DNA of 64,000 nucleotides from an uncultured Chloroflexia bacterium (GCA_963813535.1 CAWEZH010000002.1:1952001-2016000); one strand, 5' to 3'; numbered from the stretch's first letter, positions 1 through 64,000 are shown. Program-made: numbers and translations. The notes: generated from the letters alone by a model not told the origin.

Positions 1-2026
1 CGGGTCGGCGTCGTCGCCGATCGCGCGGTCCGTCCAGGGTGCGCTCCGTCGACGGGCCGCGAGCCGGCAGGTCGACGACCCGTTCGAGATTCGGGTTGGG
101 GGCCGTGCGGTGCGGGATCGCCATGGCTTCGACGAAGTGCTCCTGGAACCGGGGCTCGACCGCCGTCTCGATCTTCTCGACCCGCCGCACGACCGACTCG
201 ATCTCGCGCCTGGCCTCGCCGGACAACAGGGCGATCAGCGCGCCCGTTCCGGCGGCGTTACCGGCAGCTCGCACACGACCGAGGTCGCAATCGGGCACGA
301 GGCCCAGCACCATCGCGTGGAGCGGGTCGATCTGGCTGCCGAACGCCCCGGCCAGCCGGACCTCGTCGACCGTGTCGCTTCCGAGCTGATCCATCAGCAG
401 GCGGGCACCGGCGTACAGGGCGGCCTTGGCGAGCTGGATCGCCCGGACATCGTTCTGGGTGATGACGATGCGTGGACCGCCTTCGGCGGCATCGTGCAGG
501 ACGTAGCTGAACGTCCGTCCGTCGGCGACGATCCGCGGTGTCCGGGCGGCGACCGCGCCGTCGATCACGCCGTCGGCGGTGATCACGCCCGCCAGGAAGA
601 GCTCGGCGATCACTTCGATGATGCCGGATCCGCAGATGCCGGTGATGCCGGCGCCGGCAGTCTCAAGCGCATCGCCGAAGGCGGGCTCGTCGGACCAGGC
701 ATCGACACCGATCACCCGGAAGCGGGGCTCGAGCGTCGACCGGTCGACACGCACGCGTTCGATCGCACCCGGGGCCGCGCGCTGACCCGAGCTGATCTGG
801 GCGCCCTCGAACGCCGGGCCGGTCGGGCTGCTCGCGGCCAGCAGCCGGTCCCGGTTGCCGAGCACGATCTCGGCGTTCGTGCCGACGTCGACGATCAGCG
901 TGATGGCTTCGGCTTCGTGCGGCTCTTCCGCGAGGATCACGCCGGCCGTGTCCGCGCCGACGTGACCGGCGATGCACGGCAGGACGTAGACGCGGGCGCC
1001 GGGATGCGCGTAGACGCCGAGCTCGGCGGCGGTCGTGGTGACCGCCGTATCGGTGGCGAGCGCGAACGGCGCGGAACCGAGTGGCGTCGGATCGATACCC
1101 AACAGCAGGTGATGCATGATCGGGTTCCCGACGATCGCCAGCTCGAGGATGTCGAGCCGCTTGGTGTCGCTCTTGTTGGCCAGCGCAGCAAGCAATCCAT
1201 CGAGCGCCTTGCGCACGGCCGTCGTCAGTTCGACGTCGCCACCGTCGTGCATCATCACGTACGAGACCCGGCTCATCAGGTCCTCGCCGAACCGGATCTG
1301 CGGGTTCATCACCCCGGCGCTGGCGAGGATCTCGCCGCTCAGGAGGTTCACGAGGTGGCCGGCGATCGTCGTCGACCCCACATCGATCGCGACCCCGAGC
1401 GCGCGGTCATGGAAGCCCGGCCAGACGGCGATCACGTCGCGGCCACCGTGGACGGCCACCGTCACGCGGTAGGAGCCGGCCGTCAGTGTCGACTGCAACG
1501 CGCGGATGACCGACAGGTCGGCGCGAAGATCGTCGAGGCCCCACTCGCGGCGAAGCGCCTCGAAGAGGCGCCCGAGGTCGCCGGTCGGCGTGGCGAGATC
1601 GGGCTCGGTGACATCGACGGTGTGGAGCCGCACGACCGGGTCCATCTCGAATGCCCGTGCGGCGAGGTCCTTGCGGATGATCTGCCGATGGACCTGGCTT
1701 TCCGGTGGGACGTCGATCAGCGCGTCGCCGAGCACTGCGGCCGTGCACGACAACCGCCGGTCCTCGGCCAGGCCCTGCTCCTCGCGGTAGGCCGTCTCGA
1801 GCTGGCCGGGCTCCGCGATGTGGTCCGGCGCGGACGTGATCCCGTGCTTCGCGAATGAGCCGAAGACCGGCGTGACGGTGCATCGACCACAGACCCCACG
1901 GCTGCCGCAGACGGCATCGATGTCGACACCCAGCGAGCGAGCGGCGTCGAGGATCGTGGTCCCGGACGGCACGCGACCGCGTCGTCCGGAGGGCGTGAAG
2001 ATGACCTGCGGGTCCGCCACGGTCAC
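1..2026 (-). CDS. ASKHA-domain / RACo-type reductive activator of corrinoid proteins with N-terminal [2Fe-2S] domain (3' end runs off window)
   Basis: Hand translation from GTG 2026: MTVADPQVIFTPSGRRGRV...DAVCGSRGVCGRC (ferredoxin motif), DVGSTT, GNPIMHHLLLG, DVGTNAE, GAFGSQIDP, all checked in the same frame; absent from the ORF track because no stop lies in the window. Confidence 0.9.
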   Translation of the reverse strand, partial: MTVADPQVIFTPSGRRGRVPSGTTILDAARSLGVDIDAVCGSRGVCGRCTVTPVFGSFAKHGITSAPDHIAEPGQLETAYREEQGLAEDRRLSCTAAVLGDALIDVPPESQVHRQIIRKDLAARAFEMDPVVRLHTVDVTEPDLATPTGDLGRLFEALRREWGLDDLRADLSVIRALQSTLTAGSYRVTVAVHGGRDVIAVWPGFHDRALGVAIDVGSTTIAGHLVNLLSGEILASAGVMNPQIRFGEDLMSRVSYVMMHDGGDVELTTAVRKALDGLLAALANKSDTKRLDILELAIVGNPIMHHLLLGIDPTPLGSAPFALATDTAVTTTAAELGVYAHPGARVYVLPCIAGHVGADTAGVILAEEPHEAEAITLIVDVGTNAEIVLGNRDRLLAASSPTGPAFEGAQISSGQRAAPGAIERVRVDRSTLEPRFRVIGVDAWSDEPAFGDALETAGAGITGICGSGIIEVIAELFLAGVITADGVIDGAVAARTPRIVADGRTFSYVLHDAAEGGPRIVITQNDVRAIQLAKAALYAGARLLMDQLGSDTVDEVRLAGAFGSQIDPLHAMVLGLVPDCDLGRVRAAGNAAGTGALIALLSGEARREIESVVRRVEKIETAVEPRFQEHFVEAMAIPHRTAPNPNLERVVDLPARGPSTERTLDGPRDRRRRRP

Positions 2027-2144
2027 GGTCGGGGCCACGGGCCCGCGGTCAGCTACTGGCCGGGACGTCGAGCCCCGGGACGTCCACACCCGGCACGTCG
2101 GCTGAGCGTTCCGGCGCGGCGCCGTTCGACGCTGGACCACGGCG

Positions 2145-3026
2145 TCAATTCACGCGGCGGCGGCCGGCCTCGCCCTCGGCCGGCTCCACCCGGAACTGGC
2201 GGATCCAGCGGGCGGCGTCGCGATCGTTGCCCATCAGGACATCGCTCGCCATGACCGCCGTGCGCACACCCTCCGAGATCGGGTTGGTGATGGCCGAGGT
2301 CAGTCCCGAGGCGATCGCCATGTTGAGGAACGCGCCGTTGATGCCCTCGCGGTTCGGCAGGCCGAAGCTGACGTTCGACGCCCCGCAGGTGGAATTCACC
2401 CTCAGCTCGTCGCGCAGGCGCCCGAGGATCCGGAACACCTGGCGGCCGGCACCGGCCAGCGCACCGATCGGCATGAGCAGCGGGTCAACCACGATGTCCT
2501 CGCGCGGGATGCCATGATCGGCGGCCCGCTCGACGATGCGCTTGGCGACGGCGAAGCGGACGTCGGGATCCATGCTGATGCCGGTCTCGTCGTTGCTGAT
2601 GGCGACGACCGCGCAGCCGTACTTCTTGACGAGCGGCAGCACCCGCTCGAGCCGCTCCTCTTCGCCCGTCACGCTATTGAGCAGCGGCTTGCCCTGGTAC
2701 ACGGCCAGGCCGGCCTCGAGCGCCTCGACGATCGACGAGTCGATCGATAACGGGAGGTCCGTGAGCGATTGGACGAGCTGGATGGTCTTGGCGAGGATCG
2801 CCGGCTCGTCTGCCAGGGGGATGCCCGCATTGACGTCGAGCATCTGCGCGCCGGCCTCGACCTGGGCGATCGTGTCGCGCTCGACGCGCGAGAAATCCCC
2901 GGCCGCCATCTCCTCCGCGAGCAGCTTGCGACCAGTCGGGTTGATGCGCTCGCCGATGACCACGAAGGGCCGGTCATCGCCGAAAACGACCTCCCGGGTC
3001 GCGGAGCTGACGATGGTCCGCGTCAT
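2145..3026 (-). CDS. Methyltetrahydrofolate:corrinoid methyltransferase (pterin-binding, MetH/AcsE-like stand-alone domain)
   Basis: IGERINPTGRK, LDVNAG, PLSIDSS, LLNSVTGE, GASNVSFGLP motifs; lies in corrinoid operon. Confidence 0.92.
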   Translation of the reverse strand: MTRTIVSSATREVVFGDDRPFVVIGERINPTGRKLLAEEMAAGDFSRVERDTIAQVEAGAQMLDVNAGIPLADEPAILAKTIQLVQSLTDLPLSIDSSIVEALEAGLAVYQGKPLLNSVTGEEERLERVLPLVKKYGCAVVAISNDETGISMDPDVRFAVAKRIVERAADHGIPREDIVVDPLLMPIGALAGAGRQVFRILGRLRDELRVNSTCGASNVSFGLPNREGINGAFLNMAIASGLTSAITNPISEGVRTAVMASDVLMGNDRDAARWIRQFRVEPAEGEAGRRRVN

Positions 3027-3370
3027 GCGCCGGCCTTGCCCTGCGTCTCATCGTGCGCGGGCGGCAACGTCTCGGCGCCGTCGACGCCACCGGACTGGAT
3101 CAGCATCGCGAGGCGGTGCTTGTCGTAGTCGGCCTCGAGACGCTCGGCCTCGGCGGCGACCTCCTCGTCGATGTCGTCGCCGCAACGGCGTTGCGTCCGT
3201 CGCCACTCCTCGATGTAGTCGTTGTATGCGCGTTTGCCGGCTCGGCTGGCGGCCTTGTCGATGGCGACCTGGAAGCGCGGGTGCAGGACGATCTTGCTCT
3301 GCTTGCGGCCCTCGCGGGCGGTGACCTGCGCCGGGATGTCGCGCCACCAGATGACGGTCATCGTGCCCAT
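3023..3370 (-). CDS. 'Virulence factor' domain protein associated with split methionine-synthase/corrinoid clusters
   Basis: VIWWRDIPAQV...RFQVAIDKAA...YIEEWRR signature; 4-nt overlap with downstream gene. Confidence 0.8.
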   Translation of the reverse strand: MGTMTVIWWRDIPAQVTAREGRKQSKIVLHPRFQVAIDKAASRAGKRAYNDYIEEWRRTQRRCGDDIDEEVAAEAERLEADYDKHRLAMLIQSGGVDGAETLPPAHDETQGKAGA

Positions 3371-3373
3371 CGA

Positions 3374-4030
3374 TCAGCGACCCCCGAGCTCGATGAGCGG
3401 GACGACTGCCGGAGCGGGTCGCCCGGCCGCGACCGCAGCGATCGTGGTCCCGAGCTGGCCATAGCCGGTCGATCGCTGCTCGTAGCGGAGGCCGAGGCGC
3501 CGGGCGGCGCGTCGCGCGATCACTGCCAGCGCGGGGTCATCGGTCTGGGCGAGGTACACGAGCCGCTGATAGTTGCCGAAGTACTGGTGGCGCAGCTCGG
3601 GGTGCCGGTCGAGACCGAGACCCTTGATGACCAGCCGGTCGAAGTTGCGGGCGAGGAAATCGGTCAGGAAGAAGGTCCCCGGCTCGTCTTCGACCATCCG
3701 CGCGAATTCGGGGCTCGTCGCATAGAACTCGTAGCAATGCGCGCCTGCAAGGCGCTCGACGCCCTCCTCGGCGATGACGGGGTCGAGGAGGCCGCCGGTG
3801 CCGCAATCGGCATAGGCGACGAAGACGCGGTCGTAGCCGGCCCGCCGCCGGCGGATCCGTTCGCGGACGGCACCAGGGATCCCGCCCGGCCGGTTGTGGA
3901 GGGTCGCCGGCAGGCAGGTGATGTCGACGTTCGGCAGATCCTTCGTCAGCGCCACGAGCTCACGGGCGAGGGCCCCGCAGCCGACGACCAGGACCCGGGG
4001 CTCGCCCTTGTCAGGCCGGGACGCTGGCAC
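3374..4030 (-). CDS. DUF1638 family protein
   Basis: GCGALARE, CLPATLHNRP, YADCGTGG, GAHCYEFY, FFLTDFL motifs; start placed at GTG 4030 (uncertain). Confidence 0.82.
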   Translation of the reverse strand: MPASRPDKGEPRVLVVGCGALARELVALTKDLPNVDITCLPATLHNRPGGIPGAVRERIRRRRAGYDRVFVAYADCGTGGLLDPVIAEEGVERLAGAHCYEFYATSPEFARMVEDEPGTFFLTDFLARNFDRLVIKGLGLDRHPELRHQYFGNYQRLVYLAQTDDPALAVIARRAARRLGLRYEQRSTGYGQLGTTIAAVAAGRPAPAVVPLIELGGR

Positions 4031-4718
4031 GCGCTCGTCGCTCGTCGATGAGCCGGCGGGCCGTCTCAGCGGCGACGCCGGCGTCCCGGCAGTAGGCGTC
4101 GGCACCGACCGCCATCCCGAACTCCTCGTTCAGCGGCGCTCCGCCGACCAGCACGATGTAGTCGTCCCGGATCTCGCGATCCTTGAGCGTCTGGATGACG
4201 ACCTTCATGTACGGCATCGTCGTCGTGAGGAGGGCCGACATCCCGAGGATGTCCGGCTTGTGCTCGGTGAGGGCGTTGATGAACTTGTCGGCATCGGTGT
4301 TGATGCCGAGATCGACCACCTCGAAGCCGGCACCCTCGAGCATCATCCCGACAAGGTTCTTGCCGATGTCGTGGATGTCGCCCTTGACCGTCCCGATGAC
4401 GACCTTGCCGACCGGCTCCGCGCCGGTCTCGGCGAGCAGTGGGCGAAGGATGGCCATGCCAGCCTTCATCGCGTTCGCCGCGAGGAGGACCTCGGGGACG
4501 AAGAGGATCCCGTCGCGGAAGTCGATGCCGACGATCTTCATGCCGGCGACCAGCGCGTCGTCGAGCACCTTCGTCGCGGAGAACCCGCGTTCGAGCAGGA
4601 TGTTGGTCCCCTCGACGATCTCGTCCTTCATGCCGTCGTAGAGGTCGTTGTGCATCTGCTCGACAAGCTCGTCGTCGGACAGGCTCTTGAGGTCGATGTC
4701 CTGATAGTCGTCGGTCAT
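4011..4718 (-). CDS. Corrinoid (B12-binding) protein, MetH cap + cobalamin-binding domains
   Basis: LFVPEVLLAANAM cap; GTVKGDIHDIGKN (DxHxxG); SALLTTT; VGGAP. Confidence 0.95.
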   Translation of the reverse strand: MTDDYQDIDLKSLSDDELVEQMHNDLYDGMKDEIVEGTNILLERGFSATKVLDDALVAGMKIVGIDFRDGILFVPEVLLAANAMKAGMAILRPLLAETGAEPVGKVVIGTVKGDIHDIGKNLVGMMLEGAGFEVVDLGINTDADKFINALTEHKPDILGMSALLTTTMPYMKVVIQTLKDREIRDDYIVLVGGAPLNEEFGMAVGADAYCRDAGVAAETARRLIDERRARASVPA

Positions 4719-4765
4719 CTGTGTAGCGCTCCGGTCCCGAAGGCGGGGATGGGATCGGCGGGAGG

Positions 4766-4801
4766 GGTTCCACATCGTGGAACCGTGCCGTATGATGGAA
4801 C
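4766..4801. promoter_or_regulatory. Tandem palindromic operator, probably for the adjacent IclR regulator
   Basis: Perfect GGTTCCAC-ATC-GTGGAACC (4766-4784) followed directly by a degenerate copy GTGCCGT-ATG-ATGGAAC (4785-4801) overlapping a TATGAT -10-like hexamer, between divergent genes. Confidence 0.8.
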
Positions 4802-4825
4802 CCGCGACCACGAATGTAGCCGGAA

Positions 4826-5587
4826 GTGGAGCCAGTGTCCAGCGTCCAATCCATCAGACGGGCTTTCGCCGTGCTCGACGCCCTCGACGAAGGGCCGCTC
4901 GGCGTGACCGACGTCGCCGATCGAGCTGCCCTGCCGAAGTCCACGGCGGCTCGCCTCCTGGCCACGCTCGTCGGCGAGGGCGCGGTCGAGCAGGTCCCGG
5001 GCGAGACCTCGTACCGGCTCGGCCCGCGGTTGGTGACGCTGGCCGGCGGGTTCAGCCTCGTTCGCTCGCTCGCGGCGGTGGGCCGCCCGGTGCTCGCGGA
5101 TCTCGCGGCCGCGTCAGGCGAGGCGGCTGGGCTGGGGGTCCCTGACGGCGACCTCATCCACTACATCGACCAGGTCGACACGCCCAACCCCGTCGTCGTC
5201 CGTGACTGGACCGGCGCGCGAGCACCCTTGCACGCCGTCTCCTCCGGGCAGGTCCTGCTCGCGTTCCGCACGCCGGCCGGCATCGAGCGCTATCTCGCCC
5301 AGGCGTCGCTCGAGCGGTTCACCCCACGCACGTTGTCGGACCCCGAGACCGTCCGCGAACGTCTGCGGGACGTGCGTCGGCGTGGCTTCGCGTGGGCGAT
5401 CGAGGAGTTCGACGCCGGGATCGCGTCGGTCGCGGCGCCGATCGCGGACGCATCGGGTGAGGTCATCGCCGCGGTCCATATCCACGGGCCGTCGTACCAA
5501 TTCCCGCCGGCGGAGCGCGAGGCTGAGCTCTCGCAGCTGGTCGTGACGGGGGCCGCGCGCATCGCGGCGGGTTTGCGCGAAGGCTAG
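4826..5587 (+). CDS. IclR family transcriptional regulator
   Basis: VQSIRRAFAVLDAL...LPKSTAARLL HTH; PLHAVSSGQVLLA; RRRGFAWAIEE...SVAAPI. Confidence 0.95.
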   Translation: MEPVSSVQSIRRAFAVLDALDEGPLGVTDVADRAALPKSTAARLLATLVGEGAVEQVPGETSYRLGPRLVTLAGGFSLVRSLAAVGRPVLADLAAASGEAAGLGVPDGDLIHYIDQVDTPNPVVVRDWTGARAPLHAVSSGQVLLAFRTPAGIERYLAQASLERFTPRTLSDPETVRERLRDVRRRGFAWAIEEFDAGIASVAAPIADASGEVIAAVHIHGPSYQFPPAEREAELSQLVVTGAARIAAGLREG

Positions 5588-5597
5588 CGGGGGCGGT

Positions 5598-5918
5598 TCA
5601 CTCGGTCGTCGCCGGACCCACCGGTTCGAGATCGATGGTCCGGACCTGGCGCGTCTTGCCGGCCTCGGTCCGCACCACCGCCGACGGGATCACCCCGTTC
5701 GACATGCGCTCGATGACGGCGACCTCCCCGGCATATAGGCCGTTGCCGGCGATGCGCACCCGCCCTCCGACGGCAAGGCCCGTGCGGCCCTTGCCCGCGC
5801 TCGTGTCGATGATGGCGACGGTGGGGCGAACGTAGGGCACGTCGTCCGGCAGCCCGGTGGGCGGCGGGGGTCGATTGGCGGTCTTGGCAGGCGGGTAATT
5901 GACTTTCCGTTTGGGCAC
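5598..5918 (-). CDS. Hypothetical protein with C-terminal KOW/SH3-like beta domain
   Basis: Strong AGGAGG RBS before GTG; VGGRVRIAGNGLYAGEVAVIER resembles a KOW motif. Confidence 0.7.
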   Translation of the reverse strand: MPKRKVNYPPAKTANRPPPPTGLPDDVPYVRPTVAIIDTSAGKGRTGLAVGGRVRIAGNGLYAGEVAVIERMSNGVIPSAVVRTEAGKTRQVRTIDLEPVGPATTE

Positions 5919-5945
5919 TAGTCCTCCTGTTAGTCCGTTCTTCCT

Positions 5946-6317
5946 CTACTCCGGTTCGTCCGACTTGATGGCGCGCTTGGCCTTCGATGCCTTGGCCTCG
6001 ACGTCCGCCGCGAGCTCCGCAGCTTCCGCCTGGACGTCGTCGAGGGAGCCGGCGACGGCATCGGTCCCGTTGCCGCCGGTGATGTTGGACCGGACTTCGT
6101 CCACCTGGGCCGTCACATTCGTTTTGACGTCTTCGACCTGGGTTGCCACCTTGGTGCGGACGTCCTTAGTGCGCACGTCGATCTCGTCGCCGAGCTCTCC
6201 GAGCTTGCGGTCGACCCGGTACTTGTCCCGGAACTCCGAGCCGGCTCGAGACATGTACCAGGCAGCGGCTCCGGCCGCCACCACGATGCCGGCGATCATG
6301 CCACTGATGAAGCCCAT
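5946..6317 (-). CDS. YtxH-like small membrane-anchored helical protein
   Basis: N-terminal GFISGMIAGIVVAAGAAAWY followed by RAGSEFR and amphipathic repeats; GGAGGTG RBS. Confidence 0.65.
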   Translation of the reverse strand: MGFISGMIAGIVVAAGAAAWYMSRAGSEFRDKYRVDRKLGELGDEIDVRTKDVRTKVATQVEDVKTNVTAQVDEVRSNITGGNGTDAVAGSLDDVQAEAAELAADVEAKASKAKRAIKSDEPE

Positions 6318-6418
6318 CGGGTCACCTCCCTCTCACCGCGGGTCGGCCAGTTCGGATGGACACATACGACCGCGTCGGACCGAGTGTACTGCCGTCGGGT
6401 CATGTGCCCGTCAGGTGG

Positions 6419-7420
6419 TCAACCGGTGTCTTTCAGGCGGCGCACCTCCGCTGTGATCGCGGGCACGACGGCGTGGACGTCACCGATGACGGCGTAGCTG
6501 GCGCGCTTGAAGATCGGTGCATCTGGATCGGTGTTGATGACGAGGATCCGCTTGGCGGCTTTCGCGCCGACGATGTGCTGGATCGCCCCGCTGATCCCGC
6601 AGGCGATGTACAGGTCCGGTGCGATGCGGGTACCGGTCTGCCCGATCTGCTGGGCATGGGGCCGCCAGCCGAGACTGGTGGCCACGCGCGACACGCCGAC
6701 GGCAGCCCCGAGCAGCGACGCCAGCTCATCGAGCATGGCGAACGCCTCGCCGCTCCCGAGCCCTCGACCCCCGCCGACGACGACCTTGGCATCCGCCAGC
6801 GACACCCGGTCGGCCGCGGTGGCGTCCCGACCGACGACCCGCGCTCGAAGATCCGCATCCGTGAGCGCCGGCGCGACTCGGATGACGGTCGGAGCAGGCG
6901 CCCCGGCGCTCGCGGCACGGGCCGGAACGACATGCGGGGCGACCGTCAGGAGGCGCGGCCGTCCGTCGAGGAACGCGTCCTCGAGCAGGCTGCCAGCCCA
7001 GCGCTGACGGGTGATCCGCCATGGATCGCCAGGCTCCGCGCTGACCACGTTGGCCGCCATCGGCTGGCCGGTCCGTGCCGCGACATGGGCCAGGACCTCG
7101 GTGGCGCGATCGCTCCCGGGCGCCACGACGGCGTCATATGACCCATCGACGACGATGCCGGCGACGGCAGCGGCCCAGGCTGCCGGGGCGAACGCGGCCA
7201 AACGGTCATCGGCGACCAGGTGGACCGACGCGACCCCGTATCCGCCCAACCCGGCGGCCGCGGTCTCGGCCTCGGAGGCCGCCTCCCCACCAGCGACCAC
7301 GACCGCGTCGACGTCGCAACCGAGCTGCTCCGCGAGCCCACCGGCAAACCCGAGCGCCTCCGCGCTCAGCCGGTCCGGAGCGTTTCCGGCGGTCTCGACC
7401 AGGACGAGGATCCCGCTCAC
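6419..7420 (-). CDS. etfA: Electron transfer flavoprotein subunit alpha
   Basis: VVVGGGRGLG, QIGQTG, PDLYIACGISGAIQH, INTDPDAPIF. Confidence 0.96.
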   Translation of the reverse strand: MSGILVLVETAGNAPDRLSAEALGFAGGLAEQLGCDVDAVVVAGGEAASEAETAAAGLGGYGVASVHLVADDRLAAFAPAAWAAAVAGIVVDGSYDAVVAPGSDRATEVLAHVAARTGQPMAANVVSAEPGDPWRITRQRWAGSLLEDAFLDGRPRLLTVAPHVVPARAASAGAPAPTVIRVAPALTDADLRARVVGRDATAADRVSLADAKVVVGGGRGLGSGEAFAMLDELASLLGAAVGVSRVATSLGWRPHAQQIGQTGTRIAPDLYIACGISGAIQHIVGAKAAKRILVINTDPDAPIFKRASYAVIGDVHAVVPAITAEVRRLKDTG

Positions 7421-8181
7421 AGGATGCCGATCTCGCGCAGGATCTCGACGACGCGTGGCGCCGCCTCCGGACCGTGGCCGAGGACCTCGACGTGGGCCTC
7501 CTGTTCGACCGGCAGCTTGAGCTGCTCGAGGGTCGGGCCGCCGGCGGCACGAGCGGGTTCGATCCGCTCGATCTCCTTCTTCTTGGCTCGGAGCCGGCCG
7601 GGGACCGACGGATAGCGCGGCAGGTTGATCCCCTCTCGGACGCCGACCACCGCCGGCAGCGGCAGCTCGTAGACGTCGAAGCCTTCGGGCACCTGTCGCC
7701 GGGCGGTCGCCACGCCATCACGCACCTCGAGCGCCTTGATGCCGGTGACCATCGGCCGGTCGAGTGCGACGGCGAGGCGGATCCCGACCTGGAAGCCACC
7801 CGAGTCGGCGGACTCGTTGCCGACGAGGATCAGGTCGAACGGGCCGTCGGCCGCTTCCAGGTGGCGGACCGCATCGGTCAGCGCGGTCGAGGTCGCCATC
7901 GGGTCCCAATCGGCCCCGTCGGTCTCGAGCAGGACGGCGCGGTCGATGCCGATGGCCAGCGCGTCGCGCAGCTGGTCGGCCGCCTCTGCTGGGCCGAGCG
8001 TCAGCACGACCGACTCGCCGCCGTTCGCCTCGATCAGGCGCACGGCCTCCTCGACCGCGCACTCCTCGTGGGGGCTGACGACGAACCCGAGGAACCGGGT
8101 GTCGATCGAACGCCCGTCGTCGGCGAGCACGATGCGTCCGCCGGTCGCCGGGACGCGCTTCACGAGCGCCAGGATGCGCAT
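7417..8181 (-). CDS. etfB: Electron transfer flavoprotein subunit beta
   Basis: MRILALVKRVP, ECAVEEAVRL, GNESAD, INLPRYPS; GTGA overlap with etfA. Confidence 0.95.
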   Translation of the reverse strand: MRILALVKRVPATGGRIVLADDGRSIDTRFLGFVVSPHEECAVEEAVRLIEANGGESVVLTLGPAEAADQLRDALAIGIDRAVLLETDGADWDPMATSTALTDAVRHLEAADGPFDLILVGNESADSGGFQVGIRLAVALDRPMVTGIKALEVRDGVATARRQVPEGFDVYELPLPAVVGVREGINLPRYPSVPGRLRAKKKEIERIEPARAAGGPTLEQLKLPVEQEAHVEVLGHGPEAAPRVVEILREIGIL

Positions 8182-8189
8182 CGACCGGG

Positions 8190-10715
8190 TCAGCTCCGGA
8201 TCCGCTCGTTGTCGGGGTCGAACAGCGGGGTGGCGCCGGCGATCGCCACCGTGACCGGGTAGCGCTCGCCGAAGTACTCGACCTGCAGCTTGGTCCCCTC
8301 GACGGCCTGCTCGGGCGGCAGGTACGACATGAGCAGGTGCTTGCCGACCGACGGACCGGACCCGGCGCTCGTGACGTACGACCGGCGGCCCTTGGCGTCG
8401 ACGAGCGGGCTGCCGTCCTCGGCGAGGATCGGCTCGCGGCCGAGCATGTACCGCTGCACGCCGCTCTTCGAGGTGTTGTCGTCGACAGTCAACGTGCACA
8501 GGATCGCGGCCGGCTCCGCGTCCCGCTGCCGCAGGTAGGCCTCGCGCCCGACGAAGTCGGCATCCTTGACCGTCGGGCGCGCCATCCCGGCTTCGACCAG
8601 GTCGAAATCGAGCTCGAGCTCGGCGCCATGCGCGCGGTAGCCCTTCTCCAGTCGCGATGTCACCGCGTACGTGCCGATCCCGACAGGGACGAGGCCGTGG
8701 GGTTGCCCCGCTCGCCAGAGGGCGTCCCAGACGCGCAGGCCCTGCTCGATGGGCACGTAGATCTCCCACCCGAGCTCGCCGACGTAGCTGATCCGCGACG
8801 CGAGGGTCCGGACGCCATCGACCTCGACGGTCTTCGACGTCAGGAACGGGAAGCCCTTGTGGCTGATGTCGGCGCTGCCGTCGGACGCCGCGCCGAGGAC
8901 GTCTCGGGCGCCCGGCCCCCACAGGCCGAAGGTCGTGAACGCGTTCGTCACGTCGTGCAACTGCGCCGAGCCGTCGGCGGGCATCGCGTCCCGGAAGATC
9001 TTCTTGTCGCGCATGCCCATGCCACCGCCGGTCACGACGCGGAACTGGTCATGGGCCAACCGCATGATCGTGAGGTCGGCCAGGATCCCACCGGCGCTGT
9101 TCAGCAACGGCGTGTAGACGGTCCGACCGGGCGCGACGTCGACCTTGTTGACCGCCAGGCGTTCCAGGGCGGCCAGTGCGCCGGGTCCGGTCACGTCGAA
9201 GATCGCGAATGCCGACAGGTCGACGAGGCCGGCCCGATCGCGCATCGCCAGATGCTCGGCGTTGATGATCGGCGACCACCAGCGTGATTCCCACTCGGCC
9301 TTGCGAGGCATGACGCGGTCCCCGTACTCGCCGAGGAGCGACTCGTTCGTGCCGTACCAATAGGGTCGCTCCCAGCCCGCCGCCTCGAAGAACTCGGCGC
9401 CCAGCTCGACATGTCGGTCGTAGGCCGGCGACAGCCGGATCGGCCGGTTCGAGCCCCACTGCTCCATCGGGTGGACGATGCCGTAGGTCTTGTTGAATCC
9501 CTCGCTGGCGCGCGCGTCGATGTGCTGCGCGGCCTTGTGGTGGTCGTAGAAGCGGGCGATGTCCGATCCGTGCGGGTCGATCTCGGGCTCGCCGGTGGTC
9601 ATCCACTCGGCGAGCGCCTTGGCGATGCCCGGCGCCTCCTTGATCCAGATCGCCGCCGCCGACCACAGTCCCTTCACCTCCGGGGTCTCGCCGATGATGG
9701 GGTTGCCGTCCGGGGTGAGCGACAGGAGTCCGTTGATCGCCAGCTTCACGCCGACGGATTCGTCACCGACGATCTCGGGGAAGAGCTCGAGGGCGTCCTC
9801 GAGCTGCGGGTCGAAGTCCTCCTGTGTGAACGGGAGCATCGTCGGCGACAGTGCGGAGGCCTCGATCGACGGGATGTCGTCGGCGTCCATCAGGATGGCC
9901 CGGTGGGCGTACGAGCCGACCTCGAAGCCGGTCCCGTGCTGTCGCTCGTACATGTTGGTGTCCATGTCCCGGACGATCGGGAAGCCGACTTCCTTGGTCG
10001 TGTGCTCGAACTGCGGCACCGGACCGATGTCGATCATCTGGTGCACCGCCGGGGTCAGCGGGATCGACGCCCCGGCCATCCGCGCGATGCGCGGGCTCCA
10101 CACGCCACACGCAACGACGACGGTGTCGGCGGCGACGTCGCCCTGGTCCGTGCGCACGCCGCGCACGTGCCCGTCGACGACGTCGATGCCGGTGACCTCG
10201 ACCCCGGCCGCGACCGTCAGGGCGCCCATGTCCTGCGCCTTCTGGCGCATGAGCGTGCCGGCCTGGAGCGAGTCCACGATGCCGACACCCGGGGTGTAGA
10301 ACCCGCCCAGGATCACCGAGTCCTCGATGAACGGGACCATCTCCTTGACCTCGGTCGGCGTGAGCAGCCGGGAACCCTCGATCCCCCACGAGGTCGAGGA
10401 CGCCATGCGGCGCTTGAGCTCCTCCATCCGTTCCGTCGTGCGCGCGACCTCGATCCCGCCCGTCTCGTCGTACACGCCGAGCTCTCGGTACTGGTTGGCG
10501 CTGTCGACCGTGAAGGCCGTCATCTCCTTCGAGTGGTCGACGAGGAAGATGAAGTTCGAGGCATGACCGGTCGACCCACCGGGGCTCGGGAGGGGCCCCT
10601 TGTCCAGCAGCACGATGTTCCGCCAGCCCTGCTCAGCCAGGTGGTACGCCATGCTGTTGCCGACGATGCCGGCGCCGATGACGACGACGTCCGCTCGCGC
10701 CGGGAGCGCGCCCAT
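8190..10715 (-). CDS. GcvT-family FAD/folate-dependent dimethylglycine or sarcosine dehydrogenase
   Basis: VVVIGAGIVG, GGSTGHA (flavinylated His site), TPDGNP, GWERP, SYVGELGWE, RLEKGYR; GGAGGAGG RBS. Confidence 0.93.
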   Translation of the reverse strand: MGALPARADVVVIGAGIVGNSMAYHLAEQGWRNIVLLDKGPLPSPGGSTGHASNFIFLVDHSKEMTAFTVDSANQYRELGVYDETGGIEVARTTERMEELKRRMASSTSWGIEGSRLLTPTEVKEMVPFIEDSVILGGFYTPGVGIVDSLQAGTLMRQKAQDMGALTVAAGVEVTGIDVVDGHVRGVRTDQGDVAADTVVVACGVWSPRIARMAGASIPLTPAVHQMIDIGPVPQFEHTTKEVGFPIVRDMDTNMYERQHGTGFEVGSYAHRAILMDADDIPSIEASALSPTMLPFTQEDFDPQLEDALELFPEIVGDESVGVKLAINGLLSLTPDGNPIIGETPEVKGLWSAAAIWIKEAPGIAKALAEWMTTGEPEIDPHGSDIARFYDHHKAAQHIDARASEGFNKTYGIVHPMEQWGSNRPIRLSPAYDRHVELGAEFFEAAGWERPYWYGTNESLLGEYGDRVMPRKAEWESRWWSPIINAEHLAMRDRAGLVDLSAFAIFDVTGPGALAALERLAVNKVDVAPGRTVYTPLLNSAGGILADLTIMRLAHDQFRVVTGGGMGMRDKKIFRDAMPADGSAQLHDVTNAFTTFGLWGPGARDVLGAASDGSADISHKGFPFLTSKTVEVDGVRTLASRISYVGELGWEIYVPIEQGLRVWDALWRAGQPHGLVPVGIGTYAVTSRLEKGYRAHGAELELDFDLVEAGMARPTVKDADFVGREAYLRQRDAEPAAILCTLTVDDNTSKSGVQRYMLGREPILAEDGSPLVDAKGRRSYVTSAGSGPSVGKHLLMSYLPPEQAVEGTKLQVEYFGERYPVTVAIAGATPLFDPDNERIRS

Positions 10716-10862
10716 GCAGACCCTCCTCCTCCGCCGCGTCGATGGGGCGGCGTGCGGGAGAGGATACCCGGACACCGGACCCGGAGCGCGCTACCGCGCC
10801 TTGACCGCCGCCCGAGCCGGTCCCATCCTCGGCCGTCCGAGCCAGAGTCGAGCGAGGGGACC

Positions 10863-12332
10863 GTGGCGAGCCTGTTCATCGATGGTGTGTGGGTCGCTTC
10901 AGGCGACGGGACGTGCAGTCCGGTCATCAACCCGAGCGACGGCTCGATCCTGACCGAGGTCGATGTCGCCACGGATGAGCAGGTACAGGCGGCGATCGCG
11001 GCGGCGCGTCGAGCGTTCGACGCGACCGACTGGCCACGGACGCCGGCCGGCGAGCGTGCCGCGCTCCTGGACCGCGTCGCGGGTCTGCTCGAGCGTGACC
11101 TCGAGGACCTGGCGCGCGAGGAGACCATCAACACGGGCAAGGCCATGCGCGAGAGCCGCGCCGACATCGCCGAGGTCGTGAGCGTCTTCCGCTACTACGC
11201 GGACATCGCCGACGACGAGCCGGGTCGAATCGTCGACGCGGGCGTCCCCACTGCCATCAGCCGCATCGCCTACGAGCCGGTCGGTGTGTGCGGGCTCATC
11301 GGACCGTGGAACTACCCGCTCCTCCAGTTGTCCTGGAAGATCGCGCCGGCCCTGGCCGCCGGCTGCACGGCCGTGATGAAGCCTGCTCACCTGACGCCGC
11401 TGACCGCGATCCACCTGACGCGGCTGCTCGACGAGGCCGGCGTGCCGCCGGGCGTGGTCAATCTCGTCCTGGGGCCGGGCGAGCGCGTCGGCCAGGCCCT
11501 CGCCGACTCGCCCGACATCGACCTCATCTCGCTCACCGGCGGCATCGAGGCCGGTCGGTCGCTGATGCGTGGCGCGGCGGTCAACGTGAAGCGGGTCGCG
11601 CTCGAGCTCGGCGGGAAGAGCCCCAACATCGTCTTCGCCGACGCCGACTTCGAGACGGCGGTCGACAACGCCCTTACCGCGGCGTTCGTCCATTCGGGCC
11701 AGGTCTGCTCTGCCGGCTGTCGGGCCATCGTCGAGGCGTCCATCCACGACCGGTTCGTGGCCGCTGTGGCCGCGCGGGCCGATCGGATCCGGGTCGGGCA
11801 CGGGTTGGATGAGCGGACCGAGACAGGGGCGCTCATCTCGGCCGAGCACCGGGCCAGGGTCGAGGCGTACGTCACGGGTGCCGTCGACGATGGGGCCCGC
11901 ATCGTGGCCGGCGGCCGGCGTCCGGCCGAGCCCGAGCTCCAGGCGGGCTTCTTCTACCGACCGACGGTCGTCGCCGATGTCACTCGCGAGATGCGGATCG
12001 TGCGCGAGGAGGTCTTCGGCCCGGTGCTCACCGTCGAGCAATTCTCGACCGAGGACGAGGCGATCGAGCTCGCGAACGACACCGAGTACGGCCTGGCCGG
12101 GGCGGTCTGGACGGCCGATGCCGCGCGCGCCCAGCGCGTCGCCGCCCGGCTTCGGGCCGGCACCGTCTGGATCAACGACTACAACATGTACGTGCCGCAG
12201 GCGGAGTGGGGCGGCTTCAAGCGCTCCGGGATCGGCCGGGAACTTGGCCCGAGCGGGCTGGACGAGTACCGTGAGGCGAAGCACATCTGGCTGAACACGG
12301 CGCCTGGTCCCACTGGCTGGTTCGGAGGGTGA
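10863..12332 (+). CDS. betB: Aldehyde dehydrogenase, probable betaine-aldehyde dehydrogenase
   Basis: [38 protein letters not shown]; directly upstream of betaine ABC genes. Confidence 0.85.
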
Positions 12333-12336
12333 CGAC

Positions 12337-13443
12337 GTGACCGCGACCACGGATCCGGTGACCCGCGTACCCGTGAGCGAGCACTCCCCGTCGGAGCCGA
12401 CGCTGGCCGTCAGGAACCTGTGGAAGATCTTCGGGGAGGCTGAGCACAAGGTCATCGGCACGCCGGACGCTGCCCTCACTCGGGACGAGCTGCGACGGAA
12501 GACCGGCGCCACGATCGGCCTGCGCGACGTGTCGTTCGACGTCCGGCCCGGCGAGGTCTGCGTGGTGATGGGGCTGTCGGGCAGCGGCAAGTCGACGCTC
12601 GTGCGCTGCATGACGCGACTCATCGAGCCGACAGCCGGCGAGGTCCTGCTCGATGGCGAGGACATCCTCGCGGCCAGCCAGGAGAAGCTGCGCGAGCTTC
12701 GTCGACGGCGCTTCAGCATGGTCTTCCAGCACTTCGGCCTGCTGCCCCACCGGAAGGTGATCGAGAACGTCGCCTTCGGCCTCGAGATCCGCGGTGAGAC
12801 GAAGGCCGCTCGAGAGGAGCGCGCGCGGGCGATCATCGACCTCGTCGGGCTCCAGGGCCACGCCGACAGCTACCCGGATCAGCTCTCCGGAGGGATGCAA
12901 CAGCGGGTGGGCCTCGCCCGCGCCCTGGCCGTCGATCCCGAGGTGATGTTCCTCGACGAGCCGTTCAGCGCGCTCGATCCGCTGATCCGCCGGGACATGC
13001 AGAACGAGGTCCTGCGCCTCCACCACGAGGTCGGCAAGACCATGGTGTTCATCACGCACGACCTGGCCGAGGCGCTGAAGCTCGGCGATCACATCGTGAT
13101 CATGCGCGACGGCGCGGTCGTCCAGATCGGCCGACCGGAAGAGGTCGTAGGCGCCCCCGCCGACGACTACGTCGCCGATTTCGTGAGCGACGTGCCCAAG
13201 AGCCACGTACTGACGCTGCGCTGGATCATGCGGCCGGTCGAGCCCGGCGACCCGACGGACGGTCCCGAATTCGCGGCCTCCGCCGTCATCAACACCTGTC
13301 TCGAGACCGCGGCGTCCACCGATCGGCCGATCCGTGTCGTCGAGGACGGCCGGCTCGTCGGCATGGTCGACCGGGCTCGCATCCTTGCCGCCGTCGCCGA
13401 CACGGTCGGAGGGCGGCTGATCGACACGATGGCCGGCCGATGA
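12337..13443 (+). CDS. proV: Glycine betaine/choline/proline ABC transporter ATP-binding subunit
   Basis: [45 protein letters not shown]. Confidence 0.93.
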
Positions 13444-15377
13444 CGGCAGTCTCGGTCCCGGCCATCCGCCGACGCGAGGCGGCCATCCCGAAGTGGGCGT
13501 GGTTCCTCGCGATCATGGCCGTCGCGGCCATCCTCTATGTCCTGTTCGCGGGCACGGCTGTCCAGCCGCATGACAACCAGCACCCGCTGTTCCTCGCCCT
13601 CAACAGCGTGCGCGACTGGATCCGGGACAACCGCGACAACCCGGTCTACTTCGTCCTCTTCGTGATCCCGCGAACGGTCGTTGACATCCTGCTGGAATCG
13701 CTGACCGGGGCGTTGCACGCCATCGGCTGGCCGGCCCTCATCGCGGTCGCCGGCCTCCTCGGCTACGTCGCCGATGGGCTCCGCCGTGCAGTCCTGACCG
13801 CCCTCGGGTTCGCTGTGCTCGGCTTGCTCGGCCTGTGGACGTCGAGCGTCGACACCCTCGGGGCGATCATCGCCGCGGTGTCCCTGGCGATCCTGTTCGG
13901 CGTCCCGCTCGGCATCCTCGTCGCCCAGAACGCCCGGGCCAGACGGATCCTGACGCCGATCCTGGACGTGATGCAGATCATGCCGACGTTCGCCTACCTG
14001 GGGCCGTTCGTGTTGCTGTACGGGATCGGACCGGCGGCTGCGGCCATCGTCACGCTCATCTACGCGATGCCGGCGGCGATCCGCATCACGGCCCTGGGCA
14101 TCCGCGGCGTGCCGGTCAATACGGTCGAGGCCGGACGATCGCTGGGGGCGACGGGTCGCCAGTTGCTGACCGGGGTCAAGCTGCCGATGGCTCGCAAGGA
14201 GCTGGCCCTCGCGCTCAACCAGACGTTGATGCTGTCGCTCTCGATGATCGTGATCACGGCGCTCATCAACGCACCGGGTCTCGGGCAGGACACGCTCACC
14301 GCGCTGATCCGCAACGACGCAGGTGCGATGTTCGATGCCGGCGTGGCCATCGTCATCCTGGCGATCGCCCTCGATCGGCTCACCGAAGGGTTCAGCCTCC
14401 GCCTCGACCCCCACCGGCGGGCGACGGCCGGGATCACCTCCACCGATCGGCGCTGGCTACGGATCGGGCTCATCGCGTGCGCGGGCCTCGCGCTGATCGG
14501 CCTGGTGGTCCCGTTCGCCCAGGATTTCCCGGACGCCATCACGATCTCGTTCCGGGAGCCCGTGAACGCATTCGTCGATTGGCTCCGCAGCGATGTCGCC
14601 TGGCTGACAAGCGGGATCAAGGACATCGTCACCTACGGGCTCTTGAACCCGATCCAGGAGGTTCTGACACAGGCGCCGTTCTGGCTGGTGATCGGCGTCG
14701 TGGTCGCCCTGACCGTGCTGATCAGCGGCATGCGCGCGGCGATGGTGGCGGGCCTCGCACTCGCCGCGATCTTCGCGATGGGTCTCTGGCAGCACTCGAT
14801 GGAGACCTTGATGCAGGTGCTCGTCGCGACCGGCTTCACGTTCGCGATCGGCCTGGCACTGGGCATCGCGTCCGCGCGCAGCGATCGCATCGCCGGGATC
14901 CTTCGTCCGATCCTCGATACCCTCCAGACGATCCCCGCGTTCGTGTACCTGCTCCCGGCGCTGATCCTGTTCGAAGCGACGCGGATGACCGCCATCTTCG
15001 CGGCGGTCATCTTCGCCCTCCCGCCGGTCATCCGGCTCGTCGACATCGGGATCCGGTCGGTACCGGCCACGATCATCGAGTCCGCCACGTCATCAGGAGC
15101 GGACAGTCGCCAGATGCTGACGGGGGTACAGCTGCCGATCGCGCGACCGGCCATCATCCTCGCCGCCAACCAGGCGGTGATCATCGTCCTTTCGATGATC
15201 GTGGTCGGCGGTCTCGTCGGTGGCGGTGCGCTCGGCTACGACGTGGTGGCCGGCTTCTCGCAGGGGGACAAGTTCGGGCTCGGGCTGGCCGCGGGGTTTG
15301 CCCTGGTCCTGCTTGGCGTCATGCTGGACCGGATGACCCAGGGAGCCGCGGGACGAGTCTCACCGCTACAACGGTGA
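13440..15377 (+). CDS. proW: Betaine ABC transporter permease with two fused ProW domains
   Basis: Two copies of the PILDxxQxxPxFxYL motif plus EAA loops; hydrophobic. Confidence 0.9.
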
Positions 15378-15471
15378 CGGCGCGAGCCCGGGGGTTTCCT
15401 CGACGGCGTCTGTCGCGGATAATCGCCGGACCGACCCGGTCGCCGGGTCGTCAGAGGAGGATCCAGACCTG

Positions 15472-16410
15472 ATGGGTGTGACCAGGCGCGCTCGCGCGCT
15501 CATCGCAGCGACCGGCACTGCGCTCGTCGTCGCTGCGTGCAGTGGTGGAGGCGGAACCAGCGAGGTCGTCGACATCGCCGTCAATCCGTGGGTGGGCTAC
15601 GAGGCCAACGCGGGCGTCGTCGGCAACCTGCTGGAGAAGCAGCTCGGCTTCAAGGTCGAGTACAAGGACCTGGCCGAACAGGTGAGCTGGGAGGGCTTCG
15701 AGTCCGGCGAGGTGGACGCCATCGTCGAGAACTGGGGCCACGCGGACCTGATCAAGACCTACGTGACCGACAAGGCCGTGGCGGTCGCCGCGGGGAGCAC
15801 CGGGGTCGATGGCATCATCGGCTGGTTCGTTCCGCCCTGGATGGCGACGCAGTACCCCGACATCACCGACTACACGAAGCTCAACGGCTACGCCGAGATG
15901 TTCAAGACGTCCGAATCCGGTGACAAGGGTCAGTTCCTGGCCGGGGACCCGTCGTTCGTGACCAACGACCAGGGCATCATCAACGGTCTCGATCTGAACT
16001 TCGAGGTCGTGTACGCCGGCAGCGAGGCCGCCCTCATCGAGGCGTTCCGCAAGGCCGAGCAGGACAAGACACCGCTGCTCGGGTACTTCTACTCGCCGCA
16101 GTGGTTCCTCAACGAGGTGCCGCTCGTCAAGATCAACCTCCCGGAGTGGACAGAAGGGTGCGACGCGAACCCGGAGAACATCACCTGCGACTACGCGCCG
16201 TACACCCCGCTCGACAAGTACATCAGCAAGAACCTCGAGACGAAGGCACCGAAGGCCGCCCAGTTCATCAAGAACTTCCAGTGGACGGCCGAAGACCAGA
16301 ACACTGTCGCCAACTACATCACCAACGAGAACATGGACCGCGCCGCGGCCGCTGAGAAGTGGGTCGCCGAGAACGAGGCGGTCTGGAAGCCCTGGATCCC
16401 GGCCTCCTGA
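15472..16410 (+). CDS. proX: Betaine ABC transporter substrate-binding lipoprotein
   Basis: Lipobox LVVAAC; PWVGYEAN, ENWGH, GYFYSPQW; GAGGAGG RBS. Confidence 0.9.
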   Translation: MGVTRRARALIAATGTALVVAACSGGGGTSEVVDIAVNPWVGYEANAGVVGNLLEKQLGFKVEYKDLAEQVSWEGFESGEVDAIVENWGHADLIKTYVTDKAVAVAAGSTGVDGIIGWFVPPWMATQYPDITDYTKLNGYAEMFKTSESGDKGQFLAGDPSFVTNDQGIINGLDLNFEVVYAGSEAALIEAFRKAEQDKTPLLGYFYSPQWFLNEVPLVKINLPEWTEGCDANPENITCDYAPYTPLDKYISKNLETKAPKAAQFIKNFQWTAEDQNTVANYITNENMDRAAAAEKWVAENEAVWKPWIPAS

Positions 16411-18950
<2,540 letters not shown>

Positions 18951-19009
18951 CCACCGCGCGAGGCGATATCTTCGCGGACATCCGGCGTTAACAAACCCAT
19001 CACATGGTC

Positions 19010-19043
19010 TTGACGCCCGACGACCTGAGAGGTGCAATGCACC
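19010..19043 (+). promoter_or_regulatory. Putative sigma70 promoter with overlapping palindrome
   Basis: TTGACG (19010)-17 nt-TGCAAT; GGTGCA-A-TGCACC palindrome (19031-19043) covers the -10. Confidence 0.55.
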
Positions 19044-19158
19044 GACACCGGAGCGAGGCGTGGGAGATCGGCCCATCCGGGATGACTTGGGAATGAGGAG
19101 GTCCCGGGTCGGGGTTCAGGGCGACCACCGTCATCCACAGGATCCTGGAGGAGACACG

Positions 19159-20394
19159 TTGACCACGAAACGGTATCTGACCCGCTGGGCGGGCCTGTTC
19201 GCCGCATCGGCGATCATCTTCGGAGCGTGCTCGAGTCCGGCCGCGTCGACCGCGCCGTCGGCTGCGTCCACGGCACCGTCCGTAGCGCCATCGGAGAGCG
19301 CCGGGGCGTCGCCATCGGCGTCCGCCGCCGCAGGCGGCTTCGAGCAGTTCGTACCCGACCCGGCGCTGCTCGCGGCCGCAAAGGCTGAGGGCACGCTCTC
19401 GACGATCGCGTTGCCCCACGATTGGTGCAACTACGGCCCGCGAGACGGCTGGACGGGGTCGAACGTCATCGACACCTTCAAGGAGCGAACGGGGCTCGAG
19501 GTCAATGAGCTCGATCCGCTCGCCGGCTCAGGCGACGAGGTCGAGGCGATCAAAGCCAACAAAGACAACCCCGGACCGCAGGCCCCGGACGTCATCGACG
19601 TCGGCCTATCCTTCGGTCCATCGGCCAAGGAAGAGAGCCTGCTGCAGGCGTACAAGGTGGCCACGTGGGACACCATCCCAGAGGACGCCAAGGATGCCGA
19701 GGGCTTCTGGGTGGGCGACTACTACGGCGTCCTGTCGTTCGAGGTCAACACGGCCGTCGTCCCGAACGTTCCGCAGGACTGGGCCGACCTGCTGAAGCCC
19801 GAATACAAGGGCCAGATCGCCCTCGCCGGCGATCCGCGGACCTCCAACCAGGCGATCCAGACGGTCTATGCTGCGGCGCTCGCCAACGGCGGGTCGCTCG
19901 ACAACGCACAGCCCGGCCTCGACTTCTTCAAGCAACTCAACGACGCCGGCAACCTCCTGCCCGGCATCTCCTCGGCGGCGACGGTCGCATCGGGCGACAC
20001 GCCGATCACGATCCGCTGGACCTACAACGCCCTCGCCGGCCGCGATGCGACGGCGGCAAGTGGTGGCCCGGCGATCGAGGTCGTCGTTCCCGCGAGCGGT
20101 CGCTTCGCCGGCGTGTACGTCCAGGGCATCAGCGCATTCGCGCCGCACCCGAACGCGGCCAAGTTGTGGCAGGAGTTCCTATACAGCGACGAAGGCCAGA
20201 ACAACTGGCTCGCGGGCTATTGCCATCCCATCCGCTACGAGAACCTCGTCACGGAGAACAAGGTGCCGCAGGAGCAGCTCGACAAGCTGCCGGATGTCGA
20301 GGGCGCGGTCTTCCCGACCCTCGATCAGCTGAATGCGGCCACCGCGCTCATCACCGAGAAGTGGGACAGCACGGTGGGGCTGAACGTCCAGTAG
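19159..20394 (+). CDS. ABC transporter substrate-binding lipoprotein (PotD/AfuA-like family)
   Basis: GGAGGAG RBS + TTG; lipobox IIFGAC; Ser/Ala/Pro linker; APDVIDVG, PQDWADLLKPEYKGQI, APHPNAAKLW. Confidence 0.9.
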   Translation: MTTKRYLTRWAGLFAASAIIFGACSSPAASTAPSAASTAPSVAPSESAGASPSASAAAGGFEQFVPDPALLAAAKAEGTLSTIALPHDWCNYGPRDGWTGSNVIDTFKERTGLEVNELDPLAGSGDEVEAIKANKDNPGPQAPDVIDVGLSFGPSAKEESLLQAYKVATWDTIPEDAKDAEGFWVGDYYGVLSFEVNTAVVPNVPQDWADLLKPEYKGQIALAGDPRTSNQAIQTVYAAALANGGSLDNAQPGLDFFKQLNDAGNLLPGISSAATVASGDTPITIRWTYNALAGRDATAASGGPAIEVVVPASGRFAGVYVQGISAFAPHPNAAKLWQEFLYSDEGQNNWLAGYCHPIRYENLVTENKVPQEQLDKLPDVEGAVFPTLDQLNAATALITEKWDSTVGLNVQ

Positions 20395-20422
20395 CCGACT
20401 GACGCGCTCGGCGGACCACACC

Positions 20423-21325
20423 GTGGACACCGCGACGTCGATCGGGGAACGGGGCGCGCCGCTGGCGCGCCCCGTTCGTCCGCGCCCGGACTGGTCATGG
20501 CTGGGCGTGGTCCCCTTCCTGCTGTTCAGCACGGCATTCATGTTCCTCCCGGCGGCGTATCTCGTCGTCGGCAGTTTCCGGAACAACGCCGGCGAGACAA
20601 CGCTCCAGAACTTTCGGGACCTGTCCACCGGGATCATCCCGGGTGCCTTCCTGACGACGATCGAGGTCAGCCTGGTGACGGCAGTCCTCGGTGGACTGCT
20701 CGGTCTGCTGTTGGCGTACGCACTCATCCTCGGCGGTCTGCCCAAGGCCTTCCGCACCGCGCTGCTGACCTTCTGCGGCGTCGCCTCGAACTTCGCGGGC
20801 GTACCGCTCGCGCTCGCGTTCACGTTCACGCTCGGTCAGCTCGGCTTCGTGACGGTCCTGCTGCGCAACGCGGGAATCGACCCGTACGTCAACGGGTTCC
20901 GCCTGACGAGCAAGCTGGGTGTCGAGCTCGTCTACCTGTACTTCCAGCTGCCCCTCATGGTCCTGATCATCGCGCCAGCCATCGACGGCCTGCGGCGTGA
21001 GTGGCGCGAGGCCGCAGAGAGCATGGGGGCGAGCGCGCGCCAGTACTGGCGCCACGTGGGCCTGCCCATCCTGACGCCTTCGATCCTCGGCACGATGGTC
21101 CTGCTGTTCGGCAACGCGTTCGGCGCGCAGGCGACGGCCTTCCAGCTGACCGGCGGGACTCTCAACCTCGTGCCGATCGTCATCGGCGCTCAGATCCGCG
21201 GCGACGTCCTCCATAACCCGGGTCTGGGCTACGCCATGGCGATGGGGATGGTCGTGATCATGGCCCTGTCGATCGGCCTGTACACGATCCTCCAGCGGCG
21301 CGCCGAGCGGTGGCTGCGGCTATGA
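20423..21325 (+). CDS. ABC transporter permease (PotB-like)
   Basis: YFQLPLMVL, WREAAESMGA EAA loop. Confidence 0.92.
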   Translation: MDTATSIGERGAPLARPVRPRPDWSWLGVVPFLLFSTAFMFLPAAYLVVGSFRNNAGETTLQNFRDLSTGIIPGAFLTTIEVSLVTAVLGGLLGLLLAYALILGGLPKAFRTALLTFCGVASNFAGVPLALAFTFTLGQLGFVTVLLRNAGIDPYVNGFRLTSKLGVELVYLYFQLPLMVLIIAPAIDGLRREWREAAESMGASARQYWRHVGLPILTPSILGTMVLLFGNAFGAQATAFQLTGGTLNLVPIVIGAQIRGDVLHNPGLGYAMAMGMVVIMALSIGLYTILQRRAERWLRL

Positions 21326-22209
21326 CCACGGACGCGCCTCCGATGGCGACCGAAACCGGCCTGAACGCGAACACGGCACGAGCGACCGCGATAGCGGCCG
21401 CGGCACGACGCGAGCGGCGCCGTCCCGGGAATCCGCTCTCCTGGCTGATCCTGATCCTGGCGTTGATGTATTTCCTCGTGCCGCTCATCGGGACGTTCAT
21501 CCATTCGATCCGGACCCGCCCGGATATCTTCCTCGCCTATCGCCAGGTGTTCGCCGACCCGAAGTTCTTCGGCGGCCTCGCCTACTCCTTCACGGTCGGC
21601 GTGATCACGATCATGCTCAGCCTGTTGCTCATCGTGCCGACCGCCTACTGGGTCCGGCTGAAGGTCCCGCGGCTGCGACCCGTCGTCGAGTTCGTGACGC
21701 TCATGCCGTTCGTGATCCCGCCGGTCGTGCTGGTGTTCGGGCTGATCCGCGTCTACAGCAGCCGCCCGCTCGTCCTGACTGCGACCGATCTCGGCAGTGA
21801 CATCGTGCTTGTCTGCGCGTATGTGATCTTGTCGTTCCCGTACATGTACCGGGCGGTCGACACGGGCCTCGCGGCGATCGACGTCCGCACGCTCACGGAG
21901 GCTGCCCAGAGCATGGGCTCAAGCTGGGCGCGGATCATGTGGCAGGTCATCTTCCCGAACCTGCGCACCGCACTGCTGTCCGGGGCGTTCCTCACCCTCG
22001 CCATCGTCATCGGCGAGTACACGATCGCAAGCTTCCTGGCCCGCACCGCCGCATTCGGGCCCTACCTCTCGCTCCTCGGCCGCAGCCAGCCGTACCAGCC
22101 CGCGGCGGTGTCGCTCATCAGCTTCGGGCTGACCTGGGTCGCGATGCTCCTCATCGCCCTCGTCGGCCGCGGCGCGCGCCAGCGCGTCCAGGTGGCGGGC
22201 GCCCGCTAG
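21322..22209 (+). CDS. ABC transporter permease (PotC-like)
   Basis: PFVIPPVV, LTEAAQSMG, IGEYTIA; ATGA overlap with previous gene. Confidence 0.92.
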   Translation: MTTDAPPMATETGLNANTARATAIAAAARRERRRPGNPLSWLILILALMYFLVPLIGTFIHSIRTRPDIFLAYRQVFADPKFFGGLAYSFTVGVITIMLSLLLIVPTAYWVRLKVPRLRPVVEFVTLMPFVIPPVVLVFGLIRVYSSRPLVLTATDLGSDIVLVCAYVILSFPYMYRAVDTGLAAIDVRTLTEAAQSMGSSWARIMWQVIFPNLRTALLSGAFLTLAIVIGEYTIASFLARTAAFGPYLSLLGRSQPYQPAAVSLISFGLTWVAMLLIALVGRGARQRVQVAGAR

Positions 22210-22221
22210 GATGGCCGACGC

Positions 22222-23337
22222 GTGACGTTCCTCGAGCTCACCAATGTCCAGAAGCTGTTCGGCGACGTCGTCGCCGTCGAGGACTTCAACCTGAGCGCAC
22301 AACGGGGCGAATTCGTCTCGTTCCTCGGGCCAAGCGGCTGCGGCAAGACCACGACGCTGCGCATGATCGCGGGCTTCGAGCGACCGACCGGTGGGACGAT
22401 CGTCGTCGACGGCACGGACATCACGGACCGACCGCCGAACCGACGGAATGTCGGCATGGTGTTCCAGTCGTATGCGCTGTTCCCGAACATGACGGTCGCG
22501 GACAACATCGGGTTCGGGCTGAAGGTCCGTCACCGACCCAAGGCGGAGATCGACCGGCGGGTGGATGAGCTCCTCGAGCTCATCCACCTCACTGATCGTG
22601 GCGCTCGATATCCGTACCAGCTGTCGGGCGGGCAGCAGCAGCGCATCGCCCTCGCTCGGGCCCTGGCCATCGAGCCGCAGGTGCTGCTCCTGGACGAGCC
22701 GCTGTCGGCGCTCGACGCGAAGATCCGTATCAGCCTGCGCCTCGAGATCCGAGCCATCCAGCGCAAGCTCGGGATCACGACGGTCTACGTCACGCACGAC
22801 CAGGAGGAGGCGCTCTCGCTGTCGGACCGGGTGGTCGTCATGAGCGAGGGGCGGATCGAGCAGATCGGCACGCCGACCGAGATCTACAACTTCCCGGCGA
22901 CGCCGTTCGTCGCGTCGTTCGTCGGGACGCTCAACCTGCTCACCGCCCATGTCGTCGACGGGCCGGCCGGCCGGTTGAACCTCGCGAACCAGGAGATTCG
23001 CGTCGCCGGACAGGCTCAAGCTGAGAACGGCTCGGTGGTGACGGTCGCCATCCGGCCGGAGGGCATCGAGCTTGGCGAACAGGGCGGCGAGAACCGGCTG
23101 ACCGGCACCGTCGAGGAAGTGAGCTTCCTGGGGTCCATCGTCAGGACCCGCATCCGGCTGCCCGATGACACCTCGATGCTCTCGCTCGATACGTTCAACG
23201 ACCCCAACGTCGCGGCACCCGCCATCGACGCCGAGGTCACGGTCTCATTCCCGCCGGAAGCCTGCCTGGTGATCGCCCGCGAGGCCGCGCCGGAACCGTC
23301 GCCTGACGCGCTGGCCGCCGCGGAGGCGTTGCTGTAG
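22222..23337 (+). CDS. ABC transporter ATP-binding subunit (PotA/MalK family)
   Basis: GPSGCGKTT, VFQSYALFPNM, LSGGQQQR, LLLDEPLSALD, TOBE-like tail. Confidence 0.95.
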   Translation: MTFLELTNVQKLFGDVVAVEDFNLSAQRGEFVSFLGPSGCGKTTTLRMIAGFERPTGGTIVVDGTDITDRPPNRRNVGMVFQSYALFPNMTVADNIGFGLKVRHRPKAEIDRRVDELLELIHLTDRGARYPYQLSGGQQQRIALARALAIEPQVLLLDEPLSALDAKIRISLRLEIRAIQRKLGITTVYVTHDQEEALSLSDRVVVMSEGRIEQIGTPTEIYNFPATPFVASFVGTLNLLTAHVVDGPAGRLNLANQEIRVAGQAQAENGSVVTVAIRPEGIELGEQGGENRLTGTVEEVSFLGSIVRTRIRLPDDTSMLSLDTFNDPNVAAPAIDAEVTVSFPPEACLVIAREAAPEPSPDALAAAEALL

Positions 23338-24062
23338 CCGCGAGCGGCGGGCCGGTCGACCTGATCGGCATCGAGGCCGTCATCTTCGACAAGGACGGCA
23401 CGCTGATCGACTTCGACGCGATGTGGGGCGGCTGGGCGATGGGGCTTGGCCAACGCCTGGACGCCGTCATCCGGCGGCCCGTGTCTCCCGACGTCTTCGC
23501 GACGATCGGCTTCGACCCATCGAGTGGACGTGTCTCCCCCGGCGGGCCGCTGGCGACGGCGACGATGGCGGGCATCGAGGAGACCGTGGCCCGCGTCCTT
23601 CGCCGATGGTGCCCCAGCATCGCCGCCGCTCGACGAGCGACGGCGGAGGCCTGGTCGGTGCCGGACCCGGCCACGCTGGCGGTCCCACTGGCCGATCTCG
23701 CCACCCTCTTCGGGCGGCTGCGCTCCGAAGGGCGTCGGATCGCCGTCGTGACCACCGACGACCGCGCACCGACCGATGCCACACTCCGCGCCCTGGGCGT
23801 CAGGTCGGACGTCGAGGCGATGGTCTGCGGCGACGATGGGTTCGCCGTGAAACCGGCACCCGACGCGGTGATCGCGGTCTGTCACGCGTTCCGGACCGAA
23901 CCGGACCGCGTGGCCGTGATCGGTGACACGCCAAGCGACGTGGCGATGGCCCGGGCTGCCGGCGCGGGCCTGGTGGTGGGGGTGCGCAGCGGCGTGGGAT
24001 CGGAAGCCGATCTCGCCGCAGCGGATGTGGTCATCGATTCGGTGGCCTCGCTGCTGGCCTGA
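23334..24062 (+). CDS. HAD-superfamily hydrolase (start codon uncertain)
   Basis: In-frame IEAVIFDKDGTLID (motif I) lies upstream of the first ATG at 23421; KPAPD and IGDTPSDVAMARAAG motifs. Confidence 0.85.
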   Translation, partial: VAASGGPVDLIGIEAVIFDKDGTLIDFDAMWGGWAMGLGQRLDAVIRRPVSPDVFATIGFDPSSGRVSPGGPLATATMAGIEETVARVLRRWCPSIAAARRATAEAWSVPDPATLAVPLADLATLFGRLRSEGRRIAVVTTDDRAPTDATLRALGVRSDVEAMVCGDDGFAVKPAPDAVIAVCHAFRTEPDRVAVIGDTPSDVAMARAAGAGLVVGVRSGVGSEADLAAADVVIDSVASLLA

Positions 24063-24179
24063 CCATCCCGTACGAGTGGGCTATCGCCCGTGATCATGCC
24101 GGACCGTACCGTCGGGTGAGCCGTCCGAGCTGCGGACGGTCGGGCCCTGCCCGCCACCAGGAGGTCGTGCGCGAACCGT

Positions 24180-27100
24180 ATGCCCACCGAGCCCCGGCAC
24201 CCCGCCGATCGACGCCGCGTGGCACCCCGCCGTACTTCGGCCGGCGAGCATCCGGCGACCGCCGATCCCACGCGGGCCGATGCGCTCGGCCGGATCGCCG
24301 CCAAGGTCAGTGGCCGGCGTGCCCTGACCGGGCTCTTCGACGACATCATCGACGAAGCCTTCGCGCTGTTCGGCGTCGATCGTGCCGGCCTGTGGACGTA
24401 CGACGCGACCGCCGAGCGCCCGCTGTCGCTCGCGGCGCAGCGCGGCCTCCCGCAGATCATCATCGATACGATCGTGTCGTTGCGAGGCGACGTCAGGACG
24501 GCGGGGATGGATGCCCTTCGGACCCGCCGGGTCCGCGTCCTCGATCGACAGATGCGGTCCACGACCGCATCACTTCGTGAGGTGTACCGATCGATCGGTG
24601 TCGGGTCGGTGTGCTTCGTGCCGCTCGTGTACGGCGATGACGTGCTCGGCCTGCTCGCGCTGTACCACCGCGAGACGTACGGCTGGACGCCCTCGGAGCG
24701 CGCGCTTGCCCGGGCGTTCGGCGATCACATGGCGACGGCGATCGGCACGGCTCGGCTCGCGGACTCTCGCCGTGGGCTCGCGGATCGGCTCTCGTCGATC
24801 GCGGAGTTGGCCGGTCGGCTGAGCGGCCTCCACGACCAGGCATCGATCGCCGCCGCCATCGTCGAGGAGGCCAAGCGGCTCATCGAGCACGACACGATCC
24901 GCGTGTACCGGGTCGATCGGACGACAGGGATGTGCGAGCCCATCGCGTTCGAGGGCACGTTCCTCGGTACGACCGAGCCCGACATGGAGACCCTGCGCAT
25001 GCCCATCGGCCAGGGCCTGACGGGCTGGGTCGCCCAGCACGGTCGACCGCTGCGGCTCGACGAGGCGACCGCCGACCCGCGCGTCGTGGTCGTCGGCGAC
25101 CGGCGTCCCGAGTCGATGCTCATCGTCCCGATGGTCCAGGAAGAGATCGTCCGCGGCGTGATCGTCGTGTCCGCGATGGGGACGGGCCGTTTCGACGGCG
25201 ACGACGAGGTGACGCTGACCATCTTCGCCGCCGCCGCGGTCCAGGCCCTGATCAATGCCGAGAACGTGCAGCGATTGCGGCGCCAGCAGGACGAGCTGGA
25301 GCTCCAGCTCGAAGGCCAGCGCCGCCTCCTCGATGTCAACGAGCGACTGCTGTCCACGCTGGAGCCGGCGGGTGTCCTGGAGCTGATCGCCGACTCGTTG
25401 CGGGCCATCGTCCCGTACGACTCGCTGAGCATCTACCGCGCCGACCGCGAGGCCGGCGTCCGGCGGGCCGTCATCGCCCGCGACAGGTTCGCCGACGAGA
25501 TCATGGCCGACGCGAGTCCGATCGGGCTCGGGATCACGGGCTGGGCCATCGAGCACGGTGAGGCCGTGCTCTCCAACGAGGCGCACACCGATCCGCGGTC
25601 GATCCAGGTCCCCGGCACGCCGTTCGAACCCGAGTCGATCATGGTGGTGCCCCTGTTCGTCAACGGCGAGACGATCGGCACGCTCAACGTCGGGCGCATC
25701 GGCGGGGTCGAGGCACACTTCACGCCGAACGAGTTCGAGCTCACGAAGCTCTTCGCGGGACAGGCATCGATCGCGATGCAGAACGCCCAGACGCATCGCG
25801 AGGTCCGGGTCCGCGCCGAGCAGGACGCCCTGACCGGTCTGCGCAATCACGGCGCGTTCCAACGGGAGCTTGGCGCGGCTGTGGAGGGCGGACGGCCGTT
25901 CGCCGTCCTGATGCTCGACCTCGACGCCTTCAAGCGCTTCAACGACGCCAACGGCCATCCCGCGGGCGACGGGCTGCTGGTCGAGATCGCCGCGGGGATG
26001 ACGCGCGCCACCCGCGAGACTGACCGGCTCTATCGGTACGGCGGCGATGAGTTCGCCGCGCTCCTGCCTGGCGCGGATCGGGTCGTCGCCCACGAGGTCG
26101 CAGAGCGCATCCGGCGTGCCGTCCGGGAGCGGACCGCCGCCAAGGCCGGACTCGACGGTCTTGCCGTATCGATCAGCGCCGGCGTCGCGTGCTACCCGGA
26201 GGACGGCCGCACGAAGGACGAACTCGTGGCTGTCGCCGACCGGGCGCTCTATCTCGTGAAGTCGCCCGACAGTCGTCAGCCCGATGCCGGCCTGGCCGAC
26301 CCGTATCTCCGCGCGCTCGACGAGACCGCCCTCGCGCTGCTCGACCGGACCGACCACGACAGCCTCCTCGGGACCATCCTTGCCCGTGCATCGGCGCTGC
26401 TCGGGACGCCGCACGCCTGGATCGACCTCCTCGAGGCTGACGGCAGCAGGCTCGAGCTGCGCGTCGGCACGGGTCTCTTCGCCGACCTCCAAGGCTCGTG
26501 CATGAGCGCGAGCGAGGGCCTCGCGGGTGCGATCAGCGAGACCGGCCAGGCCATCACGGTCGATGACTACGATCAGTGGGCGGGCCGCCCCGCCAACCCG
26601 CAGGTCGGTCTGGGTGCCACGATCGCGGCACCACTCAAGTCGGCCGGCCGCGTGGTCGGGGTGCTCGGGCTCGCCGCCGGCGGCGCACCGCGGCACTGGA
26701 CCGAGCGGGACAAGGAGGCGCTGACGAGCTTCGCCCGACTGGCGTCGATCGCGCTCGAGAACGCCCGCCTCGTCGATGTCGCGCAGCGCGGCGCCCTCTA
26801 CGACCATACGACCGGTCTGCCGAATCGCGAGCTGCTCACCGACCGGATCGCGCACGCGCTGGCGGGTCATCTCGTCGATGGCGACAGCTCCATCGCGGTC
26901 ATCCTCCTCGACCTCGATCGCTTCAAGGTCGTCAACGAGACGCTCGGCCATATGGCCGGGGACCGGTTGCTGATGGCGGTCGGGCAGCGTCTCGTCCACA
27001 GCCTGCGGCCCACAGACACCGTCGCTCGCTTCGGCGGTGACGAGTTCGCCCTCGTCCTCGACCCGGTGACGGACGCTGCGGAGGCGCACGACATCGCAAG

Positions 27101-28148
27101 CCGTATCTCGCAGGAGCTCGGTGAACCATTCCCGCTCAATGGTCGTGACTGGTTCCTCACCGCGTCGATCGGCATCGCGCTCGCCGGGCCGGGTCGCGGC
27201 ACACCCGACGAGCTGTTGCGTGAGGCCGAGATCGCGATGGTCCGGGCGAAGGGCGACGCCTCCCACCGCCACTTCCTGTTCGAGCCGTCGATGAGCGATC
27301 AGACGCTCGAGCGACTCGACCTCGAGAACGATCTTCGACGGGCGCTCGCGCGCGACGAGCTCCTCATCCAGTACCAGCCGATCGTGACCCTGGCGACCGG
27401 CGAGATCGTCGGCTTCGAGGCGTTGGTCCGGTGGCAGCACCCGACCCGTGGTCTCGTGCCGCCGCTGGCCTTCATCCCGATGGCCGAGGAGACGGGGCTG
27501 ATCGTGCCGCTCGGTCGGTGGGTGCTGGACGCCGCCTGCCGGCAGGCGGCGGTATGGAACGCGCCCGAGTCGCGCCGGGGTGCGTCACGCCTGTTCGTGT
27601 CGGTCAACCTGTCCGCGCGCCAGTTCACCCAGAACGACCTCATCGACGACGTGGGCTCGACGCTGGCGCGGACGGGCCTCGAGGCGGAAGCACTCGAGCT
27701 GGAGATCACCGAGAGCGTCCTGATGGATCAGTCGGAGGCCGGTATCCGCGCGCTCCGAGATATCCGCGGTCTCGGCGTCCGCCTCGTCCTCGACGACTTC
27801 GGCACGGGCTACTCCTCGCTGTCGTACCTGAAGCACCTGCCGCTCGACACGATCAAGATCGATCGCACGTTCGTGGCCGGTATCGAGGAACCGGCCGACC
27901 GATCGATCGTCGAGGCCGTCATCTCGCTCGCACATGGGCTCGGGATCGGTGTCGTGGCCGAGGGCATCGAGAGCGAGTCGCAGGCCGACAGACTGCGCGA
28001 GATGGGTTGTGACCTCGGCCAGGGCTACCTGTTCAGCCGGCCGGTATCGGCCGAGCGCACCTTCGAGCTCCTGCGTGACCGATCCCGGGCGGCGCGGTCG
28101 ATGCGCGCGAAGTCAGGCCGTTCGCGGACGCTCCGCCGGGTCGTCTAG
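24180..28148 (+). CDS. c-di-GMP signalling protein: three GAF, GGDEF, GAF, GGDEF, EAL
   Basis: Repeated GxGxTGWxxxxG GAF motifs; YRYGGDEF and ARFGGDEF; GFEALVRW and DDFGTGYSSL. Confidence 0.93.
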   Translation: MPTEPRHPADRRRVAPRRTSAGEHPATADPTRADALGRIAAKVSGRRALTGLFDDIIDEAFALFGVDRAGLWTYDATAERPLSLAAQRGLPQIIIDTIVSLRGDVRTAGMDALRTRRVRVLDRQMRSTTASLREVYRSIGVGSVCFVPLVYGDDVLGLLALYHRETYGWTPSERALARAFGDHMATAIGTARLADSRRGLADRLSSIAELAGRLSGLHDQASIAAAIVEEAKRLIEHDTIRVYRVDRTTGMCEPIAFEGTFLGTTEPDMETLRMPIGQGLTGWVAQHGRPLRLDEATADPRVVVVGDRRPESMLIVPMVQEEIVRGVIVVSAMGTGRFDGDDEVTLTIFAAAAVQALINAENVQRLRRQQDELELQLEGQRRLLDVNERLLSTLEPAGVLELIADSLRAIVPYDSLSIYRADREAGVRRAVIARDRFADEIMADASPIGLGITGWAIEHGEAVLSNEAHTDPRSIQVPGTPFEPESIMVVPLFVNGETIGTLNVGRIGGVEAHFTPNEFELTKLFAGQASIAMQNAQTHREVRVRAEQDALTGLRNHGAFQRELGAAVEGGRPFAVLMLDLDAFKRFNDANGHPAGDGLLVEIAAGMTRATRETDRLYRYGGDEFAALLPGADRVVAHEVAERIRRAVRERTAAKAGLDGLAVSISAGVACYPEDGRTKDELVAVADRALYLVKSPDSRQPDAGLADPYLRALDETALALLDRTDHDSLLGTILARASALLGTPHAWIDLLEADGSRLELRVGTGLFADLQGSCMSASEGLAGAISETGQAITVDDYDQWAGRPANPQVGLGATIAAPLKSAGRVVGVLGLAAGGAPRHWTERDKEALTSFARLASIALENARLVDVAQRGALYDHTTGLPNRELLTDRIAHALAGHLVDGDSSIAVILLDLDRFKVVNETLGHMAGDRLLMAVGQRLVHSLRPTDTVARFGGDEFALVLDPVTDAAEAHDIASRISQELGEPFPLNGRDWFLTASIGIALAGPGRGTPDELLREAEIAMVRAKGDASHRHFLFEPSMSDQTLERLDLENDLRRALARDELLIQYQPIVTLATGEIVGFEALVRWQHPTRGLVPPLAFIPMAEETGLIVPLGRWVLDAACRQAAVWNAPESRRGASRLFVSVNLSARQFTQNDLIDDVGSTLARTGLEAEALELEITESVLMDQSEAGIRALRDIRGLGVRLVLDDFGTGYSSLSYLKHLPLDTIKIDRTFVAGIEEPADRSIVEAVISLAHGLGIGVVAEGIESESQADRLREMGCDLGQGYLFSRPVSAERTFELLRDRSRAARSMRAKSGRSRTLRRVV

Positions 28149-28158
28149 GGCAGGGTCG

Positions 28159-28899
28159 CTAGTCGCGTGCGCCGAACAGGCGCAGCATGAACAGGAACAG
28201 GTTCACGAAATCGAGGTAGAGGTTCAGCGCGCCCATGACGGCCGCCTTCTCCGTCGACCCGGTGTAGACGACGAGATCCCCGTTCTGGATCCGCTGCACG
28301 TCCCACGCGGTGAGGCCGGTGAAGAGCACGACCCCGACGATCGAGATCACGAACGACGCCGCGTCGCTCCGAAGGAACAGGTTGATCACGATCGCGACGA
28401 GCAGGCCGAACAGCGCCATGTACAGGAGGCTGCCGATCCGAGCGAGCGAGCGCTTCGTGACATGGCCGTAGATCGCCGCGCCGGCGAACATCGCTGAGGC
28501 GGAGACGAAGGCCGACACGACCGAGGCCCCGGTGTATGCCGTGACGATCAGGCCGATCACCAATCCCAGCGAGGCGGCGTAGACGAAGAACACACCGAGC
28601 GCCAAAGTCGCGCTCATCCGGCGGATCCCGAAGCCGATCGCCATCACCAGGGCGAACTGGGCGATGATCAGGATGAAGAGGTTGCTCTCGGCGAACTGCA
28701 GCAGCCGCTCGTTGCCTTGCACGACGAAGGCAACCAGGGCCGTCACGGCCAGGCCGACGAACATCCACAGGAATGCCTGGGACAGGATCGCCTGCTGTGT
28801 TCGGGCGTCGATGCGGACCGGCGCTTCGCCGGTCGTCGCGACCGGGCTCGTCGCCGCGGACGGTGCGACGTAGGGATTGGTGGGTCGCGGATCGCTCAC
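28159..28899 (-). CDS. Bax inhibitor-1/YccA family membrane protein
   Basis: FLWMFVGLAVT, FTGLTAWDVQRI, GALNLYLDFVNLFLFMLRLFG. Confidence 0.93.
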   Translation of the reverse strand: MSDPRPTNPYVAPSAATSPVATTGEAPVRIDARTQQAILSQAFLWMFVGLAVTALVAFVVQGNERLLQFAESNLFILIIAQFALVMAIGFGIRRMSATLALGVFFVYAASLGLVIGLIVTAYTGASVVSAFVSASAMFAGAAIYGHVTKRSLARIGSLLYMALFGLLVAIVINLFLRSDAASFVISIVGVVLFTGLTAWDVQRIQNGDLVVYTGSTEKAAVMGALNLYLDFVNLFLFMLRLFGARD

Positions 28900-28935
28900 G
28901 ATGCGTTGCTCCTCAACTACCGACGGTCGTCGGGC

Positions 28936-29310
28936 TCACCACATCAAGCCGGCGTCGCGCGGATCCCAGCGCTCGGCCAGCAACGTGACCTTGACCTCGT
29001 GTTCCACGACCGACTCGACCTGCTCCTTGACCTGGGCGATCATCGAGCCGGCGTAGGGGCAGAACGGCGTGGTCAGGATCATCTTGATCTCGGTCGAGTC
29101 GGGGCCGAGCAGGATCTGCTTGATGAGCGCCAGCTCCACGACATTCATGCCGATCTCGGGGTCGACGACGGCGCGCAGCGCGTCGAGGATCGCGAGCTCG
29201 GTCGCTCGCCGCTCGGGATCGAACGCCGGCGCGTCCGATGCGGGCGCATCGGCGGTCGCCGCCGCGGCGGTCGTCTCGGCGGTCGGTTCAGTGGTTCGTG
29301 TGTCGGTCAT
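28936..29310 (-). CDS. DUF59/SufT-like metal-sulfur cluster assembly factor
   Basis: VVDPEIGMNVVELAL...LTTPFCP (DPE-x-T-x3-C signature). Confidence 0.9.
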   Translation of the reverse strand: MTDTRTTEPTAETTAAAATADAPASDAPAFDPERRATELAILDALRAVVDPEIGMNVVELALIKQILLGPDSTEIKMILTTPFCPYAGSMIAQVKEQVESVVEHEVKVTLLAERWDPRDAGLMW

Positions 29311-29397
29311 GCGGGATGCGTTCTCCGGAAGGGTGCTTCGAACAGCGTAGCACCGTGTGCGAGAACGCCCTCGTGTGTGGCCAGTCCTGCGGCGGTG

Positions 29398-29715
29398 TCA
29401 GCCGGCCTTGATGACGATGCCCGGCAACCGGTACTGCGAGGGCAGGATGGCGGCCTCGGCCTCGCTGTAGCCGGGCCCGGCCAGTGAGCCATCGGGCTCG
29501 AAGAACTCGGCATATCGGTCGCGATGGGTGCTCGCGTACGTGAATGCCGCGGCGATGCCCACGGTCCGAAGCTCGGGATGGTCGGTCAGGATGCGCGCCA
29601 GATCGTAGCCATTCGCTCGCAGCTCGAGCAGCTGGCGGACGGTGAGCCGCGAGCCGTAACAGAACGGCTCGCCGTTCATCACGAGTGGGTCCTGCTGGAC
29701 CCACTTGACCGTCAC
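29398..29715 (-). CDS. DUF433 domain protein
   Basis: DPLVMNGEPFCYGSRLTVRQLL...ILTDHPEL. Confidence 0.85.
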   Translation of the reverse strand: MTVKWVQQDPLVMNGEPFCYGSRLTVRQLLELRANGYDLARILTDHPELRTVGIAAAFTYASTHRDRYAEFFEPDGSLAGPGYSEAEAAILPSQYRLPGIVIKAG

Positions 29716-29717
29716 GG

Positions 29718-30201
29718 TCAGCCGCCCTTGTAGATGAATTGCAGGAAGGCGTTGCGCTTGCGGGCGTCTCCGGCCAGGCGTCGATGCCAGCGGTACTGCG
29801 CGATCGCTGCGTCCACCGCTGTTTCGCCGTCGACGAGGGCCTGACCGTCGATGACCGACGGAAGCGCGGCGCGAAGTCCCTCACTGAGGTTGATCAGGTC
29901 ATCGAGCGGGACCCGCTTGCGGCGGTAGACCGGGGCGGTCCAGTCGGCGTACTCGCGCGCCGGCGCCGGATCGCCGGCCCCGACGGATACGGCCACGCGC
30001 TCCGCGAGCAACGTGGCATCGAGCAGGCGCTGGCGCAGACCGATCTCGTCATTGCGTGTCCTGAGCGTCGGGTCGCGCTCGATCGCGCTCTCCAGCGCGC
30101 GTGCCGCGAGCATCTCGGCCGCCGTCCTGGACATGACGAGCCGCGGCCGGCGAACCGGCGGTGAGATCGCGGGGTGGTCGTCCCAGACTGGGGTGGCTCA
30201 C
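29718..30201 (-). CDS. Hypothetical helical protein (globin/RsbRD_N-like), probably frameshifted near 30122
   Basis: ORF 29718-30134 (EYADWTAPVYRRKRVPLDDL); a leaderless GTG at 30201 starts an out-of-frame N-terminus MSHPSLGRPPRDLTAG that joins if one G is removed. Confidence 0.6.
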
Positions 30202-30269
30202 GCCCGGAGTCTAGCGAACGGCGCCGGGGGTCGTCATCGTGCGTGCGGACACGCGGATACGATGGCGCG

Positions 30270-30764
30270 GTGGATGGACAGGGCGACCCCGAGGGCCCGG
30301 GCGAACGCCGGCTCGAGCGGCCGCCGTCGGACCGCTATCGGATGACCGACCAGCCCGCCGTGCCGCCCGTGGGCGGCGAGCCCGGCGCGGCCGAACAAGG
30401 ATCGCCAACGCGCGCCTTCGTGACAGCGATCGCGGCGGCAGCCGGCGGTGGCCTCGTGATCACAGTGGCGGGTGGTCTCCTGACGATGACCGCCGGGCTC
30501 CTCGTCATCGCCGCACTGCTGGGCTGGGTGGTCGGCGCGCTGGTCGGGCTCGATGGGGGCGCGTCGTCGGATCGGCAGCGGCGCCGCGTGCTCGCGGCCG
30601 CACTGGCCATCGGCGGCGTCGCACTCGGTCAGGTCGGACTGTGGCTCGTCGCCCGCCAGGAGGGCGGCACCCTCGACCCCGTTGCATACCTCGCAGAGGT
30701 CTTTGGTGCCCTCGTGCCCCTCGAGGTCGCGCTGGCGGCGGGCTTCGCGTGGTGGCGGGCGTGA
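30270..30764 (+). CDS. Hypothetical membrane protein (about 4 TM)
   Basis: TACGAT 6 nt before GTG; hydrophobic segments; GTGA overlap with GNAT gene. Confidence 0.7.
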   Translation: MDGQGDPEGPGERRLERPPSDRYRMTDQPAVPPVGGEPGAAEQGSPTRAFVTAIAAAAGGGLVITVAGGLLTMTAGLLVIAALLGWVVGALVGLDGGASSDRQRRRVLAAALAIGGVALGQVGLWLVARQEGGTLDPVAYLAEVFGALVPLEVALAAGFAWWRA

Positions 30765-31258
30765 GCGAGCCCGTGGATCTGGCGTTCCGCAGACCCAGCG
30801 AGGCCGACCATGCGACGGTCGTCGGGCTGGTCGACGAGTGGTGGGACGGCCGCAGGATGCGGTCCTTGCTGCCGAGACTGTGGTTCCAGCACTTCGCCGG
30901 GACCTCGTGGATCGCGGAGGACGAAGCGGGCAAGCTGGCCGGGTTCGTCGTGGCGTTCATCAGCCAGGACGACCCGACCACGGGATACGTCCATATGATC
31001 GCCGCCGACCCCAATCACCGCCGGGCCGGTATCGGGCGAGCCCTGTACGACCGCGTCTTCGAGGATCTCGCATCGCGCGGCGTCCACCGGGTCAAGGCCA
31101 TCACCTGGCCGGGGAATCGCCAGAGCGTGGCCTTCCACCGCTCGATCGGGTTCCGCGTCGACGACGGACCCGGCACGCAGAACCTGTACGGCACGCCGGC
31201 CTACGCCGACTACGACGGCGATGGCGACGATCGGGTCGTCTTCACGCGCGATCTCTGA
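30761..31258 (+). CDS. GNAT family N-acetyltransferase
   Basis: YVHMIAADPNHRRAGIGRALY; N..SVAFHRSIGF. Confidence 0.92.
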   Translation: MSEPVDLAFRRPSEADHATVVGLVDEWWDGRRMRSLLPRLWFQHFAGTSWIAEDEAGKLAGFVVAFISQDDPTTGYVHMIAADPNHRRAGIGRALYDRVFEDLASRGVHRVKAITWPGNRQSVAFHRSIGFRVDDGPGTQNLYGTPAYADYDGDGDDRVVFTRDL

Positions 31259-31373
31259 CCGGTCGCGGCAAGGCGGAGCGCGGTAGGGCCGAGCGCGGGA
31301 ACCCGCTGGCGCGGAGCGGTGTAGAAGGGCGAGAAGGGTCCCACTGTCCGACCTGCCTCGGAAGGAGTCACCG

Positions 31374-32129
31374 ATGATCCGCAGGATCGCCGCCGTCGTC
31401 ACCGCGACCGCCATGCTGCTCATCCTCGCCGTGCCGGTGATGGCCGGCGGCTGGGCGGAGATCGTGGCCGACGGCCAGACCACCACCCCACGAGAGGGCG
31501 ATCCGGTCGAGATCGGCTTCCGCGTCCTCCAGCATGGCGAGACGCCGGCGCCGTGGGAGGGAGCGACCGTCCATCTCACGAATACCGGTACCGGCGAGAC
31601 GTTCGATGTCATCGCCAAGAACGACCGCCCGGACGGTCACTTCGTGGCCACGACGACCGTCAAGGAGGCCGGCTTCTGGAGCTGGCAGGTCACGCTTGCC
31701 AACCTCGAGAGCGATCACCTACCGGTCCGCATGACCGTTCTCACCGCATCGGGTGCGACGCCGCCGGTCGACCCGTCCTCGATCCTTGCCGCGGTCGACC
31801 GGGCCAAGAGCGACGTGACGACCAGCCTCGGCGAGCGGATCGGCACCGAAGTCCGGCGCCTCGAGGTCCAGGACGACTACTACCGCACGCGGATCGACAA
31901 CCTCGCGGCCCAGACCAGGGACCTGACCGCCCAGCGCGAAGCGCTGGAGGCTCGCGTCCAGGCGCTCGAGGGTGTCGGGGGGCTGCCCTTGCTGGCCGTC
32001 ATCAGCCTGTCGGTCCTGGCCGGCTCGGCGGCCGGGTTCGCCATGGCATGGCTCGCCGGTCGGGCGTCGCGGCACGAGGGTCCCGCCGTGACGCTCAACC
32101 CCGCTCCGCGAGGAGTCGACCGGGTGTGA
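31374..32129 (+). CDS. Secreted, C-terminally anchored protein (beta-sandwich domain + coiled coil + TM)
   Basis: AAGGAG RBS; signal peptide ending VMA-GGWA; GHFVAT...AGFWSWQV (YtkA/FixH-like); heptad region; C-terminal TM. Confidence 0.7.
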   Translation: MIRRIAAVVTATAMLLILAVPVMAGGWAEIVADGQTTTPREGDPVEIGFRVLQHGETPAPWEGATVHLTNTGTGETFDVIAKNDRPDGHFVATTTVKEAGFWSWQVTLANLESDHLPVRMTVLTASGATPPVDPSSILAAVDRAKSDVTTSLGERIGTEVRRLEVQDDYYRTRIDNLAAQTRDLTAQREALEARVQALEGVGGLPLLAVISLSVLAGSAAGFAMAWLAGRASRHEGPAVTLNPAPRGVDRV

Positions 32130-33378
32130 CCTGCTCATGGAGGAGGCGGCTGAAGCGCCCGATCCGGTCGGGCGCTTCGGCTGTCTCGACCCATCGGGCC
32201 ACCAGCTCTTCACCCTGGTCGTAGGCGAAGACGTACAGCCGCGTCAGCGGATCGTCGATGAACTCGAGCCGCTTGGCGGCGACCTCGTCCGGATAGCGCC
32301 CGACGTCCCGCAGGTAGGCGAGGACATCCTCGCGGCGCACGCCATCGGCATGCAGTCGTAGCGCGGCCTCGTCGGTCGCGGCGTCGAGCGTGTTCCTGGG
32401 GGCGATCAGCCCGATGGCGCGTTCGGCGAGCTCGCGCGCAGCAGCGGGGTCGGCCGCGACGGTCAGCCCGGCCCGATGGAAGAGTTCGATGAGCAGGTCC
32501 GCCCGCTCGTCGAGCGGGGAGGCGAACCGCGTGCCATAGCGGGCGAGCCCTTCGCTGACCGGTCCCTCGGGCGTGTTCGTCAGGAGCATCGACGCCTCGA
32601 GACGACGTGCCCCATCGACGAGGTCCGTTTCCTTCCAGGCCCCCTCGAGATGGTGGCCGGGGTAGCCCTCGTGCCCGAGCGTGACGATCAGGTCCGGCGC
32701 GGTGACCGGCAGGTCGATGTTGATCTCGAGACGCGACCGGCGGCCGCCGAGGTACCAGCAATACGCGATCCACGCCCGGTCCCGGACGATCGAGAGGCGG
32801 GTGGTCTCGCCATCGGGCAGCCCGACATCGTGCGCCGCCCGTTCCCGGAAGCGCCCGAGCAGCCACGCCGCCACCGACGGGAGGCGGTCCGCGGCGATCT
32901 GGACCCGTCGGTCCCATGCGGCGATGCGCTCCGCGATGGATCCAGGGCCCGGGAGGAGGTCGTCGATCGCCGCGACCGCGGCATCGAACTCGCCGTCGTC
33001 GTGGCGCCGCGGCGCGAAGCCCATGCACCGCTCGACGTACTCGGGGTACGACAGCGGCTCCCCGGCGAGTGCCCGCGCGTGCGCGTCGAGCGCCTGGAGC
33101 TGGGCGATCAGCCAGGCACGACGATCCGGCGCATCGACCTCGGCCGCGACCCGTTCGGCGAGCGAGGCGACGTCGTCGAGGAGTCGCCGCGGTGATCGGA
33201 GCTGATCGGTGTCGACCCGCGCCTTCAGGCCGGCCGGGCCGTAGTAGCCGTCGATGAGACCCGGCAGGTGCTGATCGAAACGGAGTCCGAGCAGGAGATA
33301 GTCCGACGCGATGGGGTCGGGGGCCGGCACCAGCCGGGTGCCGCCGACCGCCGGGACCATCTGGGGTGCCGAGGTCAC
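32095..33378 (-). CDS. DUF885-related putative zinc metallopeptidase
   Basis: HEGYPGHHLE and SEGLA motifs; YVFAY near the C-terminus. Confidence 0.75.
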   Translation of the reverse strand: MTSAPQMVPAVGGTRLVPAPDPIASDYLLLGLRFDQHLPGLIDGYYGPAGLKARVDTDQLRSPRRLLDDVASLAERVAAEVDAPDRRAWLIAQLQALDAHARALAGEPLSYPEYVERCMGFAPRRHDDGEFDAAVAAIDDLLPGPGSIAERIAAWDRRVQIAADRLPSVAAWLLGRFRERAAHDVGLPDGETTRLSIVRDRAWIAYCWYLGGRRSRLEINIDLPVTAPDLIVTLGHEGYPGHHLEGAWKETDLVDGARRLEASMLLTNTPEGPVSEGLARYGTRFASPLDERADLLIELFHRAGLTVAADPAAARELAERAIGLIAPRNTLDAATDEAALRLHADGVRREDVLAYLRDVGRYPDEVAAKRLEFIDDPLTRLYVFAYDQGEELVARWVETAEAPDRIGRFSRLLHEQVTPGRLLAERG

Positions 33379-33875
33379 CGCTGCATCTTGTCGGGGCGCG
33401 GGGCTCGCCGCTCCCCGTGGTCCCGATGGGTGTCGGCCCGTCGGCGCGCCTCGGCGAGCCGCTCGGCGAGGGACGGGTCCGGCGGCAGACCGGCGCGATC
33501 CGGTGCGCGATCCACCGACGGGGTCTCGGCCGACGGCCCGGAACCCAGCCCTCCCGACTCGCCGACGAAGGGCATCCCCTGACGTTCGACCGCATCGAGG
33601 CTCATCCGCAGGGCGGCCGTCTTCTGTGTCGCGACCTCGCGCACGTATGCCGCCTCTTCATCCGGTGTCATCGGCCGGCCGCGGACGATGGCCTTCGGCT
33701 TGCCGACCATCAGCCAGGCGAGGTGATAGCGATCCATGCTGCCCCAGGCCGTCGCGAGGAGATCGTCGGAGAGCTGGAGCCAGACGCGCATCGCCCCGAG
33801 CGATGGCTGCGCGTCGAGCCGCTCGCCCTCGTCGATGAGTTGCCGGGTCCGGGCGATCAGCTCGTCACGAGTCAC
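33375..33875 (-). CDS. Hypothetical protein
   Basis: GTGA overlaps on both sides; WLQLSDDLLATAWGSMDRYHLAWL globular core. Confidence 0.7.
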   Translation of the reverse strand: MTRDELIARTRQLIDEGERLDAQPSLGAMRVWLQLSDDLLATAWGSMDRYHLAWLMVGKPKAIVRGRPMTPDEEAAYVREVATQKTAALRMSLDAVERQGMPFVGESGGLGSGPSAETPSVDRAPDRAGLPPDPSLAERLAEARRRADTHRDHGERRAPRPDKMQR

Positions 33876-34813
33876 GGGCGTGCGGCTTCCGCGCCGGTGG
33901 GGGTCTCGCGCAGCATCCCCTCGCGATCGGCGCGGGCCTGCAGCGTCCACCGTCCCGGACGGCCGTCGCCGATGTCCGCACCGTCGAACGCAGTCACGGG
34001 CAGGATCCCGGCCACGCTCGAGGACAGGAAGGCCTCCTCGGCGGACGCGAGGTCGTCGCGGCGCAGCCGACCCTCGAACGGACGGAGCCCGGCGCGAGCC
34101 GCCCATCCGAGCAGCCAGGACCGGGTCGTCCCCGGCAGGATCGCGCAATCGAGCGAGGGCGTCGCCAGCTCGAGCGTGCCATCGGCGCCTCGACGGACCA
34201 GGAAGATGTTCGCCGACGTCCCTTCCGAGAGGTGGTCGTCGATCGTCAGGAACAATGCATCGTCGGCGCCCGCGCGACGCGCCTCCAGCCTCGCATAGAC
34301 GTATTCCGCGCGCGAGGTGGTCTTGAGGGTGGCCAGCGGGTTGCGCGGGTCGCGCCGGACCGCGGAGGCAACGAGATGGAGCCCCCGCTCGAGGTGGTCG
34401 ACCGGAGCGGGCACGACAGGCCACGCCTGGATCGCGATCGTGGCGCTCGCGTCCTCGTTGGCCGGAAGCACGCCTCGGGCGCGGTAGACGCCTCGCGAGA
34501 CCGTGATCCTGATCGACGCGTCACCGTCGTCACCGTCGAGGCCATCGGCGGCGAGGAGCGAAGCGATGCCCTCGGTCAGCAGCCTGTCGACGTCCGCGGG
34601 AAGCTCGATGTCGAGACCGGCGGCCGATCGCCGGAGGCGGGCGAGATGGGCGTCGAGCTCTGCGGGGCGACCGCCTCGCGCTCGCAGCGTCTCGAAGATG
34701 CCGTCGCCGAGCTGGAACCCGCGATCGAAGACGGACAGATGGCGGCCCTCCGCCGGGTGGATCTCGCCATCGACCCACACGTGGCCGCGCGGCGGGTTCC
34801 CGGCCGACGTCAT
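33872..34813 (-). CDS. pabC: PLP fold-type IV enzyme (4-amino-4-deoxychorismate lyase / branched-chain aminotransferase family)
   Basis: DRGFQLGDGIFET, HLARL, LKTT, EGTSANIF, ILPGTTR; coupled to pabB. Confidence 0.8.
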   Translation of the reverse strand: MTSAGNPPRGHVWVDGEIHPAEGRHLSVFDRGFQLGDGIFETLRARGGRPAELDAHLARLRRSAAGLDIELPADVDRLLTEGIASLLAADGLDGDDGDASIRITVSRGVYRARGVLPANEDASATIAIQAWPVVPAPVDHLERGLHLVASAVRRDPRNPLATLKTTSRAEYVYARLEARRAGADDALFLTIDDHLSEGTSANIFLVRRGADGTLELATPSLDCAILPGTTRSWLLGWAARAGLRPFEGRLRRDDLASAEEAFLSSSVAGILPVTAFDGADIGDGRPGRWTLQARADREGMLRETPTGAEAARP

Positions 34814-36237
34814 GGGACCTCCTCGCCACCGATCGCACTCAGCGGGCCATGCGCCTTGGCCACGGTCTCCTGCCACTCGCCCGCCGGGTCGCTGCCCCAG
34901 GTGATGCCACCGCCGACGTGGAGCGTCAACCGGCGACCGTCGGCCACGAACGTCCGGATCAGGATGCTGGTCTGCATCGCGCCGTCCGGGCCGACCCACC
35001 CGAGCGCGCCGGTGTAGGGTCCGCGCCGGACCGGCTCGAGACCTTCGAGGATCTCCATCGCGCGGATCTTCGGGGCACCCGTGATCGAGCCGCCGGGGAA
35101 GCTCGCAGCGAGCAGGTCGAAGGCGTCTCGTCCGGGTGCGAGCCGCCCGGTGACCGTCGAGACGAGATGCTGGACGGCCGCCGTTCGCTCCAGCCGGCAC
35201 AAGCGCGGCACGCGGACGGTTCCCGGCAGGCACACGCGACCAAGGTCGTTGCGCAGCACGTCGACGATCATCACGTTCTCGGCGCGATCCTTCGCGCTCA
35301 TCAGCAGCTCACGCGCGAGTGCCCGGTCCTCGGCGCGATCATGTCCACGCCTCCGGGTGCCCTTGATCGGGTCGGTGGCGACGACGCCATCGGCGTCGAG
35401 CGAGAGGAACGGCTCGGGCGAGGCGGACAGCAAGGCGCGAGCCATCCCGGTCTCTGGCGATTGCCCGAGGTCGAGGAACGCCGAAAACAGCGACGGGTCG
35501 CCTGTCCGCAAGTGCCGGTAGAGCGCCCAGGGGTCGCCGTCGAACGGCGTCTCGAGGCGGCGCGTCAGGTTCGCCTGGTAGATGTCGCCAGCCGCGATGT
35601 GCTGGCGAACGGTCTCCACACCCGCTTCGTAGGCCGCGCGCGACAGACCGGATCGGAAGACGAGCGAGCGAGCGAGGTCATGCCGTTCGTCGTCGACTGG
35701 CAGCGGCATCGTCAGCCGCGCATGGACGTCATCGAGCCGTTCCGCGAGGCGCCGACCGTCGCCGTCCACGGCACGGCCGCACAGCCAGGCGTCGCCGGTC
35801 CGACGGTCCCATGCGACCACCCAGTCGTGGAGCGCCAGCCGCAGTGACGGCAGCCCCTGGTCGTCCATCGCGATCGACGGAAGGCGCTCGAGGACGTGCC
35901 CGAGGTCGTAGCCGAGGAACCCCACGAGGCCGCCGATGAAGGGCGGCGTGTCCGGCCCGTCGCGGAGGCTCGGATCCAGCCGGCCGACGAGGCGTCGAGC
36001 GACGGCGAACGGATCGGGACCGGCGGCCGGCGCCTCGAGCACGGCCACCGGATCGGCCGTGAGGTAGCTCCAGCGGGCGTTCCGACCCGGCCTCGCACTC
36101 TCGAGCAGGACCAGCCCCGGGAGATCGCGGAAGGCCTCGGCCGCATCGATCGGGCGCACGCTCGCCACGCGCGACAGCCGGCGCAGACGGATCTGCGGGT
36201 AGGGCGAGGCGGGCTCGATCGGTCGGCTCGGGATCAC
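34810..36237 (-). CDS. pabB: Aminodeoxychorismate synthase component I
   Basis: GDIYQANL, SPEPF, PIKGTR, ENVMIVDVLRNDL, PGGSITGAPK. Confidence 0.88.
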   Translation of the reverse strand: MIPSRPIEPASPYPQIRLRRLSRVASVRPIDAAEAFRDLPGLVLLESARPGRNARWSYLTADPVAVLEAPAAGPDPFAVARRLVGRLDPSLRDGPDTPPFIGGLVGFLGYDLGHVLERLPSIAMDDQGLPSLRLALHDWVVAWDRRTGDAWLCGRAVDGDGRRLAERLDDVHARLTMPLPVDDERHDLARSLVFRSGLSRAAYEAGVETVRQHIAAGDIYQANLTRRLETPFDGDPWALYRHLRTGDPSLFSAFLDLGQSPETGMARALLSASPEPFLSLDADGVVATDPIKGTRRRGHDRAEDRALARELLMSAKDRAENVMIVDVLRNDLGRVCLPGTVRVPRLCRLERTAAVQHLVSTVTGRLAPGRDAFDLLAASFPGGSITGAPKIRAMEILEGLEPVRRGPYTGALGWVGPDGAMQTSILIRTFVADGRRLTLHVGGGITWGSDPAGEWQETVAKAHGPLSAIGGEEVP

Positions 36238-36309
36238 GCCGGGATGATACGGCCGAGTCGGCCGCGGGCCCGCCCGACCCGACGGACGCGCGGCCGCTAC
36301 CCTCCTCGG

Positions 36310-37422
36310 ATGCGAGCACGAGACCTCGGGATCCGCATCGGCCTCGGCACTCCCGGCCCCCGCAACGCGATCACCGACGTCGACGGCGTCACGGTCGGCC
36401 ACACGACCCTGATCCGCGGAGCCGGGGCGCTGGTCGTCGGCCAGGGACCCGTTCGCACCGGGGTGACGGTCGTGTGCGCGCGGGGTACGGACTCGTTGCG
36501 CGAGCCGGTGTTCGCGGGGTGCCACAGCCTCAACGGCAACGGCGAGATGACCGGCTTCGAGTGGGTCCGCGAGTCGGGCCTGCTGACGACACCGATCGCC
36601 ATCACGAACACCCACAGCGTCGGCGTCGTGCGGGACGCCCTCGTCGCGGCGTCCGTCGACGGGGACGACGCGAGCTGGTCGTTACCGGTCGTCGGCGAGA
36701 CCTACGACGGCCTGCTCAACGACATGAACGGTTTCCACGTGACCGGCGCACACCTCCATGAAGCGCTCGCGACCGCGCACGGCGGGCCGGTCGACGAGGG
36801 CGCCGTGGGTGGCGGCACCGGGAGCGTCTGCCACGAGTTCAAGGGCGGCATCGGCACGGCGTCGCGCGTGCTCCGGGAGGACGCCGGCGCGTACACCGTC
36901 GGCGCGCTCGTGCAGGCCAACTACGGCAAGCGCGATTGGTTGCGGGTCGACGGCGTCCGGGTCGGCGAGGCCATCCCACTCAGCGAGGTCCCGAGCCCGT
37001 ATGGCGAACAGCGTGCGTCGCCGCCGGCAGGCTCCGGGTCGATCATCGTGGTCGTCGCCACCGATGCTCCGTTGCTGCCGCACCAGTGCAAGCGACTGGC
37101 CCAGCGCGCCGGTCTCGGCATCGCCCGGGTCGGCGGGACGGGCGGCCACACGAGCGGCGACCTGTTCATCGCCTTCGCCACCGGCAATCGGATCCCGCAC
37201 AGCTCCGATGACGACGATCCGATCGGTCTGCAGACATACGAGCTGCGGGCGGTGGGCGACATGATCATCGACCTGCTCTTCGATGCCGTCATCGAGGCGA
37301 CCGAGGAGGCGATCGTCAATGCGCTGGTGGCGGCCCCGACGGTCGTCGGCCGTGACGGCATCACCGCCCACGCGCTCCCGCACGATCGCCTGGTGGAGGT
37401 GGTGCGGGCGGCCGGTCGGTGA
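36310..37422 (+). CDS. dmpA: DmpA/P1 (S58) family aminopeptidase
   Basis: NAITDVDGVTVGH, NGNGEMTG, EFKGGIGTASR, GSIIVVVATDAPL, SGDLFIAFATGN. Confidence 0.93.
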   Translation: MRARDLGIRIGLGTPGPRNAITDVDGVTVGHTTLIRGAGALVVGQGPVRTGVTVVCARGTDSLREPVFAGCHSLNGNGEMTGFEWVRESGLLTTPIAITNTHSVGVVRDALVAASVDGDDASWSLPVVGETYDGLLNDMNGFHVTGAHLHEALATAHGGPVDEGAVGGGTGSVCHEFKGGIGTASRVLREDAGAYTVGALVQANYGKRDWLRVDGVRVGEAIPLSEVPSPYGEQRASPPAGSGSIIVVVATDAPLLPHQCKRLAQRAGLGIARVGGTGGHTSGDLFIAFATGNRIPHSSDDDDPIGLQTYELRAVGDMIIDLLFDAVIEATEEAIVNALVAAPTVVGRDGITAHALPHDRLVEVVRAAGR

Positions 37423-38288
37423 CCGCCCGGGGAGACGTCATGGTCCGCGCCGGGCGCGCGGACGATCTCCACCAGCTCGCCCGGATCATGGAGGCGAACG
37501 ACGAGGGCGTGGGCTGGCCGGACATGCCCGAGCTGGGCTATCCGTACCTGGAGCACGTCCTCCGCCACAAGCGCCTGCGTGTCGCCGAGCTCGACGGTCG
37601 CGTCGTCGGCATCGGCTCGGCCGCGGACCTGGGCAGCAGCGACGTCCGGATGGTGACGGACCTGTTCGTCGACCCGGATGCGCAGGAGCGCGGCTCCGGT
37701 CGAGCGTTGCTCGACGCGATCCTGGACGGTGCCCGGGAGCGGCTGACGTTCAGCTCCGCCGACGACCGAGCGCTCGGCCTGTATATCCGCGCGGGCATGC
37801 GGCCGTTCTGGCCGCTGCTCTACCTCGAGGTCGGGCCGGGCAGCCTTGGGCTGCATGATCCAGGCATCGAGGTGCGCGCGGCCGATCCCGCCGAAACGGC
37901 ACGCTGGTCGGCGACCTGGTCCGGTCTCGACCGATCATCCGATTTCGAGCACTACGCCTCGCTGCCGGGGGCGGCCGGCTTCAGCGTCATCGATGCGGGT
38001 GCGGTGGCTGCGGTCGGCTGGGCGCGTCGGGAGCAGGACGCGTCCGACGGCCGATGGCTCTCACACGCCTCGATCGCTCCCGACGCCGACCCGGTCCGAG
38101 CGACCTTCGCGCTCCTGCGGGCCGCCGCGGGTGACGAGCCACTCAACGCTCCCGTGCCCGGTCCCCATCCCGCCCTCGCCGCGCTCATCGAGCACGGCGC
38201 CAGGATCAGCGGTCGCGACACGTTCTGCGCCACCGATCCCGGCCTCGTCGACCCGGTCCGGATCCTGCCCAACCCGGCGTTCGTGTAG
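37419..38288 (+). CDS. Two-domain GNAT family acetyltransferase
   Basis: DLFVDPDAQERGSGRALL; ALGLYIRAGMRP; GTGA overlap with dmpA. Confidence 0.85.
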   Translation: MTARGDVMVRAGRADDLHQLARIMEANDEGVGWPDMPELGYPYLEHVLRHKRLRVAELDGRVVGIGSAADLGSSDVRMVTDLFVDPDAQERGSGRALLDAILDGARERLTFSSADDRALGLYIRAGMRPFWPLLYLEVGPGSLGLHDPGIEVRAADPAETARWSATWSGLDRSSDFEHYASLPGAAGFSVIDAGAVAAVGWARREQDASDGRWLSHASIAPDADPVRATFALLRAAAGDEPLNAPVPGPHPALAALIEHGARISGRDTFCATDPGLVDPVRILPNPAFV

Positions 38289-39671
38289 GCCACGATCCAC
38301 GCCCGACCTCGCCCGGCCGAACGCGTCGAGCGTCGCCTCGAGGAGTGGCAGCATCGCACTCACCCGTCGCGATCGGATGACGGCGTCCCAGAGCGGCTCG
38401 AGCTTCTTCCAGCCACCGGAGTAGGCGAGGTGGCGCATCGAGCGATGCACGCTCGACTGCCCGAGGGCTCCGCGCACGATCGAGCCCCAGGTGTAGAAGT
38501 CGCGATACGCGCGCTGATAGCCGTCGAGCAGGGCCGCGGGCTCCATCCGCCGCGGCCGGTACACGACGTGCCGCGTGTCGTAGTGATCCCAGTCATGGTC
38601 GGTGATCCGCCCCTCCGCGACGATCCGATCGTGCAAGGCGGTGCCGGGATACGGCGTCATGATGTGGAAGGTCGCCGTCTCGATGCTGCGCGACACAGCC
38701 CAGTCGACGGTCCTGTCGAACACGTCCGGACCGTCGTCGTCGAGGCCGAATACGAAGCTGGCATTGATCATGATCCCGAGGTCGTGCACGCGGCGGATGA
38801 CCTCGTCGTAGTCGCGCGACAGGTTCTGGCGCTTCGCGTGCAATCGCAGGTTCTCGGGATTGATCGTCTCGAGACCGACGAACACGCTGCGCATCCCGGC
38901 GCCGGCGGCCTGCTCGATCAGGTCGGACCGCAGGATCGCGTCGACCGTGCTCGCCCCCTGGAAGACGCGGCCCATGCCGCGCATCCCCTCGAAGAGCGCC
39001 GACGCGAAGCGCGGATTGCCGAGCAGGTGGTCGTCGAGGAAGTAGACGTGGCGACCCGGCATGCGCTCGATCTCGGCCAGCGCCCGGTCGACGGTCTGCG
39101 TGTAGAAGGAGATGCCGCCCTTGTAGAACGCATCCTTGTAGCAGAAGTCGCAGTGGTGGGGACAGCCGCGTGAGACGACGATCGAGTTCGGGCACAGGTA
39201 GCGCCCCCGATCGATGAGATCCCGCCGGATCGGCGGGGCGTCGTCGAGCGATCGGCGCTGGGAGACGTAGCGCGCCAGCGGATCGCCCCGCCGGAGATCC
39301 TCGAGGAATCGGGGCCACGTGTCCTCCCCCGGGCCGATGAAGATGGTGTCGGCGTGGCCCGCCGCCTCGTCGGGCATCGAGCTGACATGCAGACCACCGA
39401 GGGCCACATGGCTGCCCAGCGCCCGGTAATGGGCGGCCAGCTGGTAGGCCCGCTTCGCCGAGGTGATGTACACCGACATCACGACGAGATCCGGTCGGTC
39501 GTCGAGAGCGAGCGGCATGACGTGCTCGTCCTCGAGCACGGCCTCGTCGTCGGGGTCCAGGTAGCCGGCCAGGGAGGCCAGCCCGAGCGGCGGGAACAAC
39601 GCGTATTTGATCGGTCGGAAGCCCGGATCGGTGGCTTCGAGCAGGGCAGGCAGGATGAACTTGACCTTCAT
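38061..39671 (-). CDS. B12-binding domain radical SAM protein
   Basis: FPPLGLASLAG, ALGGLH, SRGCPHHCDFC (CxxxCxxC), VFVGLET, TPYPGT; 3' end overlaps the convergent GNAT gene. Confidence 0.9.
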   Translation of the reverse strand: MKVKFILPALLEATDPGFRPIKYALFPPLGLASLAGYLDPDDEAVLEDEHVMPLALDDRPDLVVMSVYITSAKRAYQLAAHYRALGSHVALGGLHVSSMPDEAAGHADTIFIGPGEDTWPRFLEDLRRGDPLARYVSQRRSLDDAPPIRRDLIDRGRYLCPNSIVVSRGCPHHCDFCYKDAFYKGGISFYTQTVDRALAEIERMPGRHVYFLDDHLLGNPRFASALFEGMRGMGRVFQGASTVDAILRSDLIEQAAGAGMRSVFVGLETINPENLRLHAKRQNLSRDYDEVIRRVHDLGIMINASFVFGLDDDGPDVFDRTVDWAVSRSIETATFHIMTPYPGTALHDRIVAEGRITDHDWDHYDTRHVVYRPRRMEPAALLDGYQRAYRDFYTWGSIVRGALGQSSVHRSMRHLAYSGGWKKLEPLWDAVIRSRRVSAMLPLLEATLDAFGRARSGVDRGLHERRVGQDPDRVDEAGIGGAERVATADPGAVLDERGEGGMGTGHGSVEWLVTRGGPQEREGRSDRVGVGSDRGV

Positions 39672-39730
39672 CGGCCGTCCTCCGGAGCGAGCGACTTGCT
39701 GAAGGTCGCTATCCGGGGGACGGGCCGATG
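39669..39730 (-). promoter_or_regulatory. Long hairpin sequestering the RBS and start codon of the radical SAM gene
   Basis: CATCGGCC-GTCCTCCGGA..AGCGAC..GTCGCT..TCCGGGGGAC-GGCCGATG inverted repeat spans GGAGG and ATG. Confidence 0.6.
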
Positions 39731-39793
39731 CAGTCGGCGTGTGACGGGCGGGGACCTGGAGGGGGACCTCCGCGGCTCGCCCGCGGGAGTGGG

Positions 39794-40663
39794 CTAGTCG
39801 CCGACTCCCACCGCGACCGGCTTCTCGATCGGCACGCCGATTAGGCTCCCGTATTCGGTCCAGCTGCCGTCGTAGTTGCGTACCCGGTCGTAGCCCAGCA
39901 GCTCGTGGAGGACGAACCACGAATGGCTCGATCGCTCGCCGATCCGGCAATAGGCGATGACGTCCTTGTCGGGCGTGATGCCCTTGGCCTCGTACAGCTG
40001 TGCCAGCTCATCGCGGTCCTTGAACGTGCCGTCCTCACGCACCGTCTGCGCCCACGGGATCGACGCCGCACCCGGGATGTGCCCCGCCCGCTGGGCGGTC
40101 TCGGGCATGTTCGGCGGGGCGATGATCTCGCCGTTGAACTCGGCCGGCGAACGGACATCCACGAGGGCCAGCTCGGGATCGCCGAGCCGCGGCAGGATGT
40201 CGTCGCGGAAGGCACGCAAGCTGAAGTCCTGTTCGGGCAGGTCGTACGAGGTCGCCTCGTAGGCCGGCACGTCGATGGTCAGCGGCAGCCCCTGGTCGAG
40301 CCAGTACTTGCGCCCGCCGTCGAGGATGCGGACGTCGTCGTGGCCGTAGAGCTTGAGCTGCCAATACGCCCACGCGGCGAACCAGTTGTTGTTGTCGCCG
40401 TACAGCACGATGGTCGTGTCGGGCCCGATGCCCGAGTCCGACAGCAGCTTCGCGAAGTCGTCGCGCGACGCGATGTCGCGGCGCACGCCGTCCGAGAGCT
40501 GGCTCGTCCAGTTCCAGGCGACGGCACCCGGCAGGTGGCTCTGCTCGTAGCTCGTGGTGTCGACGTCGACCTCGACGAAGCGCACCGTCGGATGGTCGAG
40601 ATGGCTCTGCGCCCAGGCGGCGTCGACGAGCGCGGTGGATGCGGTGGTGTCGTGATGGCTCAT
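39794..40663 (-). CDS. Tandem-rhodanese sulfurtransferase (CysA/SseA type)
   Basis: HLPGAV, YGDNNNWFAA, GHIPGA, YCRIGERS active loop, NYDGSWTE. Confidence 0.95.
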   Translation of the reverse strand: MSHHDTTASTALVDAAWAQSHLDHPTVRFVEVDVDTTSYEQSHLPGAVAWNWTSQLSDGVRRDIASRDDFAKLLSDSGIGPDTTIVLYGDNNNWFAAWAYWQLKLYGHDDVRILDGGRKYWLDQGLPLTIDVPAYEATSYDLPEQDFSLRAFRDDILPRLGDPELALVDVRSPAEFNGEIIAPPNMPETAQRAGHIPGAASIPWAQTVREDGTFKDRDELAQLYEAKGITPDKDVIAYCRIGERSSHSWFVLHELLGYDRVRNYDGSWTEYGSLIGVPIEKPVAVGVGD

Positions 40664-40733
40664 GAGGATGGATCTCCCCTCGGGTTCGATGTGACTTGGG
40701 TATGAACGATGATCGAGGTCGCGGCGGTCGGGA

Positions 40734-41213
40734 TCAGTCGGCGGACGTCGGTCGGTCGCGACGGCTGAACTCGGCGAGCCGCTCGGTACACTCGGCGGCC
40801 GCGCGCATCGCCTGGCGCACGATCCACGGGTCGACGCGGCTCGAGTCCTCCACGGTCAGCGTCGGACCCGACGGGCCGTCGGCGATATCGAGTCCCGAGC
40901 TGTTGCGATAGTCGGCCATCCAGTTCGCCTGGAGCTGGAGGGCGACGTCGGCGACGACGGACACGGGAAAGAGCCAGTCGAGGTACGACGCGTTCAGGCG
41001 ATCGGCGATGTCGGCAAGGCGGACCGGTCGTCCGCGCTCGAGCCGCGCGATGAGGTCGATGACCCGCACCGATGTGAAGGGATCCCGCGCCTCGCCCACC
41101 GTCGGCGGCGTGATCGACGGGTCCGGCATCCCTGCCGGGGCCGGTCGCAGCGGGCCCAGCCCGATGGTCGCGGTGGGGGCGTCGCTCACGAGGGGCATCT
41201 CCGACTGGATCAC
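40734..41213 (-). CDS. Hypothetical protein, possible winged-helix fold
   Basis: RVIDLIARL..GRPVRLADIADRL; fills the gap between known genes. Confidence 0.6.
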   Translation of the reverse strand: MIQSEMPLVSDAPTATIGLGPLRPAPAGMPDPSITPPTVGEARDPFTSVRVIDLIARLERGRPVRLADIADRLNASYLDWLFPVSVVADVALQLQANWMADYRNSSGLDIADGPSGPTLTVEDSSRVDPWIVRQAMRAAAECTERLAEFSRRDRPTSAD

Positions 41214-41376
41214 TGGGGATTGGCGAGTCTAGCGCATCGTGGATGAACCTTCACCGCTCGCCTCCCCTGCCCTGAACCGTTCTGGGGCATGCTTCCCGAT
41301 GCCGGACGGACGTCCGGCGCGTCTGCGCGGCGACCGCGCGGCCGAGCGTCCCCGCCGCACGAGCCCGATGCCTCCG

Positions 41377-42753
41377 ATGGACACCGACCCGATCCCGAAC
41401 CAGCCGACCACCGACCACGAGCCGCCGGGCGCGACCTCCCTCGCGCCGGGTCCCTCCCAGGTTCCGACGTCTTCGGCGACTGGTCACGGTGGCCGGACGG
41501 CGGCCATCGGTGCGGTCGTCGCGCTCGCGATGGTGGTGACGTTCACTGCCGGGATCGGGGTCGGACGACTGGTCGCGCCTCCTGGCGCTCCGGACGGGAC
41601 GGCCCCGAACCCAGGCTCCTCGCAGGGTGCCACCGAGTTCGGCCTCATCAGGGAGGCCTGGGACACGCTCCACCAGCAATTCGTCGGACGGGACGACCTT
41701 GACGACCGCGCGCTCATCTACGGGGCGATCGAAGGGCTGACCCAGGCGGTCGGCGACACCGGCCACACCGACTTCATGACGCCCGAGGAGCGCAAGCAGC
41801 GCAACGACTCGCTGTCGGGCTCGTACGTCGGCATCGGTGTCCGGATCGAGCCGGACGACGCCGGCTTGCCCAAGATCATCGGCGTCTTCGAGGGCAGCCC
41901 GGCCGAGACGGCGGGTCTCGTGCCCGATGACGTCATCATGGCCGTGGACGGGAAACGCACCGAGGACACGTCGATCGACCAGGTGGCAGGCTGGGTCCGC
42001 GGCGAGGCGGGCTCGACCGTCGAGCTGACCGTCCGCCGTGGCGCCGACGGTCCGGAGCGGACGGTACCGATCGTCCGCGCCGACGTTCCGATCCAGCCCG
42101 TGTCGTGGACGCTCGTGCCCGGCACCAAGACGGCGCTGTTCCGGCTTGAGCAGTTCTCCAACGGCGCCGCGGACGACATGGTCGAGACGCTGAAGGCTGC
42201 GCGGGCGGCCGGGGCGGACCGGATCGTGCTCGATATGCGGGGCAACCCGGGTGGCTACGTGAACGAGGCGGTCGGCGTCGCCAGCCAGTTCCTCACCAGC
42301 GGTCTCGTGTACGTCGAGCGCAACGCCGCCGGCGACCGGACGGAGCATCCCGTGTCGGCGAACGGCGTCGCGACCGATCTGCCGCTGGTCGTCGTCGTCG
42401 ACGGCAACACGGCGAGCTCGGCCGAGATCGTGTCCGGAGCGCTCCAGGACGCGGGTCGTGCCAAGGTCGTCGGCGAGACGACCTTCGGGACCGGGACCGT
42501 GCTCGGCGAGTTCGACCTGTCTGACGGATCGGCGCTGCGTGTCGGGACGGTCGAATGGCTGACGCCGAGCGGTCGGCGGATCTGGCACGAGGGGATCGCC
42601 CCTGACGTGCCGGTGGCCTTGCCCACAGAGACGCAGCCCCTCAGCCCCGAGGACGTGGCACGGCTGACCGCGGCTGCGGTCGGGTCCATCGACGACACAC
42701 AACTCGCCAGGGCCCTCGAGCTCGTGCGAACGGAGCAAGTCGCCACCAGATAG
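41377..42753 (+). CDS. ctpA: S41 family C-terminal processing protease (TM + PDZ + protease); start uncertain
   Basis: YVGIGVRI, GSPAETAGL (PDZ), LDMRGNPGG, TASSAE, WLTPSG. Confidence 0.9.
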   Translation: MDTDPIPNQPTTDHEPPGATSLAPGPSQVPTSSATGHGGRTAAIGAVVALAMVVTFTAGIGVGRLVAPPGAPDGTAPNPGSSQGATEFGLIREAWDTLHQQFVGRDDLDDRALIYGAIEGLTQAVGDTGHTDFMTPEERKQRNDSLSGSYVGIGVRIEPDDAGLPKIIGVFEGSPAETAGLVPDDVIMAVDGKRTEDTSIDQVAGWVRGEAGSTVELTVRRGADGPERTVPIVRADVPIQPVSWTLVPGTKTALFRLEQFSNGAADDMVETLKAARAAGADRIVLDMRGNPGGYVNEAVGVASQFLTSGLVYVERNAAGDRTEHPVSANGVATDLPLVVVVDGNTASSAEIVSGALQDAGRAKVVGETTFGTGTVLGEFDLSDGSALRVGTVEWLTPSGRRIWHEGIAPDVPVALPTETQPLSPEDVARLTAAAVGSIDDTQLARALELVRTEQVATR

Positions 42754-42834
42754 GGACGGCCTGATCGTCCCTTGGCACCCACAGCGACACCGTCGGCATC
42801 GGCGACACCTTCACAGGACTGCTACCGTCGGGAT

Positions 42835-44052
42835 GTGGCCACCACACCCGACGTCCTCATCATCGGCGGCGGCATCATCGGCAGTGCGACCGCGTACCAC
42901 CTCGCCCGGCGCGGAGCGTCGGTGACGTTGCTCGAAGCGAGCTCGCTGGCCTACGGCGCGACCGGTCGCAACCTGGGCTACATCTGGGTCCACACGCGTC
43001 GGCCCGGCCCCGAGCTCGAGCTCGTGATGCACCTCCGTCGCGAGCTCGAAGGGTTGCCGGAAGAGCTCGGCGCCGACTTCGGCCTGCGCACGGACGGTGG
43101 CCTGCTCTACGTGCACACCGAGGCCCAGCTGGCGACGCTCCGGGAATTCGTGGCGGGACGCCAGGCGGACGGCGTCGACATCCGGATGCTCGACGGCGAT
43201 GAAGCACGCTCGATGGCGCCGATCCTGCCAGACAGCGTGATCGGCGCCTCCTTCTGCCCCCTCGACGCCCAGATGGACTCGACCCGCTATGTGCGGGCGT
43301 TCGCGGCCGCCGCGGAGCGCGCCGGTGCGCGTGTGGTGGAAGGGACGGCGGTCCGAGGGTTCCAGCGCGACGGAGCGAATGTGACGGGCGTCGAGACCGA
43401 CGACGGGCCGATCACGGCCGGCTCTGTCGTCGTGGCTGCCGGTGCCTGGACGACCTCGTTGCTGGAAGGTCTCGACGTCGAGGTCCCGATCTTCCCGATG
43501 CGCCTCCAGATCGTCCAGACCGGGCCGATGCCGAGACTGCTCGGTCCGGTCCTCTATGGCCCGGGCGCGGTCAAGCAGTACCTGATCTTCCGCGAGCTGC
43601 CGAGCTTCCATGCCGAGGATTGGGCGAACGACGCCGAGGACCGCTACGGACGGATGCTGCTCGAAGCCGTCTGCCAGCGCGACGACGGCTCGTACCTGCT
43701 CGGCTGTGCCGTGGACTACCCCGGTCACGTCTGGGAGCCGGACGTTGCCGGGGTCGGGCTCGTCACCGATGCCATCCCCCACTCGATGCCTGCACTGCAG
43801 GGTGCCTCGTTCGCACGGGCGTGGGCCGGTGTCCTCCCGTACACCGCCGACAACCTGCCGATCGTCGATGCGCTGCCCGGGTTCGACAACGTCTACGTCG
43901 CCGCAGGCCACGTCTTCGGGAATGGGGCCGGGCCGACCACCGGGAGGCTGATGGCGGACCTCATCTGCGGGGCCGAACCGCCGATGGACATGACCCCGTT
44001 CCGTGCCGACCGTCCGAGCCTCACCCCGTCGGCCGACGGGAGCGTCTGGTGA
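42835..44052 (+). CDS. FAD-dependent oxidoreductase (DAO / glycine oxidase family)
   Basis: DVLIIGGGIIG, GATGRNLG, VVAAGAWT, YTADNLPI, AAGH. Confidence 0.92.
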   Translation: MATTPDVLIIGGGIIGSATAYHLARRGASVTLLEASSLAYGATGRNLGYIWVHTRRPGPELELVMHLRRELEGLPEELGADFGLRTDGGLLYVHTEAQLATLREFVAGRQADGVDIRMLDGDEARSMAPILPDSVIGASFCPLDAQMDSTRYVRAFAAAAERAGARVVEGTAVRGFQRDGANVTGVETDDGPITAGSVVVAAGAWTTSLLEGLDVEVPIFPMRLQIVQTGPMPRLLGPVLYGPGAVKQYLIFRELPSFHAEDWANDAEDRYGRMLLEAVCQRDDGSYLLGCAVDYPGHVWEPDVAGVGLVTDAIPHSMPALQGASFARAWAGVLPYTADNLPIVDALPGFDNVYVAAGHVFGNGAGPTTGRLMADLICGAEPPMDMTPFRADRPSLTPSADGSVW

Positions 44053-44861
44053 CGATGGGCGACGAGACACGCCGCATCGCCTTCATCAATCCGTTCGGCA
44101 CAGCGGCCTTCGACGAGATCATCGAGGACACGCTCGTCCCGTACGCCGGACCCGCGACCACGGTGGACGTGATCCATCTCGACGGGGTGCCGGAGAACAT
44201 CGACTACTACTACCCCAAGCACCTCATGGAGGTCGCCATCTTCCGCGCCGTGAGGCGGCTCGAGGGCGAGGGCTATGACGCGGTCGTGGTCGGTTGCTGC
44301 TACGACCCAGGCGTCAAGGTCGCCCGCGAGCTCGTCGACATCCCGGTCATCGGGCCGCTCGAGGCGGCCATGAACCATGCCTCGTACTTCGGCCACCGAT
44401 TCACGGTCATCACCGACCACCGCAAGGCCGTGCCATGGCTCGAGGACCTGGTGCGCCTCCACGGGGCGGCCAACTGCCGCGGTGTGCGCTGCATCGACTG
44501 GTACATCACCGACATGATCCGCGACCCATCGGCCGTGGCCGACGATGCCGCGGCCCGATCGTTGACGGCGCTCGACGAGGATGGCTCGGAGGTGATCATC
44601 CTCGGTTGCACGATCATCGCCGGCTGCCTCGAGCGCGAGATCATGACGACGGGCCGCCACCGCGAGCTGCCGATCCTCAATCCGAATCTGTTGGCACTCA
44701 AGGCCGCCGAGACCCTCGCCGACCTGCACAAGGCCGGGAAGTACTCGATCAGCCGCATGGGTCAATACCAGCGACACGAGCAACACGATGCGACGGAGGC
44801 GGCTGACGTCTGGCGGCGCTGGCGGCTCGTCGACCTGGATCATCCCGACGCCGGCGCATGA
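44049..44861 (+). CDS. Asp/Glu/hydantoin racemase family protein
   Basis: IAFINP, VVGCCYDPG, IPVIGP, IILGCT (two-Cys active site). Confidence 0.9.
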   Translation: MTMGDETRRIAFINPFGTAAFDEIIEDTLVPYAGPATTVDVIHLDGVPENIDYYYPKHLMEVAIFRAVRRLEGEGYDAVVVGCCYDPGVKVARELVDIPVIGPLEAAMNHASYFGHRFTVITDHRKAVPWLEDLVRLHGAANCRGVRCIDWYITDMIRDPSAVADDAAARSLTALDEDGSEVIILGCTIIAGCLEREIMTTGRHRELPILNPNLLALKAAETLADLHKAGKYSISRMGQYQRHEQHDATEAADVWRRWRLVDLDHPDAGA

Positions 44862-45851
44862 GCGTCGAGACGCATTCGGTCGAGGCGACGGCGCGACGGG
44901 TGGTCGCCGACTACCTTGCCGTCCGACCGCGTGAACGGTTCGCGATCGTCATCGATACCCGGACCGACCAGGAGATCCCGGGCGCCCTCGCCGCGGTGGC
45001 GCGCGACATCGGAGCGGAGCCGGTCGTCGTGACGATCGAGCCGCTTGCCCAGAGCGGCGCCGAACCGCCAGCCGGACGCAGCCCGCGCGATGCTCACCGC
45101 CGACGTCATCCTGTGTGCGGCCAGCACATCGCTCTATCACACCGCGGCCAAGGCGGCCGCGCAGCGGGCCGGCGCACGTGGCGATTTCAATGCGCCGTAT
45201 CGCGCCGACGCGTGGCGCGCTGGCGCGATGACGGCCGACTTCTTCGCGATCCGCGAGCAGGCCGAGCGACTCGCTGCCCTCTGGCGGGGGACAAACGAGG
45301 TCCGCATCACGTCTCCGGCGGGTACGGACCTGCGGGCGACGGTGCGCGGGCGGGAACCGGTCGCCTGGCGCACCGGGATCTGTCGCGAACCAGGCGAGGT
45401 CTCGGCGCTGCCCGGCGGTGAGGTGTCCGTTCCGCCGCTCGAGGCGACGGCGAACGGGGTCGTCGTCTGGGAGCGCGTCGCGTCGGACCTCGGGGCCCTC
45501 GACGAACCCGTCCGCTTCACAGTCCGCGACGGCCGCGCGGTCGACGTCGAAGGCGGCCGCTCCGCCGCGCGACTTCGCGACATCGTGGCGAGCGTGGTGG
45601 ACGCCGACAACATCGCCGAGATCGGCATCGGCCTCAACCCGGCGGCCCGGATCGCGGACGAGATCACCGAGGCGAAGAAGGCGTACGGCACGGTCCATAT
45701 CGCGCTCGGCGACTCGGCCAACGAGTACGGCGGGACGGTCGAATGCGACGTCCATCTCGATGGGCTGGTCATGGCGCCGACGATCACGTTCGACGACAGG
45801 GCGGTCGTCGTCGACGGCCGCCACGTGTACGCCGGTGCATCGGAGGCGTGA
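44858..45851 (+). pseudogene. M29-like metallo-aminopeptidase fold protein, frameshifted near 45074 (real lesion or sequencing error)
   Basis: LAVRPRERFAIVID...GAEPP in one frame; AMLTADV...ITSPAGTDL...LPGGE...IAEIGIGLNP...GTVHIALGD...HLDG in the next. Confidence 0.82.
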
Positions 45852-45855
45852 GTCG

Positions 45856-47169
45856 ATGACGCGCTATCCGGGACCGAAGGCCCGCGTCCTCATCGAGCGC
45901 ATGCGCCGAGTCGAAGGTGCCGGCCCTCGGACCGGCGCCGGCGAACCGTTGGTCATCGATCACGCGGCCGGCGCCACCCTCGTCGACCCAGACGGCAACC
46001 GCTTCACCGACCTGGCAGGCAGCTTCGCGGCTGCGACGATCGGCCACAGCCACCCCGACGTGGTGACGGCGGTCGAAGCCCAGATCGGCGCCGCGAGTCA
46101 CGTGTCGTCAGCGGCGATCAGCGAGCAGCGTGTCGGGTTCGAGGAGGACCTCGTCGGGATCGCCCCGCAGGGACTCGACCGCGTCCTGCTCGGGATCAGC
46201 GGCGCCGACGCGAACGACACGGCCGTGAAGCTCGCACGGACCCTCACCGGTCGACGCGAGGTGCTCGCGTTCTCGGGTGGGTACTTCGGTCGGGCCGGCG
46301 GAGTCGTCGGTCTGAACGGGAAGGCGTCGTTCCGGTCGCGGGCCGGCGTCGATCCGGACGCCCATTTCCTGCCGTTCCCGGATCCGTATCGCTGGCCGGA
46401 TGAGCTGGGCGGGCCGGCCGTTGCGGGCGATGCGGCGCTTCAGCTGGTCCGCGATGCGCTGGAGGATCCGGCGTCGGGGATCGGCCCCCTCGCGGCGATC
46501 GTCGTCGAACCGGTCCAGGGCAACGGTGGCATCGTGAGTCCGCCGGACGGGTTCCTGGCCGGGCTCCGGGCGCTGTGCGACGCGCACGGGGTCGTGCTGA
46601 TCTTCGATGAGATCCAGGCCGGGTTCGGGCGCACCGGCAGGATGTGGGCGGCGGAGCACGCGGGCGTCGTGCCCGACCTCATGACGGTCGGCAAGGGCAT
46701 CGGCGGCGGCATGGCGCTGTCGGCCGTGGTCGGGAACGCCGGATCCATGAGCCACTGGTCCGCCGGCACCCATACGTCCACCTTCCTCGGGAACGCCGTG
46801 AACCTGGCGGCCGGCCGGGCCGCGATCCGGGTCATGTGCCGCGACCGGCTGTGGGAGCGATCGGCCGGCCTCGGCTCGCGCCTCCTCGACCGGCTGGCCG
46901 AGGGTCTCGACGGAGTAGCGCATGTCGGGGATATCCGGGGCCGAGGCCTGTTCATCGGCATCGAGCTGGTCAGTGACAGGGCGACGAAGAAGCCCGATCC
47001 GGAGGCCTGCGCAGCCGTCCGCGAGCACGCCTTCGATGCGGGCGTCGTCGTTGCCGTCGCCGGTCGATACGAGCAGGTCGTGAAGATCAGCCCGCCCCTG
47101 ACGATCGATGAGCGCCAGGCGAACGACGCGATCGACGTGGTGATCGATGCGATCCGGAGGAGTCGATGA
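45856..47169 (+). CDS. Class III PLP aminotransferase (GabT-like)
   Basis: DPDGNRFTD, EPVQGNGG, FDEIQAGFGRTG, TVGKGIGGG, STFLGN. Confidence 0.93.
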   Translation: MTRYPGPKARVLIERMRRVEGAGPRTGAGEPLVIDHAAGATLVDPDGNRFTDLAGSFAAATIGHSHPDVVTAVEAQIGAASHVSSAAISEQRVGFEEDLVGIAPQGLDRVLLGISGADANDTAVKLARTLTGRREVLAFSGGYFGRAGGVVGLNGKASFRSRAGVDPDAHFLPFPDPYRWPDELGGPAVAGDAALQLVRDALEDPASGIGPLAAIVVEPVQGNGGIVSPPDGFLAGLRALCDAHGVVLIFDEIQAGFGRTGRMWAAEHAGVVPDLMTVGKGIGGGMALSAVVGNAGSMSHWSAGTHTSTFLGNAVNLAAGRAAIRVMCRDRLWERSAGLGSRLLDRLAEGLDGVAHVGDIRGRGLFIGIELVSDRATKKPDPEACAAVREHAFDAGVVVAVAGRYEQVVKISPPLTIDERQANDAIDVVIDAIRRSR

Positions 47170-48653
47170 TCGAGACCGGGACGGCGGCGCGAGAGGTCTT
47201 CAACTACATCGACGGCGGCTGGGTCCCCAGCAGCGGCGAGACATTCGAGAGCCGCGACCCGGCCACGGGTGACCTCGTCGCGACCGCGACCGCCTCCACG
47301 CTCGACGACGTGTCCGCGGCCATCGAGGCCGCCCGTCGCGCATTCGACCAGACCGGCTGGCCGACGACGGCGGGCAAGGAGCGTGCGGCGATCCTGTACG
47401 AGCTCGCCCGGCTCCTGCGTGAGGAGTCGCCGCGACTGGCCGAGCTCGTCGCTCGAGAGATGGGCAAGCCGATCCGGTACGTCCGCGAACGGGAGCTCGA
47501 GCCGGCCATCGACCGCATCCTGTTCTACGCCGGGGCAGCGAGGCTCATCCAGGGCGACGTCACGAGCTCGGCGCCGGGCCACCTGCTCAACCTGGTCCTG
47601 AAGGAGCCCGTCGGCGTGTGCGGGCTCATCACGCCCTGGAACGACCCCGTCGACCTGCCCTTGCGCAAGATCGGTGCCGCGATCGCCACCGGCTGCACGT
47701 TCGTGCTGAAACCGGCCAGCGACGCCCCGGCCTCGTCGATGGCGATCTTCGAGCTGCTCGACCGGATCGAAGCGCTGCCCCCAGGTGTCGCCAACGGCGT
47801 CGTCGGGCAAGGCGAGGTCATCGGTGAGGCGCTTGCCGCCGACCCGCACGTCGACAAGATCAGCTTCACCGGCAGCAGCGAGGTCGGCCGCCGGCTGATC
47901 GAGCTCGGCGCGCGAAACTTCAAGCGGGTCGCGATCGAAGGCGGCGGAAAAGCACCGGTGATCGTGTTCCCGGACGCGAACCTCGACAAGGCGCTCGACG
48001 CGGTCGCTGTCGGCATCTTCCTGTACGCCGGTCAGTCATGTACCGCGGGATCCCGACTGCTGCTCCATCGGTCGATCCACGACGCGTTCCTCGACGGGCT
48101 GATCGCCCGGGCCAGGGCGCTCAAGGTCGGGTCACCGCTCGAGGAGGACACGCAGCTCGGCCCGATGGTCTCGGCCCGCCAGCTCGATCGTGTCCTGGGA
48201 TATGTCGAGCAAGGTCGCAAGGAGCAGGCTCGCCTCATCCTCGGCGGAGAGCGGCTCGGCGGTGACTGGGCGAACGGCTACTACATGGCGCCGACCATCT
48301 TCGATGACGTCCGCTCCGACATGGCCATCGCGCGCGAGGAGATCTTCGGGCCGGTCCTGTCGGTCTTGACCTTCGATGACGAGGACGAGGCCCTCGCCAT
48401 CGCCAACGACAACCCGCTCGGTCTCGGCAGTGCGGTCTGGACCAGGGATCTCGACCGTGCCATCCGCCTCGCCAGGCGGCTCCGCGTCGGCGACGTGTGG
48501 GTCAACACGCACTATGTCCGCCTGGCCGAGAGCCCGTTCGGCGGCGTCAAGGGCAGCGGCATCGGCCGCGAGCTCGGCATGGAAGGGCTCGACGAATACC
48601 TCGAGACGAAGCGCATCTGTATCGATAGCTCCCCGACGTTCCACATCCGCTGA
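47166..48653 (+). CDS. NAD(P)-dependent aldehyde dehydrogenase
   Basis: TPWNDP, FTGSSEVG, EGGGKAP, AGQSCTAG, EEIFGPV. Confidence 0.94.
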   Translation: MIETGTAAREVFNYIDGGWVPSSGETFESRDPATGDLVATATASTLDDVSAAIEAARRAFDQTGWPTTAGKERAAILYELARLLREESPRLAELVAREMGKPIRYVRERELEPAIDRILFYAGAARLIQGDVTSSAPGHLLNLVLKEPVGVCGLITPWNDPVDLPLRKIGAAIATGCTFVLKPASDAPASSMAIFELLDRIEALPPGVANGVVGQGEVIGEALAADPHVDKISFTGSSEVGRRLIELGARNFKRVAIEGGGKAPVIVFPDANLDKALDAVAVGIFLYAGQSCTAGSRLLLHRSIHDAFLDGLIARARALKVGSPLEEDTQLGPMVSARQLDRVLGYVEQGRKEQARLILGGERLGGDWANGYYMAPTIFDDVRSDMAIAREEIFGPVLSVLTFDDEDEALAIANDNPLGLGSAVWTRDLDRAIRLARRLRVGDVWVNTHYVRLAESPFGGVKGSGIGRELGMEGLDEYLETKRICIDSSPTFHIR

Positions 48654-48654
48654 C

Positions 48655-50148
48655 GTGGCGTCACGCCGCATCTCCCCAACGGAGCCGGCGCCGAGCCCCC
48701 CACGGCGCCGGGTCCGATACACCTTCGACGGGCGTTCGCTCGAAGGTTTCGACGGCGAGCCGCTGGCCGTCGCGCTGTTGGCTGCGGACCGGCCGATCCT
48801 GTCGCGCAGCTTCCGGTTCCACCGCCCGCGCGGGCTCATGTGCGACACGGGTCAATGCGGCTGGTGCGAGTGCGAGATCGACGGTCGCCCCAGCGTCCGG
48901 TCGTGCCAGGTGCCGGTGCGGGAGGGACTGGTGGCTCGCGGCGAACACGCCTGGCCGTCGGTCCAGCGGGATCTGTTCGGGCTGCTCGATCTCGGCTCGC
49001 GGCTCGTCCCGCCGACGTTCTACCACCATCGATTCCTCCGGCCCCGGAGGCTTCGGAGGCGCTACCTCGACGTCATCCGGCGGTTCGGCGGCCGTGGCCG
49101 GCTGCCGGTCGGCCGCTCGGCAGCACCTCGGTCGCGCGTGGCACGCACCCTCGAGGTCGACGTCCTGGTCATCGGCGGCGGGCGCTCGGGAGTCGCCGCT
49201 GCGGACGAGGCGGCAGAACGCGGATCGAGCGTGGCGCTGCTCGAGACCGTCGCTCAGCGCGCCCATCCGCGGCATCCCGGGATCCGTTTCCTCGATGGGG
49301 CGACGGCCGTGGGTTGGTACGACGGGATCGTCACTGCCATCGACGACTCCGCGTCGTGGTCGATCCGAGCGGGATCCGTCATCGCCGCGACCGGGACCTA
49401 CGAGCGCGTGCCCGCAGTCCGGGGAGCGGATCGGCCGGGCGTGATCGGCGCGCGGCGGGCCATCGACCTCGTCACGACGCACGGCGTCCTGCCCGGCGAA
49501 CGGCCGCTGCTCGTCGGGGAGCCTGGGGACCTGGCCGGGGCGCAGGCCGCGCTCGAGCGAGCCGGCGCGCGGTTGACGGGTCCGGTCCCGACCTCCGCCC
49601 TTCGACGCGTCCTCGGTCGACGTCGGGTGACAGGCGCCGTCGTCGGCGGTACAGGCCGAGCACGGCGTCTGTCGGTCGACCTCGTCGTCTTCGGCGATCG
49701 GACGCCCAACCTCGACCTCGTGCTGGCGGCCGGCGCATCCGTCGAACAGCGCGACGGTGTCCTCCGACCGATCCTCGACGACGCCGGCCGGACGACGGTG
49801 CCGATGCTCTCGGTCGTCGGCTCGGCGACGGGCGCCGGGGTCGCGAGCGCCGCCGTCCGACCGGCCCGCAGGGCGCTCCTGTGTTTCTGTGAGGACGTCC
49901 ACGCGGACGAGATCGAGGCACAGCTCGTCGCGGGCTACGGCGACCCCGAACTGGTCAAGCGGCGGACCGGTGCCCTGACCGGGCCGTGCCAGGGGAAGTA
50001 CTGCCTCCAGGCGTTCGCGAGCACCGTGGCCGGTGCGTCTGGTACGGACGGCCTGACCTCCCCGTTGCCGCTGCCGACCGCTCGGCCGCCACTGCGCCCG
50101 ATCCGCCTCGGCGACCTCGTCGCGACCGAGGGAACGCAGGACGCATGA
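48655..50148 (+). CDS. Sarcosine-oxidase / proline-dehydrogenase / opine-oxidase alpha-like subunit (N-terminal 2Fe-2S, FAD/NAD-binding, C-terminal BFD-like)
   Basis: SRSFRFHRPRGLMCDTGQCGWC...RSC; VLVIGGG; IAATGTYER; CFCEDV...GPCQGKYC...ARPP; no GcvT domain. Confidence 0.85.
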   Translation: MASRRISPTEPAPSPPRRRVRYTFDGRSLEGFDGEPLAVALLAADRPILSRSFRFHRPRGLMCDTGQCGWCECEIDGRPSVRSCQVPVREGLVARGEHAWPSVQRDLFGLLDLGSRLVPPTFYHHRFLRPRRLRRRYLDVIRRFGGRGRLPVGRSAAPRSRVARTLEVDVLVIGGGRSGVAAADEAAERGSSVALLETVAQRAHPRHPGIRFLDGATAVGWYDGIVTAIDDSASWSIRAGSVIAATGTYERVPAVRGADRPGVIGARRAIDLVTTHGVLPGERPLLVGEPGDLAGAQAALERAGARLTGPVPTSALRRVLGRRRVTGAVVGGTGRARRLSVDLVVFGDRTPNLDLVLAAGASVEQRDGVLRPILDDAGRTTVPMLSVVGSATGAGVASAAVRPARRALLCFCEDVHADEIEAQLVAGYGDPELVKRRTGALTGPCQGKYCLQAFASTVAGASGTDGLTSPLPLPTARPPLRPIRLGDLVATEGTQDA

Positions 50149-51341
50149 CGCTGCCACGGACAGCCGACGTCGTCATCGTGGGGGCGGGGATCGGCGGGCT
50201 CGGTGCCGCCCGCGAGCTGGCGGCCCGTGGCGTCCGCCGGATCGTGATCGTCGAGCGGGACTACCCGGGCTCCGGTGCGACCGGCCGGAACGTGGCACGG
50301 ATCCGACGGATGCAGCTCACCGAGGAGCTCTGTCGCGTCGCGATGGCGTGCCAGGACAAATACGAGCGGATGGGCGGCGAGCTCCGCTCGAACGTCCTGT
50401 TCTACCGCCTCGGCTACGCCTGGATCCTGTACGAGCCACAGGAGCTCGAGCGGATGCGCGATGTCGTCGCGATCCACGCGCGACTCGGGATCCGCAGCGC
50501 GCTGCTGTCCCCGGACGAGACGCTACGGCACCTGCCCGTGTTCGAAGGGGGCGAGCCGGTCGCCGGCTCCGTCCTGAGCGACGACGCGATCGTCCACCAC
50601 GATGCCGTCGTCTGGGCACACCTCGATCATCTCGCCGGCCGCGACGTCGAGATCCATCCGCACACGACGGTGACCGGCATCGAACGCGACGCGGGGCATA
50701 TCCGGGCGGTCGTCACCGATCAGGGCCGGATCGAGACCTCGCTCGTGCTCAACGCCGCCGGCGGCTGGTCAGGCCAGCTCAACGCCATGGCCGGCGTGCA
50801 GATGCCGAACCGGCCGCTCCGCCGCGAAGTGCTCGTGACCGCCCCGCTGCGTCGGACGATCGAGGCCGCGGTCACGTTCTACCGTCCGAGCGAGGGCTGG
50901 TTCAACCAGACCCTTCGTGGCGAGGTCGTGATGGGTGCGGTCGACCCCGACGAACCGGCCGGCGTCGAGCAACGTTCGTCGTGGGCATTCCTGCAGCGGA
51001 CCGCGGCGCTGATGACGCGCAAGGCGCCGGCCCTGCGCGACGTCACGGTCATCCGCCAATGGGGCGGGATGTACGACATCACGCCCGACCACCTGCCGAT
51101 CGTCGGCCCGACCGCACAGCTCGGCGGCTGGTGGCAGGCGCTCGGCTGGAGCGGCCGCGGCATGCTGCTGGCCCCGTACCTCACGGAGCTCATGGCCGAG
51201 CACATGGTCGCCGGCGAGGCGCCCGCGATGCTCCGCCCGTTCCTCCCCGATCGGTTCGCGCCGACGGGGGAACCCACCGGGCCGATGGAGACCGACTACT
51301 ACGCGCGCTATCCGGCGGGCTCGTCGGCCCCCGCGCGCTGA
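50145..51341 (+). CDS. FAD-dependent oxidoreductase, sarcosine-oxidase beta-like subunit
   Basis: DVVIVGAGIGG, GATGRN, RQWGGMYDITPDHLPIVG, GWSGRG; ATGA overlap. Confidence 0.9.
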   Translation: MTLPRTADVVIVGAGIGGLGAARELAARGVRRIVIVERDYPGSGATGRNVARIRRMQLTEELCRVAMACQDKYERMGGELRSNVLFYRLGYAWILYEPQELERMRDVVAIHARLGIRSALLSPDETLRHLPVFEGGEPVAGSVLSDDAIVHHDAVVWAHLDHLAGRDVEIHPHTTVTGIERDAGHIRAVVTDQGRIETSLVLNAAGGWSGQLNAMAGVQMPNRPLRREVLVTAPLRRTIEAAVTFYRPSEGWFNQTLRGEVVMGAVDPDEPAGVEQRSSWAFLQRTAALMTRKAPALRDVTVIRQWGGMYDITPDHLPIVGPTAQLGGWWQALGWSGRGMLLAPYLTELMAEHMVAGEAPAMLRPFLPDRFAPTGEPTGPMETDYYARYPAGSSAPAR

Positions 51342-51544
51342 TCCGGCTCGGGCGCCGGTCGCCCCGGCTCGTCGTCGGGGAAGACGACCTCGATGCCGTC
51401 GCCGTCACCCGACACGCCACGCACGGGCTGCGACTTCGCGACGAGCTCGTGGGCGGGCGGCAGCGTCCGGAAGACCTCCTGGTCGAAGCCGACGAGCATC
51501 GAGCCGATCGTCTGGCCCGTCGGACGCTTGCGCTTCTTCGTCAT
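51308..51544 (-). CDS. Small hypothetical protein
   Basis: MTKKRKRPTGQTIGSMLVGFDQEVFRTLPP...; ATGA overlap with MFS gene. Confidence 0.6.
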   Translation of the reverse strand: MTKKRKRPTGQTIGSMLVGFDQEVFRTLPPAHELVAKSQPVRGVSGDGDGIEVVFPDDEPGRPAPEPDQRAGADEPAG

Positions 51545-52791
51545 GCCGGGGCCGACACCGGCGTCGCGACATCGACGTCCGGACCCTTGCGCCGGATCGC
51601 GAGGGCGGCGAAGCCCGCGACGATCGCGATCCATCCGGCCGCGACGAACGCGACGGCGTAGTCCCCGACGTTCTCGCGGACGACGCCCGCCACCCAGGCG
51701 GCGATCGCGGCCCCGATCATGTGCGAGGCGAACACCCAGCCATACACGACACCGACGTTGTGCTGCCCGAATTGGTCCGCGACCAGCGCGACCGTGGGCG
51801 GGACGGTCGCGATGTAGTCGAGCCCGAACAGGATCGCGAACGCCGCGATCGTCATCGTGTCGTGGACGAACGGCAGGAAGAGCAGGCTGACGCCCCGGAA
51901 GCTGTAGTAGACGAGCAGGAGCCGGCGCGGGTCGACGCGATCGGTCAACCAGCCACTCGAGATCGTACCGATGAAGTTGAAGACGCCCATGACGGCCAGC
52001 GCCGTCGAGGCGGCGACCGGCGTGAACCCGTGGTCGACCGCATGCGGGATGAAGTGCTGGCCGACCAGACCGTTCGATGTCGCGCCGCAGATGAAGAACG
52101 TCCCGGCCAGGAACCAGAAGTCGGAGGTGCGGACGGCTCGGCCCATGACACCCCGGTCGGGTGGTCGGACGTGGGCGATCTCGCCGTCGGTCGCGCCACG
52201 CGGTCGTTCGCCGACATCGGCTGGGTCGTTCCGAAGCCAGATCAGCACCGGGATGAGGAGCAGCAGCGAGATCACCCCGAGCACGATCGCGCCGGTCCGC
52301 CACCCGACAGCGACAGCGAGCCCCGTCAGCAGCGGGAAGAACACGAGCTGGCCCGCGCTGTTGCTTGCCCCGAAGAGGCCGACGACGAGACCACGATCCT
52401 TCACGAACCAGCGCGTCGCGACCGTCGGGCCGAGGACGCTGGCAACGAGACCCGTGCCGAGCCCGGATACCAGGCCGAACAACAGCGTGAGCTGCCAGAT
52501 CTCGCGGGTGAAGCTGGTCGCGATCAGCGCTGCGCCCGTCACCGCGAGACTCAGGAGCACGACGTTCTTGACGCCGATCCGACCCATCAGCCAGCCGCTC
52601 AGGGGACCGGCGAGGCCGAACACGATCAGGCCGGCAGCGGCCGCGAACGACACCGACGCGGTCGACCAGCCCGGCTCTTCGGTCATGGACAGCAGGAACG
52701 CGCCCGGCGCGGATCGGACGCCGGCTGTGACCAGGACGACGATCGCCGTGACGGTGACGACGATCCAGCCGTAGAAGATCGCGCGACGCAT
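51541..52791 (-). CDS. MFS transporter
   Basis: YGWIVV, GWLMGRIG, RWFVKDRGL, GWLTDRVDPR; about 12 TM. Confidence 0.93.
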   Translation of the reverse strand: MRRAIFYGWIVVTVTAIVVLVTAGVRSAPGAFLLSMTEEPGWSTASVSFAAAAGLIVFGLAGPLSGWLMGRIGVKNVVLLSLAVTGAALIATSFTREIWQLTLLFGLVSGLGTGLVASVLGPTVATRWFVKDRGLVVGLFGASNSAGQLVFFPLLTGLAVAVGWRTGAIVLGVISLLLLIPVLIWLRNDPADVGERPRGATDGEIAHVRPPDRGVMGRAVRTSDFWFLAGTFFICGATSNGLVGQHFIPHAVDHGFTPVAASTALAVMGVFNFIGTISSGWLTDRVDPRRLLLVYYSFRGVSLLFLPFVHDTMTIAAFAILFGLDYIATVPPTVALVADQFGQHNVGVVYGWVFASHMIGAAIAAWVAGVVRENVGDYAVAFVAAGWIAIVAGFAALAIRRKGPDVDVATPVSAPA

Positions 52792-52948
52792 CCGCGGATG
52801 CTACCGCGCGTCGAGCCCGAGGCGCCTCGCGGTCAGCCGGTCGGGTCCGGGGTGGGCCCGGGGGTCGGGTCGAGCAAGTCCCGGCTGGGCTTGCGTCGCT
52901 TATTGCTCACGCCGGGCCCAGACCAGCCGTGCGCGTCGGCATCCGGTC

Positions 52949-52991
52949 GACGCGGGACCGGGCGTCGCCTCGACGAGCCCGGACCCGCGTC
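52949..52991 (-). terminator. Long GC stem-loop downstream of the SHOCT gene
   Basis: GACGCGGG-A-CCGGGC-GTCG..CGAC..GCCCGG-A-CCCGCGTC. Confidence 0.55.
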
Positions 52992-53018
52992 ACCACGATG
53001 TGGTCGGGATGGCCTTGG

Positions 53019-53312
53019 TCAGATCCCCAGCGCCTTGGCCTTGGCGGCTGCGAACTCCTCGTCGGTCAGCACGCCCGATGCGTGCAGCTGCGCGAGCTGC
53101 TCGATCTGGGCCGTGGTCGGATCCACGGCGGGAGCGGGCGCCGCTGGGGGCGGGGCGTAGGCCGCTGCAGCCTGTTCCTGCTCGTAGGCCTGTGCCTCGG
53201 CCTGACTCTGGTACTTCTGCTCCTGGTGGTGGCGGACCGCGCCGGCGGTACCGGCTACCACGGCGGTCGTCGCGGCCGCACGGATCAGGCCGCCTCGGCG
53301 TCGTCTCATCAT
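53019..53312 (-). CDS. SHOCT domain protein
   Basis: TAVVAGTA N-terminal motif; QIEQLAQLHASGVLTDEEFAAAKAKALG; AAGGAG RBS. Confidence 0.92.
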   Translation of the reverse strand: MMRRRRGGLIRAAATTAVVAGTAGAVRHHQEQKYQSQAEAQAYEQEQAAAAYAPPPAAPAPAVDPTTAQIEQLAQLHASGVLTDEEFAAAKAKALGI

Positions 53313-53358
53313 TCTGGGTCGCTCCTTTTCGATGTCTCGCGTGCTGAGCCGATCACCA

Positions 53359-53778
53359 TCAGGCGACCGTGGACATGGCCTCCTCGACGAGCTGGGCCGG
53401 GATCCGGCCATTCGCGATGAGGATCCCGTCGGCGTTGCGCAGCGATTCGGCGAACTTCGCCGCCCACACGTTCTCCCAGATCATGAGCCCGGCGGTGCTG
53501 TTCGGGTCCAGGGCGGCGCCGATCTCCTCGACGTCCTCCTGGCCGAGCAGCCTCGTCCCTTTGACGCCGAGGACGGCGAGTGTGGCGGCCTCTTCGGGGC
53601 TCGCTTCGGACAGCTCGATGGCGGTCACGTTTCCGTCACCGTCTTTGCTGATGATCACCAGGTCGAGGACCTGGATCGTTCCCGAGTCCTGTAGCGCCTT
53701 GATCGCCGGAACGATCTCGCCCGAGAACTTGTTCCCCGGAAACGCGATGGCGATGTATTCGACCGGACCGATGCTCAT
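53359..53778 (-). CDS. DUF6325-like family protein
   Basis: GPVEYIAIAFPG, IQVLDLVIISKD, WENVWA, GRIP; usual SHOCT partner. Confidence 0.82.
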   Translation of the reverse strand: MSIGPVEYIAIAFPGNKFSGEIVPAIKALQDSGTIQVLDLVIISKDGDGNVTAIELSEASPEEAATLAVLGVKGTRLLGQEDVEEIGAALDPNSTAGLMIWENVWAAKFAESLRNADGILIANGRIPAQLVEEAMSTVA

Positions 53779-53938
53779 GCCCTGACTCCTTCGACGTGAT
53801 CCCTCAGTTCCGTCGGCAGCATCTGTCGATCAGCCGTTGGGATGCATCACCCTATCGGACCCGGAGGCGCGCAGTCCATCGTGACGGCACGACTTCATCC
53901 GATCGTCGCTCGTCGCCGCGATCCGCCGATAGTGACGG

Positions 53939-55507
53939 CTAGAGCAGTTCTCCGTGGGCCGATCCGGTCGGCTCGCCCTCACGCGGTCGGGGTTCCTCGC
54001 CGGGACCGAAGTCGGCCTTCGACTCGTCGCCGTTGCCCGACTCGAGAACCTTCAATGGCGCTCCGGCCTGGCCCTCGATCGCCCCGACCCCGAAGGGCAC
54101 CCACTTCGACGGGTCCTGCAATCGATGCGCCTCGGTGTTGCCGCGCGCATGGACCTCATCGAAGCCCTTCGGCTCGATCCACATCCGTTCGCCCTCCAGC
54201 AGGCCGAGCACGCCGGACTGGCCGGGCTCAGGCCGTTCGTGCTGGCAATAGGCGCACGAGGCCGTGTCGTGCTTGCGGTAGGTCTCGGGCTCCTCGTACG
54301 TCGTGATGTAGCCCTCGTAGTTGCGCAGGACGACCTTGTGGTCCGAGTACGAGATCAGGTAGTTCGGCATGACCGGGATCTTGCCGCCGCCGCCGGGCGC
54401 GTCGATCACGAAGGTCGGTACCGCGTAGCCCGACGTATGCCCGCGCAGACCCTCCATGATCTCGAGTCCCTTACCGACCGGCGTCCGGAAATGCCCCGAG
54501 CCCTCGACCAGGTCGCACTGGTACAGGTAGTAGGGCCGGATCCGGTTCGCAACGAGCTGGTGCACGAGCGCGCGCTGGATGTGGACGCAGTCGTTGACGC
54601 CGGCAAGCAGCACGCTCTGGTTGCCGACCGGCAGCCCCGCCTTCGACAGCTTGTCGACCGCGCGGGATACCTCCGGGGTGATCTCGTTGGGATGGTTGAA
54701 GTGGAGGTTGATCCACAGCGGGTGGTACTTCTCGAGCATCTCGCAGAGCTCGTCGTCGATGCGCTGCGGCAGGAAGACCGGCACCCTCGAGCCGATCCGG
54801 ATGATCTCGATGTGGGGGATCTCGCGCAGACCGCGCAGGATCGATTCGAACAGCTTCGGGGCGAGGGTCAGGCCGTCGCCGCCGGAGATCAGCACGTCAC
54901 GGACCTGCGGCGTCCGGCGCAGGTACTCGAGCTGCGCCTCGTGGTCCTTGCGGTTGAAGTTCTGGGTCGGGTCGCCGACGATCCGCGACCGCGTGCAGTA
55001 CCGGCAGTACGAGGCGCACTGGGTGGTCACGAGCATCAGCACCCGGTCCGGGTAGCGGTGGACCAACCCGGGCACCGGCGAGTGGCGATCCTCGGCGAGC
55101 GAGTCCTCCATCATCGCGGTGAAGGCCTCGTGCTCGCTGCCGGTCGGGATGACCTGACGGCGGATCGGGTCGTTCGGGTCCTTCGGATCGATCAGGCTGA
55201 TGAAGTAGGGCGTGATGTCGACGCGGAACTTGTCAGGCGCCGATAGCCCCTCGCGCTCCTCGTCGGTCAGCTCGAGGATCCGTTCGATCTCCTCGAGGTC
55301 GTTGACCCGGTTCGACAGCTGCCAGCGCCAGTCGTTCCACTTCTCGTCGGGCACATCCTCGTAGATCGGGGCGCGCCGGCTGACCGCCGGACGACCGTCC
55401 GGGCCGAGCGCTCGAGCCGGGTCGGACATGTTGACGAACGGCGCCTCGGCGGCCGCCTTCGCCGCTGCCTGGTGCGCGACCGCGGTCTTGATCTCCTGGG
55501 CGTCCAA
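53939..55507 (-). CDS. kamA: Lysine 2,3-aminomutase (KamA radical SAM/PLP)
   Basis: WNDWRWQ, HRYPDRVL, CASYCRYCTR, HFNHPNE, NQSVLL, DAPGGGGKIP (PLP Lys), RNYEG, CAYC; start at TTG 55507 (GGAG RBS) or ATG 55546. Confidence 0.92.
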   Translation of the reverse strand: MDAQEIKTAVAHQAAAKAAAEAPFVNMSDPARALGPDGRPAVSRRAPIYEDVPDEKWNDWRWQLSNRVNDLEEIERILELTDEEREGLSAPDKFRVDITPYFISLIDPKDPNDPIRRQVIPTGSEHEAFTAMMEDSLAEDRHSPVPGLVHRYPDRVLMLVTTQCASYCRYCTRSRIVGDPTQNFNRKDHEAQLEYLRRTPQVRDVLISGGDGLTLAPKLFESILRGLREIPHIEIIRIGSRVPVFLPQRIDDELCEMLEKYHPLWINLHFNHPNEITPEVSRAVDKLSKAGLPVGNQSVLLAGVNDCVHIQRALVHQLVANRIRPYYLYQCDLVEGSGHFRTPVGKGLEIMEGLRGHTSGYAVPTFVIDAPGGGGKIPVMPNYLISYSDHKVVLRNYEGYITTYEEPETYRKHDTASCAYCQHERPEPGQSGVLGLLEGERMWIEPKGFDEVHARGNTEAHRLQDPSKWVPFGVGAIEGQAGAPLKVLESGNGDESKADFGPGEEPRPREGEPTGSAHGELL

Positions 55508-55541
55508 CCGGCTCCGACCTCCGCGTGGGTGGTGGCAGCGA

Positions 55542-55558
55542 TGCATAGAGTCTATGCA
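55542..55558. promoter_or_regulatory. Perfect 8-1-8 palindrome over the kamA promoter
   Basis: TGCATAGA-G-TCTATGCA; AT-rich; contains minus-strand TAGACT -10-like hexamer. Confidence 0.7.
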
Positions 55559-55628
55559 CTCTGCAAGTCGCCGGATGATAGCGCCAGCCGGTCACACCGG
55601 TCCAGCGCCCGATGGTCCCGTCGGGCCG

Positions 55629-57653
55629 CTACTCGCGCAGGGCACCGATGAGGTCGCTGTACCGATCGGTCCAGGGCCGCCGGCCGTCCGCATGGGCGGT
55701 CCGCCAGCGATCGCCCTCGACCAGGTCGGCCAGGTCCGCGAACGACCGGCCGACGATCACCCATTGCGACGGGTCGGCCAGGTCCGTGAGCTCCGGCGGT
55801 GGCAGATCGCTCCCGATGATCGACACGAACCCCAGCTCTCGCGCTGCCGCGGCCACGATCGGCTCGAGATCGAGGAAACGGTTCGAGATGTGGACCGCGG
55901 TGACGCCGCCCGGTGCGACCGTCCGCATCGACGTCGCCAGCGACTCCACCGTGAGCAGGTGGACGGGCACGGCATCGGATGAGAACGCGTCCAGAACGAG
56001 CAGGTCGAATGCCTCCGACGGCGTCGACTCGAGGCCGAGCCGCCCGTCCTCGACTGCGACGTCGATCGACGCGGGCGAGTCGGCGAGGAACGTGAAGCTC
56101 GCCGGGTCCCGGGCGATGGAGACGACCGTCGGGTCGATCTCGAAGAACCGATACGTGTCTGACACTCGTCCGTAGCCTGCGATCGCGCCCGCCCCCAGAC
56201 CGACAGCCCCGATCCGGAGCGCGGGATGCTCCGCCTGGAGTGACTCGATCACCTCGCCGAGTGGCCCCGCCCGGTGGTAATAGCTCAGCGGCTCGCCCGC
56301 GTACGGCCCGGAGAACGTCTCGCGGCCGTGGATCGTCGTGCCCGAGAACAGGACGTGCAGCCCCGGCTTTGGCTGGTCCACGCGGTAGGCGCCGTAGAAG
56401 CTCCGGTCGAGGCGGATCAATGTCGGAGCGCCGCCCACGCCGAGGGTCACGGCGATCACGATCGCGACGAGCGCCGGGATACTAGCGAGCGTCTGCCATC
56501 CGGGGCGAGAGACGAGCAGGACCGCCACGGCGAGCACGATGAGACCCTCGATGGGGACGCGGAACACGAGAGGGGCCAGGACGCCGGCAGCGACACCGCC
56601 GACCGCACCCCCGAGCGCGACCAGCAGCGTGTACCCCGTCAGGTAGCTCGGGCTCGGGCGATCGGCCGCGAGGCGACCGTGCAGCGCAAGTCCGGCGGCG
56701 CCGAGCGTCGCGAGCAGCAGCGCGATCGACGGGCCGATCGCGAGGTCGATCACACCGAGCTTGCGGAGCGCAACCGCCAAGGCGAGGGGCAGCAGGGCGA
56801 TGGCCCCGACACGCGCCCCGATGGGCTCGGTCCGCGCGTACGCGAGGATCAGCGTCGCCAGATACACGACCAATGGCCCGATCCACAGGAACGGCACCGC
56901 TGCGACATCCGTCGATATGTCGGTCGTCACGCCGATGAGCAGCGCAGCGGGCACGGCAGCCAGGACGATCCACCACGCTCGGCGCAGCGCGTCCGGTACG
57001 GGGGCTCCGCCACCGACCGGCTCCTCGACTGGGCGGCCCTTGCGACGGACGACCCAGGCGGTGCCAGCCGCTGCCACGACGAACAGCGCGAACCCGATCG
57101 ACCACCAGCGCGCCTGGTCGGGCAGGTCGAGGTTGGGTTCGACCAGCGTCGGATAGGCGACGAGGCCGACGAGACTGCCCAGATTCGATGCGGCGAAGAG
57201 TCGATATGGCTCATCGCCACCGGGCAATGACGCGAACCAGCGCTGGGTCGTCGGGCTCGCGCTGGACAGCGCGAAGAACGGCAGACCCACCATGGCGGTG
57301 AGGACGAGCAGAAGCCAGAGGGTGGTCGGTGCGCCCTCCGGCGGCCGCGCGAACGAGGGCACCGCCAGGGGCGCTACGAGCAGGAGGGCGAGAGCGATCA
57401 CGCCCAGCGCGACCTGCGCAACGGTATGCCGATGCAGCCCGAAGCGCGAAGAGGTGACATGGGCCCACGCGTAGCCCGCCAGGAGCGTCGTCTGGAAGAA
57501 CACCAGCGCGGTGGTCCAGACCGCACTCGTCCCGCCGTAGGTCGGGAGCAGCGAACGCGCGACGAGGGGTTCGACCAGGAATGCGAGCGCCGCCGCGAGG
57601 AACGCGACGGCGACGAAGAGGGCAGCCTCCGCTACGGGAACCCTCGGAGCTAT
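55629..57653 (-). CDS. Fused multi-TM / spermidine-synthase-like SAM-dependent transferase (start uncertain)
   Basis: LLPTYGGTSAVWTT..FFQ..LLAGY, PYRLFAASNLGS, GTTIHG, VGLGAG, FEIDP, LDAFSSDAVPVHLLT, WTDRYS. Confidence 0.88.
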   Translation of the reverse strand: MAPRVPVAEAALFVAVAFLAAALAFLVEPLVARSLLPTYGGTSAVWTTALVFFQTTLLAGYAWAHVTSSRFGLHRHTVAQVALGVIALALLLVAPLAVPSFARPPEGAPTTLWLLLVLTAMVGLPFFALSSASPTTQRWFASLPGGDEPYRLFAASNLGSLVGLVAYPTLVEPNLDLPDQARWWSIGFALFVVAAAGTAWVVRRKGRPVEEPVGGGAPVPDALRRAWWIVLAAVPAALLIGVTTDISTDVAAVPFLWIGPLVVYLATLILAYARTEPIGARVGAIALLPLALAVALRKLGVIDLAIGPSIALLLATLGAAGLALHGRLAADRPSPSYLTGYTLLVALGGAVGGVAAGVLAPLVFRVPIEGLIVLAVAVLLVSRPGWQTLASIPALVAIVIAVTLGVGGAPTLIRLDRSFYGAYRVDQPKPGLHVLFSGTTIHGRETFSGPYAGEPLSYYHRAGPLGEVIESLQAEHPALRIGAVGLGAGAIAGYGRVSDTYRFFEIDPTVVSIARDPASFTFLADSPASIDVAVEDGRLGLESTPSEAFDLLVLDAFSSDAVPVHLLTVESLATSMRTVAPGGVTAVHISNRFLDLEPIVAAAARELGFVSIIGSDLPPPELTDLADPSQWVIVGRSFADLADLVEGDRWRTAHADGRRPWTDRYSDLIGALRE

Positions 57654-57970
57654 TCCCCGATCACCGACCAGAGCAGGCCCATCATGATGAAGAAGCCACT
57701 GAACAGGGCGATCAGGCCGAGGCCGCCGTACGGCGTACTCGCCCCGACATGCGGCACGAGCTGCAGGACGATCCCGAAGCCGAGTGCCCACGCGATGAAC
57801 AGCAGGGTGAACAGGAACTTCGCGTTCGGATTGGTGACTCGGCGGACCCAGCGGGCCCCGCCCTCGCTCGACAGCGCGGCCTTCAGGATGATCACGATCA
57901 TCAGCGTGACGACGGCGATGCTGATGCCGAATGGGATGGGCTGCTGGAAGGCCACGAGGAACAGCTGCAT
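57650..57970 (-). CDS. Small three-TM membrane protein
   Basis: Three hydrophobic segments; TAGCAT 9 nt upstream of ATG. Confidence 0.72.
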   Translation of the reverse strand: MQLFLVAFQQPIPFGISIAVVTLMIVIILKAALSSEGGARWVRRVTNPNAKFLFTLLFIAWALGFGIVLQLVPHVGASTPYGGLGLIALFSGFFIMMGLLWSVIGE

Positions 57971-58060
57971 CGTGCCGCGATGCTAGCAGAAGCCCGCTCG
58001 TCGAAGATGGCCAGCGGCGATCCGGGCCTCCTCGCCCGCGCCCGCATACGATGACCGCTG

Positions 58061-60340
58061 ATGGCTCCCTTCGATCGACTCGGCCGGTTCGTCGTGCGCC
58101 GCGCGCGGTTCGTCGTCGCAGCGTGGGGGATCCTCATCCTCGTCGCCCTGCCGTTCGCACCGCAGGTCCCGAGCGCGCTCCGCGCTGGCGGCTTCATCCG
58201 CGACGACCTCGAGTCGGCCCGCGCGAAGGCCCTCCTGGAACAGGAGCTCGGGACGCCGCCTTCGGCATTGGTGATCGCGTTCCATAGCGACACGCTCGTC
58301 GCCGGGACGCCCGAGTTCGAGACTCCTGCCGCGGCAGCCATGCGGGATGTCCCGACCGCCCCGCACGTCGCCCGGGTCATCTCCCACACGCTCCAGCCAC
58401 GGCAGGTCTCGGCCGACCGGCACACGGCATACGACATCGTCTTGCTCGACCTGCCCGCGGACGAATCGCCCGAGGCCTTGCCGATCCTTCGCGAGCGGCT
58501 CCACGAGGCACCGGGCCTGACCGTCGAGCTTGCCGGTGGTCCCGCCTTCTACGGCGATGTCCAGAGCGTCAGCGAGCGGGACCTCCAGCGCAGCGAGATC
58601 ATCTCGTTGCCGCTGGCCGCGCTGGCGCTCCTCATCGTGTTCGGGTCGGTCGTCGCGGCGGGCGTCCCGCTGGTCGTCGGCGGCACCAGTGTGCTGATCG
58701 CGCTCGGGGCGATCTTCCTCGTCGCGCAGGTCACCCCGATGAGCATCTTCGTCCTCAACCTCGCGACGCTGCTCGGGCTCGGCCTCGGTGTCGACTATTC
58801 GCTGCTGCTCACCAGTCGATTCCGGGAAGAGCTCGCCAAGCGCCCGACCGACGAGCCAGACCGGGTGGGCGAGGCCGTCCGGATCACAGTCGCGACGGGC
58901 GGGCGGGCAGTGTTCTTCAGCGGGCTGACCGTGCTCCTGGGCTTGCTCGGGCTGGTGCTCTTCGAGTTCATGATCCTGCGCTCGGTCGGGCTCGCGGGAG
59001 CGGTCGTCGTCGGCTTCGCCGTCCTCGCCGCGCTGACCCTCTTGCCGGCGCTGCTGGCGGTCTTCGGCCAGCACCTCGATCGGATGGCTATCCGGCGCGT
59101 CCCCACGGGGCCCGCCGCCGAGGGGTCGTGGGCGCGGCTCGCGCGCTGGGTCATGCGCCATCCGGTGGGGGTGCTCATCCCGACGCTCGCCTTCCTCTTG
59201 CTCCTTGGGTACCCGTTCCTGCACGTCCGGTTCAACTCGCCGGACGCGAGCATCCTGCCGGCCGAGCTGCCGTCTCGCGCCGCCTTCGACCGGCTTCGCG
59301 ACGCGTTCGGCGAGGGCGAATTCGCACCGATCGCCATCGCGGTCCGAACCGACGGACCGGCCGTCGCGTCCGGGAACCTCGCCGCGTTGTACGACTATTC
59401 GCGTCGGATCGCCGCGGATCCGCGGGTCACGCGCGTCGACAGCCTGGTCGACGTCGACCCGCGCATGACGCTCCCGCAGTACCAGCTGCTCTACGCCGAC
59501 CCGAACGGGCCCCGCGACCGGTTCACCGCGACCGTCCTTGCCGCCACGACCAAGGTTGACCTGACCGCCCTGACGATCACGACGCCCTTCGGGCCGAATC
59601 GCGACGAGGGCCGGGCACTCGTCCGCGAGCTCCGTGCCGCGACTGGACCCCTCGCGGCACCCGACGGCATGACGATCCTCGTCGGCGGTGGTGCCGCCGA
59701 TGTCGCAGACGTGGTCGATGGCGTCGCGGCCGACTTCCCGCGTACCGCCTTGTTCATCATCGTGACGACCTACATCGTGCTGTTCGCCCTCCTTCGCTCG
59801 GTCGTCCTTCCGGTCAAGGCGCTCGTCCTCAATGCCTTGTCCCTGACGGCAAGCTTCGGCGCCCTCGTCTGGATCTTCCAGGACGGCAACCTCTCAGCGC
59901 CGCTCGGGTTCCAGCCGGTGGGGTTCGTCGAGACCACGCAACCCGTGATCCTGTTCTGCGTGCTCTTCGGCCTCTCGATGGACTACGAGGTCTTCCTGCT
60001 GTCGCGGATGAAGGAGGTCTGGGACACGACCGGTGACAACACGGAGGCCGTCGCCCGCGGTCTTGAGCGCAGCGGGCGGATCGTGACGTCGGCCGCGCTG
60101 ATCGTGGTTGTCGTCGCCGGATCGTTCGCCTTCGCGGACATCGTCCTGATCAAGGCGCTCGGGCTTGGTGTCGCGATCGCGGTGGCCTTGGACGCGACCG
60201 TCGTCCGCGCGCTGTTGGTCCCATCGACGATGCGACTCCTCGGTCGCTGGAATTGGTGGATGCCCGCGACACTCGAGCGCTTCCTGGCCAACCGACTGCC
60301 GGCATCCGAAGCCGAGACCGAAGCGGCGGCGGCCCGGTGA
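58061..60340 (+). CDS. MMPL (RND superfamily) transporter
   Basis: GLGVDYSLLLTSRFREE, GRAVFFSGLTV, FGLSMDYEVFLLSR, LGRWNWW. Confidence 0.95.
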   Translation: MAPFDRLGRFVVRRARFVVAAWGILILVALPFAPQVPSALRAGGFIRDDLESARAKALLEQELGTPPSALVIAFHSDTLVAGTPEFETPAAAAMRDVPTAPHVARVISHTLQPRQVSADRHTAYDIVLLDLPADESPEALPILRERLHEAPGLTVELAGGPAFYGDVQSVSERDLQRSEIISLPLAALALLIVFGSVVAAGVPLVVGGTSVLIALGAIFLVAQVTPMSIFVLNLATLLGLGLGVDYSLLLTSRFREELAKRPTDEPDRVGEAVRITVATGGRAVFFSGLTVLLGLLGLVLFEFMILRSVGLAGAVVVGFAVLAALTLLPALLAVFGQHLDRMAIRRVPTGPAAEGSWARLARWVMRHPVGVLIPTLAFLLLLGYPFLHVRFNSPDASILPAELPSRAAFDRLRDAFGEGEFAPIAIAVRTDGPAVASGNLAALYDYSRRIAADPRVTRVDSLVDVDPRMTLPQYQLLYADPNGPRDRFTATVLAATTKVDLTALTITTPFGPNRDEGRALVRELRAATGPLAAPDGMTILVGGGAADVADVVDGVAADFPRTALFIIVTTYIVLFALLRSVVLPVKALVLNALSLTASFGALVWIFQDGNLSAPLGFQPVGFVETTQPVILFCVLFGLSMDYEVFLLSRMKEVWDTTGDNTEAVARGLERSGRIVTSAALIVVVVAGSFAFADIVLIKALGLGVAIAVALDATVVRALLVPSTMRLLGRWNWWMPATLERFLANRLPASEAETEAAAAR

Positions 60341-61566
60341 GAGGCCTCGTCCGATTTCTCCTTGTCGCTGTCCTCGTCGCCGGCTGCGCCAACGGCCCGA
60401 TCCTGGCCAACCCACCGGCACCTCGGCCGTCGATCCCGCCACCGCAGGAAGCGCCGGCGCCGGTCGAGGATCCGGTGCCCGTCGTCCTGCCACGGGACGA
60501 CGCGCCGCACGATCGACTGACCGAGTGGTGGTACTACACGGGCCACCTCGTGGGGCATCAGTCCGATGTCGGCCTCGTCCAGGATCCCTATTCGCTCCCG
60601 GGGCCGCGGTACGGCTTCGAGTTCGTGGTCTTCCGCGCCGAGCGGGGTGGCTTCCCGACGACCTGGGCGTCCCATTTCGCCCTCACCGACGAGACCGAGG
60701 GTCGCTTCCACTACGCGCAGCGGCTCGAGGTCGGCGAGGCGGTCGATCGCTCGGCGCTGACGACGGACGGCACGTCCCAGGGATTCGACTTCGAGCTGAT
60801 CGGGGCCGATCCGACACGACCATCCACCCTCGACCGACCACCGTGGAAGATGACCGGCTGGAACGGATCGGACCGCCTGCGCGTGACCCTCTCGCCCGAT
60901 GAGGCCGCAGCCGCGGGCGTTCCGTCCCTGTCGCTCGGACTCACCCTGTCCAGCCGCAAGCCGCCGGCCCTCCACGACGGCGACGGCTGGATCGACTTCG
61001 GACCGGGCGGCGGCTCCTATTACTACTCCCGGACGGACATGGCGGCGGAGGGCGTGCTGGCGTTGGGCGACGCCACGTACGACGTCGACGGCACGGGCTG
61101 GTTCGACCACCAGTGGGGCGACTTCGTCAGCGTCGGCGGTGGCGGCTGGGATTGGTTCGCGGTCAACCTCGAGGACGGTACGGACCTCACCCTCTCCCTG
61201 GTCCGCAACGTGGACGGCACCTACCCGTTGATCTACGGCACGCTGGTCGCGCCGAACGGCACGACTCGCCACCTCGAGCGCGACGAGTTCCAGGTGACGA
61301 CGACCGGCAGCTGGACCAGCCCGAAGACGGGCGCTGTCTACCCGTCGGGCTGGTCGATCGCGATCCCCGGTGAGGGCCTGGCGATCGATCTCACGCCGAC
61401 CGTCGCTGACCAGGAGCTCGACACGCGGGCAACGACAGGCGTCGTCTACTGGGAGGGGTCGCAGGCGGTGCGCGCTACGCGGGACGGGCGGTCAGTGGCC
61501 GGCCAGGCGTATGTCGAGCTGACCGGCTACGCGCCAGCGGGGTTGGCACCCGCTCCGGCGCCCTAG
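60337..61566 (+). CDS. CrtC/AttH-like lipocalin-fold lipoprotein (carotenoid 1,2-hydratase family)
   Basis: Lipobox LVAGC; H..TEWWYYTG, SYYYS, WFDHQWG, GWDWF, DQEL..YWEG, YVELTGY; GTGA overlap with MMPL. Confidence 0.88.
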   Translation: MRGLVRFLLVAVLVAGCANGPILANPPAPRPSIPPPQEAPAPVEDPVPVVLPRDDAPHDRLTEWWYYTGHLVGHQSDVGLVQDPYSLPGPRYGFEFVVFRAERGGFPTTWASHFALTDETEGRFHYAQRLEVGEAVDRSALTTDGTSQGFDFELIGADPTRPSTLDRPPWKMTGWNGSDRLRVTLSPDEAAAAGVPSLSLGLTLSSRKPPALHDGDGWIDFGPGGGSYYYSRTDMAAEGVLALGDATYDVDGTGWFDHQWGDFVSVGGGGWDWFAVNLEDGTDLTLSLVRNVDGTYPLIYGTLVAPNGTTRHLERDEFQVTTTGSWTSPKTGAVYPSGWSIAIPGEGLAIDLTPTVADQELDTRATTGVVYWEGSQAVRATRDGRSVAGQAYVELTGYAPAGLAPAPAP

Positions 61567-61570
61567 GCGA

Positions 61571-62347
61571 TCAGGGCGTCGCGATCAGCGGCGGCAGGTC
61601 GACGTTCGCCGTCGCGGCAAGGGCGCGCGAGGCCTTGTCGAGATCCTTGAGTCGGTCGAGGACGAGGAGCATCCGCCGGCCCGCATCGCGATAGGCCGTC
61701 TTGTTGGTGATCGACGCCGAGAGTCCCTGGTCGGCCACGCGTCCGATCGACGCATAGAAGGACGCCAGGCTCTTCGCCACACCGATGCCATCGGACCAGG
61801 TGGCGACATCCGAGGCGACGCCGCCGGCGAAGCCCGACGTCCAGGCGAGACTTCGGAGGAGCGGCGCGATCTCGGCAGCACCCGACCCGGTCGAGGCCAT
61901 GCGGCGTCGGAGGCGGTCGGCGTCGGCCAGCAGTCGCTGGTTCACGAGCGTGGACTGCCGCAACGCCGAGGTGGCGGCCCGTGGGACGGTCGTGTCGACC
62001 GGCACCGGGCCGGCTGTCTGACCAGGGGCAAGGGACGGGACGACCGCGGCGGGCGGCTGGACCGTCGCAGCGGTGGGACCGGCGAGCAGTGCCAGCGCCC
62101 CCAGCATCCCGACACCGAGGGTGATCCCGACCGCCAGGCCCATGCCGATGAACCCGCTCACCTTGAGTAGGGGGACGCCGGCCACCAGGCGGGTGCGACA
62201 GCCGGGGCATCGGGACACGCCGACTGCCAGTGGGCGTGTGCACCGAGGGCACAGGAAGATGTTGGAGTCCGTCGCCCCGATCGGGTACGCGTCGAGTGCA
62301 GGTTCGTGCGGTCGCTCGGGCTGACCCGGCATGGCGTCGATCGTCAT
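61571..62347 (-). CDS. Hypothetical membrane protein with N-terminal zinc ribbon
   Basis: CPRC...CPGC, one TM, Pro-rich linker, helical C-domain; start uncertain. Confidence 0.65.
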   Translation of the reverse strand: MTIDAMPGQPERPHEPALDAYPIGATDSNIFLCPRCTRPLAVGVSRCPGCRTRLVAGVPLLKVSGFIGMGLAVGITLGVGMLGALALLAGPTAATVQPPAAVVPSLAPGQTAGPVPVDTTVPRAATSALRQSTLVNQRLLADADRLRRRMASTGSGAAEIAPLLRSLAWTSGFAGGVASDVATWSDGIGVAKSLASFYASIGRVADQGLSASITNKTAYRDAGRRMLLVLDRLKDLDKASRALAATANVDLPPLIATP

Positions 62348-62436
62348 GACGACAGCAGTCTGCGGCGGTGCGGTGCACAAAGAAGTCCGACGAAGGTCCT
62401 TGCCCGGGCGGTACCCACGCCACATCGTCTCGACTC

Positions 62437-62466
62437 TGGACAACCGATACTGAGACTCAGTATCAT
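62437..62466 (+). promoter_or_regulatory. Promoter with a perfect 19-bp Fur-box-like operator
   Basis: TGGACA (62437)-18 nt-TATCAT (62461); GATACTGAG-A-CTCAGTATC at 62446-62464. Confidence 0.85.
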
Positions 62467-62475
62467 CTTCGCTGG

Positions 62476-62910
62476 ATGACCGAGCCGACGACGCTGCAGG
62501 CCGCACTCGACGACGCCGGATATCGCCGGACCGGCGCCCGGAGGTCGATCGCCGACCTCATCGCCGCGAAGCGTGGTCCGTTCACCGCGGCCGATCTGGT
62601 CGAAGACGCCCGCGCTCGTCGCCTGGGCATCGGCCGCGCGACGATCTTCCGAACGCTGGACGTCCTGGCCGACTTGCACGCCGTCGAACGACTCGACCTG
62701 CCGACCGGCGAGCACGCCTACGTCGCGTGCGAGCCCGTCCACCACCACCACGTCGTCTGCTCGAACTGCGGAGCCAGCCGGGACGTGGACGATGCCGGCT
62801 GGCGCGCGGTCGTGAGCGATATCGAGCGGCGGACCGGCTACCGGATCGACGACCACCGACTGGAGCTGTTCGGGCGCTGCCCCGACTGCCAGAGGAGCAG
62901 GGTCGACTGA
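62476..62910 (+). CDS. Fur family transcriptional regulator
   Basis: RRTGARR, IGRATIFRTL, HHHHVVCSNCG, HRLELFGRCPDC. Confidence 0.95.
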   Translation: MTEPTTLQAALDDAGYRRTGARRSIADLIAAKRGPFTAADLVEDARARRLGIGRATIFRTLDVLADLHAVERLDLPTGEHAYVACEPVHHHHVVCSNCGASRDVDDAGWRAVVSDIERRTGYRIDDHRLELFGRCPDCQRSRVD

Positions 62911-63665
62911 TGCCGATCGCCGCCCTGGCCGTGTCGTTCGGCGCGTTCGCCTCGGCGCTCCTCGGCGGCTGGCTGGCGCTGCGCGCCGTCCGCTACGTGG
63001 GGGTGATCATCGCGGCCGGTGCCGGCATCCGGATCGGGGCGGCATTCTTCGACCTCATCCCGGAGTCGATCGAGCACATCGGCTCCATCGATACGGCGAT
63101 GGTGGTGATCGCAGCGGGCTTCCTGGCGTTCTACGCGGTCGACAAGGTGACCTCGCTCCATGTCGGCCATGAGACCGCGGCCGAGCTCGACCATGACGCC
63201 GCGACCCACCAGCACATCGGCGTCGTCGGGGCCACCGGCATGGGCATCCACAGCTTCCTCGACGGCGTGGCGCTCGCTGCGGGACTGGCGGCCGGTGGCG
63301 GGCTGGGCGTGATCATCGCCACGGTCGTCATCGTGCACCGCTTCAGCGACGGCATCGGCGTGGTCAGCTTCCTGCTCGCCAGCCGGGCGCCCGCCGACAC
63401 CACCTGGCGCTGGGTGCTCCTGGTCGCCGCGGCACCGGTCGCCGGCGTGTTGATCGGCTCGCTGTTCACCGTTCCCGATGTCGTCCTCGGGGGGATCCTC
63501 GGCTTCTTCGCGGGATTCTTCCTGTACGTCGGCGCGGCCGAGCTCCTGCCGGAGGCGCACCGGCGAGGCGGATCGATGCAGGTGGTCGTGGCGACGCTCG
63601 GCGGCGCGCTCGCGATCTACCTGTTCTCTGTCGCGGTAGGCGCCATCGGGATCGAGGCGCACTAG
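62910..63665 (+). CDS. ZIP family divalent metal transporter
   Basis: DLIPE, His-rich loop, HSFLDG, HRFSDG, ELLPEAH; 1-nt overlap with the Fur gene. Confidence 0.9.
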   Translation: MPIAALAVSFGAFASALLGGWLALRAVRYVGVIIAAGAGIRIGAAFFDLIPESIEHIGSIDTAMVVIAAGFLAFYAVDKVTSLHVGHETAAELDHDAATHQHIGVVGATGMGIHSFLDGVALAAGLAAGGGLGVIIATVVIVHRFSDGIGVVSFLLASRAPADTTWRWVLLVAAAPVAGVLIGSLFTVPDVVLGGILGFFAGFFLYVGAAELLPEAHRRGGSMQVVVATLGGALAIYLFSVAVGAIGIEAH

Positions 63666-63682
63666 CGGGGCATGACCGCTCT

Positions 63683-64000
63683 CTACGAGCCGGTGACGAA
63701 CTCCCCGCCGTCGACGCTGATGATGTCGCCGTTGATGAACTCGGTGCCGTCGCCGGACAGCGCGAGGATCGCGTTCGCGACGTCCTGCGGCGTCGTCATC
63801 CGGCCGGTCGGGTTCCGCTTCATCGTGATGTCGATCATCGTCTGCGACTCGGGGATCTTGAGCAGCGCCGGCGTCACCGTGACTCCCGCCCGGATGCAGT
63901 TCGCCGTCACGCCAGTCCCATTACGAGCCAGCTCCATGGCGAGCTGGCGGATGTGCGACTCGAGGGCGGCCTTCGCCGACGACACGACGCCATAGGACGG
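63683..64000 (-). CDS. SDR oxidoreductase, enoyl-ACP reductase (FabL/FabI)-like, 5' part outside window
   Basis: YGVVSSAKAALE (Yx6K), ANCIRAG, GRMTTPQDVA, INGDIISVDGG. Confidence 0.85.
   Translation of the reverse strand, partial: PSYGVVSSAKAALESHIRQLAMELARNGTGVTANCIRAGVTVTPALLKIPESQTMIDITMKRNPTGRMTTPQDVANAILALSGDGTEFINGDIISVDGGEFVTGS

Follow-up and report, generated by a model that had tools for sequence, protein, structure and literature searches.

Layout and conservation of the locus

The plus strand of a 64,000-nucleotide stretch of DNA from an uncultured Chloroflexota bacterium from soil (hereafter the window) carries seven tightly packed enzyme genes at positions 42835–51341 (Table 1), raising the questions of whether these genes form a conserved unit and which compound their products would degrade. 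We assign a probability of about one half to the reading that the locus is a catabolic island, accessory and shared by horizontal transfer, that degrades a chiral organic compound containing nitrogen. This compound would be an amino or imino acid derivative with its reactive amine tied up in a bond of the amide, peptide-like or cyclic kind; both the type of substrate and every reaction step we infer from sequence.

Table 1. Genes of the cluster, with positions counted from the first letter of the window.
Product	Position	Strand	Description
DAO-family FAD-dependent oxidoreductase	42835-44052	+	405 aa, operon gene 1, Pfam PF01266
Asp/Glu/hydantoin racemase, two-Cys, hydantoin/allantoin racemase branch	44055-44861	+	268 aa, Pfam PF01177
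M29/NicX-family metallohydrolase-like	44858-45851	+	~330 aa, Peptidase_M29; frame split by 1-nt insertion near 45071-45073
Class III (fold type I) PLP enzyme	45856-47169	+	437 aa, Pfam PF00202
NAD(P)-dependent aldehyde dehydrogenase (ALDH)	47166-48653	+	495 aa, Pfam PF00171
Alpha subunit: N-terminal [2Fe-2S], dinucleotide-binding domain, C-terminal BFD/SO_alpha_A3 Cys cluster	48655-50148	+	497 aa
Beta subunit, catalytic, DAO-family	50145-51341	+	398 aa, Pfam DAO

The junctions calculated from these coordinates are gaps of 2, 4 or 1 nt or 4-nt overlaps, such as the ATGA at 47166–47169 shared by the class III and ALDH genes, in agreement with an earlier sequence-only reading that described the genes as overlapping or no more than 4 nt apart. 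The domain calls of that reading also stand for all seven genes, each being recovered by Pfam. Its leaderless promoter was not borne out; a sigma-70 consensus scan of positions 42400–51800 returned 0 sites, and a TACCGT hexamer 7 nt 5’ of the GTG start at 42835 is a pattern, no more. None of the seven genes reaches an NCBIfam equivalog cut-off, so the specificities proposed below are all tentative.

A search with the M29-like protein as query identified 58 loci in genome contigs. All seven genes are colinear within 10.5 kb in 46 of them, a contig end lies inside the cluster in 8 more, and one locus titled Gaiellaceae (L072) contains all seven in a rearranged order. The genome of this locus and a second one, G341, are the two soil Thermoleophilia (Actinomycetota) genomes that hold the complete set as two divergent operons, one with the M29-like, class III and ALDH genes and the other with the alpha, beta, racemase and DAO-family genes. 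In G341 the first operon continues on its strand with genes for an APC permease, a metallophosphoesterase-like protein and a nucleotidyltransferase-fold protein, and the second, on the other strand, ends with a GntR gene. Linkage of both modules with the permease trio therefore spans two phyla, and the split fits a hydrolase, then an aminotransferase, then an ALDH working as one unit. The sequence-only reading had proposed looking for co-occurrence in other genomes, and the 46 colinear loci and two Thermoleophilia genomes provide it; by this comparative evidence, the seven-gene set is judged a real conserved unit. Catalytic motifs are kept across the orthologues, and so are five residues that are candidate metal ligands in the M29-like protein.

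The absence of a transporter and regulator had been noted as well. It holds for the window and for its genome (G000, 92.9% complete), in which no orthologue of the permease, metallophosphoesterase-like, nucleotidyltransferase-fold or PucR gene was found, but it does not extend to most relatives; a divergent PucR-type regulator gene accompanies 39 of the 58 loci and an APC permease gene together with a metallophosphoesterase-like gene accompanies 23, with the nucleotidyltransferase-fold gene also present in 14 of those 23. Within a backbone that is itself conserved, the cluster is an island of presence or absence: where it is missing, in three congeneric genomes, rhodanese-unk159-S41-(MFS)-KamA are contiguous, and an M29 orthologue is present in 11/24 congeners.

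The domain call for the M29 gene holds, but a single open frame does not, a 1-nt insertion having been overlooked. Frame A (from 44858) and frame B (to 45851) can be joined only by dropping one base near 45071–45073. This base is absent from G024, the closest relative, and from G021, and one ~93%-identical metagenome contig that bridges the site also has no letter at 45071. Since the gene is intact in relatives, the break is probably a long-read assembly error; frame breaks occur in 52/154 gene instances in MAGs with ‘MFD’ titles, which we infer to be long-read assemblies, versus 1/158 in other MAGs. A decaying operon, one that would have shed its transporter and regulator genes and kept the M29 gene as a real pseudogene, could also account for the insertion relative to other genomes and for the missing accessory orthologues. 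We consider such decay distinctly improbable: the other six genes are open and retain all conserved motifs, frame breaks are common in MAGs so titled, the G000 assembly consists of 3 contigs (3.28 Mb), and G024 shares the reduced layout and has its M29 gene intact.

The M29-like protein, PLP enzyme and aldehyde dehydrogenase

The M29-like protein matches Pfam Peptidase_M29 at 5.9e-10 (39–40 bits against a cut-off of 27), over model positions 196–352 of 406 only, and the intact 330-aa proteins of relatives carry precomputed matches to PF02073 and PF26233, the latter named NicX in Atlas output. Five residues, E188, E254, H280, H299 and D301, are invariant in 12/12 close sequences; in distant ones, E188, E254 and H280 are kept in 7/7 and H299/D301 in 6/7. 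From their spacing, we take them to be candidates for the two-metal ligands of M29 enzymes (Glu, Glu, His, His, Asp). Among solved sequences NicX alone is matched (PDB 7CN3, E 4.8e-6), and the protein shares PF02073 and PF26233 with it. In the phmmer alignment NicX His265 lies opposite Glu254 and the H-x-D pair is kept. The NicX iron ligands are His265, His318 and Asp320, and the ligand set of a NicX-type Fe(II) ring-cleavage dioxygenase is therefore broken here by the change of His265 to Glu. Because of this change, and because H280 is kept where NicX has no such His, the candidate ligand set resembles that of M29 hydrolases. The protein differs from peptidase M29 in its length, 330 aa versus a 406-position model.

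M29-like homologues elsewhere adjoin racemases or epimerases. On a Salinigranum plasmid, AroM, M29-like and Asp/Glu racemase genes occur together, and on a Halorussus plasmid the M29-like gene adjoins one for an enolase-C-terminal-domain protein. The Salinigranum genes bear on an ectoine-type (Doe/Eut-like) route, in which the M29-like enzyme would hydrolyze a cyclic amidine or N-acetyl-diaminobutyrate, the class III enzyme would act as DoeD on diaminobutyrate, the ALDH as DoeC on aspartate semialdehyde and the racemase as EutA. Besides the racemase, the neighbors of the plasmid M29-like gene include a gene of the succinylglutamate desuccinylase/aspartoacylase family and an Lrp regulator, reminiscent of DoeB and DoeX, and the class III enzyme scores on models for diaminobutyrate transaminase (306 bits). 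This route is nonetheless very improbable, as no M24 ectoine hydrolase or AstE/AspA-family deacetylase is present in the cluster or accessory genes, the DAO and the alpha/beta enzyme would be left without a role, and no equivalog cut-off is reached.

The next gene had been called a class III aminotransferase. Its fold (PF00202, E 1.7e-98, 330 bits), PLP lysine and D-E-[IV]-Q motif are clear, and the motifs DE[IV]Q.G and T.GK are present in 43/43 orthologues; the aminotransferase function is not secure, however, because an arginine is replaced by lysine and the closest solved relatives are PLP racemases. The arginine belongs to an N-V-L-R-x-x-P-P-L motif and is the residue that binds the substrate alpha-carboxylate in class III aminotransferases. 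It is present in the five best solved relatives, and lysine takes its place in the window and 43/43 orthologues, an unusual conserved feature. Its solved relatives are headed by archaeal PLP racemases, isoleucine 2-epimerase and alpha-amino-epsilon-caprolactam (ACL) racemase, with GABA aminotransferases next, and the best NCBIfam match scores 344.5 bits versus a cut-off of 574. An omega-aminotransferase is probable, with a racemase or lyase as alternatives.

Were the class III enzyme a racemase or lyase, the cluster could serve amino-acid amides, amino lactams or phospho-amino alcohols, and the aldehyde for the ALDH would come from the lyase or the flavoenzymes. The seven best solved relatives, with ACL racemase and amino-acid amide racemase among them, are all PLP racemases or epimerases, class III phospho-lyases also appear among the matches, and both the uniform Arg-to-Lys change and the metallophosphoesterase-like gene that travels with the cluster are in keeping with this possibility. 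It is rendered unlikely by the NCBIfam aminotransferase models, which score ~90 bits above the racemase models (344 vs 257), and by the ATGA overlap with the ALDH gene, the adjacency in 46 colinear loci and the M29–aminotransferase–ALDH module, all of which fit an aldehyde-forming transaminase.

The ALDH (PF00171, E 1.3e-166) is closest to betaine-aldehyde and aminoaldehyde dehydrogenases among solved structures, and its best NCBIfam match is aminobutyraldehyde dehydrogenase (469 bits versus a cut-off of 615), followed by betaine-aldehyde dehydrogenase (BADH). The WNDP and EGGGK variants reported from sequence alone are present: PWNDP occurs in 43/43 orthologues, as do the catalytic Cys and Glu motifs, GQSCTA and E[G/A/C]GGK, the latter in the forms EGGGK (23), EAGGK (18) and ECGGK (2). 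Usual ALDHs have an aromatic residue where PWNDP stands here, making PWNDP an unusual conserved feature.

These ALDH matches also bear on a route resembling the Puu pathway of E. coli, in which the gamma-glutamylputrescine synthetase PuuA works with PuuB, C, D and E. Given a diamine or polyamine with an N-substituent, the DAO would oxidize the unblocked amine in the manner of PuuB, the ALDH would form a still-blocked omega-amino acid (PuuC), the M29-like enzyme would take off the block (PuuD) and the class III enzyme would transaminate the omega-amino acid (PuuE), and the racemase and alpha/beta enzyme would handle a released chiral moiety. The combination of a DAO, ALDH, hydrolase, class III aminotransferase and APC importer parallels Puu, the ALDH scores best on models for aminobutyraldehyde and betaine-aldehyde dehydrogenases, the solved relatives of the class III enzyme include PuuE and GabT, and the conserved Asp of PWNDP would suit a cationic aldehyde. 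Yet no glutamine-synthetase-like PuuA is found among the seven genes or the relatives’ accessory genes, the Thermoleophilia DAO gene is grouped with alpha, beta and racemase, apart from ALDH and hydrolase, and a racemase would have no role with achiral polyamines, so we regard a Puu-like route as unlikely.

The racemase and the flavoenzymes

The two-Cys racemase described earlier is confirmed by PF01177 (E 5.5e-31, 108 bits against a cut-off of 31) and by its Cys motifs, VVGCCYDPG and LGCT, both kept in 49/51 orthologues. It has no NCBIfam model match, and its best solved relatives are a putative hydantoin racemase (3qvj, 1.1e-20), an allantoin racemase (5lfd, 4e-19) and the fungal peptide epimerase OpaE (9qbx, 1e-16); both Cys align with 3qvj and 5lfd.

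Two flavoenzymes of the DAO family are encoded, the DAO and the beta subunit, with 27% identity to each other. The DAO (PF01266, E 4.4e-70) has ThiO as its best NCBIfam match (159.5 bits versus a cut-off of 250.8), and among solved structures it comes closest to glycine oxidases and the beta subunit of the L-proline dehydrogenase PDH1 (1y56_B), in alignments confined to the N-terminal part. The beta subunit (Pfam DAO, 1e-57) is closest to PDH1 beta itself (1y56_B, E 3.2e-47), with sarcosine oxidase beta subunits behind at ~5e-28. The alpha subunit, whose best solved relative is the PDH1 alpha subunit of P. horikoshii (1y56_A, E 1.3e-19), matches Fer2_4 at residues 18–96 (1.8e-22), SO_alpha_A3 (1.1e-7) and, slightly below the 26-bit cut-off, Fer2_BFD (3e-5, 24.7 bits), and both of its Cys motifs are kept in 25/26 orthologues. 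The Fer2_4 domain is the [2Fe-2S] gamma part, which is fused to alpha and has no separate gene; this gamma-alpha fusion is among the unusual conserved features of the gene set.

Heterotetrameric sarcosine oxidase (SoxABDG) was compared with this pair and rejected, in line with the sequence-only reading that this is not a classical tetrameric sarcosine oxidase. The alpha subunit aligns with soxA model positions 16–230 of 996 only, an N-terminal stretch of 215 positions, and beta matches soxB, but the scores are far under the cut-offs (167 versus 1164 bits and 171 versus 529 bits). Pfam finds only Fer2_4, SO_alpha_A3 and BFD in the 497-aa alpha subunit, which is not a ~1000-aa protein with a C-terminal GcvT (folate) domain, and no gamma or delta genes occur in the operon, since junctions of no more than 4 nt leave no room for them. 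The lack of GcvT and of gamma/delta genes, as first described, is thus evident from Pfam, the soxA model and the junction lengths.

The proximity of alpha and beta to PDH1 suggests a further possibility close to the idea of the sequence-only reading, a funnel for imino or basic amino acids. D/L-proline, pipecolate, ornithine or lysine (or lactams or opines of these) would be racemized and, by the DAO and a ProDH-like alpha/beta enzyme, oxidized to cyclic imines or semialdehydes. Omega-transamination of ornithine or lysine would fall to the class III enzyme, and oxidation of the semialdehyde, giving glutamate or aminoadipate, to the ALDH. The class III enzyme does score on ornithine/acetylornithine and 2-aminoadipate transaminase models and has ACL racemase among its solved relatives, and the permease in relatives is of the amino-acid APC type. 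Opposing evidence makes such a funnel rather unlikely: the ALDH scores 319 bits on L-glutamate gamma-semialdehyde dehydrogenase versus 469 on aminobutyraldehyde dehydrogenase, the racemase is of the hydantoin/allantoin branch, unlike proline racemase and DapF, the cluster encodes no pyrroline- or piperideine-2-carboxylate reductase, and the carboxylate-binding Arg is missing from the class III enzyme.

A proposed route and its relation to known systems

Under the favored reading of a catabolic island, the gene products would form two modules. In the first, the M29/NicX-like dinuclear metallohydrolase would cleave an amide, the class III PLP enzyme would convert the freed terminal amine to an aldehyde, and the ALDH would oxidize the aldehyde to a carboxylate; an Asp in the ALDH substrate tunnel (PWNDP) suggests a positively charged aminoaldehyde. 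In the second, comprising the hydantoin-type two-Cys racemase, the DAO-family flavoenzyme and the gamma-alpha-fused/beta iron-sulfur flavoprotein, which is closest to archaeal L-proline dehydrogenase PDH1 and opine dehydrogenases, a stereocenter adjoining a carbonyl would be inverted and C-N bonds in the amino or imino moiety oxidized, with electrons passing to the respiratory chain and not to O2. In relatives, uptake would rely on the APC-family permease and control on a PucR-type (Limnocylindria) or GntR/FCD-type (Thermoleophilia) regulator; the window copy would have lost its accessory genes, and its M29 frame was most likely broken by assembly error. The order first put forward, racemization and oxidation of a cyclic or N-substituted D-amino acid, amide hydrolysis, omega-transamination and oxidation, is one possible reading.

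Besides the failure of every enzyme to reach an equivalog cut-off, several points count against this proposal. First, judging from the Lys for Arg and the racemase relatives, the class III enzyme may not be a transaminase. Second, the model does not account for two C-N-oxidizing flavoenzymes in one pathway. Third, it has no role for the metallophosphoesterase-like and nucleotidyltransferase-fold genes, which hint at a phosphorylated or nucleotidylated substrate. Fourth, with its broken M29 frame and no accessory orthologues found, the G000 copy could be decaying.

The sequence-only reading knew of no characterized operon with this combination; a literature search for the gene set found no paper on such a cluster, and no NCBIfam equivalog is reached. 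No characterized pathway with this combination was thus found. The Puu and lactam/omega-amino acid routes follow a similar logic, in which a flavin-dependent amine oxidase is combined with an ALDH, a hydrolase, a class III aminotransferase and an APC importer. Unlike Puu, the present cluster has no gamma-glutamyl ligase, a hydrolase of another family, an additional racemase and alpha/beta dehydrogenase, and no equivalog. The racemase has the same fold as 3QVJ, 5LFD and OpaE (9QBX; PMC12661438), with both catalytic Cys positions aligned, but differs from hydantoin and allantoin racemases in having no NCBIfam match and no hydantoinase or carbamoylase partner gene.

The alpha/beta enzyme has the architecture of PDH1, opine dehydrogenase, D-hydroxyproline dehydrogenase and HCN synthase, with a DAO-family beta subunit and an alpha subunit containing a nucleotide-binding domain and a C-terminal Cys cluster. 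According to PMC4575208, the PDH1-type family includes opine, D-hydroxyproline and HCN-forming enzymes, and PDH1 (PDB 1Y56), OdhABC, D-hydroxyproline dehydrogenase and HCN synthase have in common the DAO-family beta, the dinucleotide-binding alpha with its C-terminal Cys cluster, and a small [2Fe-2S] part. The cluster departs from this PDH1/OdhABC type in three respects: the [2Fe-2S] gamma part is fused to the alpha N-terminus; the neighbors are racemase, M29-like, class III and ALDH genes instead of ABC opine transporter or hydroxyproline genes; and a second DAO-family gene is present.

Gene organization and the interrupted M29-like frame

The seven enzyme genes lie in a region of ~70% G+C and are separated by gaps of 2, 4 or 1 nt or overlap by 4 nt, as described from the sequence alone, and every domain call made there is upheld by Pfam. 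None of the seven proteins reaches an NCBIfam cut-off, and two of them, the racemase and the M29-like protein, are without any matching model there. The leaderless promoter proposed in the sequence-only reading was not recovered: a consensus scan of 42400–51800 gave no promoter-like sites, and a terminator scan of the same interval gave one terminator-like site, within alpha. An Rfam search over 41000–53000 returned no matches. An inverted repeat, GGGACG-N7-CGTCCC, whose first base is the last base of the S41 protease stop codon, has only TT after it, and TACCGT then stands 7 nt upstream of the GTG at 42835; the consensus promoter and terminator scans did not flag the repeat. In some loci alpha and beta share one open frame, and in several alpha is longer (675 columns in the alpha alignment, A3, versus a 497-residue query), which could reflect fusion or insertion.

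Features of the cluster, its surroundings and related loci (Lnnn, numbered related loci)
Feature	Location	Position	Strand	Remark
DAO-family flavoenzyme	window	42835-44052	+	gene 1 of cluster
Asp/Glu/hydantoin racemase	window	44055-44861	+	gene 2
M29-like protein	window	44858-45851	+	gene 3; two frames in window
Class III PLP enzyme	window	45856-47169	+	gene 4
ALDH	window	47166-48653	+	gene 5
Alpha	window	48655-50148	+	gene 6
Beta	window	50145-51341	+	gene 7
S58 (DmpA/BapA-type) peptidase, then GNAT acetyltransferase	window	35896-38288	+	4-nt overlap
Inverted repeat	window	42753-42771		
DUF6325	window	53359-53778		adjoins aminomutase
AblA-type radical-SAM lysine 2,3-aminomutase	window	53939-55546	-	NCBIfam equivalog passed, 556 bits vs 525
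Permease, metallophosphoesterase-like and nucleotidyltransferase-fold genes	L053	2662-6016		
Same three genes	L096	48-3163	-	
Alpha of closest relative (G024)	L013	11569-13069		split into two frames
CoxG/SRPBCC gene	L040	8719-9162		between DAO and racemase
Alpha and beta in one frame	L042	13798-16791		998 codons
DUF1989 gene	L072	13771-14319		after ALDH
Salinigranum rubrum plasmid gene set	L082	40-13283		

The M29-like gene carries the domain assigned to it, but in the window it is read in two frames. Alignment with two relatives places one extra base near 45071–45073, a 1-nt insertion missed in the earlier reading, and in relatives the gene is open over 330 codons. The break is most likely a long-read assembly indel, as suggested by the assembly itself (3.28 Mb in 3 contigs). 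Among the related loci, tblastn matches spread over more than one frame affect 52 of 154 gene instances in MAGs of the series titled 'MFD' versus 1 of 158 in other MAGs, and for the M29 gene alone 7/25 versus 0/29; in the closest relative, alpha is likewise divided. Parts of 44700–45500 are present in 20 of the 24 soil-metagenome runs listed, at a word share of at most 0.28. Among the contigs of the four runs examined, none near-identical to the window crosses the site, and one that is ~93% identical bridges it without one letter at 45071. Decay of the cluster in this genome, to which the broken frame is also relevant, is a quite improbable reading.

Distribution, genomic setting and accessory genes

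The close relatives of the window's genome are soil-type MAGs named uncultured Chloroflexia bacterium or Candidatus Limnocylindrales bacterium. A probe with the M29-like protein finds carriers in 12 of 41 relatives, the window's own genome counted: 11 of 24 within the genus, and none among 16 members of another genus of the order, one with small genomes. When the class was sampled evenly, 11 of 201 genomes matched, among them nine of 11 congeners and one genome of another family, the last resting on an unpublished genome (G156) and entering no other result.

The gene set, read earlier as a catabolic operon, does recur elsewhere. All seven genes are colinear within 10.5 kb in 46 of the 58 loci retrieved from the contig collection (genome_contigs). 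Eight others run into a contig end before the cluster is complete, one (L080) is partial with many frame breaks, one (L072, titled Gaiellaceae) has all seven genes in a different arrangement, and two (Nocardia and Frankia) contain only an M29-like gene, 45–46% identical and in unrelated surroundings. Within the genus, the genes stand in order at 10 of 11 fetched loci, and the eleventh leaves its contig. Much of this conservation is common descent in one genus, and these loci are not independent counts. Independent support for a functional unit comes from L072 and a second Thermoleophilia genome (G341, locus L096), which divide the seven genes in the same two-way manner: M29-AT-ALDH on one strand (AT, the class III PLP enzyme), and alpha-beta-racemase-DAO followed by a GntR/FCD regulator on the other. 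Their proteins are 33–63% identical to those of the window. A CoxG/SRPBCC gene lies between DAO and racemase in five of the 58 loci, and only in L072 does a DUF1989 gene follow ALDH; in NCBIfam it best matches the N-terminal part of TMAO demethylase and urea-amidolyase-associated proteins.

The cluster is an island in a conserved backbone. In three cluster-free congeners (G005, G023 and G020), the genes for rhodanese, a 159-aa protein, S41 protease, (MFS transporter), lysine 2,3-aminomutase and MMPL protein are contiguous; thus the convergent MFS and aminomutase genes beside the window's cluster are backbone genes, and the MFS transporter, S41 protease and AblA-type aminomutase were all rejected as cluster members. 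The S41 gene adjoins DAO in the window's genome and in G024, and in four loci S41 and MFS follow beta rather than precede DAO. The aminomutase gene is present at 18 loci and is 86–94% identical in most of them, one piece in L073 being 50% identical. Upstream of the cluster, the S58 peptidase gene is found in 11/58 loci and the GNAT gene in 5/58. Together, the S58 peptidase and the aminomutase might concern beta-amino acids.

The absence of a transporter and regulator, as originally described, holds for the window's genome but not for most of its relatives. A divergent PucR-type regulator (GAF, GGDEF_2, HTH_30) stands upstream of the cluster in 39/58 loci, and an APC permease with a metallophosphoesterase-like gene in 23/58 (Limnocylindria), 14 of these 23 also having a nucleotidyltransferase-fold gene. 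In G341 the M29-AT-ALDH operon runs on into the same three genes, and its permease is 49% identical to the Limnocylindria counterpart. None of these four accessory genes was found in the window's genome, which is 92.9% complete. The metallophosphoesterase-like protein has DxH, GD, GNDD and GHxH, which we take to be the signature motifs of that family, and a helical insert; the nucleotidyltransferase-fold protein has a GG...DxD pattern. Pfam scores are weak for both, and a profile search of the PDB with the former gave spurious helical matches only.

Enzymes and the proposed pathway

Alpha combines an N-terminal Fer2_4 [2Fe-2S] domain, a dinucleotide-binding stretch and a C-terminal SO_alpha_A3/BFD cysteine cluster. 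Matches of alpha and beta to the archaeal L-proline dehydrogenase PDH1 (PDB 1y56 A/B), their best solved relative, are far ahead of those to sarcosine oxidase subunits. An imino-acid or basic amino-acid funnel is, on balance, unlikely as an account of the whole cluster. DAO is 27% identical to beta, and its alignment with glycine oxidases covers the N-terminal half only. Complex prediction for alpha (A3) with DAO (alignment A4) returned a score of 0.00, 'no answer', which speaks neither for nor against DAO as a second catalytic partner. The racemase is closest to hydantoin/allantoin racemases and the fungal peptide epimerase OpaE, and it keeps both catalytic cysteines.

The M29-like protein belongs to Pfam NicX/PF26233, and NicX is its sole solved sequence match. 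A NicX-type dioxygenase was rejected as first choice since the NicX ligand His265 is replaced by Glu; a further His is retained. Residues E188, E254, H280, H299 and D301 are invariant in close sequences and, given what we take to be the M29 ligand spacing, the protein resembles a two-metal hydrolase more than an Fe(II) dioxygenase. An AlphaFold2 model built from 12 close sequences has a mean pLDDT of 63.9, with a poor C-terminal half. Homologues on haloarchaeal plasmids adjoin Asp/Glu-racemase-family or enolase-type genes, which hints at a recurring epimerase and hydrolase pairing. The Salinigranum rubrum plasmid carries a further uncharacterised set in which an M29-like gene is paired with racemase-family genes: ABC transporter, DUF917, DUF1177, AroM, M29-like 'aminopeptidase' and Asp/Glu racemase, continuing with a succinylglutamate desuccinylase/aspartoacylase-family protein and an Lrp regulator.

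In NCBIfam, the class III enzyme scores 344 bits with the top aminotransferase models versus 257 bits with PLP-racemase models, and its best solved relatives are PLP racemases. An amide, lactam or phospho-amine route in which this enzyme is not a transaminase is rather improbable. At the site of the conserved Arg, which the five best solved relatives keep, all 43 orthologues, Gaiellaceae included, have Lys. The ALDH has its nearest relatives among aminobutyraldehyde and betaine-aldehyde dehydrogenases, and the unusual WNDP noted earlier proves to be PWNDP in 43/43 orthologues. On structure-function relationships that we presume to apply, absence of the Arg that binds carboxylate, together with the Asp lining the tunnel of the ALDH, suggests that the reacting amine and aldehyde are positively charged and not beside a carboxylate. 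A diamine-like, amide or lactam substrate would fit.

It is plausible that the enzymes form two modules. In the first, the M29-like hydrolase would release an amine from an amide, the class III enzyme would convert the terminal amine to an aldehyde, and the ALDH would oxidize this to an acid. In the second, the racemase would invert a centre adjoining a carbonyl, and the two flavoenzymes would oxidize C-N bonds in the amino or imino portion of the compound, with the electrons entering the respiratory chain. We give a probability of about one half to a complete pathway, not previously described, for a nitrogen compound of soil without a characterised route, accompanied in two phyla by the permease trio, and with new activities for an M29/NicX-like dinuclear metallohydrolase, an Arg-to-Lys PLP enzyme, a PWNDP ALDH and a gamma-alpha-fused/beta iron-sulfur flavoprotein. 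Possible substrates are amino-amides that are D-configured or N-substituted, and amino compounds bearing a phosphate or a nucleotidyl group.

Relation to known systems

The cluster is genuine: it forms a conserved accessory unit for catabolism in uncultured soil bacteria. The seven genes first described do belong to it, but the unit is larger and is imperfectly represented in the window: a conserved mobile unit of ten to eleven genes, with all enzymes outside named families, which points to a nitrogen-rich substrate beyond current annotation. Limnocylindria and Thermoleophilia are abundant in soil and have almost entirely escaped cultivation; to our knowledge, little is known of their nutrition. 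The alpha/beta dehydrogenase, DAO, M29-like hydrolase, Arg-to-Lys PLP enzyme and PWNDP ALDH are offered for assay. If the substrate is found, functions would follow for a large branch of the NicX/M29 family now annotated as 'aminopeptidase' (the M29-like search matched 767 of 8000 scored candidates, the best 120 of the 767 at 75–100% identity).

Several described systems resemble parts of the unit. A Puu-like route for a blocked diamine is doubtful, and a defining feature of the Puu operon is absent from the cluster. An ectoine-type route is very unlikely, and a defining feature of the Doe/Eut ectoine operons is likewise absent, as is one of the nic cluster. Nor is the cluster a classical sarcosine oxidase locus, as recognized at the outset: a defining feature is lacking, and alpha has no GcvT domain, the soxA model matching only at positions 16–230 of 996. 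No characterised operon with this combination of genes was found in open-access full text and bioRxiv, in agreement with the sequence-only reading. The unit is built from known superfamilies, and is therefore not a new kind of system. In architecture, the alpha/beta pair conforms to the PDH1/opine dehydrogenase family. The description of that family groups PDH1 with opine dehydrogenase, D-hydroxyproline dehydrogenase and HCN synthase, three enzymes whose small [2Fe-2S] gamma subunit is separate (PMC4575208). Unlike in these three enzymes, the gamma part is here fused to alpha, and identification of the substrate would give the opine/proline dehydrogenase family a member in which gamma and alpha form one subunit.
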